Of a DNA stretch of 64,000 bases, positions 1 through 64,000 are shown one piece after another. Source of the DNA: Octopus bimaculoides (taxonomy: Eukaryota). Where the stretch lies: positions 64,012,165-64,076,164 of the forward strand of contig NC_068985.1 of assembly GCF_001194135.2 (NCBI RefSeq), given 5' to 3'. The notes beneath the pieces were generated by a model. It did not search any database. It saw nothing but the letters and a program-made list of their open reading frames with translations, and was not told where the DNA came from. Positions within the stretch are counted from its first letter, which is position 1, and each line of letters begins with the position of its first letter. Made by a program: the position numbers and the translations under genes.

Positions 1-1300
1 TATTAAGATTAGATTATTTGGGTGCTAGTTGAGTGTATGTCTATTCAACATATTTTGCATCTTAAAACTTATCATCCTTTATGTATATTGATTAAATATC
101 CATTATTGGTCTCTTCATGATTATAGTGAATTTTTTTTTAAAAATAATCTTAGTGCTTACAATATTGTCATAGGTTTATTAGCATAGACTAAGTAGTTTA
201 GATTCCTCTATAAACAATCCCATATACTATTTTGCTATGTTATAATGTGTAATTTAGTTTGAATTCATATGATTACATATTGAGGATATCTTAAATTCAT
301 GTATTTGGTATAATTATATTTTTAAAAGTATCCTTTGTTATCAAGATTACATATCATTTATGTTGCTCTTGAAATTGGTTTTTTTATATATAAAAATGTT
401 TTTTGATAAGTCATAATCAATTTAATATTTTGCTCTGGTTTTTTTTAAATCTCTATATATACTCACATTTATGAAAGAGCTAGATTTACCTCCCCTTGAC
501 CATCAATATGAAAATAGTATTTATCGCCAGTTTGTCAAGGCATAATATCTTTCTCTTATAATATAACTAGCTTTATATGTATTGTCTGTTTTTTTTTTTA
601 ATATATATTGTGATATTATTTAGTGTTCTTACTTACTACTTTATTTAATAGTAATCACTAAATTTGTAAATCATAATTTTATTTGGGGATTTTTTGAGAT
701 GTGACCGGTTTTTTTGTTTACGGTCTCTGCGCTAACGTAGTAATCAATAAATCTGTCTAATTTTCTTCGGTATATTTAACTTTATCACTTAGCTAATTAA
801 CTTTATTCTTTTGTAACTTGTTAACTATAATTTGAATGTATTCTAATGTAGATATTTTATTCTCTATAACCTAGCAGGCTTGAATAACCATATATGGCTT
901 TTTACTTATAAATACTAAATTAATATAAGGCTTTTTTAGATTATGTATACTTAAGTTGTTTATTGAGTATATTATATATAAGCATTACTTATTAGATATA
1001 CTTCTATTTGACCAGGTACTTGTATTTAAAATGTATTTTTTAAATATCTAACTGTTTTTTTCTTTGGTCTGTATTTTGTATTTATAACTCCAACGGTCCT
1101 TTTCAAAATGTACAGCGTTCCATATTGGTTCATTACCGAACTTCATAGTTTAACATCATAAATTTGAATCATTTGCTTGATATGTTTCATGGTTTCAACA
1201 CTGTTATCATGTACGGTTGTATTACATCTCATGTCTTTTCAACTTGTTTTTTTGCATGTTTTTATAGGTCAAATAAAAATGTTGTATATGAATGTTATCT
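1..1300 (-). mobile_element. Highly decayed L1/Tx1-like LINE relic
   Basis: Frameshifted IKL.YK...LTNWR near 520-580 resembles the L1/Tx1 RT N-terminal motif; many stops. Confidence 0.3.
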
Positions 1301-1419
1301 ATTTTTATTGTCTGCCTGCTACTAATAAGGCACTGAGGAGATGCAGTATCCCATATTTTATAATATGCATGAATCAATCTGGATATTGCATCGAAATGTT
1401 CTGCACCGTGAGGACCAAA

Positions 1420-3052
1420 GACTTGAGGTATTATTATGGGGTGTGTTCCTAAAGTCAACCAGAAATGTTGAACTGTTGAGAAATTTTTTTAACTTGTGTC
1501 TTATATCTATTGTTCAAATTTCTTTGAAATCGCAAATATATGAATGTTCACTGGGTTTGTAAAAGAAAGCAAAGTTAGAGGAAACCAAAAGATGAATGAT
1601 CACAACAAGCAGTCAGCTACCCTACCCTGGTCGTTACCACTCCTCAATGTAGGATTCTTCACCATACAGGTGACCAGCACAGCCGTAAGATGCATTACAG
1701 ATCTATAGCAATTGGAAGGGTATGACACAACTCAAATAAACATTAACAATTCTGTGACATGAGAGCTAAGGGGATATGAAATTGTCACCTCTGGAGTTTG
1801 CCAATGATCACTATGCTGATAGGTAATTGAAAAAACAAATTTGCAACCTATAAATCTCTTTGAATGACTAATCACTTATCTGGAAAGGCCTTGATATCAA
1901 TGTTACCATCTGGGGACTATCTCTGACCTAGTGATAATAAAAAAGACTCAAAGGAGGTCTGCAACCAAATAACTTTATTCAAAATAATACTTTGCAACTG
2001 AATCAGTGGAGGCAAAGATGCCTCTCCTTTACTTGACAATTTATGCACCACATTGCAGAAATCACAATCTAAGTATATCTGAAAGCAAACTCTTACACTG
2101 TTGTACCATTGAATTACAAATAACACTCATCTTGTATCCTTGGGTGACTCTACAAATTCCAAGACTACAATTGTATATGTCTTGGCTTAGGAAAAATGAC
2201 TAAATTGTGGTTGTTAAGCCCCCATTAAAGGGTCTTACTAACCTCCTAAGAAGTTGAAATTTTAGGAATATTACTTCATTCGTGTCTAATCTCTATGGTT
2301 AAAATTTCATCAACAGCAAAACTATATGAATTTTCATGGGGGTTATGGCCTCATTTATGCCCCCTCACTTTCAAACATATACTGCATTACATCCACCCTT
2401 ATGCATAGAATATAATTTCCAAATTTCCTAAAGATCCATTCAGTACTTTTGAGCTAGTTTTGGATCATTAAAAATTACTAAAATTTGAGAGTTAAGGCCC
2501 CCATTAGGAGGTCTTAGAATCTTCATGAGAAGTGGAAACTTTGGGAATACTTCTTGATTTGTGTCAATTACTTATGGTTAAAATTTCATCAACATTGGAA
2601 ATTTATAAATTTTCATGGCGGGGTTTAAGCACCCTCAAATTCAAACCAAACATACTGCATTATACCCACCCTTATCCATTGAACCTAAGTTCCAAATATC
2701 ATAAGGATCCGTTCAGTAATTTTGGTCCATGAAAAATAACTAAAATTTGGGGGTTAAACCTTAATTTGGTGGGGGTCTTAGAATCATCCAAAGAAACGGA
2801 AATTTTGGGTGTATTTTTAAATTTATTTCTAATACATATAGTTCAAATTTCATCAAAATCCGAAGCATATGAATTTTCACTGGGAGTTCTACCCACCTTT
2901 ACGCCCCCTCAAAATTTGCATGAAACATGTGGCATTACCTTTCTCCTTAAGCTTGGATTTTGTGTTCCAAATTTCATTAGGATTGGTCCAGTATTTTTTG
3001 AGTCTATAAGTAACACGCGAACACACAGACATTGACTTTTATATAATAGACG
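1420..3052 (+). mobile_element. Non-autonomous Helentron/HINE-like element with about 290-bp internal tandem units
   Basis: Related units occur at about 1430-1560, 2200-2480, 2480-2760 and 2760-2900. The 3' end reads attggtccagtattttttgagtcta...acacacagacattgacttttatataatagac, typical of DINE/HINE-like ends. Confidence 0.45.
1590..2190 (+). mobile_element. Decayed LINE APE-endonuclease fragment nested in the above
   Basis: LNVGFFTIQ, ...TIYAP and a frameshifted LGD motif; multiple stops. Confidence 0.4.
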
Positions 3053-3371
3053 TATGTATATTTTATATATATATATTTTCTTATACTTGTTTTATTCACT
3101 CCAATCATTGTATTTCACTATGGAAGTATTTGATCAAAAAGAACATGGTAAGATGGGCAAATTGATTGGCCTCGTGAATATGTGTGTGATTCCTTTCTAT
3201 TGGATTTTCCTGTTTCTGAAGAAGAGCATTGCTCGAAATGTTAAATCATCTTTCTTTCCTTCCCTGAGCATCTGCTAATACTTTCCATGTACCACGTCCT
3301 TACATTGTTGGTTTTTTTTTTTGTGTTTGTTCTTTCTTTTTTTTATTTACTATATTCATACTAATTATAGT

Positions 3372-3433
3372 AAATCTCACTGATGAGGGCTAAGTATTAA
3401 TTACAGAGCCTGAAATTGATCGATATGGGATTT
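3372..3433 (+). ncRNA. Minimal type-I hammerhead ribozyme (PLE-type)
   Basis: aaatctca-CTGATGA-gggct...agcct-GAAA-ttgatcga-TA-tgggattt. Stem I is 8 bp, stem II 5 bp, and stem III is near-palindromic. Predicted cleavage is after A3425. Confidence 0.6.
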
Positions 3434-3434
3434 G

Positions 3435-3620
3435 GGGGAAAGGTGCAAGTTGATTATATCAATCCCAGTGTCCAACTGGTACTTTTTTTATTGACCCTGA
3501 AAGGATGAAATGTAAAGTCGACCCCAGTAACATTTGAACTCGGAACATAAAGTCGGAACAAATGCCACAAAATATTTTTTCCAGTGTAGTGATGGCTCTG
3601 CCAGTTCACTACCTTAGTTT
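3435..3620 (-). mobile_element. tRNA-derived SINE (family A) fragment
   Basis: attgaccctgaaaggatgaaatgtaaagtcgacc...tttgaactc is shared with copies at 23.9k, 27.4k and 60.2k. Confidence 0.8.
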
Positions 3621-3854
3621 AATAACTACTAACAAGTTCTTTTGTTTTGTTTTCCTTTTCTAGTTACATTTCCAATAATGTTCAAGTTAATTTTCCAATG
3701 AAATTTCCTCTAAATATTGTAGCAAGAATAATTTCAAGGAAGTATGAAAAATAGACAGGCTGATAAACTTTAATAATATCATTGTAGCTAACTTTCAACC
3801 ATTTGGATAAAAACAATCATCATTTTACACTTATTTTACCTTGTGGTATGGGTG

Positions 3855-4850
3855 GGAAGAGGGCCTAGCTTTGGGTTCACCATTATCACAAGCAATGGCA
3901 AACATATACATAGAATACTTTGAGAACATGGCTCTAGAATCAACACCACAAAACCAAACCTATGGCTATGATACATTGATGACACCTTCACACTCTGGCC
4001 CCATCAGGAAGATGTCCAAGTACAGCTGGATTATGTGAATTCAATAAGACCATCCATACAGTTCGCAATGGAAAGAGAAAAGGACAATCAGCTGGCATTC
4101 CTGGATGTACTATTAACTTGCACAGAGCATAGGTTCAAGACATCTGTATACGATAAGCCAACCATCACAGGATAGTACCTCAACTTCAATTTCCACCACC
4201 CACATAGTATAAAGAGAAGGATTGCTCATTGCCTACAACATCAAGCAAAGACTATAAGAAGCAATCCTGACATGTACCACCAAGAAATGATCTGGTGTAA
4301 CTATTCACCCCAGCTATGTAACTATCCCTAGGTAACTATCCACCCCAGCTAGGAGGAGAGAAACAGATGAAACCCAAGAAAAAATCTGCCACAGTATGTC
4401 TACCCTATGTCAGAGGACTCTCAGAAAAGATACAAAAGACATGTGGTCCATAGGATATCGGGATTCAGAAGTAATTTGACACTTTGTTGACATCTCTTCC
4501 AAGTGAAGTTCTCCATAGAAAAGAATATGACCAAAGACTGTGTGCATTTCATCCAATGCAGCTGTGGTAAGGTATACAGAGGAGAAACATGCCACCCCTT
4601 AAAATAAGTATAGATGCACATAGGAAAGTCATGACATAAGAGGGTATTAAAAAGTCAGGTATAGCTAATCACATATGGAAAAATAGAGACCACCAACCAC
4701 TGTGGGACGAGGTCAAAATAGTAGAGAGTACCACTGGAAAATTAGAAAACTGAAGGAAGCAATACATGTGCTAGGACATAACAACCTCCTGAGCAGGCCA
4801 AGTGTAGAGATGAATACAATATGGGAAGCAATAATTAAGAAAGGACAGAC
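3855..4850 (+). mobile_element. Penelope-like element relic (RT C-half plus GIY-YIG)
   Basis: EGLALGSPLS..MANIY, WLRYIDDTF, QLAFLDV, YLNFNFHHP, then C.CGKVY.GET...H..W..KEAIH; frameshifts and stops present. Confidence 0.88.
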
Positions 4851-5372
4851 TTCCACAATAGACATCAGGTTTATGCCTTAAGAATTCACTCTGTAACTGC
4901 CTACAGGCATAGTGTAGTTGATAAAGACATTGGTTATTGCAGTGCAATCACCTAGAGGTTTTGAGTTCAATCCCTGGCAATGTACTAAGGCAATTCACAT
5001 AATTCAACTGAAGCAAAAAATATCATGAAACAGAGAGAGCAGAATGAGAACAATGTACCCTAGTAGATCAAATAATGGGTTAGGTTTGAACAAACTGAGT
5101 TCAGCACAAGACAACTGAAGAAGGTTGGAGTATACAACAACCAAAACATAGTGAAAGTAACAACCAAGATGACACCAGTCAAAAACTATATACATAATAT
5201 AAATTCCAAAACTATATACATAATATAAATTCCACATCTCAGTAACACAGCTATTATCTGTCAGTACTTAGAATCCTCATTATAAGCTAACAGATTACTT
5301 CTGTCACAAATATAAACCCACTACAAAACCATTCATGTGAACACAGTTGAAAATTCTCTCCACTATATTTTG

Positions 5373-5405
5373 ACTTACCTGAAATTAAAGAACACTGTAT
5401 TTACA
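5373..5405 (-). promoter_or_regulatory. Candidate recursive splice site 2 (junction between 5379 and 5378)
   Basis: Minus strand reads gtaaatacagtgttctttaatttCAG|GTAAGTca, in apparently non-repetitive sequence. Confidence 0.55.
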
Positions 5406-6260
5406 CAAGTACAACATGAGTCATATACAGACATTTTGTATTTAAAAATTAGTAACACTTTTAACATGTTACCTATATCTTTATACCCAAGATTTCTTGC
5501 CATATACACAAGTATATACAGTAAACAGTACATAAGAATGCTTTTTGCTGAACTGTACCTACTAAACATCTTTACATCTTAAACTGAAGCATTCTCCTGG
5601 ATAACTGAATCTTCAACATTCTCACCAATGCACATTCCTCTGTTAAACCAGGTAAACATAGCTCTGAGCTAAAACCTCAAAATACCATAAAAATATGTAC
5701 TGAACCCACATTGTATAATCTCTTTGCCCATCAGATGTTCTCAAACATCAACTAATGAGCAACTGGAATCATCTAATGATGGTGATGATACTAACAGACA
5801 AAAACCATCAAAAACACAAATATTCAAAGAAAGTAAGTAAATGGAATTTTAAAAGATCTAACCTAATTTATGAAGAGTTGATTTCAACAAATTCTTGCTA
5901 AACCATCCCACCCACCAAACATGCACACTTTTGCCTTTAAAATTTTATAGTAATCAATGGTGACTCATCCTCCTATCAAATGTTACAGATTTAACACTTA
6001 GTGGTGTTCAGCTGTTTAAAAGGAGTTTTACTATTTATAAAGGAAAGGCAGCAGGAAATGGTATGTATACTTTTTAATACTAAGATTACATATCCCAAAT
6101 CCTCACAGGAGTTTGGTGAACATAAAAATGTTAGTCACTATAGCACTGGCATTTAAAATTTTAAATAGATTACTAAGTTTTCTGAGAATATATATATACA
6201 CATATATATGATACAAGAGAGAATCACTGAAAGTGTAACTAAACATACATAATAATAGTA

Positions 6261-7486
6261 TTGGGTTGGCAACCAAGTTCCCGCGGTCTTTTTTAAATTT
6301 AAATTTTAAAAAAAGTTTAATAAAAATAACAACTAATTAATCAATAATGTATTCACCCTTGTTGTTTACAACTTCTTCCCAACGTTCAACAAGATCTTTA
6401 ATACTCGTTGGTAGAAATCACCCGATTTCGTCTCGAAAAATTGATCCAAACAAGCTCTCAATTCTGCATCAGTATTGAACAAAACTCTGCGCATAGCATT
6501 TGAAAGAGATCGAAAGAGGTGGAAATCCGTTGGTGCCAAATCAGGAGAGTACGGCGGGTGTGGCAGCACTTGCCAGCTATGTGTTTGGATGGCTTCCTTG
6601 GTTATATTGGCAATATGAAGGTGGGCGTTGTCGTGTAGCAGAACTCCATGCTGCCGATTAGGTCTTTTCTCTTGAATAGCCATGTTGAGATGTTCCATCT
6701 GTTGAACATAGAGTTCCGCATTGACCGGTTGGTTCCATTCAAGCAATTCATAATGGATAATCCCTTCCCAGTCCCACCATACGCACAAAGATCTTGTTTC
6801 ATGTGCGGTGTTGCCTGTTTACTGGGGGCTAAGCCATTCCTTACGCTGCTTCATATTGATGTACAAGCACCATTTTTCATCACCAGTAATGATTCAGTAA
6901 AGAAATCGTTGCTTGTGTCCATGAGTTGAGCAGTGACAAGCAAGCAAACTAGTGGAGTTTGTGGCTCGTTGATTTTTGTTGTTGTCACTTAAAGCATGCA
7001 GAACCCATGCTCCACGCTTCTGAACCTTTCCCATCTATTGAAGATGCTTCTCTATAGCAGCATGGGAGCATTCCATTTTCTCTGCCAGTTCCCTTGTCGT
7101 TTGACGAGAATTTTCATACAAAAGTTGGTTTAATTGCTCTTCATTGAACTCAACTGGACAGCCAAAACGAGGTGTGTCTTTGAGGTCAAAATTTCCATTT
7201 TTGAACTCGGCATACCAATCACAAGTAGCTCTTTCAGCTATGGCACCCTCTCCATACACAGCACAAATGTCGTGAGCAGCTTTTGCGGCCTTAGAACCTT
7301 GATTAAAAACAAAACGAAAAAGGTGTCAAAAATGCCCGTTTTTCTTAACTTGGCATTCCATTTTAATGATCTGAAAATAAACAAAAATTAACTAAAATTA
7401 ACTAGAAAAAAAAATAGATTCCAAAATTTAAAAACGCAATAAATTCCAAATTTTAAAAAATGGCGGGAACTTAGTTGCCAACCCAA
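6261..7486 (-). mobile_element. Mariner (DD34D) element, full-length but pseudogenised
   Basis: TIRs ttgggttggcaaccaagttcccgc / gcgggaacttagttgccaacccaa with TA on both sides. Transposase motifs VTGDEK, HDNA, PHPPYSPDLAPTD give 34 residues between D2 and D3. Confidence 0.95.
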
Positions 7487-7769
7487 TATAATGTCACTGA
7501 AAACTAGTAGTAACAGAAAAGATATAAAACTGGTTTAGTGAATCAGGTATAAACTTAGGGCTTTGAATTTATACATTAATGGAAACATTTTATTGCATTT
7601 TGGAACAAAATAATAAAACTATTTTAGTTTACATCAACAGAGAATAGGTAGTATCTATATCAGTTGTGAAAAGAATTTATTTATAAAAGACCAGCAGATT
7701 ATCCAGGACATAAGTTGTCTTCATTTGCTTAACACTACATGAGTTAAACAAAATACACACACACAAATG

Positions 7770-7868
7770 CATATATATTTGTGTGTGTGTGTGTGTGTAT
7801 TTATATACACACATGCATACAAATACATATACACACACACACATATGTATGCATTCATGTACATTTAT

Positions 7869-7903
<35 letters not shown>

Positions 7904-7960
7904 TTCATGGACATTTATATACACACAGGCATGTGTGTATGTATGAATGTATGTACGTAT
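7770..7960. repeat. (TG)n/(CA)n compound microsatellite
   Basis: Direct observation. Confidence 0.95.
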
Positions 7961-7980
7961 GTCTTTCACCCTTTGATTGC

Positions 7981-8258
7981 TCTTATTTTGTCCTGCAGGG
8001 TGTCCAACAATCACCCTCTTCACGAAGCAAGCTTGATGGAGTTGCCAGTTTAGTCGCCAACAGCCTGACCATGCAACAGGTTGTATTGAGTTACATGCTA
8101 CCAGTGGTATGACAGATCGCTCTTGGGTACTACAGGTAACATGTAACCCAGTACAACCTGTTGCATGGTCGGGATGTCAGCAACTAAACTGGCAACCCCA
8201 TCAAGCTTACCTGGTGAGGAGAGTGATTGTTGGACACCCTGCAGGACGAAAAATAAGA
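7981..8258. repeat. Foldback inverted repeat, about 117-bp arms and about 42-bp loop (MITE-like)
   Basis: 7981-8097 (tcttattttgtcctgcagggtgtccaacaatc...gttgtattgagttacatg) is the imperfect reverse complement of 8140-8258. Confidence 0.9.
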
Positions 8259-8562
8259 CCTATCAAAGGGTAGAAGAGATCATGAGTAGTCAATGGCCAT
8301 CCAACAATATGTATATACATGCATGGGGACGTGGAAAAACCTGGGTTCGTGTCCAGATGTACAGTTGATCTACTGGGTGTTGGAGGCCCCTCTGTTGTCA
8401 CATCTCTCTAGGAGAGGGAAACACTGAGAGAAAACCTGCGGCACTGACAATATTTGATAATGTAGACTAGTTCTTTTTGAATTTATGTTGTCCAGGTTCA
8501 CAGAGTGGGGCTGGATTTGTGCAAATCCTTTCCCCACTATAAAAAAAAAATCATCATGCACA

Positions 8563-10886
8563 GGTGCTATGTCTGTCCGACGTCACTTTGTCAAACATCT
8601 TTTTGTCCACGTCTTTTTGTCCGATGATTTTTTTGTCCAATGACTTTTTGTCCAATGACTTTTTGTCCAATTTTAAATAAACTCTTTAGAAAACATGGTG
8701 AAATATCTCTAATGATATATTCACAGAACTAGAACAAGCCTCATTATAGGATTGTTATTATCGTTTTTTTGCCTTTTCCGTTAACAGTTTTACTTTCTCT
8801 TTTCCCTTCTCTCTTTTAAATATGGTGTTGTGTATAGAGAGTGCTGAAAATTTAGTGTACACACTTTTAATTTACCCATCTCGAAATGACAAAATTCATA
8901 GTATTGATCAAAAACAAAAGTAAAGCAGTTGATGAAAGTAATTACATCAACGGCTTTCATTCAAGCAATACAAAACTAGGAAAAGAATACTAGAGATGTG
9001 AGAAAAGAAGGCTGTGTTCAGTGTGAATTCACATGCTAACAGAAAACAATGAGCCAAAAATTATTTATTTTTCTAGTGAGCACCTTCATCCAGCTGGTGT
9101 AGATTTCTTAAATGCTAGAAAAGCAGTTGCAGAAATAAAGCATGAAGTGGTGGAAAACATAGCAGCAAGTTTATGCAGCTAACAGAAAATACTTACTCCC
9201 AACTTCTTCATTTGTCTGTACTTTGCAGACAAAAATATTCTGGATTTCATGCTAATCCAGGGGCTAGATCTGGTTATGAAATACCTGAAGACTATTATAA
9301 ACTTGATAATAGCGAACAGTTTCTGAGATATGACTTGGGTATCAAGGATCAACAGTACATACTAGTATTTGCATCAGAAAGTACTCTTCAGGATATAGCA
9401 TTATATCATCATTGGGCATGTGATGGAATGTTCAAAATTGTGCCACAACAGTGGTTTCAACTGTTTGGCATCCATGTACAAGTTAAAGGTAGCAGTTTTC
9501 CACATTACTTGCATTACTGCTGAATAAAATAAAGTAGACATGAATTATTTTTTGAGCAACTGAAAATTATGCAACCTAATGCATATCCACTTGATCTCAT
9601 GGCAGATTTCGAAGTTGCAGTTCAAAAGGCATTTAATTTATTCCCTAGTTCATCTATCATGGCATGTTTATTTCATTTGAGCCAATCAGTATTTTCAAAA
9701 ATTATATAGATTTAGGCCTCAAAGAAAAATACAACAAAAGCACTCAGCGCAAACCTCTGCCAAGGCAACACCAACGTCCTCTCAACAATTAGCCAGAGAT
9801 GATTTTAAAATGAGAATATCTGAAATAAACTTGACTGCTCTCACAAACAAGAATACTAGAAATGAAGCTGACCACTCTCAAAAGTTAAGTAAAAAAACAG
9901 GAAAAATAATCCAGAATCCTTGTCCAGTACCAGATCGATCCCAAAATCTAATCAGTTCAAGCCAGTCCCTGAAACATTCCTGAAAGTTTCATTCGAATCC
10001 ATCCAGTGGTTCTTGAGATATCTTGTCCACAGGTAAACAGACAAACACAACTGAAAACAATACCTCTACCTTCGCTAAGGCAGAGGTAATAAAGATTCTG
10101 AACTCTGTCTTAAAATTCGATGCTTTTAAGCATTAGCCTTCCAACCCATTAAAGATGTTGAAGAGGCCTATGAAGAATTAATAGACAATGAAAAAACACC
10201 TGCTGAATTCATTGCTTACTTCGACTTGACTTACATAGGCATTGTGAGAGGACATGATTCTAGATGAAGAGAACCACCTACATTCCCAATAACTGTATGG
10301 AATGTGAATCAGTGTATTCTTCAAGACCTTCTCAGAACAAATAATGCTGCAGAGAGGTTTCATTCTGTGATAAAGCATTCGGCGGGTGGAGCATATTTGA
10401 ATATTTGGAAATTAATCTGAAGGAAGAGGAAAAACTCGTTCAAGGTAAAACAACTCAAATTCTTTGTGGAGATCCATCAAATTCATGCACACAGTATTGA
10501 AGAATAACTGAATGCCTCAAAAGATTGATCTCTGAATATGGGTCAACAAGAAAAACTGATTTTTTGAAGAGTGTGGCATATAATTTGCATCAATTTTAAG
10601 TGATCATAATAAATCATTAGTTATATCTTATTACTTTTTAAAATGACTTTTTTAAGATACATGTTTTCAGAATTTTACTTGAATCTTATCAATAAAATTG
10701 TCAACGGTTATTTGATTTTGATGTTCACCTTGTTTTCTAAAGAGTTTATTCAAAATTGGACAAAAAGTCATTGGACAAAAAAAATCATTGGACCAAAAGA
10801 CGTGAATGAAGTGACATTGGACAAAATGATATTGGACAAAATGATATTGGACAAAATGATATTGGACAAAAAAGTCGGGTCACACC
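8563..10886 (+). mobile_element. Mutator-like (FLYWCH-MULE) DNA transposon, pseudogenised
   Basis: Long TIRs with tandem ttggacaaaa subrepeats at 8563-8702 and about 10725-10886. Protein motifs WACDGMFK..PQQWFQLFGIH, ADFE.A, CLFHLSQS, RTNNAAERFH. No clean TSD seen. Confidence 0.9.
9737..10090 (+). mobile_element. Helentron-derived non-autonomous element (HINE-like) inserted in the MULE ORF
   Basis: 5' cactcagcgcaaacctctgccaaggc; 3' hairpin tacctctaccttcgctaaggcagaggta (10061-10088). Excision restores KYNKDSELCLKIRCF with no TSD. Confidence 0.75.
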
Positions 10887-11049
10887 TATCACAAAAATGG
10901 CCAGTCATAGCTTTTTCATATGTGAGACTTTTGATCAGGTAATGGCAATACTCAAACACAAGTTTGCAGCCATCATATGTATGTATAAATGTGTATGTAT
11001 GTGTGTGTGTACTGGTATATGAGAGTATGTTTATATATACGTATTCTTT

Positions 11050-11377
11050 TATTCTTTTGTTTCAGTCATATGACTGCAGCCAAGCTGGAGCACTACCTTT
11101 AGTCAAACAAATCAACCCCAGGACTTATTCTTCGTAAGCCTTTTACTTATTCTATCAGTCTCTTTTGCCAAACTGCTAAGTTACGGGAATGTAAACACAC
11201 CAACATCAGTTGTCAAGCGATAGTGGGAGGACAAACACAGACACACACATATATATGACGAATTTCTTTCAGTTTCCATCCACCAAATCCACTCACAAGG
11301 CTTTGTTCGGTCCGAGGCTATAGTAGAAGACACTTGCCTAAGGTGCCACACTGTGGAATTGAACCCGGAACCATGCT
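11050..11377 (-). mobile_element. tRNA-derived SINE (family B)
   Basis: gtttcagtca..gactgc.gcca.gctggagcact...gctatagtagaagacacttgcc.aaggtgcca is shared with copies at 32.5k, 57.3k and 61.6k. Confidence 0.88.
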
Positions 11378-12798
11378 TGTAAAAATATACAAGCTTAAAC
11401 TTTACATTAAATTGAAGGATTACTCAATGCACTTAGAAGAGTACATATTCATTATTCATTAACAAGAATAGTACTGACAGTGACCTCGAAGTTTCAGTCA
11501 GGTAAAACATCGTCAGACAGTTTGATGGTGGTTTAGCAGGCCAGAAAACTTCAATGTTGCTGTCAATACTGTTCTTGATAAAAGAATTTTATACATAAAA
11601 CCTGGATGTTCTTTAATATACATGCCACCAACATATGTTGGTTTATATTGGAATAGTTTGGCTAAGTCTACAGTATGGCATATTGACAAACCCTTCAATT
11701 CTGTGTGATCTCATCAGTAGGAACCTGATATTCTAAGTTCAAATCCCACACCTTCATAGAATATAATTTTAAAGTTTATATTACTACTAGCAGAGATATC
11801 AGGCATTGCTTGGGATTAAAATGACATAGTTTGTATATATAATACAGTTAAGCTGAAACGTGATACGGGAAAGTGCAGCATTGATGACAAAACATCTGAG
11901 TAAATGATGGGCAAATTCGACTAAGCGACATGTCATATGTCCATTTGGAGGATTCCAGTCCCTAACCAGTCATAGAAAAATGGTGTTGAGGAGGGGGAGA
12001 TGAATTTTGAACACACCAAAAAACTCTCAGTGGATATTCTCTCATTTGCGGCCGTCAGCGCTGTTGCTACCACACTGAACAATCAGCAGATATGGGACTT
12101 ACATCTATGTGATAAATTAAGCCCTTGGATGCACTCAACAACACCACGAGAGAAACCTACATGAAAGAAATGGCATGGTAAAGGGGTGGGATTTGCAAGG
12201 CAGCGCTTGAAATCAATGACACGGTCTCTAACAAATGTGGCGTTGGGCTGCTGACATGGTTGAGAATCAATAGTTGTGGCTCAACCATGCATTCCTTTGT
12301 GTAAACAGCATACAACCATTGGGAGGACAACTCTGCTCCCAAACAAAAACAATTCTGCATGCAAGGTCACATTAAGGACATGAGCTCTAACTAACATGCT
12401 TGGGTCTTTGACACCATAAATTAGTATGCTAATGTACATGCAATATTTTGGTTTGTAATCAATAGCTGAAGAATATTTGCATGGACTCAATCTATGCTTA
12501 GAAAGAAGCCTTGATACTGAAGTTAAAAGAAAATAGTTGAATAGCTGCTAAAGATTTAACATATTTTAGCATATTTTTCATAATAAACAATGCGTTCCAA
12601 ACAGTTTTTATTCCAACAAATTGCTTGTTATGGTACTATGGGAACAGGCTGTTATTGTTACTACTTAGACAATGCGGTTTGAAGTTTACATTGGTTCATC
12701 CATTTAATACATCCTACTTATATAATTTCAGTAGCTGTTTTTCGCAGTTTGAACAAGCAATATGTGGACCATGTGAGCAGTCATTCGTATCCCAAGGA

Positions 12799-13135
12799 AG
12801 GGGGTTTTCTGCCCCCTGGGGCCCTATTACTTATTACATGAAAAATTTTAAGAGTCTAAAACCATCTCTGGTACATAAGTAATGTATGTTCCCAGTTTGG
12901 AGAAAATCAGTTGCGAACTTCAGAAGTTCTGCAGGTCCTCAATTTTATATATAGAAGTAGAGAAATTAACATAATTATGTCATCAAGAGTAATATCCCTT
13001 GAGCCTATGAAGCAACCAAGTTATGCAATTGTTCCTATTGTTTACCCAGGAAAGGGGGTTTTCTGCCCCCAGGGGTCCCATTACTCATTATGTGAAAAGT
13101 TTTACGAGTCTAAAACCATCTCTGGAACATAAGTA
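12799..13135 (+). repeat. Imperfect direct repeat, about 85-bp core at about 252-bp period
   Basis: aagggggttttctgcccc...gagtctaaaaccatctctgg.acataagtaa at 12799 and 13051. Confidence 0.8.
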
Positions 13136-13208
13136 AAGTAAAACTTCAGAAGTTATGCGGGTTTACACACAAACATCCTCAGTTTTATTTTTATTTATAT
13201 ATATATAT

Positions 13209-13250
<42 letters not shown>

Positions 13251-13469
13251 GTAGTGTTGGATCAAAACAGAGTTGAGGAAAATGCTTTGCAGTATCTATT
13301 CTCACTCTTTATATTCTTGAGTTCTAGTCCCAATAAAGTGAACTATGTCTTCCATCTGTTTAAGGATCCATAAAGTACCAGTAAAATACTGAGGTCAATG
13401 GCATCTAATGCTCTCGCCTTAAAAATACTGACCTTGTGCCTAAATCAGGAACCTTATTATTATTTTTAA

Positions 13470-14170
13470 GGCAGCAAGCTGCCATACCTAACAAATTTCT
13501 TAGTAGCATTTCTCCTAACTTTGTGTTCTGAGTTCCCATTCAGCAGAAGTCTACTTTACTTTTCATCCTTTCAGGGCTGATAACACAAGCATCAGTTGAG
13601 TGCTGAGGTTGATGTAATTGACTAACCCCTCCACAAAAATTTATTGTAGAAAGAATTATTACTATTATTTTTATTATATTATTAAGGCGGTAAGCTGGCA
13701 GAACTGTTGGGCAAAATGTCTGGTGGTTTTTAGTCCATCTTTATGTTCTAAGTTCAAATTCTGTTGAGATCATCCATTTGAGGTCAATGAAATAAATACC
13801 AGTTGATCAGTGGGGTTGTTCAATCTACTAACTCATCCCCTAAAACATCTCAGGCCTTGTACCTGTAGTAGAAAGATTATTATTATAATTGCATGAGGGT
13901 GCATGGCTTAGTGGTTAGGGATGTTGCATTCACAATCTAGTCTGGGTGAGGCATTGTGTTCTTCAGCAAAACACTTCATCTCACATTATTCTGCGACCAC
14001 TTTGATACCTGACATGTGATACACCATGCACCTGTTCAGGCAACATCGATTTGATGGGGAGAGTGAGTTAATGTGTGGCACGAACATGTGATCACTATAA
14101 ACAAATGATTTGTGCAGGTTGTTAGGTTAAAGCTGAACACTTATACGTCATCTTTGACAGGAGAGTCCAT
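13470..14170 (+). mobile_element. Cluster of three SINE copies or fragments
   Basis: Two family-A heads (aaggc.g..agctg.c...) at about 13470 and 13685, plus a tRNA-like head gcatggcttagtggttagg at about 13900. Confidence 0.65.
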
Positions 14171-17100
14171 CATTATTGTTGTTGTTGTTATTATTATGTA
14201 AACACAGGTTAATTATACTTGGCAGTATCACAATTACAAAGCAACAGGACATTTAATTCAACCATCATCATTTAACATCTATGTTCCATGCTGGCATGGC
14301 TGGAACTCTTGCATGGGATTTGAATATAACAATGGTGAGTGTAAAATAAACCTTTGAATGGACACAACCATATGCTCACACAAACAACTGTATTAGACGA
14401 TATGCACTCATGCACACTACTCTTATTAGACTGTAGACACAGAAACCTGTCTATATAAGGCCACACACACACAGTTTAGTGGTAGTAACATCTGATTTGG
14501 TTTGAATAGTCTGAGATTAATGACTACATCAGAAGTTTTATAAAGATGTATATCTAAAAATAAAGGACTGAGTAGAGCGTTCAGATGAGAGGATGAACTT
14601 AATAGAAAAAAAAAAGAGTACATTAAGAGAACATACAGTTAGAGCTGAAGCATTTTGAGGAAGACAACAGTGGAATAGACTTTGAATGGAAGTTTGCTTA
14701 TCAACAAGACAGCATTTTTTGTTGTATCTGGCTTACAACGGTTGCATGTGAGAAAGGAGGTTGTGTGCGTGCATTCAAGTGAACATTGTATGTACTGATA
14801 AAAGAATATTTGCTTGAAATGAATCCTGGAAACAGCTTATCATGATTACTCTTCTACATTTTGCCAAATACCACAAAAGAAAATATCAAGATTTGCTTTT
14901 ATATGAAGCAACATTTTTCCAAAATTAGAGAGATTTATTTCTCTGATACTAGAAATTGAGATTTATGAGGGCTGTGTAGCAAAGTCACTAGAGATTCCAT
15001 CTTTGTTCCAAAAGATTGTTATTTTAGTAAATCAAAATGGAAACAGCAAAATATTCTTGCTTCCCGCATCCCCACACACACACACACACACACACACAAA
15101 CTGTTCTCTCCTATCCCTAACAAATTTTTAACTGTTTTCTACATAACCAATTTTGGATGCAGTCAAGTCCAAATGAACCATAAAACAAAACAAAACATCC
15201 TCAAAATGATATCACAATTTTTACTACAGTAATTCTTACAAACAAATACAATTTTACAAATACATTTTTTAGAAATGTGCCATTTATCCTTTGAAAATCT
15301 CAAGTGAAATCAAAACAAATACTTTTATTCTTGTCTGTCACTGTCCGAGATAACACCAAGTCAAACCAATTCTAATTACTTGCACCAAAATACCGAACAT
15401 ACTTTATATATTACAGAATAATGTATCACTGACATAATCAGTAAAATTGGTGCCTATGAGGGGTAATTCTCAAATTATGTTGTTCTAAAGACAAGGAGAA
15501 ATAGAAAGGATCAGTGATGCTGAATTGAACATTAACCCAGATAGTTCTCTCCATAAGTAACTAAATCTTTATATAACCCAATAGAAAAAAACGAGAAACA
15601 TTAATACATAAACCTCATTGAAGAAAAAACTTTAGCAATATCAGAAATACAATTAAAAAAAACTATAACAGAACTCCCTATACCAATGACATTTTAATAG
15701 TTTTATGCACTCACTGGACCAATGGAGAATGTAATATTGGAATGATAGACAAAGTTGCTAATCACAGAAGTAAATGTCTTCTCTGTTAAACTGTATTTAC
15801 CATAAATTTTTATTACAAATTCTTATAAAAAGAAAATGAATATTTCTAAAGACTTTGGGAAAGAAAAATGTTTGAATTTTAAAGAATCATTTTCCTGCTT
15901 AGTCAAAGGAACTATGTATATCCAAATGTAGTGGCAGGGATAATCTGATGTTAATCCAACTGAACATTATACAGACTGGTTTATTCCCTCTATTTATAAC
16001 AATAAATCCTACTGTTATATTTCATTGATACAGTAATAATCTGGTTAATTCTTACTATAAAATGATGTAAAATAGACTGCTACTAAGAATCTCACATTTA
16101 GCTCTCAACTCCAAACATTGCTGTAGTTATCTAAATTTGTACACTTATTAAATCTATAATAGAAATTGCTTATTGCTATACATCTGCTAAGTCCATAGAA
16201 CAAATAAATTGTGCAAGGGGAGTACAAATGGTCTCATTAAAGATGTGATTTATAACAAAACAAGAAATGTATTTGCCAGAGATAAAAAAAAATTCAATCA
16301 AAAATATTTAAATAATTACAATCTAATTAGAAAGGTGCACTGAATGTGTATTCTTTGGAATAAAACTGTGGAACTGATTATGTGTCCACCTTCCCAACTA
16401 TTTTGCAACAAGAGCAGAAACAACCTCATATGATAATTAGGAAAATATTTCAAAGAAGTTGTTCAAATAATATATTTGTTTCATCTGATGATCATACTGG
16501 CTTGAAACTCAAGTTGCAAGACAAACTCTTAGCTTCGGTTTTAATAAAATAACTATATTAATAAACTCTCAGGTTCAGTTTTAATAAGATAACTATATTA
16601 ATTAGCGAGTAGAGCTCATGGAAATATGAAACTTTTTAAATGGTTATAAGTTTCTATTAAGCCATAAAAATTAGTGTTCCTTTATAAATTGTATAAGCTG
16701 CATTATTTTTATTTAAAAACACCTTTCATTTCTCTCAGCAGTTCAGAGGTTCATTTATAAATTTAAGAGCTTCACAATGTAACATCCAACCATATGTTTT
16801 CAGTTTTCATGATGTTCACTCTCATTTTCATTTTATATTCTATTCTCTTAACTGTTGTAAATACTCTGTACTCTTTGACTTACATTTTCCCTTCTTCACA
16901 CTGATGCTCCCGAACTTGTACTAGTGTTTTGACCCTCTGCTTCTCTTTATGTTGTTGCCTATACTGTCTCATTCTTATTCTTGTTAGCTTACATCGGTTG
17001 TCATCCATATTTTATAAACAAATATCAATTTTTAAGTGAGCAGATGGTAAATAATTGTACTTACACACATGTGTTAATTGATAAGCAATATCAAAAATTT

Positions 17101-17329
17101 AGTTCAATTAAAAGAAAATTATACAAACAAAGCTCAGACTAGATTGTTTCCCAACCAAGATTAGTCCATTTCACAGTCCACATCACCACTGAGGCTGTTT
17201 TTATAACACAATGCTTTGATGTTATGGGAGATAAATATGGCTTTGACAAGTAAAATAAACTCTAGTTTCGTAGTTTTGCAACTCTGGTAAAAAAAAGTTA
17301 TGTTTTTTGATTTTGAGAGAAAATAAAAG

Positions 17330-18960
17330 AACCAGGGTCATTAGTAGTGTATTTTATCACTTATTGAAGTTACCTTCATCATTATTGCCCGAAGTATCCC
17401 TTTCACCATCACTAACTTCATCTTTGAACTCTTCATCATCTTCAATGGCTCTAATATGCTTGTAAAGCTTATTCAGATGAGAATTGGCATCCTTGGACTG
17501 TTTTGCTCTCTAGATTCTGAAATGATGCATACAGTCATGCCAGTACTTGCTCAAAGGTAGTGTTTGTGGTGTACTTCCCACTTCTCCCCTGACTATAGCC
17601 CATATGAGCTCGGTTAGCTGCAAATCAGAATGATGTGGTGGAGAAAAGATGACCTCATGACCTCTTTCTCTTGCCATGGAACAAACAATTGGAAGAACAT
17701 GTAGTTTGTTGTATTCCTACAGTTTTTCTCATAGCACACACTTCAGATCTCCTGCTTCGAATGGAATCTCTCATTCTTGACATGCCACCTGCATTTGAGC
17801 CTTCTTCTGCCATCCTTGTGGTGTTGTTTCAGGGAGATTTGAGTGACATTTGGCATTATCCATCACAATGACAGCGTTATTAATCCCTTGGTCATCAACA
17901 GCTTTGAAGAGCTTTTCCATTCACTCAACAAAATACTTGTGGTTGAACATCCTATGGTAGTCTCCTACAAAGACATGCAGAGTGTCCTTCATTAAGTGAG
18001 CCACTTGATTTTCATTTCAAGCTTCTTCTGGCACAGTGCTGTCAACATCAATAATGGCCATGATGAAACAGTGTTGCTTTCCTTTGTGTTGTGTTTTCAC
18101 TTGTTGATCCAGCTCATTGTTTAGATCATACAAACTGTCATCATGACAAGCATAATTTTTGTGAATATAGCTTTCATCCATGTACACAATTCATCACCTC
18201 TTTGCTGTGTTGAGAGGAACTAATTTGACTGTATAGAGATCCCACTTATGAATGTTCTCAGCTCAGAGCTTGTAGTACAGCATTCCTTTCCTCTTTTCAT
18301 GACGGTATCCTTTTTGCTTAAGGAATCTTTGAACAGATTGCAGAGCTGCTTGGACTTGGTTTGGTTGATGATGAGCAACAGCAATGAAACCATTCTGGAT
18401 ACAGCAGTCTATCACATCCCGAGCAACAGTCCTAGTGTGAATCGCTTGACAATCTCTGAGAGATTTCTGGATTATGGAAGTCACAAGATGAAGATCAGGA
18501 ACTACCAAAGCCACTGGATTTTAATTTCCAGTCATCTTCTGCTCTGAAATTTCTCCAGTCTGAACAAATTTGTTCCAGATTTCGCTGCAGAACTTATTAC
18601 TTCAACCAAGGATATTCGCAGTATGGTTCATGGCATCTGCATTCTTCATTTGCCCAGGTCTCTTATTATTGTGCAGCACGACATGTTTATGATGAAACTT
18701 GGCATGTACAGAGAGAATATCCAGCTTCTCCTCCTTGGTAAGGCTCCCAGGTTGATTTATTTTCATGAAAGTCTCCTCAGATTTGAGAAACGGTTTATCC
18801 ACAATCTTATGAGTCTTCATGGGCATGTAAGAAACATTTCTCTGTCTATTGTTTCTTTTCGGCTCCAAAACACGATCTTCAACTTGATCCTTTTCTTCAT
18901 TTCTCTCCATAACTTTTGATCTGGAGGGGAAAGAAAACTAAAGGTGCAAAAGGAAGATCT
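17330..18960 (-). pseudogene. Sailor-type (DD82E) IS630-Tc1-mariner transposase relic
   Basis: VYMDESYIH (D 18178-18176), IVMDNAK (D 17860-17858) and SPPHHSDLQLTE (E 17611-17609). Exactly 246 nt (82 codons) lie between D2 and E. Several in-frame stops; TIRs not identified. Confidence 0.85.
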
Positions 18961-19505
18961 CAACAAGCACTATTTAACAATATAATGGGTTTAAACTAGC
19001 AGTAAAAACTGACTGAGTAAAACACAAAATAGGCCTCAATAGTGTCGCAGATTGTCAGTTCAGCTCAGTATTTGTTTATATCTACTTTTGTTGCTATCAA
19101 TACAAAGTTTGAATAACAAATTTTTAAAAAACAATAACATCCACAGCTATTTTGTTAAGTTATTTCACTTTCATTGAAAAATCTACATTTTAATCTACTA
19201 TAAGCTTTCCTTCTTCCATCCAGTCATTAATGAATTTGTCAATGTGGATAGATAAATAGATCAACAGATAGAAGATATAAAAAATTCAATATTAAAATGC
19301 TATTGTTTTTTGTTTTAGTCACAATAATATATGATGTTTAAAATTTGCCTCTGCTAAACACTTTATATTTTACTACCTCTTCAACAAACTTTTTAACCAT
19401 GTCATTCCTCTCTTCAGGCAATTTATCATTTCTCTCCTTACCTTTCACTTCAACTCTCACTTCCACTAACCACAAGATAGCTTAATGCATTGACTGATAA
19501 TAATA

Positions 19506-19539
<34 letters not shown>

Positions 19540-22167
19540 AGCTCAACACCAGACCATCACCTCTCTGTTAAATATACTATTTCTAGGTTTCTTTCTCTAT
19601 AACACTCCCTTGAACTAACATTTTAACCTTGTAATAACTATTATGTTCTCTTTACCTCATGTCATTAACACTTCTCTCTTGCTCTTCACCTTTCCCTTCA
19701 ACTAATCACATGCCAACTTAACGCATTTCAGCCTTAGCATATTAATATATAGATGACAACAGAACAGGAATCGCATAATTAACTTCATTAGCTTGCAGCT
19801 GTTTCTGATATAAAAAGCAGTGCACTCAGAGCTGAGTGTTTGTGCAACATCCATTAAAATGGCTTCAAGGGAACTATAAGATATTGCATACGTAGTCAGC
19901 TCTAAGTACAGCAGAAACAGCAGTAAGCCCTGTACTTGCCTAACACTTTACTCTAAAGCATATCTATATTGAGTTCTATGAACTGGTTATTAGAATTGCT
20001 AAACTGAAGTAAAATCATAACACACACACAGGCAATGTGTGTGCATGTTATGATTTGGCAATGCAATATTATAATATTGCATTTCTAAAGAGAACCTAGT
20101 CCCTGTTAGAGTGGAGACAGGAAGTAGAATGATAATTTGGGTTGCTAGTGAATGCTATCTTACAGGTTAGTCAGAGAAATAAGAATTATGGGGGGATAAT
20201 GAAGGGTTTATGAGGAAATAAGCAGCACAAGTAATTTAAGACGGAAAAAATCAAGTTAAACAGAGAGAGACTTGGGGAGGTCCTATATTCATCCTCAACA
20301 ACAGATAAAGAATAAGGCTTTCTACAACTCTGATAGAAAATTAAGCCTGACATTTATCATGACCCACCTACAATGAGATAACATTCTAAACAATAACCTT
20401 TAACCTCTTTCACAGCAAATAAACTAGTAAATTTGACCAAAATAAAATCAAATGAAAACAACAGCCTATCAACAACTCTCTCTCTTTCCACCACAAGATG
20501 TAAAAACTAATAGAGCTGATTCCAATGACAGTTCCAGTTCAAGATTCTTCTGCCCAATAATGTCTTCTTCATTATTAAATAGCTTACATCTCATACATTC
20601 CTTTTGCTTGAAGTAAAAGAATCTTATAGTGATGTGTTACAATCATTTCACCACAAGCTATGATATCTTATGAAAGTTTTAAAAAACTGCCAGGAATTCT
20701 GTAAAAATTAAGAAACATATCAGACATTGAAACAGTGTTACAACAGAGTAAGTACACAACTGCTGTTGATTAATTGCAGCTCAATCACAGCTGTGCTGTG
20801 ATTAATCAACAACAGCAGACTAAAGAAAAGACAGTTCAGCTATGAATAATCAACAACAGACTACGATAAAATAAGAAACTAATTCATAAATTAGTAAAAA
20901 AAAAAATGTATAAAAGACAACAGAATATAAACAGGTTACACTCTCAGGTGTGTAGTCTAAGAATATGGAGATTAATTCAATCAACTTTTACTTCCAGTTA
21001 AAATTACTACTGGCCTTGTATTGAATCAAAAATTGTAATTATAGTTACAATTGGTTCAGAATTTTAATATTTTATGCAAGACATACATAATTTCATTTTC
21101 AATATATGAATGGCATAAGTAGCAAAAATAAATCAGATACAGAGTAAGCTGTCATTTAACACTGAGAAAACACACACATACACGTATTAATAGATTTGTG
21201 AGAAGAAATAAGAACAGATAGGACTTGTAGTAATCATGAGATTTATAAGTATGAATTACTGGTAGGTACTGAAAAAGTAGTTTATTACTCTCAAAGAATT
21301 TGGCAGGAGTAAAAATAGAAAGGATTCTAAGAAAATTAGAAAAATAGATTTTAGGTTACTTGTCCCTATTGACAGTGAATTATAACAGTGCATTTGGCAC
21401 AGAATTATTACTCCACAGTATAGGTTCTGTGCCAAATAAAAATAGTTTTATTTTCCAAGCTTTCAGTCAGCTGATCTAGTGTAGTTAGCTCCCCCTACTT
21501 GTTTTTAGCTTTTAACACACACCTAATGCTCCCTTACTCATATATACTACTGTTCAATAATCTATCTTGGTGACCCAATTCCGCCAATAACAATGCTTAT
21601 AGTTTATGAGAAGTGGTAATCGTAAAAGTAGGGCCCTGTAAATATAGGAACATAATGCTATGGTAACATATCAGTTCCCTTTAAGTCTTACTGATAATTA
21701 GCCAAATTGAAAGGAATATTACTGAACCTTTCTCAAAGTGTTTTAGAAATGGAGAATTCATAGTGTGAGCGGGGTGAGGAGGAGAGAGAGACAGACACAG
21801 GGACAAAAAGCATGTGTTAGTGGCTTGATGGTTCATCATTTCTCTTAGCCAGAGATGTAATGACACCTCTATATAAGGTGATATTCTTGTTACCCACCAT
21901 TATGTGAAATAACAGCCTTGGCACAACCATTTACAAAACATGCTTTCATTACTTACATTCTAAGATAGTTCCTTATAATTATTTCTTCCATCATAATGCT
22001 CAGTAGTTGTAAAAGAGCACAAAGTCTATTTAGGCAAAAGATATCGAATTTCTATGTATTAACATGCTAACAAATTTCCTTTCAACTTAAGAATTTCTTT
22101 TGTTTTTATAATTACTAAATTTTCTGAACATTTTGAATTATGAGTAAATTTGTATGTATGCATGCTG

Positions 22168-23668
22168 CACTGCAAACTGAGATAATAGTCCATGATGATT
22201 TTTTTTTAGATTTTCTAAATAACTACCCGAGGAATTTTGAAGATTTACAAGATAGTACAGTACACTATTTTTGGTTTGTATACAAAATTTATATGTAGCT
22301 GTCTTAGTTTCCATATTCTGATCACTTATAAAGATAGAAATACCAACTATTTCAAGAAGAATTATTTTAAATAACTCATATGACACAAATGAACCATTGA
22401 ACAACGAAATACATAAATAAAATTCACAGAAGCTTTGATTATGATTAGTGTTTGGTGTATGAACCATTTTGTTTGTTGACCTCAAAAATGCAGTTGTTAG
22501 TGGATTCAGTCAGTGTTTTGATAGTAGAGGGTAGGACTGCCTAAGCAGAGTCTTGTATTGCTTTCCCAAGTGTTTCCTTAGATGTGTACTACTTGCCATT
22601 CTGATAGATCTCACATTTGACGAAGCTCCAGAGGTTCTCTATGGGATTCAAATCTGGAGAACAGGCTGGCCACTTCATTAAAGTTTCTCCTTTGAATCTC
22701 AATGAGGAGAAGGTCTCTTCAGTTTTCTTAGCAGCATGTGGTGGGGCCTTATCATGCATAAAAATAACCTTGCTAAGCTCAGATAATGGGAGCTCATACA
22801 AGCCAGTAAGTTAGGACAACCCTAATAAAGTTACAGTATGTGATAGAATTAATCTTCACATCTTCCGGCACTTTAAATGGACCAATCATCCTGTCTCCCA
22901 TGATTCCAGCCCAAAACATGACTCCTCCACCCTCTTGCTGACAGTGCAAACACATGGGAGTGGGGTTGTCATAAAACACCCATCCCTTAGCCCAATCATC
23001 AGGACCATCTAGCATAGCTCAGCACTCGTCAGTGAACAAAATATGCTTGACATCGGTCTTCATATACATTCTACCCCATTCTAACTGAGCTTTTTTGTGT
23101 CTGGGAGTCAATAGAGGCTTGCATGTAGGTTTCTTTCTCAAAGCTACCAATTACTTTATTTCTGGTTGTTTTGGAGACATTTTCAATACCAGTATCTGCA
23201 AACAAAGCTTTACTAGTACATCCAAGATTTTTAAGTAAGCATCGCTTGAGATGGGAAATGTCTCATGCTGTGACTGTTCAGGACTTACCTTTATCACTGC
23301 ACTCATTCTGATACTTGGGATTTTGTAAATATTTGCGAACTGTTTTCACATGACAACCTAGTTTATTGACCACTTCATCTACAGACTTGCCTTTACCTAT
23401 TTCTTTTATAATCTGGTTCCTCTCATACCCTGTAAGATCTTTTTCATGCCCCATCTTTTGAAATCAATATTAGGACTTTTAATTCTGTTCAGCCAAAAAA
23501 GAAAATTGTTGATCAATATAAAAACTAAAAAAGCTAAAGGTACTAAATTTTGTGTACAAACCATAAATAGTGTACTGTATTATGATGTAAATTTTCTTCA
23601 AAATCCCTAGAGTAGTTATTTAGAAAATCTAAAAAAATCGTCATGAACTATTATCTCAGTTTCCAGTG
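22168..23668 (-). mobile_element. TRT-type Tc1-like element (DD37E), about 1.5 kb, pseudogenised
   Basis: About 125-bp TIRs (cactgcaaactgagataatag / ctattatctcagtttccagtg|TA). Motifs FTDE..MLDGPD.W.KGW, MHDKAP, WPACSPDLNPIE give 37 residues between D2 and E. Confidence 0.9.
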
Positions 23669-23899
23669 TATCTATGTATATATCTGCACAGAGAGACAGA
23701 GTGACAAAGATCTATTTAAAGATCAAGGCATATCAGAATGAACCACCCCACACTTGGTGCGTAAACAGACACAAATCCACAGATAAACAATTCATTCCAT
23801 TAGTGAAGGGCTCAGTGAAGGGAAGTTCACTGGTGTTTGGTAATATGCAAATCCAAGTGCATCAAAAACAGAGTGAAATTTTCAGTGTGGTATAATATA

Positions 23900-24120
23900 T
23901 TATTTCTTCTCTAGGTGCAAGGCCTTGAAAAGTTTTTGGGGAAGAGGGTTAGTCGATTACATCAACCCCAGTGCGTAACTGGTACCTATTTCATCGACCC
24001 AGAAAGGATGAAAGGCAAAGTCAACCTTGGCAGAATTTAAACTCAGAATGTAGCGGCAGACGAAATACTGCTAAGCATTTTGCCCAGGGTGCTAACGATT
24101 CTACCAGCTCACTGCCCTAA
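23900..24120 (-). mobile_element. SINE family A
   Basis: Matches the reverse complement of the 60198-60420 copy. Confidence 0.85.
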
Positions 24121-25659
24121 TGACATAATATAAGAAGAAAAAAAAAAGATAAACAGATTGTATGATCTCACTACAATGTTTCATTAGGAGATTTTAATAT
24201 AACACAACATTGTACATTTACTTATGTAAGACATGCAACATCCATAAGATTATGCATGCAAATACATCATTATGTTATAATCCAAATCCTCAGGCAACTA
24301 TATGCAGGTCAATATATGATGTGTTGCTAAACAGGCAGGTTCAGCAGTGTATAAATACCCAAAGCAAGAATATGAACAGTTCAATATACAAGCGGGGAGA
24401 AGAGTATAGGATTGAAGATTCCTTTTGACCTCCATTTTCAGAGACTGAATAAATGATATGGTACTACCACTACGGTTATGGCAAAATATTCTTCAATTGC
24501 ATTATCAAATACCATAAGTAAAAATAACAAACTTTTTATTCTAATTTCATAGTTTTATGTTGTACAGAAATGTACAAAGTAATAAAAAATAATTTTACAA
24601 TAAAAACAGGCTCCCAAGTTACCTTCAATGTTATGGACTTTCAGACACATCTCCCACATGCCCAATACACATCATATTTATTCAGATAAATCAAGGGTTC
24701 ACTGTACTTTCTAAAAACTATGAAAAGTTATGTGACCAGCTGTTTCCACTGATAACCAAAAGATGTCCATTTTGTTCAACGTATAAATTAAATGATGCCA
24801 GCATTAGTAAGTTTGTGTTTTGGTACAGTAGCAATATAATCTCAAAAACTAGAAATGGTGTATGAATAGGTGGAGGGAATGGCTACAACAAAACTGTGAA
24901 TGTTGGTAGATGTTAGAAGCATTAGAAGACTGATTAAAATGGTCTGTAAATGGAATGGTAATAGATTAGATGAGCCACAAAGTAGCAATACATGTTAATT
25001 GACACTAGAGAGGATCTGAAATAAATAGGGATCATAGCAGGGGGTCTACAACAAAGCATAAGACTGGAGTATGTGATACTATCAATCTGCATTACTATTA
25101 CCATCATGGCAAAATAGTTAATGATTAAATCTTTTATCTTTTACTTGTTCCAGTAACTGGACAGTGGCTGTGCTGCAGCATCGCCTTGAAACGGTTTTAG
25201 TTAAATGAACCAACTCCAGTACTTATTTTAACAGTCTCTTAAGCTGAACTGCCAAGTTATGGGAGTGTAAACAAACCAATGTTGGTTGTCAAGTGTGTGT
25301 GGGAGGGGGGAACACAAAGAACAGATATATATCCATATATACATTTATGACAGGCTTCTTTCAGCTTCCATCTAACAAATCTACTCACAAAACAGTGTGA
25401 AGTTATAAAAGAAAACAAGGGGCCACACTGAAGAACTGAACCTAGAACCATGTGGTTCTTACTATACAGCCACACTTGCACCTAATGTTAATTAACTTTC
25501 AGAATGATTAATTAGAATTAAGCTAATCTTGTCACCCATATAGTTAATCAGGTTACTTAGTAAGGTGTCATCCACAATGACTGCATTATAGTCAGTTGTT
25601 ATAAGGTTAAAGGAGAGACCTTAGATAGAAGTAATTACAGAAATCTCAAATTGCTGAAC

Positions 25660-26235
25660 CAGATCATGAAAGTTATGGAGAGAGCTGTAGCACAATTAAA
25701 TAGAAAATTAATTAATGCAGATGAGATACAGTTTGGTTTTGTACTAGGGAGAAGTACCACTGATGCTATCTTCTTAGACAACTGCAGGAAAAGTATTTAG
25801 CTAAGAGTAAAGCATTATACTTGGCATTTGTTGACCTGTAGAAAGCCTTCAATAAAGTCCCTCACTTTGTGATATGGTGGTCTCTGAAGAAGCTAGGAAC
25901 AGATGAATGAATGGCTTGTGAAAGTTGTACAAGCCATGCACAGGGTTTTTTCCAGTAAAGTGAGAGTTAGTCATGAGTACACTGACAAATTTAATATGTA
26001 GGTATGACTTCACCAGAAGTCAGTTCTCAATCTCCTTCTATTAATTATTGTCCTCCAGACCATACCAGAGGAATTTAAGACCAGCTACATGCTGATATCA
26101 TGCTCTCATGTAAGAATCTGTAACAGAATTAGAAAAGAAATTCAAGATGTGGAAGCAAAACCTGCACTTAAAGGGTTTTAAAGTTTAGCAAAAAACCAAG
26201 GTTCTAGAGGGCAAGGAAACAGATGGAACCATAAT
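25660..26235 (+). mobile_element. RTE LINE RT fragment
   Basis: MKVMER..AQL, DEIQFGFV.GRSTTDAIF, QEKYLAK, AFVD, W.L.KLG; same family as the 49k and 58k copies. Confidence 0.8.
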
Positions 26236-26239
26236 TCTG

Positions 26240-26960
26240 GTTTTAGACCCCTGTTGTTTGTTGCATATATTAATGACATAGATGCCAACTTGAAGAATGT
26301 TGCAGTGTTGAAAAATGAAGATGACATAAAGTTGTACCTTCAGATAAAAAAAGAACAGATCCTATATGCTATAGATCCTTCTTGCAATCAGACCTGGATA
26401 CAATACAGCATTAGATTACCAACTGACAACTCAAGCTGGCTATGGTCAAGTGTGTTACTATGCATTTTCAGAGGAAAAAAGCAGCTTTTACATACTCTCT
26501 CAACAACATCAATCTTAAGAAGTCTGTTAGTAAACATGACTGGGGTATTAGTGTCAACAGTAATCTGCATTGGACAAACATCTCCAAGATTGTCAAAAAA
26601 GCTATTTAAACATGTATATGGTATGTCCACTTATAGTTTGCATCACCAGTTTGGAACCCCTATCTTGCTCGGCATATCAATCTCCTGGAAACTGTTTGGA
26701 AATATGCAACCAAACGAATACCTGCCATCAAGCATCTACCATACTCTGAACAGCTTGCTTCTCTGGGCATGGACACATTAGAGCTCTGACATCTGGCAAC
26801 TGACTTGGTAGACACCCACAAGATTATCCACCATCTTTCCAACAACCACCTTAGGCACTTTTTTGAATTCCATATGTCTAACACTTGCAAAATCAAAAAG
26901 CAACACAGCACCCATGACTTTTGGAATCATTTTTTTTAATGCTCAGTTGTTAGCTGTCAA
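26240..26960 (+). mobile_element. CR1/L2-like LINE 3' fragment
   Basis: PLLFVAYINDI...(EDD)IKLY, then W.P..LGISISWK..A.K-type C-terminal motifs. Confidence 0.7.
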
Positions 26961-27111
26961 GACACTATATCCTTCAAAACTTCCATGCTCCCTGAAATTC
27001 ACCAATAGTACACCTGATGCACCCAATTCAGTTCCTTTCCTTTTTTTTTTTTTTTTGAAGACTTATTCACTGTTTNNNNNNNNNNNNNNNNNNNNNNNNN
27101 NNNNNNNNNNN

Positions 27112-27260
27112 CTTCCTGTGCTGGTTGCACATTCTGCATTTGGTGTTAGGGCCTGCTTTCATTATTTTGCTTTTATAGTTGTTTGTGGCCAGATATTGGT
27201 CTTGTGCAATGAGAATCAGTCCTTCTGCTTCAGCTGCCCGCTTCAGATAAAAACCCTGCT
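27112..27260 (-). mobile_element. R4/Dong-like LINE C-terminal fragment
   Basis: AEAEGLILIAQDQYLATNNYK..I......KCRMC; cut by an N gap. Confidence 0.6.
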
Positions 27261-27361
27261 CAATATATAGTAAAGGTGTAAGCAGAAATTCCATATAGTG
27301 TACCCAATATAAGCAATGGACACACAAGAGATGCAGTAGAATCACAGGAATATCCTTTTCT

Positions 27362-27570
27362 ACACTAGGCACAAAGCCCCAAAATTTGGGGGGGGGGGCA
27401 GTTGATTAGATTGACCCAGTATACAACTGGCACTTAATTTATTGACCCCAAAAGGATGAAAGGCAAAGTCGACCTTGACAGAATTTGAACTCAGAACGTA
27501 AAGACAGATGAAATACCGCTAAGTATTTCGCCCAACGTGCTAATGTTTCTACCAGCTCACCACCTTTCAC
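27362..27570 (-). mobile_element. SINE family A
   Basis: attgacccc.aaaggatgaaaggcaaagtcgacc...gaactcagaacgtaaag. Confidence 0.85.
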
Positions 27571-27729
27571 AGGAATATCAAAAGAGAAAATAGTTTTTGT
27601 ATGTGGGAGATGCACAGGTGTCATAAAGCCTGATGTCACATGGGAAATTGATCTTCTCAAGTGCCCAGAAGGAACCCAAGAGGTAATAGATATAGTCTCT
27701 GTTACATAAGCAACCTAATTAGGAGTGGA

Positions 27730-27895
27730 GGAGGTGTTCTGAAAGTGTAGCCACCAGAATAAGAATAGGATTAAGAAAGTTCAGAAAGCTATTACATCTA
27801 CTGGCAACAAGATGTCTCTCTCCCGCTGAGTGAAAGGCAGAGCGTATGATGCTTGTGTACATACAGCAATGCTACTTGGTAGTGAGATGTGGGCC
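27730..27895 (+). mobile_element. RTE fragment
   Basis: Homologous to 50500-50660 (gaaagtgtagc...agaataagaatag...gtgaaaggcaga). Confidence 0.75.
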
Positions 27896-28804
27896 CTGCT
27901 CACTCACCTAAGAGCAGTATTGGCACATATTATCATCCCATCCCCTCCCTATCAGTCTTGGCCCCACTCCTAAACTATTTCCACTCCTCATCATCCTGCC
28001 CACCCTATTTCAACCAATCACCACCTTTCTATGCTTTGGTCACTGCTCTCCTCCTCTCTGCTCTACTACATTCCATTTTAAACACCCTCTCCTATTTGCT
28101 ATCATTCTCAATACTCTACCATCATGACCCACCTGCTATAGCCCCTTATGTTTCTCTATATCTCCTTTTCAATTGTTCCTACACCTTGCACATATTTTTG
28201 TTCCATTCACCTTCCTGAGCCACATCTCTTTCTCCCACCATAACCTACATACAGGTATTTCCCATCATCTGCTCCCCAAATCTTGTTCATCACTCACCAC
28301 CACCACTAGTTTACTCCTCTTTCACATTCCTATGCAAGCGTCCATTCTCTCATCTCCTCCCAAGACCCACTGTCCATGCCTTCTCTTATGCTCACCTTCT
28401 TGCTCCTCAAGCATTTGCTCTAGCACCCCATCACTACCTTGTCTTCTTCAGCCATGTATTGCCTCTATAGCAAACCAACTGGGCTTGCCCCCTCTATCAT
28501 ACTTTAGTCTTTCAATACCTGGTATACTGCCCCTGCCTCCACTTTCTCCTTACAAAAACTTTTTCTCAGTAGTGGGAGCTTTCTCTCTTTCCTTTTTCCT
28601 TTCTGTCCTGCAACTTACTTGACAACCTCACTAATGCTGATGGAATGAAAAAAGCTTCCAGTACACTCTGCAAAGTGGATGGTATTAGGAAAGGCATCCA
28701 GCCATAGAAATCATACCAAAGATGACATTAGAGCTTGATACAGCTCTGCAGCTCACCAGTTCCCAGTTAAACTGTCCAACCCACACCAACATAGAAAGCA
28801 GATG

Positions 28805-30320
28805 TTAACTGTTTCACATTCAGATTATTCTGTCATATGTAATGCATATTTATTCACATTGTTTTGAATTAATCCTGTATTATCTAATAGCTTTGAGATA
28901 TTGATGATGTAATTTTTGTTTTTAGAGTGAATATTGCATGGTAGGTATCAGAGGTAGGATTTGGTCACATTGAGCATGGAACAGAATATCTGGACTTGAT
29001 ATGACCAGTTTAAATGCTAAAGGATTAAATGAGATGATGATGACAATGACGACAAATTCAATACAAATAAACAATTGAAATCAAAAAGAAATATTGCTAA
29101 ATTATGGAAACAGTTTGTTGTTTTGTTAATTCCAATAAGTTGGAATTGTGTTTCACATAGTAATATTGCCAACTCATCTTTTCTTCACCACCTCCATCCA
29201 TATACTTGTCCCCAAGGTTCTCCATAACACAACTAACTCTAATGTAGATCACAATGCAGCCTGTCTGGTCTTGCTGTTGCCAAGTATGATGTCAATCAAT
29301 CCAACTGAGACAACATCAAGAGCTGCTGCCTGCAACACAGAGGAGCAGAAGATGAGAAATTAGCTGTCATTAACAGGTTCCTCCATTTTTTTCTTTTGTG
29401 TTAAGACAATCTGATGTCTTCAGTAAAACTGCACTACTGCTCCCTTCCATCAAATTATAATAAAGTTGTCACACCTGAAAAAGGAACTATTCATCATGTG
29501 GAGAAGTTAAAAGATGATATTGCTGACTGTTCTTGACAGCAACATTCATTGGTCATCTTGTACATGATGGCAGAGTTTGAAGATATCAGAGAAAGTATTG
29601 ACTTTTGTTGCTTTTGTTAGATTCGTATGAATTTTTATGAGAAATTAGATCATAATACTTATAGCAAATAAAATTACTTTCCTAATACAATAAATGGAAT
29701 CATGTGTAACTGCACCCTTTATTTCAATTTCTTTAAATGTAACTTATTGCCTCTAAACCTATAACTGCTGTACACAGTGTTATTTCAACAATTTAACCCT
29801 TAAGCATTTAAACCAGCCATATCCAGCCCAAACATTCTACCTATGTTCAAACAAGTCAGATCTGGCTTCCCACACCTACCCTACCATGTCATTGTAAAAA
29901 TAAACAATCACATGATGAAAATCTTGAAATAACAAGATAATGTATGTATGATTAATTTAAAACAATGGGAATAAACAAGTATTACATTTAATAGAATAAT
30001 CTTAATGCTAAAGAGTTAAAGTAGAGTTGGACAAACTTACACTTGTAATTTTAAAAAGTAAAGAGAAACTGTTTTTATTCCATACAGCTAAATGGTCAGA
30101 GAGGTTTAACTCTTTAACATTTAAACTGACCACATCTGGTTCAAATATTCTATCAATTTTGAGTTCAAGCCAACTAGATCTAGCTTCTCACAGCTATTCT
30201 AAAAATACACAATCACATCATTGAAATCAGAAAGCTACAAGATAATAAATGATTAATTCAAAACAATGTGAATAAATAAACAATAAATTTGAAAGAGTAA
30301 TCTGAATGCTAAAGGGTTAA
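28805..30320. mobile_element. Three TTAA-bounded piggyBac-type MITEs (28805-29028 minus; 29793-30019 plus; 30106-30320 plus)
   Basis: Each is about 215-225 bp with ends like ttaaccct...agcattta and aatgctaaag.gttaa, and a shared internal sequence. Confidence 0.75.
29100..29640 (-). mobile_element. Ancient RTE-like RT relic
   Basis: Frameshifted remnants resembling GVRQG, FADDI (FTEDI) and YLG motifs. Confidence 0.4.
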
Positions 30321-31302
30321 TAAATATTACTGGCAGAAATGTTCCACATGCCAATCCAGAGAATAAATCTTCAACAATACAAGACATCAACTAATTATAT
30401 TATCTGTTTGTCTTTCCAATTAAGGCAGCTTAAAAGGAAGTTTTAAAAATTCAGACATTTTTCTTCACTGCTGAAGGAAATATTTTTACAATTGGAAGAA
30501 GAGACTATATTTCAAATAAATAAATCAATTGGAACTAACTAGTCTATTTTAAAGACATTAGAAACAACTGTACCTATCACTCTTACACACACACACACAC
30601 ACACAAATATATTTCTATTTTCAGTTTGTTTTACCCCAACAATTATTTGGGAAGCCATTTATAAGTGGGCTATTATAGCAGCTGGCTGTTATAGAATTAT
30701 AAGCAATAAGGTATCACAATAGAAAGGTAAATATCTAACATGATGACCCTTGATCAGTCTTCATCTAGCTAAGTAATAGTCAAAGCCACTTCAGTTGTAA
30801 CCATCATGTCTTTTGTATCCTTCCTTTTTTGACAGTGGAGTGTGATTTGAAGTATATTTAGCTACTGTTCCTGATGTGTTGATTGACAATATAGGATTCA
30901 TTAGTTCAGCAACATTAATGTTGCTATGTCAACTCCTGTTTCAGGATCATTGCTCTGTCTATTTAGAAGGCCAGAGAAATGGTCACCCCACCAGAAATAC
31001 AACAACTCTGCATGATAGTTCACACTAAAAGAAACAGCAGCCAAATATCCTTCAAATCGTAGCCTACTATTTTAACTAAAAACACATCGGATAATGCAAT
31101 GATAGATAACCTGAATAAAATTTTTAAAAAAACAGGATGGTCATGGCTAGAATCCCTTTGATCACAAGAGGATCAACTTGAGTTCAACAACAATGATGAT
31201 ATCAACAAAGTAACAAATAAAGATATCATTCCTGTTAGAGCAGTCATACATAATCTATTCTGATATGTCCTTGTAAAAATATCTTCATGATAAAGTCTAA
31301 AG

Positions 31303-34300
31303 CCGTCATGGGAACCTGCGGCCCGCAAAGCTTTCTGAATGGCTGGCCTAAGTCAGTAAAGAAAAATATTCGCCATCATCAGACAACCGTATAATTTTCA
31401 ACATCCCTCAGAGTTGATCTACAACAATCCAAATATTCAAGAGAAGAATTAGCATCTCTACTCGGGACACTAATTCAACAAAAGAAAAGTATTGAGTTAA
31501 TGTTCAATTTCTGATTCCACTGCTTGTTATAATTCAGTGCCTGTAAATACACGTGGTATTCATGTAACATTGTCAAGCAGGATTAACGGAATTTTCAAAG
31601 TAAAAGTGTGCAAAGTGCTGTATTTTTAAACTTTAATTTTTGATGTCAAAGCTAATGGCTTCATCCAAAAAAAGAAAGATTTCTTAAGAAATAAGAAAAT
31701 TCCAGGAAAAGTGGACAAATGATTATTTATTTGTTGAAGCAAAAAATAAATAAATGTGTTTAATATGTTTTGAATCTGTCTCCGCTTTTAAAGAACTTAA
31801 TAGTAGGCAACATTACATTTCAAAATATTCAGGATATCATAAAAAATTGAATCCTTTAAGAAACAGATCGGCAGTCTAAATATACTCTTTTCCAAAAAGC
31901 AAACCAGACTAAAAGAAATAGTACATGTTAGCTATGTTGTTAGTGAAAAAGTGGCAAAACATTCAAAAAATTATTCCAACGGTGAATTTGTAAAAAGACT
32001 GTCTTTTGTCAGTGGCTGCAATTTTGTGTCTGGAAAAAGGTAGGTATGTTTCACAAGATTAGTTTGTCTTGCAGGACAATAAGAAGACAAGTTAAGGAAA
32101 TTGAAGCAGATATCGAGGGTACACTGACAGAAAAAATAAGAGACTTCGATTGTTTTTTTCACTGGCTATCAATGAAAGCTCAGTCATATCCAATTCAACT
32201 CAACTAGCAATTTTCATGCATGGTAATGATAAGTCATTTAATATCACAGAAGAATTGTTTAGTGTTCAGACAATGAAAGACACAGTTACAGGATATAAAA
32301 TTTATGAAGTAAAGAAAGCAGCCTTGAAGTTAAATCTCCCGCTTGAATGACTCGTCAGTGTAGCAACAGACGGGGCCCCAGCAATGGTTGGGTCTAAGAT
32401 AGGCTTTCTTGCCAAATTAAAAGAAGAATTAACTTTTTTGAATTTAACAAACAGTAACTTTGCAACGATTCATTGCATAATTTACCAAGAAAATCTATAC
32501 TCTTTTACTCGTCTCAGTCATTTGACTGTGGCCATGTTGGAGCACTGCCTTTAGTTGAGCAAATCGACCCCAGGACTTATTCTTTGTAAGCCTAGTACCT
32601 AGTCTATAGGTCTCTTTTACCGAACCGCTACATTACGGAGATGTAAACACACCAGCATCGGTTATCAAGCAATGTTGGGGGACAAACACAAACAGACACA
32701 TACATATATATATATACATATATACGACAAGCTTCTTTCAGTTTCCGTTTACCAAATCCACTCACAAGACTTTGGCTGGCCTGAGGCTATAGTAGAAGAC
32801 ACTTGTCCAAGGTGCCACGCAGTGTACGCCTATGTGCAAAGTCTCTAAAATTTGAGAATGTTATGCATGCAGTTGTTTCAAACATCTATTTTATAAAATC
32901 CTTGGCACTTAAACATTGCCAGTTCAAAGAGTTCTTAGAAGAATGTGAATCAGAATATGGTGACCTTGTTTACTTCAGTGTAGTTTGTTGGTTAAGTAAA
33001 GGGAAGATGCTTCAATGATTTTATAGCCTGAGAGAAAGGTAGATTTGTTCCAGAACTGAAAAGTGATAACTGGATTTGTGACCTTGTATTTCTCATGGAT
33101 ATAACTACACATTTAAATGATTTAAATTTAAAATTGCAAAAGCAAAATCAGTTAATTCACGAGATGTATTCTCATGTCAAAGCTTTTCAAACAAAACTTC
33201 AAATTTGGGAGAATCAACTCAGGACTGGTGATGCTTTCCATTTCCCTACACTAGCTATTCATGGATCGACATCTAGATATGACTTTGCTGTGGAGCTAAA
33301 TGAGCTGAAAAAAGAACTGAACACCAGATTTAACGACTTCAAAGCTAGGAAAGCTGATTTTAATCTTTTCAGAAAGCCTTTTAACGCTGATGTTGAAAAA
33401 GTTCTAAAGAAATTGCAAATGGATCTAATTGAATTTCAGAGTGATGAATTTCTTCAGCAAAAATTTAAAGAGGAATCTTTGATGCATTTTTATGAAACTG
33501 CCTGAAATTAGTGTGCTTTGCTAGAAGATATGCCACCATGTTTGGTAATTCATATAAATGTAAACAACACTTTACTAGACTGGAAATAATGAAGTCAAAA
33601 TCCAGGTCAACATTGACTGATATTCATCTGGAAGACAATTTATGGGTTGTAACATCACAAATTCCTGTAAATATTGAGAAACTCATAGAAAATGTACAAT
33701 ACCAGGTTTCTCATTAAAATTCGAGAGTAAATTATTCCTATTTACATCAATAATAAATGGATCTTACTTGTCTGTGTTTTGTTAAGCAGTGTTTTAGTTG
33801 AACTATTTTCCTCATCTATGCTGCTCTTTTTTTTGTTTTTGATTTTGGGTTGTTATACTTCAAGTCAAATGAATTTGTTTTTCAATTTCATTTTTGTTTT
33901 TTTAGTTTCTTTTCTTTAATCATAGATAGATAATGTGTAATGTTAAATGTATATAAAATTTTCATTGTATTAAATTGTTTATTTACATTTCTTAAGCATT
34001 TTCCTCAAGAACCATAGCTTGAAACGGTTCAACTAAACCACATACATAACAATGATTAGGTACGATATTTCTTGAATTTTGCAACCTTTCATTGAAAGTA
34101 AGGTTTTCAGTATTTAAAGTTTCAAAAACAAACATTCATAATAATTCTTTTCTCCACGGAAAGAGTTTTGGTGCTAATTTACATATCAGAATAATAAAAC
34201 CTACAATTAAATGAAAGTGATATCTTTGATATTTTTACCCCAGCTTTTCAGTTGTAATTTATCTTTCTATCATTTTTATGACCGAGGAAAACATGTACAA

Positions 34301-34444
34301 ATTCTGAAGAAACAAATCAAAACAACTTGAGTTACCGCCCTTTTTTTAAAATGTAGGCATGAATGTAAATTAGCACTTGCAGCCTGCCTGATTATGAATC
34401 ATATCTCATGTGGCTTGCTTCTCGAAAAAGGTTGCCCATGCTTG
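31303..34444 (+). mobile_element. hAT (Buster/SPIN/GTF2IRD2-like) DNA transposon, pseudogenised
   Basis: Perfect 8-bp TSD GTCTAAAG at 31295-31302 and 34445-34452. TIRs ccgtcatgggaacct / aggttgcccatgcttg. Motifs FSLAINES, ATDGAPAM, IHCIIYQE.LCAK, WLSKG, DIT.HLN.LN.KLQ, F...Y.C.Q.F. Confidence 0.95.
32498..32829 (-). mobile_element. SINE family B inserted in the hAT ORF
   Basis: Removing it restores QENL-CAKSL. Confidence 0.9.
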
Positions 34445-35210
34445 GTCTAAAGAATCTAGGATATTGAAATTATCCCACAAGATAACATTACAAATTTTAA
34501 TGTCACTAAGAGTGGTTATTAAATACAAAGGTTGGCTGAAACATGCATGGGCTGATTAAGACACTGATGGAATGTGACCAAATGAGGCTTATTTCTCAAC
34601 ATAGTTCCCCTTACAGTTCACACCATGACAGTGATGATGTTTTCATTTTGATATATTAGCCAGAAAACAAAGAAATTCAAAACCCTACACTTTTTATCAA
34701 AGCCTTCAAGACTGTTGAGGAAAAGTTTTCATGTTGACAGTGATTACAACAATGACAATAATGGCCTGAAATAAAAGGTCTATCATAAAATATACATGTT
34801 CAAATCATTTACAGATTAAAGCAATTTTTGACAGAACCGATAAAGGAAAACTTCATAGCTATCAGACTGTAAATTTTACAGATGTGGAATATATTGTTGT
34901 TGTTGTTGTACAAGTTATATTAGAGAGAGAGAGATGTCTAACATAAACACTCAATAAAATTATATTGGTCTTTGTAACATTAAGTTATAATCTATGCCAA
35001 TCTAAGTTGTGCATTTCATAAAATAAATATTGTTATAAAGAAAGACAAGCTGTTCAACAAAATGATTAAATAAAAATACTTTTCTTATCTTGCATATACC
35101 ATTTGTACCATAATAGACTGCAGCATGGATAAACCAGTGAATAAATCTGGACTCGTGATCACAAAGTGACTGCTATAACATATCCAGAGTTAGGAGTAAA
35201 AAGCAGGGTT

Positions 35211-35245
35211 ACTTACCTGAAAGAAAAACAAAAATAATTTAACAA
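35211..35245 (-). promoter_or_regulatory. Candidate recursive splice site 1 (3'ss/5'ss junction between 35217 and 35216)
   Basis: Minus strand reads ttgttaaattatttttgtttttctttCAG|GTAAGTaa, in apparently non-repetitive sequence. Confidence 0.65.
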
Positions 35246-35816
35246 CATAAATTATGAAACGAACAAGTAACATGATAGTTTGATGAAGTCTAATTCTTCA
35301 ACTGTCAACATTAAACTAATTCTTTAATATATTTCAAATGCCAAAAACTTTTATTCACACAAACTTTGTAAAATTTAAAGCCATTATTTACAATATTTTC
35401 ACTTTTTTTTTAGGTAATTAGGCAAAACAACTAAAAGTAGGAATGATCCAACAATCTGAGAAATATTAATTACATTTTCTAATCTTTCAATTTTGGAAAG
35501 TTTCTTAAAAAATAAATTAAACTATTGCTTACATTAGTTTAATTTCTGAAACAAATCTTCTAATAAATCAAGCCAATGTGGGTATATTGTAACAGTTTCC
35601 TATCTATTCAGTAGTACCTCAGCATCAATAAGGTAAGATTTAATAAAATTGTTTATTCCAGACTTCAAATGAAATATATTTTCCCCTCAAGCTACACAAG
35701 TTTCCCTCTTTATTTAAATACAACTTAAGCAGTGGTCATTCTACTTGAACAAGTGAAACTGTACTTTGTCCCCAGTAATTATTCTAGTGTTGGTAGTGAA
35801 AACAGTACACCAGTAA

Positions 35817-36415
35817 TTGTCATCGTTTAACGTCCGCTTTCCATGCTAGCATGGGTTGGACGATTTGACTGAGGACTGGTGAACCAGATGGCTACACCAG
35901 GCTCCAATCTGATTTGCCAGAGTTTCTACAGCTAGATGCCCTTCCTAACACCAACCACTCCGAGAATGTCGTGGGTGCTTTTACGTGCCACCAGCACAGT
36001 CAGGCGGTACTGGCAACAGCCACGCTCAAAATGGTGTATTTTACGTGCCAACTGCACAAGAGCCAGTCCAGCGGCACTGGCAACGATCTCGCTCGAATGN
36101 NNNNNNNNNTTACGTGCCAACTGCACAAGAGCCAGTCCAGCGGCACTGGCAACGATCTCGCTCGAATGTCTTTACATGTGCCACCAGCACAAGTGCCAGG
36201 AAGGCGACGCTGGAAATAGGTGCCATCACGATTTCGCTTACCCCAATAGGTCTTCGCAAGCCGAGTTTAGTGTCCAATGAAGGAGACGACGTTGACATGG
36301 GTGCCAGTTGTTGAATTTAGTCCGATTTCAATTTCACTTGCCTCAACAGGTCTTCGCAAGCGGAGTTTAGTGTCCAATGAAGGACAGAGGCCTTGGATTT
36401 AGGTCTCACTTGGCT
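35817..36415 (-). mobile_element. RTE 3' end (UTR plus (gat)n tail)
   Basis: Reverse complement of the tails at 51030-51590 and 60620-61170. Confidence 0.9.
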
Positions 36416-36443
36416 ATATATATATATATATGTATATATATAT

Positions 36444-36911
36444 AGTGTAGTATATTGCCACTTAAGTGTGGCTGACCCCTAGGGGTGGATGTTACTGTTG
36501 CTTTTAGCCCCAGGAGGACATCTCCTCCAGCTGGCTTATCGACACACGACTGTGTCCTGTTTGCCAAGGGAAGTTATCCCTCTCACCTCGATCTGCAGCA
36601 CGAACGGATCCGGATTTCAGGGTTATTTCCCTTCGTCGGCGTTCGATAGCTGCTGACCTTGGCGAGAGAGACAAAAACCTGGCAATCTTATATCTTCTTT
36701 TCCAGTGAAATTCTTCACTGATATCGAAAAGGTGCTGAAATCCGGATCCGTTCGTGCTGCAGATCGAGGTGAGAGGGATAACTTCCCTTGGCAAACAGGA
36801 CACAGTCGTGTGTCGATAAGCCAGCTGGAGGAGATGTCCTCCTGGGGCTAAAAGCAACAGTAACATCCACCCCTAGGGGTCAGCCACACTTAAGTGGCAA
36901 TATACTACACT
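36444..36911. repeat. Perfect 177-bp inverted repeat with 114-bp spacer
   Basis: 36444-36620 is the exact reverse complement of 36735-36911 (base-by-base check by eye); termini AGTGTAG...CTACACT. Confidence 0.95.
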
Positions 36912-36989
36912 TTATCGTGCAGTTACTGTTAATACTTCATTTAGAGAATTAACATTGCTTATATATATATATATATATATAGATATATA

Positions 36990-39511
36990 CATGGAATTAC
37001 TGAAGAAAGAGATAGAAAAAAACTATAAGACTACCAACAGCAATATTCTACGGGAAGCTAACCTGGATGTTAAGGAAATTATGTTCGAATACAATCTGCA
37101 TGATAGGACTGAACCTATGGTCCCTAAGCAATCTCGGTTTGTTCTTAAGGACCATAAGATAAATTTTTGGTCCAACCCTTCTCTACGTCTTATTTGTCCC
37201 TCTAGGTCTGACTTAGGCATTCTTACCAAAAACGTTCTGGACAAATATATATACCCACTATAATTAATAAGTTAAAACTGAATCTTCGGTCTAATTCTTC
37301 TCAAGTAATAGATTGGTTTAATTCAATTAAAGATAAGAATAATACCAAATTTATACAGTTTGACATTTCTAGTTTCTATTCCTCTATTAACCCTATTATC
37401 CTTAACAAAGCGCTTTGGTTCGCAGGTCTTTCTAGGGATGAAATTAATGTAATTTTAGGGGCTCGTAAATCTATCATTAAATTTAACAATAAACTGTGGA
37501 TCTGTAAGGATACTCCGGAGGCTTTTGATGTTCCTATGGGAAGTTCGGACTCAGCTCAAATAGCTGATATGGTCTGTTCGTATTTATTGTATGAAATGGC
37601 AGACCAGTTCCCTAACATAAAGGGAGGTCTTTACAGGGACGATTGTCTGCTATACCTCCATAAGGCCTCTGCCTAGAGCATACAAAAAGTTTAAAATAGG
37701 TTAGCTAGATTCTTCAAAAGAATGGGCTTTGGCATCGTTTTTGAGGATGAGGTCTCTGTAGCAAACTTTCTAGACGTTACTTTAGACTTACATAGTAATA
37801 CTCACTTTCCCTTCCATAAACCGTCAACTAATCTCAAGTACATAAGCCCCTTTAGTAACCATCCAAGACATATAACCAGTAATTTGGTTAGGAATATCTC
37901 AATTAGGCTTTCCAAACTTTCCTCTAACTCCCAAATTTTCAATAAGGAGGCTGACTTCTATAATTCAGCCTTATTGAGGGCAGGTTATAAGGACAGGGTA
38001 GTGTACATCAACTCTTCTAGTGATCTTTCTCCTTCTACACAACATGATACCCCCTTTACTAGCGTAGATGAACCCATTTCTATTCCCTCCCATTCTTCTC
38101 ACTTTACTGAGAAAGTGGGTCATCCTTATCACTCACATAAGGTGTGTCCCAACTGGCTCTAAACACTTTAACAAATTCAAAAATCTTTGTTTATTTAACC
38201 ACACTAATACTGTATCTAGATCTGTTGATGATAATAATATCTGGCTCATCCTCCCGTTTGGGAAGCAGGTTAAATCAAATTTGGTCCGGCAGTTCCGAGA
38301 CGCGGTGAGTAGGAACTTCCCTATAGGTTCCCACTATTACCCAATAATCAACTCGCATAAGGTTAGATTCGGGTTTTCCAACACTAAAAATTTGGTACAG
38401 ATTATATCTTCCCATAATCTCTGGTTTTTAGATTCTTCTCTAGACGGCCATCCTAGATATGATCGTAATATTAGTAATGTTCATACCTGTAACAATAATA
38501 ATTGCTCCAATAATTTAACGCACACAAATGATGGCATTAGTCATTCAGATATTAATATGGGTAGTATGTACAATATTAGGAATCATAAAAATATCTGTAA
38601 CAATAATAAGATTAGCAATAAGATTAGCATCTTGGAATTAAATCATAATAGAATTAAGTTTTTAAGTGCGAATGCAAGGACCAAGAATGTAGTTTACCAA
38701 TGCAAAGTAACGTCTCATGCTGATGTCTCGTTTTACTTAGGTAGTTCATCGACGCAGGTCTCCAAGAGAATTTCGAATCATTATTCGTCATTTAGGGATA
38801 GGAATAAAGCTAGCACCACCGGTCTAAGTAAATTTATTTGGGAACTGAAAGATTGCAATAAGCAATTCTCTTTGGAATGGTCTATACTGGCTACCTCAGT
38901 TCCCTATGACAAAGGTAAGGATTTTTGTCCTCTTTGTGACTTGGAACTTTTCTATATCCTGTTCTCCAAGAATCGCCTAGTTAACCAAATAACTCAGAGG
39001 GCGTATCGTTGTCAGCACTTCAAGAAACATACCTTCTTTTATTACCGTTAACTCCTACATTCCAACTAGGTTAGGTTTTAAGCATTATTTTTTTTTTTAT
39101 TATTATTATTTTTTTCTCACTAAATGTCCTCTGAATAATATCTACTTCTACATCCACTGTAACTTGTCTTTTATTTCCCCCTTCTATAGTTGATTAAGTA
39201 ATTTCCTTCCCAGTAATGCTACTTGAGTTGCTTTGTACCACTAGTTGCTTTGCCTTATATCCAACCTTCTCTTTATAAGCACGAATACTGTTGTTATTAT
39301 TATAATTTCTCAACAAAATATCCTGTACCTCGTTTTTCTATTGATTAGCGCTAACATCAGTATATTAATATATCACAGGGTAATGCTGTTTCATTTATCA
39401 TGTTTACATTCTTCGGTTCAAATCAGTATGTTATTAATCTTAATATTTTTAATATAATCTTAAACAAAACATATATGTATATATATATGTGTGTGTGTAT
39501 GTATGTGTGTG

Positions 39512-39542
<31 letters not shown>

Positions 39543-39599
39543 ATATGTATGTATATATGTATGTATATGTGTGCATATGTGTGTATATGTGTATGTGTG

Positions 39600-39647
<48 letters not shown>

Positions 39648-40500
39648 CATATATATATATATTTCTGCCTCAATCACCACTAGTTCTTTATTTTCCCCTT
39701 CTACAGTTAGCTAAGTAAATTCTTCCTAGTAATGTCACACTGGTTGTTGTTCGTACCATCGGTAACTTCAACTAAGTATTTCCAATCTTCTCCTTGTAAG
39801 GGTGCACATTATTATCATTATTATTTCTCCAATAAATATCTTGTACCTTGTTTTACCATTAACTAACATTAATATCCGTATAATAATATAATATATTACT
39901 AGGCTATGATGCTTTATTTATTTTTATATTTACTTTCTTCACTTCATATAAAGTATGTAATTAGTTTTCTCCTTAAATAGAAAATGTTTTATTTGATGAA
40001 CTCCCTTAGTTCTCTCCCTTCCTCCATTTTTGACTTAGCAATTAGCTCACGATTTTTAGTTTTCTTTACCGTGATTTATTTTGCCTTCCCCATTTGAATC
40101 ATTTAATTTAAACCTTTAGCATTACGTTTACAGCCCCCTCCCTTTATAACTCTATGTAAACAAGCGTTCTTATTCCTAACGCCCATGGAATAATATTATT
40201 GCTCCTTTAAACAAGCATTCTAACGGTCACTTGGACATGTAACATCTTAGCTCGTAAGTTACCTCATCATTTCGCATTTGTCTTGCTTTTATATGTTGAT
40301 TCCCTGAAGATGAATATATGTGGAATTCCAGCAGCTCTTACTTCTTTGAAGGAGAGCTCACATATATTTTGAAACATGTGTAGGAATTAAAGGAATTTTT
40401 ATTTATATGCGTTTTGCTCCATTTATTGTTATTATTCATATCTTCTCAAAATGTATCACTTCAACTTGGTATCTCTATCTGTAAAACGGCTGTGATATCT
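36990..40500 (+). mobile_element. Near-complete Penelope-like element, Naiad-like (RT plus GIY-YIG plus long 3' UTR)
   Basis: LKDHK..F...P..RLICP, FIQFDISSFY, PMGS, GLYRDD, NFLDVTLDL, SNHP, then VYQCKV...YLGSS...KRI.NH.SSF...W.I...C.LC..E. A frameshift near 37260, stops near 37675 and 37692, and a further frame change near 38100-38160. Confidence 0.9.
40299..40387 (+). ncRNA. Type-I hammerhead ribozyme in the PLE 3' repeat
   Basis: attcc-CTGAAGA-tg-aatatatgtg...cacatatatt-tt-GAAA-catgtg-TA-ggaat. Stem II is long and extended; stem III looks like cacgtg after CpG decay. Predicted GUA cleavage after 40382. Confidence 0.65.
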
Positions 40501-40599
40501 TGGTTTTTGTGTAATTTTTGCTACCCATGGTAACAATTAACATATTTACATTGTCAAAGGTTTTTTAAAACTGAGATAATATTAATATATACATAAATT

Positions 40600-41698
40600 G
40601 AAGTTAAATTGGACACTAAACTCCACTTGCAAAGACCTATTGAGGCAAGTGAAATTGAAATTGAGTTAAATTGGACACTAAACTCCACTTGCGAAGACCT
40701 GTTGAGGCAAGTGAAATCGAAATCGAATTAAATTGGATACTAAACTTCACTTGTGAAGACATGTCGAGGAAAGTGAAATCGAAATCGAGTTAAATTCGAC
40801 GACTGGCACCCATGCCAACGTCGTCTCCTTCATTGGGATATGAAACTCAGCTTGCGAAGACTTATTGGGGCAAGCGAAAGTGAAATCGTGATGGCACCTG
40901 TACCCAGCGTCGCCTTTCTGGCACTTGTGCCTGCAGCATGTGTAAGGACTTTCGAGCGAGATCGCTGCAAGTGCCCCTAGACTGGCGCTTGTGCGGGTGG
41001 CACATAAAATACACCATTTTGAGCGTGGCCGTTGCCAGTTCCGCCTGACTGGCCTTCGTGCGGATGGTACGTAAAAGCACCCACTACACTCTCTGAGTGG
41101 TTGGCATTTAGGAAAGGCATCCAGCCGTAGAAACTCTGCCAAATGCTGTGTGTGAGAAGACTCGGCAAGCTAAGTGAGACCTAAATCTAAGGCCTCAGCC
41201 AGTCCACTTATGCGTACCTTCCTTCATTGGACACCAAACTCCACTTGCGAAGACCTGTTGAGGCAAGTGAAATCGAAATCGAGTTAAATTGGACACTAAA
41301 CTCCACTTGCGAAGGCCTGCTGAGGCAAGTGAAATCGAAATCGAGTTAAATTGGATGACTGGCACCCATGCCAACATCGTCTCCTTCATTGGACACGAAA
41401 CTCAGCTTGCGAAGACTTATTGGGACAAGCGAAAGCGAAATTGTGATGGCACCTATGCCCAGCATCACCTTTCTGGCACTTGTGCCAGCTGCATGTCTAA
41501 GGACTTTCAAGTAAGATCGTTGCCAGTGCCCCTGGACTGGCTCTTGTGCGGGTGGCACATAAAATACACCATTTTGAGCGTGGCCGTTGCCAGTACCGCC
41601 TGACTGGCCTTCATGCCGGTGGCACTTAAATGCACCCTCTACACTCTCTGAGTGGTTGACGTTAGGAAGGGCATCCAGCTGTATAAACTCTGCCAAAT
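40600..41698 (+). mobile_element. Two tandem RTE 3' ends with about 62-bp internal tandem units
   Basis: ttggacactaaactccacttgcgaagacctgttgaggcaagtgaaatcgaaatcgagttaaa occurs three times from about 40609 and twice from about 41228. Confidence 0.88.
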
Positions 41699-42251
41699 NN
41701 NNNNNNNNNNNNNNNNNNNNNNNNNNNNNNNNNNNNNNNNNNNNNNNNNNNNNNNNNNNNNNNNNNNNNNNNNNNNNNNNNNNNNNNNNNNNNNNNNNNN
41801 NNNNNNNNNNNNNNNNNNNNNNNNNNNNNNNNNNNNNNNNNNNNNNNNNNNNNNNNNNNNNNNNNNNNNNNNNNNNNNNNNNNNNNNNNNNNNNNNNNNN
41901 NNNNNNNNNNNNNNNNNNNNNNNNNNNNNNNNNNNNNNNNNNNNNNNNNNNNNNNNNNNNNNNNNNNNNNNNNNNNNNNNNNNNNNNNNNNNNNNNNNNN
42001 NNNNNNNNNNNNNNNNNNNNNNNNNNNNNNNNNNNNNNNNNNNNNNNNNNNNNNNNNNNNNNNNNNNNNNNNNNNNNNNNNNNNNNNNNNNNNNNNNNNN
42101 NNNNNNNNNNNNNNNNNNNNNNNNNNNNNNNNNNNNNNNNNNNNNNNNNNNNNNNNNNNNNNNNNNNNNNNNNNNNNNNNNNNNNNNNNNNNNNNNNNNN
42201 NNNNNNNNNNNNNNNNNNNNNNNNNNNNNNNNNNNNNNNNNNNNNNNNNNN
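41699..42251. other. Assembly gap (N run); other gaps near 27.1k, 36.1k, 42.9k, 49.1k, 52.3-52.9k, 54.3-54.45k and 55.2k
   Basis: N characters; ORF-track entries made of X are artefacts. Confidence 0.99.
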
Positions 42252-43125
42252 CAAAATGGTCCTCTTCCATGTCTGCTTCGGGCATCCTTGCTTCCTTTAC
42301 CCCTGTGGGTTCCAGTCAAGTGCTTGTCGTGTTACATTTGAGGGTTCTTTCCGCAGTGTGTGTCCGATCCATCTCCATTTCCTTTGTCTAATCTAAACAT
42401 GTATGGGCTCCTGGTTGGCCCTTTCCCACAAGTCGGTGTTTGGCACTTTGGCGAACTACTTCAGATGGAGGATCTGCCAGAGACATTTGTTGATGAAGGT
42501 TTGGATCTTCTTGTAGTTGCTGCAGGTGGCTCTCCAGGTTTCAGAGCCATACAAAAGCACAGATTTTAAGTTTGAACTAAATAAGCGGAGTTTAGTTTGA
42601 GTTGAGATGGCAGTGGACTTCCATACCGGCCAAAGAATAGCGAAAACTTGCCAGGTCTTCTTGCTTCTTGCAGTGATGTCCTTGTCTGATCCACCTGGTT
42701 TGCTGATCTTGCTGCCAGGATAGACAAACTCACTAACGTCCTCCACTGGTTTCCCCTCGATTGTGGTTGGCTCTTCCTGCTTGTTGTTGATACGTAGCAC
42801 TTTTGTCTTTTCCTGGCTGATCCTCAAGCCCACTCGCCGTGAAGTTTCTCTCTGGTGGTCTACCTTATCTTGCATGTCTTGCAGGCGATGTGACAGNNNN
42901 NNNNNNTCTGGTGGTCTACCTTATCTTGCATGTCTTGCAGGCGATGTGACAGTAGCACGAGATCATCTGCGTAGTCCAAGTCCTTCAGCTTGTTCATCAG
43001 TGTCCACTAAATACCTTCCCTGGAGGTAGCATAGGCCGTCCTGGTGACCCATTCCAGCACGACGAGGAACAGGAGCGGTGACAACAAACAGCCCTGACAG
43101 ACTCCCATGCTGACTCTGACTATTC
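42252..43125 (-). mobile_element. RTE-clade LINE RT C-terminal fragment (second family)
   Basis: GLRISQEKTKV, FVY.GS.I...GG...DI..R, KSVLLYGSETW, and a W.P.G.R..G-like C-terminus. Confidence 0.88.
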
Positions 43126-43149
43126 AAGTTTGGGATTATGAAAGACATA

Positions 43150-44600
43150 GAGGTCTATTTGAAGACAAAAAGGAGCTATTCTACCGGTATTTTGAAAATA
43201 AATAAAGGCCCACATGAAGTCAAAAAATGCATTGCGTAAGATATAACGTAATATATAAATGCACTGTAACCAATCTGCTACATAACTCTACAGCTGCATA
43301 CATAGGTTCAACTAAAATTTTCAAGCAACGCTATGCAGCCCACCTTCACTCTTTTAGATATGACAAACACAGCAAATCTACAACACAAGCCAACCACATT
43401 CACCACCTCAAAAACACAAATACCCAGTATACTTTAAAATGGTCCATTCTGGACTCTGGAATTCCATACCAGGGCCAGCGCTCTAATTGCAAGCTTTGCT
43501 TAAAGGAGGCGTTCCATATTTTAAAATACAATTCTCCCACTCTACTTAATCGATATAACAAAGCACTTAGCACCTGTAATCACCGTTTTTTCCATACATT
43601 CAAATTCTATCACAGACACAAATGCACAAATGACCACACAACATACTCACACAACTCCCTATAGGTAACCAACTCGAATTAACAAACTGGTCCCCCTTCT
43701 ACCATCTTTAGAATAGGTTTAACTATTTTTTAGATTTTATCACTACTAACTCTATTCTCTTATTTTGCTTCCTTCCTTTATACTTTCCTTTGAAAGCCAC
43801 CACCACCATCACCACCTACAGGTTCCTTCATAGCCTGACACTATACACAATTATAAATACCTCTCCACATTACCTCCCCACATTCCTTCTCTCTACATTT
43901 CCATTTCTTTACTAAATTTATGCTTCCACTCCCACATTCTTCCTTTTGCTCCCTCTACTTCTTTTTTCCTTCTTGTCAGTATAACTGACCATATGACTGC
44001 TTACTACTATCAACTATATTTCTCACTTGAATTACTTTTTCCCCCCTTCCTTCCTGTCTTAAGGCTTGACCTCTTAATCCTACACACATCTTTTGAGTAA
44101 ACAACGCACAGAGTACTCTGGATATGATATGATATATATCCACCTTTGCTACTACAATTATCTCCGGAAAATACCCACAAGGATTCTTTACATGGATGTT
44201 TACTGCTGGAATGGAACTATACTCCAAGTACTGTTTCTTCTTTGTTCTTTTTTCTGCGCATCGCTCTCACTTCTTACTACAAATCTCCTCTTATAGATGT
44301 AATAATCCATTCTTCTACTATTACCGTCTCCGATGAAGGGATATATTGGATTTTCCCTGAAACAGCTGTAAGACTTTATATATAAAATATAATTCTAACT
44401 TTGCCATTGGTCTCTTTATCCTTTTCTTTCTTTATACGTACACACGCTAATACACGACCTATGTTATATTCCCCATTCATGTTGCTACAACGACAGGGGC
44501 AAAACTAGTTGGTATACAGCACTTACTCGGTATTACCTGTATCTTTAGGGTTTGGTTGACTCCAATACCCTTCATAACCTTTAAGTATATATATATATAT
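43150..44600 (+). mobile_element. 5'-truncated Penelope-like element (GIY-YIG plus 3' repeat)
   Basis: ORF 43227-43664 reads NVIYKCTV...AYIGSTK.FKQRY..H..SF...W.IL...CKLCLKE...LLNR, followed by a pyrimidine-rich UTR. Confidence 0.88.
44326..44374 (+). ncRNA. Minimal type-I hammerhead ribozyme, U4C core variant
   Basis: gtct-CCGATGA-aggga...tccct-GAAA-cagctg-TA-agac. Stem III is a perfect palindrome; predicted GUA cleavage after 44370. Confidence 0.65.
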
Positions 44601-46197
44601 ATATATATATATAACCAGTAATGAAAAGATAAATATTGCTGACCCTAAGGTTAATAGGCCAATAACTTAGTAACTTAGCTAGCAGCAATTTTCTAATTAC
44701 TGCCATAATTACAACCGACAAGGTAACCATAAAGTCTATAGATAAATGAATGAGCTCAAATTGATGGAAATATATAGTTACTGCATCAGATTCATGTGAA
44801 TCTTGCAAAGTGCATCGAACTTCAAATCACTAATGGTGGAAACTATATTGAAAATGTTATTCATTAATGTAGTTGAATAAAATTATGCAAAATATGCATT
44901 TTGCCTATGTATTCTGACTTCAGTTACTTTGTATAAAAGATTCCCACAAAACTATTGATTCTAATTTAGTCACAAACAATCTTAGAGTCCAAAAAAAAAA
45001 AGAAAAAATGGGAAGGAGTTTTGTTGACAAAAATAAAAATCTTATGTGTTATGAAGTGTGGTGAGTTTTGATATTTTGAACAAAGTTTTTATTCTCAAAG
45101 AGTAAGAACTTTGTCATAAGTCAAAATAGTGCTGAGTTGACAAGATGAAAAACTACCAATTTTAAATCTAATTTCATACTTTGTATTCTAGAAAATTATA
45201 TTTGGAACATTTTTAATATCTCAATCATTGGCTCCAAACTTTGATTAAATACTTTGATTCTCAAACCAAATAACTTAAAGAGGAAATTTTTTTGTGACAA
45301 TCCTTCTACAATAACATGACCTCTAATATATTGTAAATATAAAACTTACAATATAATTTTATAACGAAAAAAGAAACAAAACTGTAATAGAAATACAAGT
45401 TTCTATTACAACAGAGAAGCAAAATAATTTGAATAATTTCTATGTCACTTGATACAAATAACATTATTGTTAGAGTTTACAGAAACCATGCAATAGCACT
45501 GTTAGAAATAATATTTAAGTTAACAGGTCAGACATACTTAGTTTCAGCTTTACTTTTAATTTATATCAAATACAATATAATTAGATTATAACATAAAATA
45601 GCAACTTGGCTTAATTGAATTTGAGAAGCTGAACAAATATGTTTTTATTTATGAACTTTTGAAACAATGAAATTGGAATACAACAAACAAAACTAACTAA
45701 AAACGATAAAGAAAAGAAGTCATGTTTTCTTTAAGTCAAATAAGCAGATGTATACCATAAAAACCTGTGTAATTTACACAGGTGATTTACAGGATAAAAA
45801 TTGTTAAGAAAAGCTTCTACTCATGTAAAATTTGCACCCAAAACTTTTCAGAATTGCCGATATGGCCAGAGGGAAAAGGTTTTCAATTTAGTTGTATTTA
45901 GCATAGATTTTATTAGATTTAGCTTTAGATTTTTAAAAATTTTCATTAAATAAAAATAATTTCTGTTTAACAGGTATCACATTAAAAGCTATTAAATTAC
46001 AAAGTGTTTGTGTTGTCTATATAAATAAAATTAGTTTTGCAGGACTGACACATGTCAGCCTGTTTTACTCACTAGGTATATGCTCTTTCTCCTCCCTTAT
46101 AAGACTGACAGTGTCAGTCTCCTTTAGCCACTCAGTATACCCTCCTTCTCCCTTGACGTTAGCATTCCAATAATAAAAATAAACAAATGAAAAATAT

Positions 46198-46247
<50 letters not shown>

Positions 46248-46559
46248 GGGCATGTAACTGTATCAGACTGTGTGCTTAAGTGTGTTTGTGAGTGTGCATG
46301 TAACTGTATGAGATTGTGAGTGTTTGTATGTGTATGTAACTGTATGAGACTATGTGCGTACACACATGTATGAGGCTGGGTGTTTGTGTGTCTCTGCATA
46401 ACCAGAAATAACTAAATTAATATTTTACAAATTGTGAGCATGTATATATGATATAATGAAGGAAATTGTTGTATACAGTGCTCAGGTGCACTACAACTAA
46501 AAAAAAAAAAAGCCATAAGGTGTACTGTTGGCAGATTTCAGGAAGCATGGCACTTTTGA

Positions 46560-46900
46560 AGGATGTGGTGTCTCAACAGCTAACAACTGATGTGATTAGT
46601 TTATTCCATGCTTCAGCAATTCAGAGCATGAAAAAATGTTTCTGAAAGTCATTGGTGCTGTGTTGTTTTTTGATCTTATAAGCATGTCCGTGAGTGTTTG
46701 TCATATGGAATTTAAAAAGGTGCCCAAGGTTGTTGTTGGGAAGATGGTGGATAAGCTTTCTTGTTTATAATAAACTTCATTTTACATTGCTTACCTACAA
46801 GAGATTATGTCTGATCTTTAGCATCACAGGATCACAGGAAAAGTTGTTGATAAGAATCATCAATGAAAACAAAGCTGATAAATACACACAGATGTAGCAA
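46560..46900 (-). mobile_element. Fragment of the same CR1-like 3' end as 26660-26960, in inverted orientation
   Basis: atatggaatt.aaaaaggtgcc.aaggt.gttgttgg.aagatggtggataa is the reverse complement of about 26820-26875. Confidence 0.75.
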
Positions 46901-47249
46901 ATTAAGTTTAATTACCAATAAACATCAGCTTCGGTGACACTTTACTCAACCGAGTAAAATATGTAAAATATGGTCCAGACCATGATTACCAGTATGTACA
47001 TCAGACTTCAAAAAGTAGTTAACCATTTCATGGTTTTAGTAAATTTATACAGAGAAAGTGAGCATTATACCAACCAGCATAAATAAAAGTCAACTTCATC
47101 GTATTTAAGTTCATTAAATGAGTCAACTTCTGGTGCGAATGTTTACATTTTGTATGTCTTTTTACAACAAAAATAATTTCTAAAAAAATTCTGGAAATGA
47201 TCTAGTCATGTAATTTACGCACCCACTAAAGTTCATTTTTATTTCTACA

Positions 47250-47760
47250 AAAAAAAAGTGCATGAATTACATGGGTTTTTATGGTACTTAGATTCTTAAG
47301 TTTCAGCCAGTATTGGCCCAGGCCATGTCTAACTTAATAGCACCATATCAGAAATATTATTGATATATTGTAAATAGCAAGATGGATTGGGTTTTTTCCA
47401 ATCAGAGACAGAGACAGTTTGGTATGTATCTTCTCTAACACCTTACAATGTCTATCTGTATCTTTACTAAGATCTATATTCAGTACAGATTTTAGTTGGA
47501 TTGCATTAAGGATATACCAAATAATTAAGGTGGCACCAAGTAAAAATGATAATTAGCAAGTAAATTCCATATGAGGTTTTATACTAAGCTAAAATATGGT
47601 AGTTCAAAAAATATTTGGCTCTGCATAGAAAAACCCTATCTTCAGAAGTAACCTTGATGCAAGATGCTGTAAGTCAGGTATCATAGAATTTCACCACAAT
47701 GCACTGTCTAGATGATTTACATTTGTTAGTAACTAGAATAGTAATTGTATCTTCAGTGAA
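47250..47760 (-). mobile_element. Decayed L1/Tx1-like RT C-terminal relic
   Basis: KLSLSLIGK...I..I..IW-like remnant; many stops. Confidence 0.3.
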
Positions 47761-48679
47761 CAGCCACATAACAAGTAGAGGTGGGGGGAGAAAAAAGAGA
47801 TGATATATGTAGTGGTGTTGTAGTGAAGAATGAGAACTAGTGTCATCTAGTGGAAACAGAAATAAAGAAAAGAAGACAGTTTTGTGTCATCCCTCATAAT
47901 AGAAAGTTGAGAGGCTATTGTTTATCAGAATTACTGTTAGGAAGTTGTACTAGAGAAGCTAACCAAGAACGTTTGGCAGGAACCCAGAAGATGTTGCAGC
48001 TTGAAAGTTATGAGAACTTTTCCAGATACCTCTTCAATGAATCTATCATCAGCTTCTATTATTATTTTCTACTGCCACCTCTGCCCCCTCCCCAAACCAC
48101 CTCTAACAAAAAGGATACTTTTGTTAAATGTTAGAGTGGGATGAATAATGTTATATTCTATTTTTCTCTATTCCTCAACAACAGCAATAACAAGAACTGT
48201 TGGCTAGCCTGAAGTTATGTTTTATAGACATTAAGATAAAAATTTTCACTTAACATTCACATATATAAATAATACAAAATGGGATAAGAACGTAAAACAT
48301 CCAGACAGCTAGGTGATACAAAGGAGGACAACAAAACATCCAGATAAACGATACAAAGAAAACAGGGATGGGTCATTCGGAGTTTTCTTTCCTCAGTCGA
48401 GTTCCAGAATATATTTGCAATTTTGGCTGGTTATATTCGAGATTGCTCCAATCTGGCCAGTCCCAAGGAAAAACTAAGCTAAGAGCATTAGATTCTTTGG
48501 AAGAAAGCAGTGAATGTATACGAAAAAAAGGACGGAAAAAAAAACGGAGAATGTTAAACAAATACAAATAACAGAACGTAACAACAGGTGTCTTCCAACT
48601 AACATATTTACATATATGTATATATACGCATATATAAATATATATAAAGGAGACCACTAGGTGGACTGCTAAAGTGCTA

Positions 48680-49050
48680 GAAGATCACATGTAATGTGCT
48701 TACTAAGACCAAATTGTTATCAAATGGAATTTAGCGATGTAACAAAAACATATTTGGGCAAGACAAGTGAAAATTACATAAAAAAATACAATTATCTGCA
48801 AACTAGTTTCGAAATTAAAATTTTCTTACCGAAAATATCTGTTTCTCATCAGTACAGACCATTGAATAAGTACAATTTACAGAATCGCATACTAGTTGCA
48901 TGCCACAAGTGGAGAACGTGTACACGGTTCTGTTAAATTATACTTATGGTAAGATTCGAAAGTCTTTGTTTTTGCGCGCAAAATCCGGAAATATCTCCGC
49001 AGAAAAAGGTTTCCATATCGAATATACCAACATAAATAACTCCATTTATT
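48680..49050 (+). mobile_element. Decayed PLE GIY-YIG fragment
   Basis: TKTYLGKTSENYIKKYNY..TSF. Confidence 0.55.
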
Positions 49051-49177
49051 TAATCTTATATATATATATATATATATANNNNNNNNNNNNNNNNNNNNNN
49101 NNNNNNNNNNNNNNNNNNNNNNNNNNNNNNNNNNNNNNNNNNNNNNNNNNNNNNNNNNNNNNNNNNNNNNNNNNNNN

Positions 49178-51590
49178 NGGCTGGTGTAAAGTCCCCTCTC
49201 GACCCAAAGTAACATGGTGGTGGAACAAGGGGGTAGACAGGGTTATTAAAATAAAGAAACGGGCTTGGAAGGACTGGAAGAACGGTGGGAGCAGGGAATT
49301 GTATCAGACTGCCAGAAGGGAAGCTAGGCGACAGGTTTATTTAACTAGAGGGCAAGCACATAAGAAAAAATTTGCCAATGTTCTGCGCCGTAACGACCAA
49401 ACACTTGAAGTATTTCGTGTTGCAAGGCAGTGTGTGCAAGAGAACCATGATGTTGTAGGAGAGAAATGTTTTCACATGGATGATGGTACACTTGCACTAA
49501 ACGAGGCTGCAAAGAAAGAGGTTTCGAGACGCCACTACGAAAGATTGCTCAATAAAGAGAATGAATGGGAGAAAGAGAGTCTGCTGAATGTTGATAAAGC
49601 AATTAAGAGTATGAAAACAGGGAAAGCCTTCGGCCCATCAGGAAACACTGCAGAGATGCTCAAAATATTTGGCAGTGTCAGCTATAGCCTAGTCACCTGT
49701 ATTGCTAACCAGGTGATACACGAAGGAGTCATATCCAATGACTGGTGTAGCAGCACCATTATTAACTGCTACAAAGGTAAAGGTGACGCTTTAGATACAA
49801 ATAATTACAGAGGTATCAAATTGTTAGTAATGAAAGTCACGGAGAGGGTCTTAGCCCAACTAATTAGGGAGCAAGTTAGTTTAGATGAGATGCAGTTTGG
49901 GTTTGTGCCAGGGAAAAGCACCACTGATCCTATATTTCTGGTAAGACAGCTGCAGGAGAAATACCTAGCCAAGGATAAACCTCTGTACCTGGCTTTCGTT
50001 GACATGGAGAAAGCCTTTGACAGGGTCCCCCGATCCTTTATCTGGTGGTCAATGAGGAAACTCGGTATAAAAGAATGGTTAGTGATGACCATGCACTAAT
50101 TGCTGAGTCACTATCAGAACTAGAGGAGAAATTTCAAGTGTTGAAGCAGGGACTAGAATCGAAGGGCCTTGGAGTCAACCTAGCTAAAACCAAAGTCCTA
50201 ATAAGTAGGAAGGTAGACAAAACACAAACCCCTTCAGGTAGATGGCCCTGCTCGATCTGTAGAAAAGGTGTAGGTAGAAACTCTATAAGATGTACCCAGT
50301 GCAAGCTGTGGACACATAAGAGGTGCAGCAATATCAAAGGCAGGTTAACTAGGAAGTTAGTTTTTGTATGTGGCAGATGTTCAGGTGCAATAAACACTGT
50401 AAATATGCAGAAAACAACTTCTGTCTCATTCCAGGGAGGAAAACTATATATAGTTGATAGCTTCCACCATCTGGATGACCAAGTTAGTAGTGGGGGAGGG
50501 TGCGCTGAAAGTGTAGCTGCTAGAATAAGAATAGCCTGGGCAAAGTTCAGAGAGCTCTTACCTCTGCTGGCTACAAAGGGACTCTCACTCAGAGTAAAAG
50601 GCAGACTGTATGACACATGTGTACAAACAGCCATGCTACATGGCAGTGAGACATGGGCCGTGACTGCTGAGTACATTCGTAAGCTCGAAAAGAATGAAGC
50701 CAGTATGCTCCGATTGATGTGTAATGTCAGTGTGCATACTCGACAGAGTGTAAGCACCTTGAGAGATAAGTTGAACCTAAGAAGCATCAGTTGCAGTGTG
50801 CAAGAGAGACGATTTCGCTGGTATGGTCACGTGGCGAGGATGGATGAGGATAGCTGTGTGAAAAAGTGCCACACCCTAGCAGTTGAGAGAACCTGTGGAA
50901 GAGGCAGGCCCAGGAAGACCTGGGATGAGGTGGTGAGGCACAACCTTCAAACATTGGGCCTCAATGAGACGATGACTTCTGACCGAGACCTTTGGAAATA
51001 TGCTGCGCTTGAGAAGAGCCGGCAAGCCAAGTAAGACCTAAATTCAAGGCCTCTGCGAGGGATGTAGGCAGCCCACTTACGCGTAACATTCCTTCATTGG
51101 ACACTAAACTCTGCTTGCGAAGACCTGTTGAAGCAAGTGAAATCGAAATCGAACTAAATTCGACGACTGGCCCCCATACCAACGTCTCCTTCATTGGACA
51201 CTAAACTTAGCTTGCGAAGACCTGTTGGGGCATGTGAAAGTGAAATTGTGAGGGCACCACCGTTCGAGCATGATTGTTACCAGCGTTGTCTTCCTGGCAC
51301 TAGTGCCAGTGGCACCTGAAAAATCATTCGAGCGAGATCGTTACCAGTGCCGCTGGACTGGTTCTTGTGCAGGTGGCACATAAAATACACCATTTTGAGC
51401 ATGACCGTTGCCAGTACCGCCTGAGTGGCCTTCTCGGAGTGGTTGGCTTTAGGAAGGCCTTCCAGCTGTAGAAACTCTGCCAAATCAGATTGGAGCCTGG
51501 TGTAGCCATCTGGTTTCACCAATCCTCAGTCAAATCGTCCAACCCATGCTAGCATGGAAAGCGGACGTTAAACGATGATGATGATGATAT
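49178..51590 (+). mobile_element. RTE LINE copy 1 (internally deleted) with 3' UTR and (gat)n tail
   Basis: RT motifs NYRGIKLL, QFGF.PGKST.D.IF, AFVDMEKAFDRVP. The GV.QGS-YA segment is deleted near 50075. Cys-rich insert; ends ...gcggacgttaaacgatgatgatg. Confidence 0.95.
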
Positions 51591-51595
51591 ATATA

Positions 51596-53130
51596 CAGTG
51601 GGGGGTAATAAATATTCGTACATGTCAAAATTCTTTATTTAATTTCTAATGAACATAAATGGGATATACCAATACTATATTTGCATAAACATGCATAAAC
51701 TAAGAATATGCAAAAGAAACTAATAAATTATAGTAACTAAGGAATTTATATTCAATGAAAAAAGTATTCGTACAGAACATAAATAATCGATAATTTTGAT
51801 TTAATACTTCGTAGCATAACCATTATTCAGTTCCACTTCAACCAATCACTTCTTGTTGTTCTTAATCAATGACTCGCATCTTTCTTTAGGAATTTTTTCC
51901 CATTCTTCTTGACTAATTTTCTTCAAATTTGGAATGTATGTTGGGGCTCTTGAATGAATTTTAATTTTCAAATAACGCCACAAATTTTCAATGGGGTTCG
52001 AGTCAGGTGACTGGCTTGGCCATTCTAATAATTTTATATTGTGATCGACAACACATGTTTTGGTAGACTTCGCCATGTGCTTCGGGCCATTATCCTGTTG
52101 TAAAACCCGCCTTTCACAAAGCTGGAGCTTTTCTACAGAGTCCTATAAATTATTGTTCAAAATATTTTGGTACATCTCTGCATTCATTCTACCATCTATC
52201 GCATGTAAATTGCCAGTGCCATTCGAAGAGAAACACCCCCACATGATGTTGCCACCTCCAAACNNNNNNNNNNNNNNNNNNNNNNNNNNNNNNNNNNNNN
52301 NNNNNNNNNNNNNNNNNNNNNNNNNNNNNNNNNNNNNNNNNNNNNNNNNNNNNNNNNNNNNNNNNNNNNNNNNNNNNNNNNNNNNNNNNNNNNNNNNNNN
52401 NNNNNNNNNNNNNNNNNNNNNNNNNNNNNNNNNNNNNNNNNNNNNNNNNNNNNNNNNNNNNNNNNNNNNNNNNNNNNNNNNNNNNNNNNNNNNNNNNNNN
52501 NNNNNNNNNNNNNNNNNNNNNNNNNNNNNNNNNNNNNNNNNNNNNNNNNNNNNNNNNNNNNNNNNNNNNNNNNNNNNNNNNNNNNNNNNNNNNNNNNNNN
52601 NNNNNNNNNNNNNNNNNNNNNNNNNNNNNNNNNNNNNNNNNNNNNNNNNNNNNNNNNNNNNNNNNNNNNNNNNNNNNNNNNNNNNNNNNNNNNNNNNNNN
52701 NNNNNNNNNNNNNNNNNNNNNNNNNNNNNNNNNNNNNNNNNNNNNNNNNNNNNNNNNNNNNNNNNNNNNNNNNNNNNNNNNNNNNNNNNNNNNNNNNNNN
52801 NNNNNNNNNNNNNNNNNNNNNNNNNNNNNNNNNNNNNNNNNNNNNNNNNNNNNNNNNNNNNNNNNNNNNNNNNNNNNNNNNNNNNNNNNNNNNNNNNNNN
52901 NNNATTTTGTGGCATAGAAACTCATAAATTTATTCTGTACGAATACTTTTTTCACCCCTAAATATTTATAATTGTATATAAATTCTTTAGTTACTATAAT
53001 TTATTAGTTTCTTTTGCATATTCTTAGTATATGCATGTGTATGCAAATATAGTATTGGTATATCCTATTTATGTTCATTAGAAATTAAATAAAGAATTTT
53101 GACATGTACGAATATTATTTCCCCCCACTG
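51596..53130 (-). mobile_element. Tc1 (DD34E) element with long IR/DR-type TIRs
   Basis: TA|cagtggggggtaa...ttccccccactg|TA, with about 200-bp TIRs and an inner repeat aaaagtattcgtacagaa. QDNGPKH...WPSQSPDSNPIE gives 34 residues between D2 and E. The centre is an N gap. Confidence 0.92.
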
Positions 53131-53197
<67 letters not shown>

Positions 53198-53615
53198 TAT
53201 ACAGACACGTACATAGATATATGCAACACAATGGCCTAGAACAAATTGCCTAGGAAATATCACTATCTCTAATAGGACATTCCCTTATCTCTATCTTCTA
53301 TGACACAAGCTGCAGATTGATGCAACACAATTAGATGTACAAAATCCTACTCATAACAGATAGTTGCACGATGGGTTGAAACAATAGTCGTACTGAATGA
53401 AGACTTGTGCTAAATCTATCTTCCGTTTCCTTCATCATTATTACATGTACATACCTATAGATATACATGGAAACAGTTTTGAGTTGGTGACAGGAAAGGC
53501 ATCCAGTCACAGAAACAGCCTCAGTAAACACTGGAAACATGGAAAACTGGACATTAAAGAATGATGATGACAATCATCATCATTGAAAGTCTACTTTCCA
53601 ACCTGGCATGGGTCG

Positions 53616-53752
<137 letters not shown>

Positions 53753-53989
53753 TTGCCCCCCCATACCTACTATTACCCCCAACTTCAGAACAGATGTCAA
53801 TATGTTTATATTCGAGTAACTTAGCAGTTTGACAAAAAGAGAATTGAGTACATGCACGCATAACTGAGGACGTGTGTATATGTATACTTTTTTTTTTATA
53901 TAGTGGTATAAATACAATTAAGATTAAAAAGGATAACACAAGAACAGTGTTTGACAAATCATGTATTAGGTTACTGCTGTAACGAAAAT

Positions 53990-55090
53990 CGAAAACAACG
54001 TTTCATACGTTAGTCCTTCATCAGAAGAAATAAGCACAGAAACATTAAAAAGAAATATAGTGAAGAAAAATAACCAAACGTTTAGAAGCCAGGTGGGAAG
54101 TGAGTAGCTACAAAGGGAGAAAAGTCGAATGTGTAGATGCAAATATGAGGGGAAGCAGCCATAAGAGGTGGTGTTAGTGTCATGTATATACGTATTGAGA
54201 TGTGAGATGTGCAAAAGCGTTGTTGGTGCCTGCATGTAACCATTAGGCAGATGGTGTGAAAACGTGTATATGAGGAGGTGGGGGCGGATGGATATAGNNN
54301 NNNNNNNNNNNNNNNNNNNNNNNNNNNNNNNNNNNNNNNNNNNNNNNNNNNNNNNNNNNNNNNNNNNNNNNNNNNNNNNNNNNNNNNNNNNNNNNNNNNN
54401 NNNNNNNNNNNNNNNNNNNNNNNNNNNNNNNNNNNNNNNNNNNNNNNNNNNAGGCAGATGGTGTGAAAACGTGTATATGAGGAGGTGGGGGCGGATGGAT
54501 ATAGGAATTAGATGAAGGGCATAGAATGGCAAGAGCAATGTGGTGTTATCTTGATGTGTGGAGTGCGCAAGTGTATAATAAAAGTACGTTCGGGGTGTAT
54601 ATACATATTCTCATGTATATATATATATATATATATATACATATATGGTATACACGATTTATTCACATACACACATTTCTAAGAACTGCTGGAGTAGGTT
54701 TCAAAAAAGTACAATATCAGACATTGGTAGAATTTTGTGTGAAGTTTCGGCCTTATAAGTGGAGTGTTAGTGTAGTCAGAATTGTTGTGTTTCCTGTAGA
54801 GTTACAGTTGAGTATCAACTGTTAGTGTTGTGTAAGGAGTGTGTAGTATTGAGTGGAGTGCGAGGTGTACTATGTGAAATGTGCATGGAGTGGCCTGTAA
54901 GTAGTGTTATATGTGTATGTAGTATTGTATGTTGCTTGTTATATGGGTGAAGTGGTGTTATAGATCGTGAATTATTTGTAGAATAGTCTATAAAAAGTAT
55001 ATACGGAATGTTTTATGTGAAAGTCTGTATCAGGGATGGTGTTATTATTTGAAATTACCGTTCTTTAATTTGTACGTAATTAATGTTGTA
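53990..55090 (-). mobile_element. PLE 3' remnant with decayed hammerhead
   Basis: A C-terminal H..H..TFYR-like remnant near 55000 and a pyrimidine-rich UTR. CTGATGA (54024-54018) and GAAAC (54004-54000) remain, but the stems are broken. Confidence 0.5.
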
Positions 55091-55306
55091 TCCTTATCAG
55101 CTCACACAAAAAGTATATTAGAATTTTTTTAAACATTTTATCCAAGAGACATCGAGAAAAGAAGAGGGGGAATTGACCGCGCATACACACNNNNNNNNNN
55201 ATAACACATACACATTTTTTGACAAGGACTTTCGGGATATGGAAATCCTTTTCTAATGAGTATATTTCGGTCTTTGAGTAATGTAGTGGAGATAAGAAAT
55301 ACTCAC

Positions 55307-55361
55307 GTTCTTTTTCGTGATCATATCCAACAACGACGAAGTAGTCAGCCAGACGAGACAT
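55307..55361 (-). CDS. SBF2: First coding exon of SET-binding factor / myotubularin-related pseudophosphatase (SBF2/MTMR13-like, N-terminal uDENN start)
   Basis: The minus strand reads ATG TCT CGT CTG GCT GAC TAC TTC GTC GTT GTT GGA TAT GAT CAC GAA AAA GAA C|GTGAGT, i.e. MSRLADYFVVVGYDHEKE. This matches the recalled SBF1/SBF2/Sbf N-terminus (M[AS]RLADYF[IV]VVGYD). The coding length is 55 nt with a phase-1 GTGAGT donor at 55306-55301, and an in-frame TAG lies upstream. Invertebrates usually have one Sbf gene, so SBF1 vs SBF2 naming is nominal. Confidence 0.92.
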
Positions 55362-55363
55362 GA

Positions 55364-55419
55364 CATCTAGCTCCAAGACTTTATACTCCGACTAGCTAAA
55401 GCCATTACATGGTCGCCAT
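55364..55419 (-). promoter_or_regulatory. Chained uORFs in the putative SBF 5' leader, overlapping a YY1-like motif
   Basis: uORF1 55419-55405 (MATM*); uORF2 55405-55367 (MALASRSIKSWS*); uAUG3 at 55366, out of frame with the main AUG at 55361. CAAGATGGCGAC at 55423-55412 resembles the YY1 consensus. The TSS is unknown. Confidence 0.5.
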
Positions 55420-55810
55420 CTTGTTGCTACTACTGATACTATTGCCGCTGATGCCGGGGGGAGGCGATACTACTGCACTATTACTGCTACTACCAGGGTT
55501 TCTACTGCACTGTTACTGCCGCTGCTACCATGGGTTCGACTGCATTACTACTGCTATCAGGGGTTCTACTGCTGCTTATAAAAATGTTGCTAATGTTGAT
55601 GCTACAATTAGAGATACTACAAATGCTGCTACTAAGGATATACAGCACTACTGCTGCTATTGATGCTGATGATGATGACAGACACTGCACTACAGCTGAT
55701 AGTACTGAAGATACTACTTATGTTATTAATGATGCTACAGTTGCAGTTACTACAACTGCTGCTGCTGACTTACTGACTGTCAGTATTATTACTGCCGCTA
55801 CTGACTGTAA
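55420..55810. repeat. Degenerate (CTA/CTG/GAT)n low-complexity tract upstream of exon 1
   Basis: Runs of ctactactg/gctgct/gatgat; the ORF-track hits here are low-complexity artefacts. Confidence 0.7.
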
Positions 55811-55899
55811 AAGGTTTCGATGGAATCGACTGTTCGTTGACGCTAGAGATACACATACACAGGGACATACCTATATACACATACACATGAACATATACA

Positions 55900-55950
55900 G
55901 TTGGCTAGTTAGTCGGTGGGCGGGCGTCAGCTGCTGACTTTTCGCCAAGG
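55900..55950 (-). promoter_or_regulatory. GC-box-like island, possible proximal promoter
   Basis: gtcggtgggcgggcgtcagctgctgac is a CpG-containing GC-rich patch in AT-rich DNA about 550 bp upstream of the ATG. Confidence 0.3.
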
Positions 55951-56830
55951 GAAATAATCACAATATTACAAAAGGGAAACGACCTACCAGCTTGACAGAT
56001 TTGTCATACCGTAATATTAGGGTACCTACAAAAGCTCTGCAACACACACACACATATTTATATATATATATATATAATGTACATTTTAGATATTTTTTAT
56101 AAAGCCAAAACAATGCAAGCTGTAAAAAATTAACAATACAAGTCAATGGTTAGTACTATTACATAGTATTTCAATATATGATCATTAGGATCCCTACTTA
56201 AAGAGATTTATGGAGATAAGATGTACTATTAACTTTTATAATTTGCATTATACTATAAAACAATATTTAAAACATATATGTGTATATCAGACAGTGCTTC
56301 ATCGAAATTATGCTACTTTAATATATGCGTACGTGTTACATTATGTTTCAATCATGGGACTGCGAATATAATGAATCCCCTTCATGAAGTTATTAATGAA
56401 ACAAGTACGTATCTGATACTTATTCCGTAGGTAATTGGTACCGAAACTCTTAAGTTCCGAGGATGTAAACAAACTAACTCTGGTTGTCAAGCGGTGTGGG
56501 GGAATACACAAAGAAATACGCGAACGCATACATACATACATACATACATACATACATACATAGGAACCAGGTTTCTGTGTAAATTCACTCACAAGACATA
56601 TGGCATTCGAACCTCTAGGGTATGCCCTGGCACTTGCCACTATCTACATCTCTCTCTTCTTTTACTCAACCATCCCATTTTTATTCTGATCCCGGCTCTT
56701 GTGAGTATGCCTGGCATTTTGCCACCATCTCTATCCTGCTGTCTGCCACACTGTCTCTCTCCTCCTGCACTTTCCTCAGGTTGGGTAACCATGTATTTCC
56801 TTTGCAGTAGCGCACCAGTTTCTATCTTCA

Positions 56831-56870
<40 letters not shown>

Positions 56871-57289
56871 CCAGGTAACCTTGTACTTCCTCTACAGCAA
56901 AACACCTGTTTCTCTCTCTGTCTTACTATAACCTTTCATCATCCGACACAAGATCACCTCCTCCAATGCCCCCTCCCCTCTTGAAAGGTTTTTTTTTGTC
57001 TTGCAAATACTTGGTGACCCTGTCAGTACAGGTGTCGGTGTTTGGAAGGACAACCAGCTGTAAAAACCTTGTCAAAACTGACCTCGCTTGTGCTTGTGCC
57101 GCATAAAAAGCACTAATTCCACTCTGCGGAGTAGTTGGTGTTAGGAAGGACATTCAGCTGTAGAAATATTGTCAAAACAGTCACAGAAATCTGGTGCAGG
57201 CTTCTGCCTGGCCAGCTCTTGTGAAACCGTCCTACCCATGCTAGCATGGAAGGTGAACGGTAAACAATGATGATGATGAAGGCATTGAT

Positions 57290-57620
57290 TGGCCCAGGGC
57301 TATTGTAAAAGACACTTACCCAAGGTGTTACACAGTGGGATTGAATCCAAAATCATGTGGTTGCAAGGCAAGCTTCTTTACAACATAACTATGACTGTGC
57401 CTTTATCTTATTTTTTATCTATTACTGTTTCAGTCATGAGACTGTGGCCATGCTGGGGCACCACCTTAAAGAGTTTTTAGTTCAACAATTCCATCCCAGT
57501 ACTTATTTTTTTAATCCTGATACTTATTCTATTGATCTTTCTGCCAAACTGCCAAGTGATGGAGACATAAACAAACCAGCACCAATTGTCAAACAGTGAT
57601 AGGGGACAAACACATATACA
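57290..57620 (-). mobile_element. SINE family B (rearranged pieces)
   Basis: gacactt.cccaagg and gtttcagtcatgagactgtggccatgctgg motifs. Confidence 0.75.
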
Positions 57621-57624
57621 TACA

Positions 57625-60600
57625 TACAGGTACAAGATTTTCTGGGAAGGGAACACAGACGGGGTTGGGGGCATGGGTATACTTCTTGCAGAGAAATGGG
57701 TGGATAAGATAATCGAGGTAGCCAGAGTATGGGATAGAATACTTAAGATTAGATTAGTCCATCACCATGGGTTAGCAACCATTATCTCGGTCTATGCCCC
57801 TCAGCCCAGGCTACCCGATGGACAGAAAGATCGATTTTATAACGCCCTCTTGCAGACTACCTCATCAACGAATGACAGGGACCTTCCCTTTGTGGCTGGT
57901 GACTTCAATGGTCATGTTGGACAACATTCAGGGGCTTCCATGGTGTACATGGAGGTTATGGTTTTGGTTCCCGCAATGAGGAGGGAACCAGGCTGCTGGA
58001 GGTCTGTGATGCAAATGACCTTACGGTTTGCAATACTAACTTCAGGAAACCTGCCAGTCACCTAGTCACCTACCGTTCTGGCAGACACACTAGCCAAAAG
58101 GGAAAGATGGCTGCTTATAAATGCCAAAACCTTCCCAGGTGAAGAATGTACCCCACAACATAGACTAGTAGTTAGTGACTTCAGGATCAGGGCTAGGTGG
58201 TTGCCCAGAAGACGACCAGCATGGAGGAGAAGGGTCTGGAAGCTTAAAGATCCTGCAAATGGACAGAGATTTAGAGACATGTTACTCGAAGCCTTCGATG
58301 AAATAGAAGGGGATGTAGCATCATATAATGTGGAAGACAACTGGACGTTTCTACGGGACAACCTGCTGAGGGCCACTGACCAGATTTGTGGATGGTGCAA
58401 AGTCCCCTCTCAACCCAAAATAATGTGGTGGTGGAACAATGTAGCTGACAGGGCTATTAGACTAAAGAAACAAGCTTGGAAGGACTGAAAGAACGGTGGT
58501 AGCAGAGAATTGTATCAGACTGCCAGAAGGGAAGCTAAGCGACAGGTTTACTTAGCCAGAGGGGAAGCAGATAATAAAAAATTTGCCAATGTTCTGCACC
58601 ATGAGGACCAAAGACTCGAAGTATTTCGTGTTGCAAGACAGTGTGTGAGAGAGAATCGTGATGTCATGGGAAAGAAATGTGTTTGCATGGATGATGGTAC
58701 ATTTGCACTAAATGAGGCTGCAAAGAGAGAGATTTGGAGACACCACTACGAAAGATTGCTCAATAAAGAGAATGAATGGGAGAAAGGGAGTCTGCCAAAT
58801 GTCAACCCAACAGAGGGACCAGCTATCCAAGTTGACAGTACCATGGTAGATAACGCAATTAAGAGTATGAAGACAGGGAAAAACCCCCGGCCCATCAGGA
58901 ATCACTGCAGAAATGCTCAAAATATTTGGTAGTATTGGCTACAGCCTAGTCACCCGTATTGTTAACCAGGTGATACATGAAGGAGTCATACCCAATGACT
59001 GGTGGAGCAACACCATAGTTAACTTCTACAAAAGTAAAGATACATATAATTACAGAGGTATCATGTTGTTAGATCAGGTAATGAAAGTCACGGAGAGGGT
59101 CATAGCCCAACTAATTAGGGAGCAAGTTAGTTTAGATGAGATGCAGTTTGGGTTCATGCCACGGAAATGCACCACTGATGCTATATTTCTAGTAACACAG
59201 CTGCAGGAGAAATACTTAGTGAAAGATAAACCTCTCTACCTGGCTTTCATTGACATAGAGAAAGCCTTTGACATGGTCCCCCGATCTCTTATCTGGTGGT
59301 CAATGAGGCAACTCGGGATAGAAGAATGGTTAGTGAGAGCTGTGGGAGCCATGTACAGAGACGCTGTCAGTAAGGTAAGGGTTGGCAATGAGTACAGTGA
59401 AGAATTCCAGGTAGAGGTAGGGGTCCACCAAGGTTCTGTCCTCAGCCTCCTCCTATTTATTATAGTCCTCCAGGTGATAACAGAGGAATTTAAGACAGGA
59501 TGCCCCTGGGAGCTCCTCTATGCTGATGACCTTGTACTAATTGCTGAGTCACTATCAGAACTAGAGGATAAGTTTCAGATGTGGAAGCAAGGACTAGAAT
59601 CGAAGGGTCTTGGAGTCAACCTAACTAAAGCCAAAGTCCTGATAAGTAGGAAGGTAGAAAAGATACAAACACCTTCAGGAATATGGCCCTGCTCGATCTG
59701 TAGAAAAGGTGTAGGTAGAAACTCTATAAGATGTACCCAGTGCAAGCTGTGGACACATAAGAGGTGCAGCAATATCAAAGGCAGGTTAACTAGGAAGTTA
59801 GTTTTTGTTTGTGGCAGATGTTCAGGTGCAATAAACACTGTAAATATGCAGAAAACAACTTCTGTCTCATTCCAGGGAGGAAAACTAGACATAGTTGACA
59901 GCTTCCGCTATCTGGATGGCCAAGTTAGTAGTGGGGGAGGGTGCGCTGAAAGTGTAGCTGCTAGAATAAGAATAGCCTGGGCAAAGTTCAGAGAGCTCTT
60001 ACCTCTGCTAGTGACAAAGGGTCTCTCTCTCAAAGTAAAAGGCAGACTGTATGACACATGTGTATGAACAGCCATACTACATGGCAGTAAGACATGGGCC
60101 GTGACTGCTGAGTACATGCGTAAGCTCGAAAGGAATGAAGCCAGTATGCTCCGATGGATGTGTAATGTCAGTGATGTGGCAAGAATGGATGAGGATATGC
60201 TGGCAGAAACGTTAGCACGCTGGGCGAAATGCTTAGCGGTATTTCGTCTGCTGCTACATTCTGAGTTCAAATTCCGTCGAGGTCGACTTTGCCTTTCATC
60301 CTCTCGGGGTCGATTAAATAAGTACCAGTTACGCACTGGGGTCGATATAATCGACTTAATCCCTTTGCCTGTCCTTGTTTGTCCCCTCTGTGTGTAGCCC
60401 TTTGTGGGCAGTAAAGAGATAAGAATGGATGAGGATAGCTGTGTGAAAAAGTGCCACACCCTAGCAGTTGAGAGAACCTGTGGAAGAGGCAGGCCCAGGA
60501 AGACCTGGGATGAGGTGGTGAGGCACGACCTTCAAACATTGGGCCTCACCGAGATGATGACTTCTGACCAAGACCTTTGGAAATATGCTGTGCGTGAGAA

Positions 60601-61170
60601 GAGCCGGCAAGCCAAGTGAGACCTAAATCCAAGGCCTCTGCCAGGGGTGTAGCCAGCCCACTTATGTGTACCTTCCTTCATTGGACACTAAACTCCTCTT
60701 GCCAAGACTTGTCGAGGCAAGTGAAATCGAAATCGAACTAAATTTGATGACTGGCACCCATGCCAACGTTTTCTCCTTCATTGGACACTAAACTTGGCTT
60801 GCGAAGACCTATTGGGGCAAGCGAAAGCGAAATCATGATGGCACCTGTGCCCAGCGTCGCCTTCCTGACACATATAAAGACATTCGAGTGAGATCATTGC
60901 CGGTGCCGCTGGACTGGCTCCTGTGCAGGTGGCACCTAAATTACACCATTTTGAGCGTGGCCATTGCCGTTACCGCTTGACTGGCCTTTGTGCCGGTGGC
61001 ATGTAAAAGCACCCACTACACTCTTGGAGTGGTTGGCATTAGGAAGGGCAACCAGCTGTAGAAACTCTTCTAAATCAGATTGGAGCCTGGTGTAGCCATC
61101 TGGTTCACCAGTCCTCAGTCAAATCGTCCAACCCATGCTAGCATGGAAAGCGGACATTAAACGATGACGA
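57625..61170 (+). mobile_element. RTE LINE copy 2 (APE C-part plus RT plus 3' UTR), pseudogenised
   Basis: ISVYAP, VAGDFNGHVG, GVHQGSVLS, ELLYADDL and the (gat)n tail; frameshifts present. Confidence 0.95.
60198..60420 (+). mobile_element. SINE family A inserted in RTE copy 2
   Basis: 17-bp TSD AAGAATGGATGAGGATA at 60181-60197 and 60421-60437. Confidence 0.95.
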
Positions 61171-61208
61171 TATATGGTGCATAGGTGCAAAGCAGTGTTT
61201 AGGTATGA

Positions 61209-61541
61209 GCAGAATTAGGTTAGTTGAAATATGTTTGTCACATATTTCAACTGCTAGAGGCAAATACACTGCAGTTACTGTGGAGAAAAAATCTCTCTTA
61301 TGTTAAAAAGATGTGAAAACACCCATTCATTCAGTGTCGCCATCTCTCAGAAATCTCAGGCATCAATGTTTAACTTGAAACATGGATGCCTGAGATTCCC
61401 GAGAGATAGTGACATTGAATGAACTGAGTATTTTCACATCTTTTTACCATAAGAGAGATTTTTTCTCCGCAGTAACTGCAATGTATTTGCCTTTAACAGT
61501 TGAAATATGTGACAAACATATTCAACTAACCTAAATTCTGC
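61209..61541. repeat. Foldback MITE-like inverted repeat (about 160-bp arms)
   Basis: gcagaattaggttagttgaa...ctcaggcatc pairs with gatgcctgag...ttcaactaacctaaattctgc. Confidence 0.9.
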
Positions 61542-61559
61542 ATATATATATATATATAT

Positions 61560-61850
61560 ATGACAGGCTTCATTCAGTTTCTGTCTACCAAATCTGTTCG
61601 CAAAGCTTTAGTCAGCCCAAGGCAATAGTAGAAGACACTTGCCCAAGGTGCCACACAGTGGGAATGAACCCAGAACCATGTAGTTAAGAAGCAAACTTCT
61701 TACCACACAGCCACACTTACACCTGTATGTATACATATGTATATATGTATACTCTCTTTTACTATCTATATATATCAATAGATATATTTATTTTTTATCT
61801 TTTACTTGTTTCAGTCATTAGATTGCAGCCATGCTAGGGCACCACCTAGG
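61560..61850 (-). mobile_element. SINE family B pieces
   Basis: tagtagaagacacttgcccaaggtgcc; gtttcagtcattagattgcagccatgct. Confidence 0.75.
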
Positions 61851-62454
61851 TAGATAGATTTTCTAAAACTTAAATGGGTAAGTGGGCTATGTTTTAATAT
61901 TAAGAGGAAGTAGGAGTAGAATTTGTGTGAGAACACTATAGCTATGCGAAGTGGTATATATGTGTGCTGTATGTGTAGATAGATACATATATATGTGTGC
62001 ATATGTTTATATATCATTTTGATCAAAAAGTATTAGGTAAAGTGGATTTATACCAATTTTTAAAGTTCTAGGACAAATTTGTCATAGAATTGGCTTCTCT
62101 AAGTCTTTACAATATGAAGAGCCACAATTTTTCCCGATATATTTTATAGGTGAAGCTGCCCAAGCGTAATCTTAGAACTTCTTTTTAAACTGCAAGAAAT
62201 TTTGTAATACTAGCCAGTAATTTGTGATGGGACAATTACTAGAGGTATCATCTCATTATTTGGGAAGAGTTCACAATGGCTATCAAAACTTTCTGGAAGC
62301 TCTGAATCAAAACTTATGTGATTAGAGAAATTCTGAAGTATTAATGGATGCTGTTACTCTTGTACTATCTGGAGACTTTTGCCAGACTTTTATCTTTCAT
62401 TCCAAAGGGCACCAAAGCAAACAAGTAACAGCTAACTTGAAGTCATCTGACAAG

Positions 62455-62870
62455 AGTGGGCTGAAAAGTTCATAGGCTGACTATGAAAGAGTGATGCTAG
62501 AACTGTGAAATCTTGCATGCATGGGTTTATTCCCCAAGGGCATTCATGCTCACATAGTTGCTACATTTGGGGATGACACTCCAGCTTTATCAACAGTGCA
62601 AAAATGGATAGCTGAATTTATGAGGAGAATGGAGACTATTGAAGATGACCCAAGGTCTAGACATCCTGCTACCACTGAGGAAAACATTGATTGTGTTCAC
62701 TACATGGTGATAGATTACATACAATTGACTATAAATCAAATAGCCAATGTTGTTAGCATATCCCATGAGAGAGTTGAGAATATTCTGTACAATGAACTTG
62801 AAATGATGAAAGTTTCTACTCAGTAGGTGCCACATCTTCTGACACTTGATAAAAAGTTCACCAGGCTTCT
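62455..62870 (+). mobile_element. Mariner 5' fragment (HTH region)
   Basis: FGDDTPALSTVQKW.AEF...IEDDPRSRHP...T..QIA....ISHERV..IL..EL.M.KVS..*VP.LL. Confidence 0.8.
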
Positions 62871-64000
62871 AAATACCTTTAGAAGATAGTAAAATGTGAC
62901 CAGTAAGCTACTACAGAGAATTGAACCCTGTACCTCACAAATTCTGGCTTAGTGCTCTGTACCATTAAGCTAAGCAATTCCTCTCTTCAAAATTTATTAG
63001 AGTGTATGTATGTAGAAATCATTTTAAATTCAAAAGAAACAGAACTATACTAATAAATATTTCAACAGGCTGAAACCACTTGGACTGTCACCTCACACTC
63101 TCAAACTGAAGAAAGGATCCCCAATTAGTCTTTACAAGAATTAGATGCTTCACATTGATGCAATGCTACAAGTTTGATATGCCTGATGCTTTTATACTTT
63201 TGGCAGTCTTGGATAAACATCCCCACGCAGCTTTATATATTTCAATTTTGCAAATATTTCTTCAGATACAATTCATCATCATCATCATCATCATTTATCA
63301 TCTATTTGGACAGTCTAACTGAAAACTGGTAAGCTGGGTAGCTGCACCAGGTTCTGGTGACATGTTTTCTATGACTGGATGTCTTTCCTAATACCAACCA
63401 CTCCAAAAGAGTAGTGGTTGCTTTTTACGTGCTACCAGCACAATATATAGATGTATTTATTTTCTACATTTTAGTTTTTGTGTTTCCGTCTTCCATATGT
63501 TTACTTTCTGCCTTCTCAGTTTGTTTGTGTTTCTTATATTATTCAATTTTTTTACTTCATTATGATATGTGGTTTGTGCTAAAGAATATATTTGAATTTT
63601 CTCAAAATATGAAACTATTAGCAGCACCTTAATACATGTATTGTGCCCTTTGAATAAATAATATTTATCTCTCACGAGATGAAGTACTTTTTTTGTTGAC
63701 TTTTCTATCACAGAACAGTACATTATATATATATATGTTAATAAATTTCAGGGTAGCAAAATATTATTTAGAAATATTTTACCACTGTGGCCTAGCGTGT
63801 AAAAAAAAACGGTCGATAGACTATATATTATTCATTATATATACAGTGTACATTTAAACATATAAGAGATGGCCATAATAGGACATCTCTTATGTGTTTA
63901 AATGTATGCTTCGTCCAACCCATGCTAGCATGGAAAGCGGACATTAAACGATGACGACGATGATGATGATGATGATGATGATATATATATATATATATAT

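What the first reader, a model, noticed from the sequence alone, without database searches (positions are those of the whole stretch)
5373..5405. Second CAG|GTAAGT site about 30 kb further on, suggesting a spaced recursive-splicing ladder
Seen: minus-strand tgttctttaatttCAG|GTAAGTca, the same 9-mer as site 1, same strand, in apparently unique DNA. The intron would be cut into about 20.1 kb, about 29.8 kb and a remainder. By eye I saw no equivalent tract-plus-CAGGTAAGT on the non-transcribed strand (not exhaustive). Read-through from exon 1 gives RKSKYSGENFQLCSHEWFCSGFIFVTEVIC*, which lacks the conserved QRFP.KDW, so this is not exon 2. Inference: multi-step recursive splicing may be how transposon-inflated cephalopod introns are handled.
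Basis: partly seen in the sequence, partly recalled or inferred. Interest (0 to 1): 0.75.

Follow-up and report, generated by a model that had tools for sequence, protein, structure and literature searches.

The report
Likely chance splice motif in intron
A perfect splice-junction-like 9-letter word sits deep in the very long first intron of an octopus-like Sbf/MTMR13 gene, but taken alone it is about what chance would give, so a second "recursive splicing" stop here is possible and unproven.

Summary
The sequence is exactly as described. CAG|GTAAGT lies at 5373-5381 on the minus strand. This is the sense strand of intron 1 (over 55.3 kb) of an Sbf/MTMR5/13 orthologue. The only other copy in the window is at 35211-35219, on the same strand, and the segments are 20,090 and 29,838 nt.

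The two sites are not equivalent. Site 1 has a textbook acceptor: it is in the top 0.2% of sense-strand AGs, has a 71-nt AG-free zone, and no site of its grade arose in 1000 null sequences. Site 2 has only the perfect donor word. Its acceptor half is ordinary (top 9% of AGs, and 30% of sense CAGGT sites score as well). A competing AG lies 16 nt upstream, and there is no convincing downstream donor for an RS-exon.

A site of this grade arises by chance in 19% of null introns. The pair together gives P of about 0.02.

Conservation and RNA evidence could not be obtained. No orthologous cephalopod sequence was reachable, and no exon 1-to-site 2 product exists in the protein collection.

My verdict is that site 2 is most likely a fortuitous consensus match (about 0.55). 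A genuine second ratchet point remains possible (about 0.25). If real, it would be a new member of a known mechanism (flies, vertebrates) in an unreported lineage.

The parts
5373..5381 (-). Site 2: CAG|GTAAGT 9-mer. The junction lies between 5379 and 5378, and the donor-like hexamer GTAAGT is at 5378-5373.
   Evidence: Donor half scores 8.7 bits (+1 to +6). The full native 9-mer scores 12.8 bits. Regenerated with exon 1 as AAC|GTAAGT it scores 7.5 bits.
5379..5394 (-). Acceptor-like half of site 2, tgttctttaatttcag. The same 16 nt are the hypothetical microexon.
   Evidence: Acceptor PWM score is 4.6 bits, reached by 9% of sense AGs and 30% of sense CAGGT sites.
5395..5399 (-). Upstream TACAG. 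This competing AG lies 16 nt before the site 2 AG and shortens the AG-free zone to 14 nt.
   Evidence: As an acceptor it scores 2.8 bits.
5290..5378 (-). Read-through reading frame after site 2 (KSKYSGENFQ...VIC then a stop). The only nearby donor candidate is GTA|GTGGGT, 57 nt downstream, with its G at 5321.
   Evidence: The donor scores 4.5 bits (weak).
35211..35240 (-). Site 1: ttatttttgtttttctttCAG|GTAAGT. This is the credible ratchet-point candidate on which any ladder depends.
   Evidence: Total 21.3 bits, the best on either strand. Acceptor is in the top 0.2% of sense AGs. AG-free zone is 71 nt. Branch-point-like TTCAT and TTTAT lie at -39 and -32. No null sequence in 1000 reached this grade.
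55307..55361 (-). Coding part of Sbf/MTMR5/13 exon 1: MSRLADYFVVVGYDHEKE plus the first base of the R codon.
   Evidence: Homologue P0010 is named myotubularin-related protein 5/13.
55301..55306 (-). Native donor of intron 1, AAC|GTGAGT.
   Evidence: Scores 8.2 bits. The exon end and phase are conserved in dozens of invertebrate read-through ORFs.
1..55306 (-). The part of Sbf intron 1 held in the window. The intron runs off the window start, and exon 2 is not present.

Best explanation
Site 2 is most likely a fortuitous match to the splice-junction consensus in non-repeat DNA deep inside Sbf intron 1. In the nascent transcript its perfect 9-nt complementarity to U1 snRNA will probably attract U1, as happens at other intronic pseudo-donors. 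Its acceptor half is not good enough, and its context not distinctive enough, to conclude that exon 1 is routinely spliced to it.

If the intron is removed in steps at all, the step that the sequence supports is exon 1 (55307) to site 1 (35216). The regenerated donor AAC|GTAAGT would then pair with the exon 2 acceptor beyond the window start, with site 2 at most an occasional cryptic stop.

Shown here: the motif, the gene, the geometry and the chance statistics. Inferred: U1 binding and lack of use.
For: - A site of site 2's grade (acceptor at least 4.5 bits and donor at least 8.6 bits) arises at least once in 19% of 1000 local Markov nulls of this intron. The expected count is 0.21. Scaled to the 35 kb downstream of site 1, this is about 13%.
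- The acceptor half is ordinary. It scores 4.6 bits, which 9% of 3214 sense AGs and 13 of 43 sense CAGGT sites reach, and it has 12 of 20 pyrimidines. Site 1 scores 12.6 bits (top 0.2%) with 16 of 20 pyrimidines.
- The AG-free zone is only 14 nt, against a median AG-to-AG gap of 9 nt. Site 1 has 71 nt, beyond the 95th percentile. The only good branch-point-like word (CTCAT, A at -39) lies upstream of the intervening AG.
- No donor of 5 bits or more lies within 400 nt downstream. The best is GTA|GTGGGT at +57 with 4.5 bits. Fly and vertebrate recursive sites use a downstream RS-exon donor (PMC8605326, PMC6110457).
- The total AGGTRAGT count (4) equals the chance expectation (4.49). The two other sense copies (23283, 27902) have no pyrimidine tract.
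- On the combined score, site 2 (13.3 bits) is matched or beaten by four plus-strand sites and two other minus-strand sites.
- In a large TE-rich mammalian genome, motif-bearing AGGT sites are almost never recursive: 20 sites, and fewer than 0.06% of long introns, in mouse brain (PMC8797253).
- No protein in a collection of 5.8 billion clusters joins exon 1 to the site 2 read-through.
Against: - The pair of exact 9-mers on the sense strand has P of about 0.02-0.025, with none on the antisense strand.
- Site 1 is far beyond chance. If it is a real ratchet point, a second one in the remaining 35 kb or more is not unlikely. In flies the number of sites grows roughly linearly with intron length (PMC6110457).
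- The host intron fits the profile: a first intron longer than 55 kb. In flies 63% of introns over 40 kb have a high-confidence recursive site (PMC6110457). Mouse sites lie in introns over 51 kb, 75% of them first introns, and are enriched for AGGTAAGT (PMC8797253).
- Exon 1 ends in AAC, a poor exonic donor half. A regenerated donor therefore needs a perfect intronic half, which both sites have.
- Site 2 lies in DNA that is not repeated in the window.
- Branch-point adenosines at -22 to -24 would sterically skip the AG at -17/-16, so that AG is not a strict bar (read from the sequence).
Confidence: 0.55

Rival explanations
1. Site 2 is a genuine second ratchet point. After exon 1 is ligated at site 1, the regenerated donor AAC|GTAAGT is spliced to the AG at 5380-5379. 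This again regenerates AAC|GTAAGT, which is finally spliced to exon 2. The intron of more than 55 kb is then removed as lariats of 20.1 kb, 29.8 kb and a remainder.
For: - The exact consensus CAG|GTAAGT is on the sense strand only, and the pair-level P is about 0.02.
- The regenerated donor (7.5 bits) is about as strong as the native donor (8.2 bits).
- Ten of the 13 bases at -16 to -4 are pyrimidines.
- The site is in the non-repeat fraction of a TE-rich intron.
- There is a precedent of two spaced ratchet points in the roughly 50-kb kuz intron (PMC8605326).
- The host intron class fits both fly and mouse recursive introns (PMC6110457, PMC8797253).
- A 57-nt, frame-preserving RS-exon ending at GTA|GTGGGT is conceivable.
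Against: - The acceptor is ordinary, an AG lies 16 nt upstream, and the AG-free zone is short.
- The only downstream donor is weak.
- The single-site chance probability is 13-19%.
- There is no conservation or RNA evidence of any kind.
- Recursive splicing has not been reported in cephalopods or molluscs in the searched literature.
Confidence: 0.25
2. Site 2 is a selected or tolerated U1 snRNP landing site. It would act without splicing, for example by suppressing premature cleavage and polyadenylation in a very long intron (telescripting). It would be one of a general sense-strand surplus of donor-like words.
For: - CAGGTAAGT is the perfect complement of the U1 5' end (established knowledge; also PMC8797253).
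- In this intron GTAAGT is 16 sense to 7 antisense (one-sided P = 0.047), GTRAGT is 29 to 15 (P = 0.024), and AATAAA is 69 to 89 (P = 0.065).
- All of the signal at site 2 lies in its donor half.
Against: - The asymmetries are weak.
- From base composition (my own estimate, not a tool result) about 19 sense and 17 antisense copies of GTAAGT are expected, so the asymmetry is closer to an antisense deficit than a sense excess.
- The orientation of the TEs that fill the intron could produce it.
- One window cannot establish selection.
Confidence: 0.12
3. Site 2 is the donor of a real but unannotated, cryptic exon. The candidates are the 16-nt interval 5394-5379 behind TACAG, or a longer exon ending at 5379. 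Such an exon would be a poison or non-coding exon of Sbf, or would belong to another minus-strand transcript.
For: - There is a perfect donor with an AG 16 nt upstream.
- In mouse, most non-recursive AGGT junction candidates turned out to be unannotated exons: 46 of 84 (PMC8797253).
Against: - The TACAG acceptor is weak (2.8 bits, top 16% of AGs).
- Sixteen nt would shift the Sbf frame. The 64-aa ORF that ends at the site is in the wrong phase for exon 2, and it has no homologue.
- Homologues join exon 1 directly to the SG..ILQRFPEKDW exon.
Confidence: 0.08

Closest known systems
Drosophila intronic ratchet points (Ubx, kuz, Bx and others; PMC8605326, PMC6110457)
   Same: - Acceptor and donor are juxtaposed around AG|GT with the preferred CAG|GTAAGT core.
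- The site is on the sense strand of a very long intron.
- A regenerated donor would allow stepwise removal.
- Two spaced sites in an intron of about 50 kb resemble kuz.
   Different: - Fly ratchet points have ultraconserved cores, strong acceptors and a short cryptic RS-exon with a downstream donor.
- Site 2 has an ordinary acceptor and only a weak donor at +57, and conservation is untested.
- Segments of 20 and 30 kb are longer than the fly mean of 9.1 kb.
Vertebrate recursive splice sites with RS-exons (Sibley et al. 2015 as reviewed in PMC5126111; mouse brain, PMC8797253)
   Same: - The site is in a first intron longer than 51 kb in a large TE-rich genome.
- It carries the AGGTAAGT motif.
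- The read-through contains a premature stop, as RS-exons do.
   Different: - Vertebrate sites need exon definition through a downstream donor.
- They are conserved, have high acceptor scores and are very rare.
- They sit in genes over 294 kb that are expressed in brain.
- None of this is shown for site 2.
Intronic pseudo-donors and U1 telescripting sites (established knowledge, not tested here)
   Same: The site is a perfect U1-complementary word on the sense strand of a long intron. It sits among a mild sense-strand surplus of donor-like hexamers and a deficit of AATAAA.
   Different: Telescripting sites are not defined by an upstream acceptor. No functional or genome-wide evidence is available here.
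Poison or cryptic microexons
   Same: An AG lies 16 nt upstream of a perfect donor, and inclusion would introduce a frameshift and a stop.
   Different: The acceptor is weak, there is no transcript evidence, and the length is not a multiple of three.

Membership tests
Recursive splice site (ratchet point) | [quoted passage not shown] | tested here: met
   tttCAG|GTAAGT lies at 5373-5381 on the minus strand, the same strand as Sbf exon 1 and downstream of its donor.
Recursive splice site (ratchet point) | Host intron is very long (flies over 10-40 kb; mouse over 51 kb, mostly first introns) | tested here: met
   Intron 1 is longer than 55.3 kb and exon 2 is absent from the window. Thresholds are from PMC6110457 and PMC8797253.
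Recursive splice site (ratchet point) | Acceptor half stronger than ordinary intronic AGGT sites (pyrimidine tract, 3' splice-site score) | tested here: not met
   It scores 4.6 bits, which 9% of sense AGs, 12% of sense AGGT and 30% of sense CAGGT sites reach. The AG-free zone is 14 nt. The PWM is generic and not trained on cephalopods.
Recursive splice site (ratchet point) | Regenerated donor is functional after ligation to the upstream exon | tested here: met
   AAC|GTAAGT scores 7.5 bits against 8.2 bits for the native AAC|GTGAGT. This is sequence prediction only.
Recursive splice site (ratchet point) | Short cryptic RS-exon closed by a downstream donor weaker than the ratchet-point donor | tested here: inconclusive
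   Only GTA|GTGGGT at +57 (4.5 bits). Nothing of 5 bits or more lies within 400 nt.
Recursive splice site (ratchet point) | Evolutionary conservation of the AG|GT core above the flanking intron | not testable with these tools
   No orthologous cephalopod sequence could be reached. The ORF-probe search gave 0 hits and the exact look-ups found nothing. The one long contig with exon 1 comes from an unrelated genome with 46% GC.
Recursive splice site (ratchet point) | RNA evidence: exon-to-site junction reads, segment lariats, sawtooth read density | not testable with these tools
   No RNA data are available. The indirect test found no protein joining exon 1 to the site 2 read-through, which is weak because recursive intermediates do not reach mRNA.
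Cassette or poison microexon | Usable acceptor and donor flanking the exon, with transcript evidence | tested here: not met
   The donor is perfect, but the TACAG acceptor scores 2.8 bits, the exon would be 16 nt (a frameshift), and no product was found.
Sbf / MTMR5/13 gene (host) | N-terminal uDENN start MSRLADYFVVVGYDHEKE with the conserved phase-1 exon end, followed by the ..ILQRFPEKDW exon | tested here: met
   Exon 1 is present. Homologues include one named myotubularin-related protein 5/13 and show the exon 2 sequence. Exon 2 itself lies outside the window.

The most novel reading that the evidence does not exclude
Both CAG|GTAAGT sites are used. Intron 1 of an octopod Sbf gene, longer than 55 kb, would then be removed by fly-style multi-step recursive splicing. 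That would make this the first recursive-splicing ladder seen in a lophotrochozoan. It would also hint that cephalopods preserve islands of ratchet points while transposons inflate the DNA between them.
Probability: 0.22. Interest if true: 0.5.

Novelty: not a real feature. Interest (0 to 1): 0.2.

Why it matters
Recursive splicing is established in flies and, rarely, in vertebrates. Whether it is ancestral to bilaterians, and whether it scales with transposon-driven intron growth, is open. Cephalopods have vertebrate-sized TE-rich introns on an invertebrate background, so they would be an informative third lineage.

A real ladder here would extend a known mechanism to a new clade. It would also give a concrete locus to test with nuclear RNA-seq. 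Site 2 alone does not carry that weight. The useful output of this check is that site 1 (35211-35240) is the candidate worth testing, and that site 2 should not be counted as evidence until RNA or comparative data exist.

Tried and rejected
1. Exon 2 in the window: regex and tblastn with exon 2 peptides of homologues gave only noise. The total intron length, and so the evenness of the spacing, cannot be judged.
2. TE origin of the sites: self-BLAST found no repeat at either site. The nearest repeats are a mariner at 6259-7488 and a LINE 3'-end fragment at 35808-35900.
3. Transcript evidence through proteins: a chimeric query of exon 1 plus the site 2 read-through found 44 exon 1 read-through ORFs from other animals and none continuing as KSKYSGENFQ.
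4. Orthologous DNA:
   - Exact look-ups of the two ORFs spanning site 2 and of three other window ORFs found nothing on record.
   - A 706-aa probe made of six-frame ORF segments around both sites gave 0 hits.
   - The only long contig with exon 1 (L001) is from an unrelated genome with 46% GC and has no AGGTRAGT in 20 kb.
5. Further rungs: the other sense AGGTRAGT sites (23283, 27902) lack pyrimidine tracts. CCAG|GTAAGC at 8210 lies inside a palindromic MITE-like element.
6. Rfam and ARAGORN found nothing in the window.
7. Alternative coding first exon ending at 5379: rejected, because the phase is wrong for exon 2 and there is no homologue.
8. Literature: no paper links recursive splicing with cephalopods, octopus or molluscs in the held library.

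Full report
**Observation.** On the minus strand the window reads ...gtgtaaatacagtgttctttaatttCAG|GTAAGTcaaaatatag. The 9-mer is at 5381-5373 and the putative junction lies between 5379 and 5378. CAGGTAAGT occurs exactly twice in the 64 kb, both times on the minus strand. The other copy is at 35219-35211.

**Host gene.** The minus strand carries the first coding exon of an Sbf / myotubularin-related protein 5/13 orthologue.
- The exon runs from the ATG at 55361-55359 through MSRLADYFVVVGYDHEKE plus one base, and its last exon base is 55307. The donor is AAC|GTGAGT.
- A search of the protein collection returned 44 short products that share this exon. Most are read-throughs into the intron of other invertebrates, which shows that the exon end and phase are conserved.
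- Four products, one of them named myotubularin-related protein 5/13 by JGI, continue with SG.SSG.ILQRFPEKDW.
- That second exon is nowhere in the window. Intron 1 is therefore longer than 55.3 kb and runs off the window start.
- The read-through peptide RKSKYSGENFQLCSHEWFCSGFIFVTEVIC* is also correct.

**Origin.** The best named relatives of the window's LINE reverse transcriptase are from Octopus vulgaris (78% identity) and O. bimaculoides (81%). A cephalopod origin is plausible but not proven.

**Is it more than chance?**
- The tool's dinucleotide shuffles expect 0.44 copies of the 9-mer on both strands, and 6 of 100 shuffles have two or more.
- I built a null that keeps local composition: first-order Markov chains fitted to 1-kb blocks of the 55.3-kb sense strand, 1000 replicates. 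It expects 0.21 copies. P(at least 2) is 0.025 and P(at least 1) is 0.19.
- With generic acceptor and donor weight matrices, a site of site 2's grade or better is expected 0.21 times, with P(at least 1) of 0.19. A site of site 1's grade never arose in 1000 replicates.
- The pair is therefore mildly unusual. Site 1 alone is very unusual. Site 2 alone is not.
- AGGTRAGT occurs four times, all on the sense strand, but the total equals expectation (4.49). The two extra copies (23283, 27902) have purine-rich upstream sequence.

**Anatomy of the two sites.**

| Feature | Site 1 | Site 2 |
|---|---|---|
| Sequence | ttatttttgtttttctttCAG\|GTAAGT | aatacagtgttctttaatttCAG\|GTAAGT |
| Pyrimidines at -23 to -4 | 16 of 20 | 12 of 20 |
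| Acceptor score | 12.6 bits, top 0.2% of 3214 sense AGs | 4.6 bits, reached by 9% of sense AGs and 13 of 43 sense CAGGT sites |
| AG-free zone | 71 nt (95th percentile of AG gaps is 51) | 14 nt, ended by an AG at -17/-16 (TACAG) |
| Branch-point-like words | TTCAT at -39, TTTAT at -32 | CTCAT at -39, upstream of the intervening AG |

- Adenosines at -22 to -24 could serve as a weak branch point that skips the intervening AG at site 2, so this is a handicap and not a bar.
- All of site 2's distinctiveness lies in its donor half.
- On the combined score, site 2 (13.3 bits) is fourth on its own strand. Four plus-strand sites match or beat it, although those have poor donors.
- After ligation to exon 1, both sites regenerate AAC|GTAAGT (7.5 bits), about as good as the native AAC|GTGAGT (8.2 bits). 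Because the exonic half AAC is poor, a perfect intronic half is what a working ratchet point would need here. This is a point in favour.

**RS-exon test.** In flies and vertebrates, recursive sites are recognised through a short cryptic exon closed by a downstream donor (PMC8605326, PMC6110457, PMC5126111).
- Within 400 nt downstream of site 2 the best donor is GTA|GTGGGT at +57 (4.5 bits). It would make a 57-nt open, frame-preserving exon, but donors of that quality are common.
- Site 1 has nothing better than 2.2 bits within 500 nt.
- This criterion is inconclusive for site 2 and not met for site 1 with my crude matrix.

**Surroundings.**
- Site 2 lies in about 1.1 kb that is not repeated in the window.
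- On one side is a mariner element, with inverted repeats at 6259-6308 and 7440-7488 and a transposase fragment at 6366-6788 (Pfam PF01359).
- On the other side is a tRNA-like SINE head on the opposite strand at about 4905-4990, followed by a tandem duplication at 5195-5260 (by eye).
- Unique within 64 kb does not mean unique in the genome, and that could not be checked.

**Evidence that could not be obtained.** The defining tests for a recursive site are RNA intermediates and conservation.
- Exact look-ups of ORFs across site 2 and of other window ORFs found nothing on record.
- A probe made of all six-frame ORF segments around both sites found no relative in 5.8 billion protein clusters.
- The one long contig carrying exon 1 comes from an unrelated genome.
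- No product joins exon 1 to the site 2 read-through. This is weak evidence, since recursive intermediates do not reach mRNA.

**Base rates.**
- In Drosophila, 63% of introns over 40 kb have a high-confidence recursive site. Site number grows with intron length, and the mean segment is 9.1 kb (PMC6110457).
- In mouse brain only 20 sites exist, in fewer than 0.06% of long introns. They favour first introns over 51 kb and the AGGTAAGT word (PMC8797253).
- Which regime applies to cephalopods is unknown. I found no paper on recursive splicing in cephalopods or molluscs.
- With a chance rate of about 0.2 site 2-grade motifs per 55 kb of sense intron, such motifs must number in the thousands in a genome of gigabase size (my extrapolation). 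A motif of this grade therefore has low predictive value on its own. Lying downstream of a strong site 1 raises it.

**Verdict.**
- I put about 0.55 on site 2 being a fortuitous consensus match, probably bound by U1 and not a routine splicing stop.
- I put about 0.25 on a genuine second ratchet point.
- I put about 0.12 on a U1 landing site with a non-splicing role. The intron shows GTAAGT at 16 sense to 7 antisense, GTRAGT at 29 to 15, and AATAAA at 69 to 89.
- I put about 0.08 on the donor of a cryptic or unannotated exon. The 16-nt microexon reading is weak: its acceptor scores 2.8 bits and it would shift the frame.
- If site 2 is real, it would be a new member of a known mechanism in an unreported lineage, and not a new kind of system. 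The candidate that deserves an experiment is site 1.

Noticed in passing
window 35211-35240 (-): Site 1 is the best recursive-site-like motif on either strand of the window. It scores 21.3 bits, its acceptor is in the top 0.2% of sense AGs, its AG-free zone is 71 nt, and no null sequence in 1000 reached its grade. It has no downstream donor better than 2.2 bits within 500 nt.
   Followed up: partly
window 1-55306, both strands: Donor-like words are biased towards the sense strand, and the poly(A) signal word shows a mild sense deficit. GTAAGT is 16:7, GTRAGT is 29:15, AGGTRAG is 10:3 and AATAAA is 69:89 (sense:antisense). This may be a U1/poly(A)-site-axis-like asymmetry or an effect of TE orientation.
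   Followed up: partly
window 6259-7488: A mariner-type DNA transposon has roughly 50-nt inverted terminal repeats at 6259-6308 and 7440-7488 (84% identical). A decayed transposase lies on the minus strand at 6366-6788 (Pfam Transposase_1).
   Followed up: partly
window 48900-51600 and 57586-61200 (+): Two copies of one LINE family (reverse transcriptase plus PHD finger) lie antisense to Sbf, one of them just upstream of exon 1. The closest named relatives are Octopus vulgaris (78%) and O. bimaculoides (81%). One near hit is labelled Herbaspirillum MAG, presumably host contamination in that bin.
   Followed up: partly
window 35808-35900, 61087-61179, 51497-51578, 63911-63955, 57191-57270, 28753-28808: A repeat of about 90 nt is present in six copies. 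Two of them sit at the 3' ends of the LINE copies, so it is probably the LINE 3' end or a SINE that borrows it.
   Followed up: no
window ~8000-8215 (-): A palindromic MITE-like element carries CCAG|GTAAGC at 8210. It shows that a TE can supply a recursive-site look-alike on the sense strand.
   Followed up: no
window 55405-55425 (-); L001 ~9940-9955: AAGATGGCGACC, a YY1-like core-promoter word, lies about 55 nt upstream of the Sbf ATG. A similar ACATGGCGAC lies upstream of the ATG in the unrelated contig L001.
   Followed up: no
window 38068-39051 and 43227-43664 (+); ~3800-4400 (+): There are long ORFs with no Pfam match (327 and 145 aa). A decayed reverse-transcriptase-like stretch lies antisense to Sbf just downstream of site 2. 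It looks Penelope-like by eye, which I did not verify.
   Followed up: no
window 27076-27111, 36100-36109, 41699-42251, 42897-42906, 49079-49178, 52264-52903, 54298-54451, 55191-55200: Eight assembly gaps total 1513 N. One lies 107 nt into intron 1. Long (TG)n/(CA)n microsatellites are present at about 53.6 kb.
   Followed up: no

What the first reader, a model, noticed from the sequence alone, without database searches (positions are those of the whole stretch)
35211..35245. Candidate recursive splice site (ratchet point) 20 kb into SBF intron 1
Seen: on the transcribed strand a very strong acceptor (ttatttttgtttttctttCAG) is followed directly by a perfect donor (GTAAGT), with no exon between. 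Joining exon 1 to it gives C+GTAAGTAA = CGT AAG TAA, so retention as an RS-exon (next plausible donor ATG|GTATAT at 35100/35099, 117 nt) would introduce an immediate stop. Known: AG|GT recursive sites process very long introns in Drosophila and in long vertebrate neuronal genes. Inference: this octopus intron is removed stepwise; I am not aware of recursive splicing being described in cephalopods.
Basis: partly seen in the sequence, partly recalled or inferred. Interest (0 to 1): 0.82.

Follow-up and report, generated by a model that had tools for sequence, protein, structure and literature searches.

The report
Candidate recursive splice site, octopus Sbf
About 20 kb into the very long first intron of an octopus Sbf (myotubularin-related 5/13) gene, a strong splice acceptor sits directly against a perfect splice donor. 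This looks like the "ratchet points" flies use to remove long introns in steps, but nothing here shows that the cell uses it.

Summary
On the minus (transcribed) strand the window reads ...ttatttttgtttttctttCAG|GTAAGTaa, with the junction between 35217 and 35216. It lies 20,090 nt downstream of a confirmed Sbf/MTMR5/13 exon 1, whose last base is 55307. Exon 2 is not in the window, so the intron is longer than 55 kb.

It is the best juxtaposed acceptor/donor of both strands. Markov simulations and a model-free count expect only about 0.001-0.006 such sites per 62-kb strand. It also has TT at -5/-6, branch-point-like TTTAT at -32 and a 71-nt AG-free zone. After ligation to exon 1 it regenerates a donor as good as the natural one.

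Three things count against it or remain open. No convincing downstream "RS-exon" donor exists. No orthologous cephalopod intron could be reached to test conservation. No RNA data could be consulted. How common recursive splicing is in cephalopods is unknown: it is frequent in flies and rare in mouse.

Verdict: a credible, above-chance, motif-only candidate. I put about 0.45 on it being a real recursive splice site and 0.35 on a chance, largely unused motif. If real, it is a new member of a known kind in an unsampled phylum. Interest is moderate (0.36).

The parts
55307..55361 (-). Coding part of Sbf/MTMR5/13 exon 1 (MSRLADYFVVVGYDHEKE plus the first base of the next codon; the exon ends in phase 1)
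   Evidence: Sequence. tblastn to Sbf N-termini gives E of 1e-7 to 5e-7. N-termini of homologues are listed.
55301..55306 (-). Natural 5' splice site of intron 1 (AAC|GTGAGT, 7.9 bits)
   Evidence: Three read-through ORFs (P0147, P0148, P0167) diverge after DKE/EKE and resume at the GSG...QRFPEKDW block, so the intron position appears shared.
35219..35289 (-). AG-free zone upstream of the candidate acceptor (previous AG at 35291-35290; AG-to-AG distance 73)
   Evidence: The distance is in the top 1.8 % of all sense-strand AG gaps. About 5 % of pyrimidine-rich AGs have a gap this long.
35247..35258 (-). Branch-point-like motifs: TTTAT (A at 35248, position -32) and TTCAT (A at 35255, position -39)
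   Evidence: which numbers positions with the G of the AG as 0; here they are renumbered with that G as -1. Fly ratchet-point branch points lie at -36 to -21 with a peak at -30. This is a sequence match only.
35219..35236 (-). Polypyrimidine tract plus C at -3 (16 of 18 pyrimidines; TT at -5/-6)
   Evidence: The acceptor ranks 3rd of 3214 sense-strand intronic AGs.
35211..35218 (-). Candidate ratchet point AG|GTAAGT (junction between 35217 and 35216). After ligation to exon 1 it would give AAC|GTAAGT, 7.4 bits
35094..35216 (-). Hypothetical cryptic RS-exon (35216-35100, 117 nt, reads R K stop with the carried C) with a weak donor ATG|GTATAT at 35099-35094
   Evidence: The donor scores 2.6 bits and is the best within 400 nt, so this part is weakly supported.
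5373..5384 (-). Second sense-strand TTTCAG|GTAAGT, 29,837 nt further into the intron; a possible second ratchet point with a poor acceptor
   Evidence: The pattern TTNCAGGTAAGT has 2 hits, both on the sense strand, against 0.04 expected. However, there is an AG 16 nt upstream and the acceptor scores only 5.9 bits.

Best explanation
The site is a recursive splice site (ratchet point) in intron 1 of an octopus Sbf/MTMR5/13 gene.

Inferred mechanism:
1. As RNA polymerase passes 35.2 kb, U2AF and U2 recognise the T-rich tract and a branch point near -32.
2. The exon 1 donor (AAC|GTGAGT, 55306) is spliced to the AG at 35217, releasing a 20,090-nt lariat.
3. The ligated RNA reads ...GAAC|GTAAGTAA, which is again a functional 5' splice site (seven contiguous intronic positions complementary to U1).
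4. That donor is spliced onward to exon 2, which lies beyond the window, or first to a further site such as 5379.

The mRNA is identical to that of one-step splicing. If the downstream sequence were retained instead, the frame would stop after two codons.

Shown: the motif, its position, its rarity and the regenerated donor. Inferred: every step of actual use.
For: - The motif is present exactly as described.
- It lies on the sense strand of a first intron longer than 55 kb. Exon 1 is confirmed and exon 2 is absent from the window.
- It is the best AG|GT of both strands.
- Only 0.001-0.006 sites this good are expected per strand from Markov models, and 0.0036 from a model-free count.
- The acceptor is 3rd of 3214 intronic AGs and the donor is one of only 3 scoring at least 12 bits.
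- TT at -5/-6 matches 99.5 % of fly ratchet points.
- TTTAT has its A at -32, and fly branch points peak at -30.
- The AG-to-AG distance of 73 is in the top 1.8 %.
- The 20.1-kb first segment compares with a fly mean of 18 kb and a range of 2.6-63.6 kb.
- Mouse sites lie in introns longer than 51 kb, and 75 % are in first introns.
- The regenerated donor scores 7.4 bits against 7.9 for the natural one.
- The site is single-copy in the window and has no TIR/MITE structure around it.
- A second TTTCAG|GTAAGT is also on the sense strand and none is on the antisense strand.
Against: - There is no RNA evidence of any kind.
- Conservation is untested because no cephalopod orthologue could be fetched.
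- Current models require a cryptic RS-exon with its own downstream donor. Here the best donor within 400 nt is ATG|GTATAT at 2.6 bits.
- In mouse brain fewer than 0.06 % of long introns use recursive splicing. If cephalopods are vertebrate-like, chance motifs could outnumber real sites genome-wide: at 0.004-0.006 per 62 kb, a multi-gigabase genome would hold hundreds by chance.
- The PWMs are generic, not octopus-trained.
- The second site (5379) has an upstream AG at -17 and a weak tract, so it adds little.
Confidence: 0.45

Rival explanations
1. Chance juxtaposition. An AT-rich intron longer than 55 kb happens to place GTAAGT after a T-rich ...CAG. The site is ignored by the spliceosome, or used only sporadically as splicing noise, and is not under selection.
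For: - The 8-mer alone is expected about once per strand.
- The looser pattern YYYYNYAGGTRAGT is expected 0.18 times per window, and 16 of 100 shuffles have at least one.
- At 0.004-0.006 per 62 kb, a genome of a few Gb would contain hundreds of equally good chance sites.
- There is no supporting RS-exon donor.
- Defined-site recursive splicing is rare in mouse.
- The finding was selected by a reader looking for striking motifs.
Against: - The full site is in the top 0.1-1.6 % of simulated strands.
- It additionally carries an AG-free zone (about 5 % of comparable acceptors) and a well-placed branch-point-like motif.
- It is on the sense strand, in a first intron, at a typical distance from the exon.
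- 63 % of fly introns longer than 40 kb do have such sites.
Confidence: 0.35
2. The acceptor is the 5' end of a real but unannotated cassette or poison exon. The exon would run from 35216 to a downstream donor, be included in some transcripts and, because of the immediate stop (R K stop), trigger nonsense-mediated decay or give a truncated product. The adjacent GTAAGT would then act as the skipping switch of an expressed RS-exon.
For: - Strong acceptor features.
- An in-frame stop after two codons.
- Expressed RS-exons are the common outcome in mammals, and in the mouse screen 46 of 84 RS candidates were unannotated exons.
Against: - The downstream donors are all weak (no more than 2.6 bits within 400 nt), whereas GTAAGT at the acceptor scores 12.6. 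Donor competition would therefore favour skipping.
- There is no coding potential.
Confidence: 0.1
3. GTAAGT is the ordinary donor of an unannotated upstream exon ending ...TTTCAG. This could be an alternative non-coding first exon of Sbf or an exon of another same-strand transcript. Alternatively, the signals were brought in by an unrecognised transposable element.
For: - The window is full of transposable elements and repeats.
- Exon-final CAG followed by GTAAGT is the donor consensus.
- One of the three AGGTAAGT sites (23289) lies inside a transposase-like ORF.
Against: - The 18 nt before the AG are a T-rich acceptor-type tract, and the preceding 71 nt contain no AG. This is typical of a 3' splice site, not of exon sequence.
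- The two upstream ATGs I checked by eye in the sequence would reach the junction in phase 0 or 2, not the phase 1 needed to join exon 2.
- The region 34200-35800 is single-copy in the window and has no terminal inverted repeats.
Confidence: 0.07

Closest known systems
Drosophila intronic ratchet points (zero-nucleotide recursive splice sites; Ubx, kuz, osp, fz; Burnette 2005, Duff 2015, Pai 2018)
   Same: - A juxtaposed strong 3' and 5' splice site, (Y)nTTNCAG|GTAAGT, on the sense strand of an intron much longer than 10 kb.
- TT at -5/-6.
- A first segment of about 20 kb.
- The site regenerates a donor after ligation.
- The downstream sequence is out of frame or stop-containing.
   Different: - Fly sites are defined by junction reads, sawtooth coverage, lariats and strong conservation. 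None of these is available here.
- Fly sites are associated with a short cryptic RS-exon (about 50 nt) bounded by a recognisable donor. Here that donor is very weak.
- The host is a lophotrochozoan with a far larger genome.
Vertebrate recursive splice sites with RS-exons in long neuronal genes (Sibley 2015 as summarised in PMC8605326; mouse catalogue PMC8797253)
   Same: AGGTAAGT plus a pyrimidine tract, in a first intron longer than 51 kb of a long gene. Retention of the RS-exon would introduce a premature stop.
   Different: Vertebrate sites are few (9-20 well-supported), deeply conserved and dependent on exon definition by a downstream donor. Neither conservation nor a good downstream donor is shown here. 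Sbf/SBF2 does not occur together with 'recursive splicing' in any paper of the searched library.
Cryptic or poison exons and stochastic intronic splice sites
   Same: A strong intronic acceptor whose use would insert a stop codon. Many strong intronic motifs are used at low level or not at all.
   Different: A perfect donor abuts the acceptor with zero intervening nucleotides. This is the specific hallmark of recursive sites and is expected only about 0.004 times per strand of this window.

Membership tests
Recursive splice site / ratchet point | [quoted passage not shown] | tested here: met
   ttatttttgtttttctttCAG|GTAAGT on the minus strand. It is the top-scoring AG|GT of both strands.
Recursive splice site / ratchet point | Location inside a long intron (fly: longer than 11 kb, mean 45 kb; mouse: longer than 51 kb, mostly first introns), with segments of 2.6-64 kb | tested here: met
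   Intron 1 is longer than 55.3 kb because exon 2 is not in the window. The first segment is 20,090 nt.
Recursive splice site / ratchet point | TT at positions -5 and -6 of the acceptor (99.5 % of fly ratchet points) | tested here: met
   ...ctTTcag. This rule is established only for Drosophila.
Recursive splice site / ratchet point | Ligation to the upstream exon regenerates a competent 5' splice site | tested here: met
   AAC|GTAAGT scores 7.4 bits against 7.9 for the natural AAC|GTGAGT. In silico only.
Recursive splice site / ratchet point | Branch point 21-36 nt upstream of the AG | tested here: inconclusive
   TTTAT has its A at -32 and TTCAT at -39, with an AG-to-AG distance of 73. The motif match is cheap in AT-rich DNA, and no lariat data exist.
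Recursive splice site / ratchet point | Cryptic RS-exon bounded by a downstream donor that is weaker than the ratchet-point donor (exon definition) | tested here: inconclusive
   The only candidates are ATG|GTATAT at +117 (2.6 bits) and TAA|GTAACC at +4 (2.0 bits). Nothing reaches 5 bits within 400 nt. The candidates are weaker than the ratchet-point donor, as the model requires, but perhaps too weak to define an exon.
Recursive splice site / ratchet point | Sequence conservation of the AG|GT core and tract above the flanking intron in related species | not testable with these tools
   - No cephalopod Sbf protein or locus was retrievable.
- Window ORFs are not on record.
- An exact 24-mer scan of metagenome contigs found nothing.
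- The O. vulgaris assembly is in the collection but can only be reached by an exact protein sequence.
Recursive splice site / ratchet point | Exon-to-site junction reads, sawtooth intronic coverage and recursive lariats in total or nascent RNA | not testable with these tools
   No RNA-seq access.
Recursive splice site / ratchet point | Sense-strand excess of such motifs over antisense and over chance | tested here: inconclusive
   In this window TTNCAGGTAAGT is 2 sense and 0 antisense against 0.04 expected. AGGTAAGT is 3 against 0. The numbers are too small, and one site is inside a transposon.
Sbf / MTMR5 / MTMR13 gene (host gene) | N-terminal uDENN start MxRLADYFVVVGYDHEKE followed by an intron at the shared position | tested here: met
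   The 18 exon-encoded residues match the Photinus protein P0037 exactly. Three read-through ORFs place an intron at the same position. The rest of the gene is outside the window, so the full domain architecture was not seen.

The most novel reading that the evidence does not exclude
Cephalopods use fly-type, hard-wired ratchet points to remove their very long introns stepwise, and this Sbf site is one of them. That would be the first recursive splice site outside insects and vertebrates. It would argue that zero-length-exon recursive splicing is either ancestral to bilaterians or arises repeatedly whenever introns expand.
Probability: 0.3. Interest if true: 0.55.

Novelty: new member of a known kind. 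Interest (0 to 1): 0.36.

Why it matters
According to the papers read here, recursive splicing has been documented in Drosophila, mammals and lungfish. Cephalopods independently evolved large genomes, very long introns and complex nervous systems. No paper in the searched library links recursive splicing to cephalopods.

A validated ratchet point in octopus would extend the mechanism to Lophotrochozoa. It would also give a concrete locus for asking whether long-intron processing in cephalopods is fly-like (most introns longer than 40 kb) or vertebrate-like (a handful of sites).

By itself, one motif is only a lead. Its main value is a cheap, specific, testable prediction: a junction from 55307 to 35216.

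Tried and rejected
1. Exon 2 in the window. I searched with motif scans and with tblastn of seven Sbf N-terminal proteins. Only exon 1 is present.
2. Cephalopod Sbf proteins as a route to orthologous loci. Two homologue searches (one with a human-like N-terminus written from memory, one with a gastropod-based hybrid) returned only proteins shorter than about 600 aa, and none named as cephalopod.
3. Window ORFs as handles for the source contig or Logan contigs. The mariner, 327-aa and RT ORFs are not on record.
4. An exact 24-mer scan of metagenome contigs found 0 hits.
5. The third homologue search, with the LINE RT, confirmed octopus affinity: O. vulgaris 78 % and O. bimaculoides 81 %. It gave one 20.9-kb O. 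vulgaris locus, which is too little for an empirical genome-wide null. That locus has no comparable site.
6. Transposon origin of the site was rejected for lack of any repeat or TIR.
7. No Rfam or tRNA features are in the window.
8. The reading "donor of an upstream coding alternative first exon" was rejected on phase. The two upstream ATGs I checked by eye in the sequence end in phase 0 or 2.
9. Site 5379 as independent support was downgraded because of an AG at -17 and a weak tract.
10. Site 8211 lies inside a foldback repeat. Site 23289 lies inside a transposase-like ORF with no pyrimidine tract.
11. Burnette 2005 and Sibley 2015 are not held in the library. They are cited only through papers that summarise them.

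Full report
**Observation**

The minus strand of the window at 35260-35201 reads gtttcataatttatgttgttaaattatttttgtttttctttcag|gtaagtaaccctgctt. Sixteen of the 18 nt before the AG are pyrimidines, with C at -3 and TT at -5/-6.

**Host gene and intron**

At 55361-55307 (minus) the window encodes MSRLADYFVVVGYDHEKE plus one further base, followed by GTGAGT.
- This is the canonical N-terminus of Sbf/MTMR5/MTMR13 (uDENN). The 18 exon-encoded residues match the firefly protein P0037 exactly, and tblastn gives E of 1e-7 to 5e-7.
- Three read-through ORFs (P0147, P0148, P0167) diverge after DKE/EKE and resume at GSG...QRFPEKDW. The intron position therefore appears to be shared.
- Neither motif scans nor tblastn find exon 2 or any later Sbf exon in the 55 kb downstream. 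Intron 1 is therefore longer than 55.3 kb, unless exon 2 hides in one of the N gaps, the largest being 553 and 640 nt.
- The candidate lies 20,090 nt into the intron.
- The window is octopod. Its LINE reverse transcriptase is most similar among named hits to Octopus vulgaris (78 %) and O. bimaculoides (81 %) proteins. A repeat motif that recurs in the window is also found in an O. vulgaris chromosome segment.

**Is it more than chance?**

- The 8-mer AGGTAAGT alone is not remarkable. About one is expected per strand, and three are seen on the minus strand and none on the plus strand.
- One of the three (23289) lies in a Tc1/mariner-like ORF with no pyrimidine tract.
- I scored every AG|GT with generic metazoan acceptor and donor weight matrices. 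These were written from general knowledge, not trained on octopus. 35217 is the best site of both strands (13.0 + 12.6 = 25.6 bits). The runner-up (23.8) sits in a CT microsatellite on the other strand.
- Among 3214 sense-strand intronic AGs its acceptor ranks third. Only three sense-strand GTs reach 12 bits as donors.
- I simulated 1000 strands of 62.5 kb for each of Markov orders 1, 3 and 5. A site matching both scores appeared in 0.1-0.6 % of strands, and the summed score was reached in 0.4-1.6 %.
- A model-free estimate agrees. Twelve acceptors with at least 15/18 pyrimidines and C at -3, times the observed frequency of GTAAGT, gives 0.0036 expected coincidences.
- A looser pattern (YYYYNYAGGTRAGT) is not rare: 0.18 expected per window.

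The site is therefore locally unusual at roughly the 0.5 % level. At that rate a genome of a few gigabases would still contain hundreds of equally good chance sites.

**Further anatomy**

- The nearest upstream AG is 73 nt away. This is in the top 1.8 % of all AG-to-AG gaps, and only about 5 % of pyrimidine-rich AGs have a gap this long. It is the AG-exclusion pattern expected of a used 3' splice site.
- yUnAy-type motifs lie at -32 (TTTAT) and -39 (TTCAT). Fly ratchet-point branch points map at -36 to -21, peaking at -30.
- After ligation to exon 1 the junction would read AAC|GTAAGT. This scores 7.4 bits against 7.9 for the natural donor AAC|GTGAGT.
- The region 34200-35800 has no other copy in the window and no terminal-inverted-repeat structure. 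A SINE-like repeat starts only at 35808.

**The weak point**

Current models for both flies and vertebrates hold that a ratchet point is first recognised as a short cryptic RS-exon (about 50 nt in flies) bounded by its own donor, which is weaker than the ratchet-point donor. Nothing reaches 5 bits. This does not refute the site, but it removes one expected support.

**A second motif**

TTNCAGGTAAGT occurs twice, both on the sense strand (35217 and 5379, 29.8 kb apart), against 0.04 expected for both strands. The flanks are unrelated, and 5379 is single-copy. However, 5379 has an AG 16 nt upstream and a short tract (acceptor 5.9 bits). It is therefore only weak independent support.

**Comparison with known systems**

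The site meets the published sequence and position criteria of Drosophila ratchet points:
- AG|GT with strong flanking motifs.
- TT at -5/-6, seen in 99.5 % of fly sites.
- Host introns of 11-133 kb.
- Segments averaging 18 kb.

It also matches the mouse sites, which have AGGTAAGT plus a pyrimidine tract, lie in introns longer than 51 kb, and are in first introns in 75 % of cases.

The defining functional criteria could not be tested. These are junction reads, sawtooth coverage, lariats and cross-species conservation. No RNA data are accessible. Every route to orthologous cephalopod intron DNA failed.

**Weighing**

The posterior depends on an unknown base rate.
- In flies, 63 % of introns longer than 40 kb carry a high-confidence site. 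Under that regime a sense-strand motif this strong would almost certainly be real.
- In mouse brain, fewer than 0.06 % of long introns do. Under that regime chance motifs are comparable to, or outnumber, true sites.

I give 0.45 to a genuinely used recursive site and 0.35 to a chance, essentially unused motif. I give 0.10 to the acceptor of an expressed cassette or poison (RS-)exon, and about 0.07 to an ordinary donor of an unannotated exon or a transposon-borne signal.

**Novelty**

No paper in the held library combines 'recursive splicing' with 'octopus'. The one paper that also contains 'cephalopod' has both terms only in its reference list. No paper combines 'recursive splicing' with SBF2. 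If validated, this would be a new member of a known kind in an unsampled phylum. As it stands it is a good, specific, cheaply testable lead rather than a discovery.

Noticed in passing
window 5373-5384 (-): A second TTTCAG|GTAAGT on the sense strand, 29.8 kb further into the same intron. The core is identical, but the acceptor is weak (AG 16 nt upstream, short tract). The flanks are unrelated to those of the first site.
   Followed up: partly
window 7959-8280: A long inverted repeat (arms 7986-8109 and 8128-8251, 124 nt, 86 % complementary, 18-nt loop, with extension to 7959/8280), next to a (TG/CA)n tract. It looks like a foldback or MITE-like element. It carries the second-best sense-strand AG|GT (CACCAG|GTAAGC at 8211).
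   Followed up: partly
window 23289-23455 (-): The third AGGTAAGT lies inside an ORF (MGHEKDLTGYERNQIIKEIGKGKSVDEVVNKLGCHVKTVRKYLQNPK...) that looks like the helix-turn-helix N-terminus of a Tc1/mariner transposase. This was judged by eye only.
   Followed up: no
window 6366-7259 (-): Mariner-type transposase remnants (Pfam Transposase_1 and DDE_3 hits) in the sense orientation within the intron.
   Followed up: partly
window 57571-60064 (+) and 48870-51031 (+): Two copies of a LINE-like element, one upstream of Sbf exon 1 and one inside intron 1. The upstream copy has RVT_1 and PHD-finger Pfam hits; the one ORF scanned from the intronic copy (50021-51031) has the PHD hit only. The best named hits are Octopus vulgaris and O. 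bimaculoides proteins. A protein labelled as coming from a 'Herbaspirillum sp.' MAG (P0168) is 71 % identical, which suggests animal DNA contamination in that MAG.
   Followed up: partly
window 35808-36311, 40918-41698, 51293-51578, 57089-57270, 60866-61179, 63306-63955: A SINE-like or LINE-tail repeat family with at least six copies in the window (72-88 % identity). The motif CGCTGGACTGG..TGTGCAGGTGGCAC, which recurs in the window at 51372 and 60928, also occurs in the O. vulgaris locus L001.
   Followed up: partly
window 36877-39048 (+): Another retroelement fragment (weak RVT_1 hit at 37212-37673) plus a 327-aa ATG-started ORF (38068-39051) with no Pfam match. It lies antisense to Sbf, 2-4 kb upstream of the candidate site.
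   Followed up: no
window 55470-55572: A 35-nt unit repeated 3.2 times (74 % matches) about 110-210 nt 5' of the Sbf start codon. It sits within a longer AGC/AGT-rich low-complexity stretch (55450-55830) in the presumed 5' UTR or promoter.
   Followed up: no
whole window, both strands: The hexamer GTAAGT is more frequent on the sense strand (19) than on the antisense strand (8). The numbers are small and I have no explanation.
   Followed up: no
proteins P0147, P0148, P0167 (Logan/NCBI contigs of unnamed organisms): ORFs called on these contigs read straight through a short intron placed exactly after ...DH(D/E)KE. The Sbf intron-1 position therefore appears to be shared with other organisms. 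In those it is tens of nucleotides long, against more than 55 kb here.
   Followed up: partly
window 42459-42896 (-): An ORF fragment with a Pfam DUF6451 hit (E 5e-14), flanked by assembly gaps (41699-42251 and 42897-42906). It is probably part of another retroelement.
   Followed up: no
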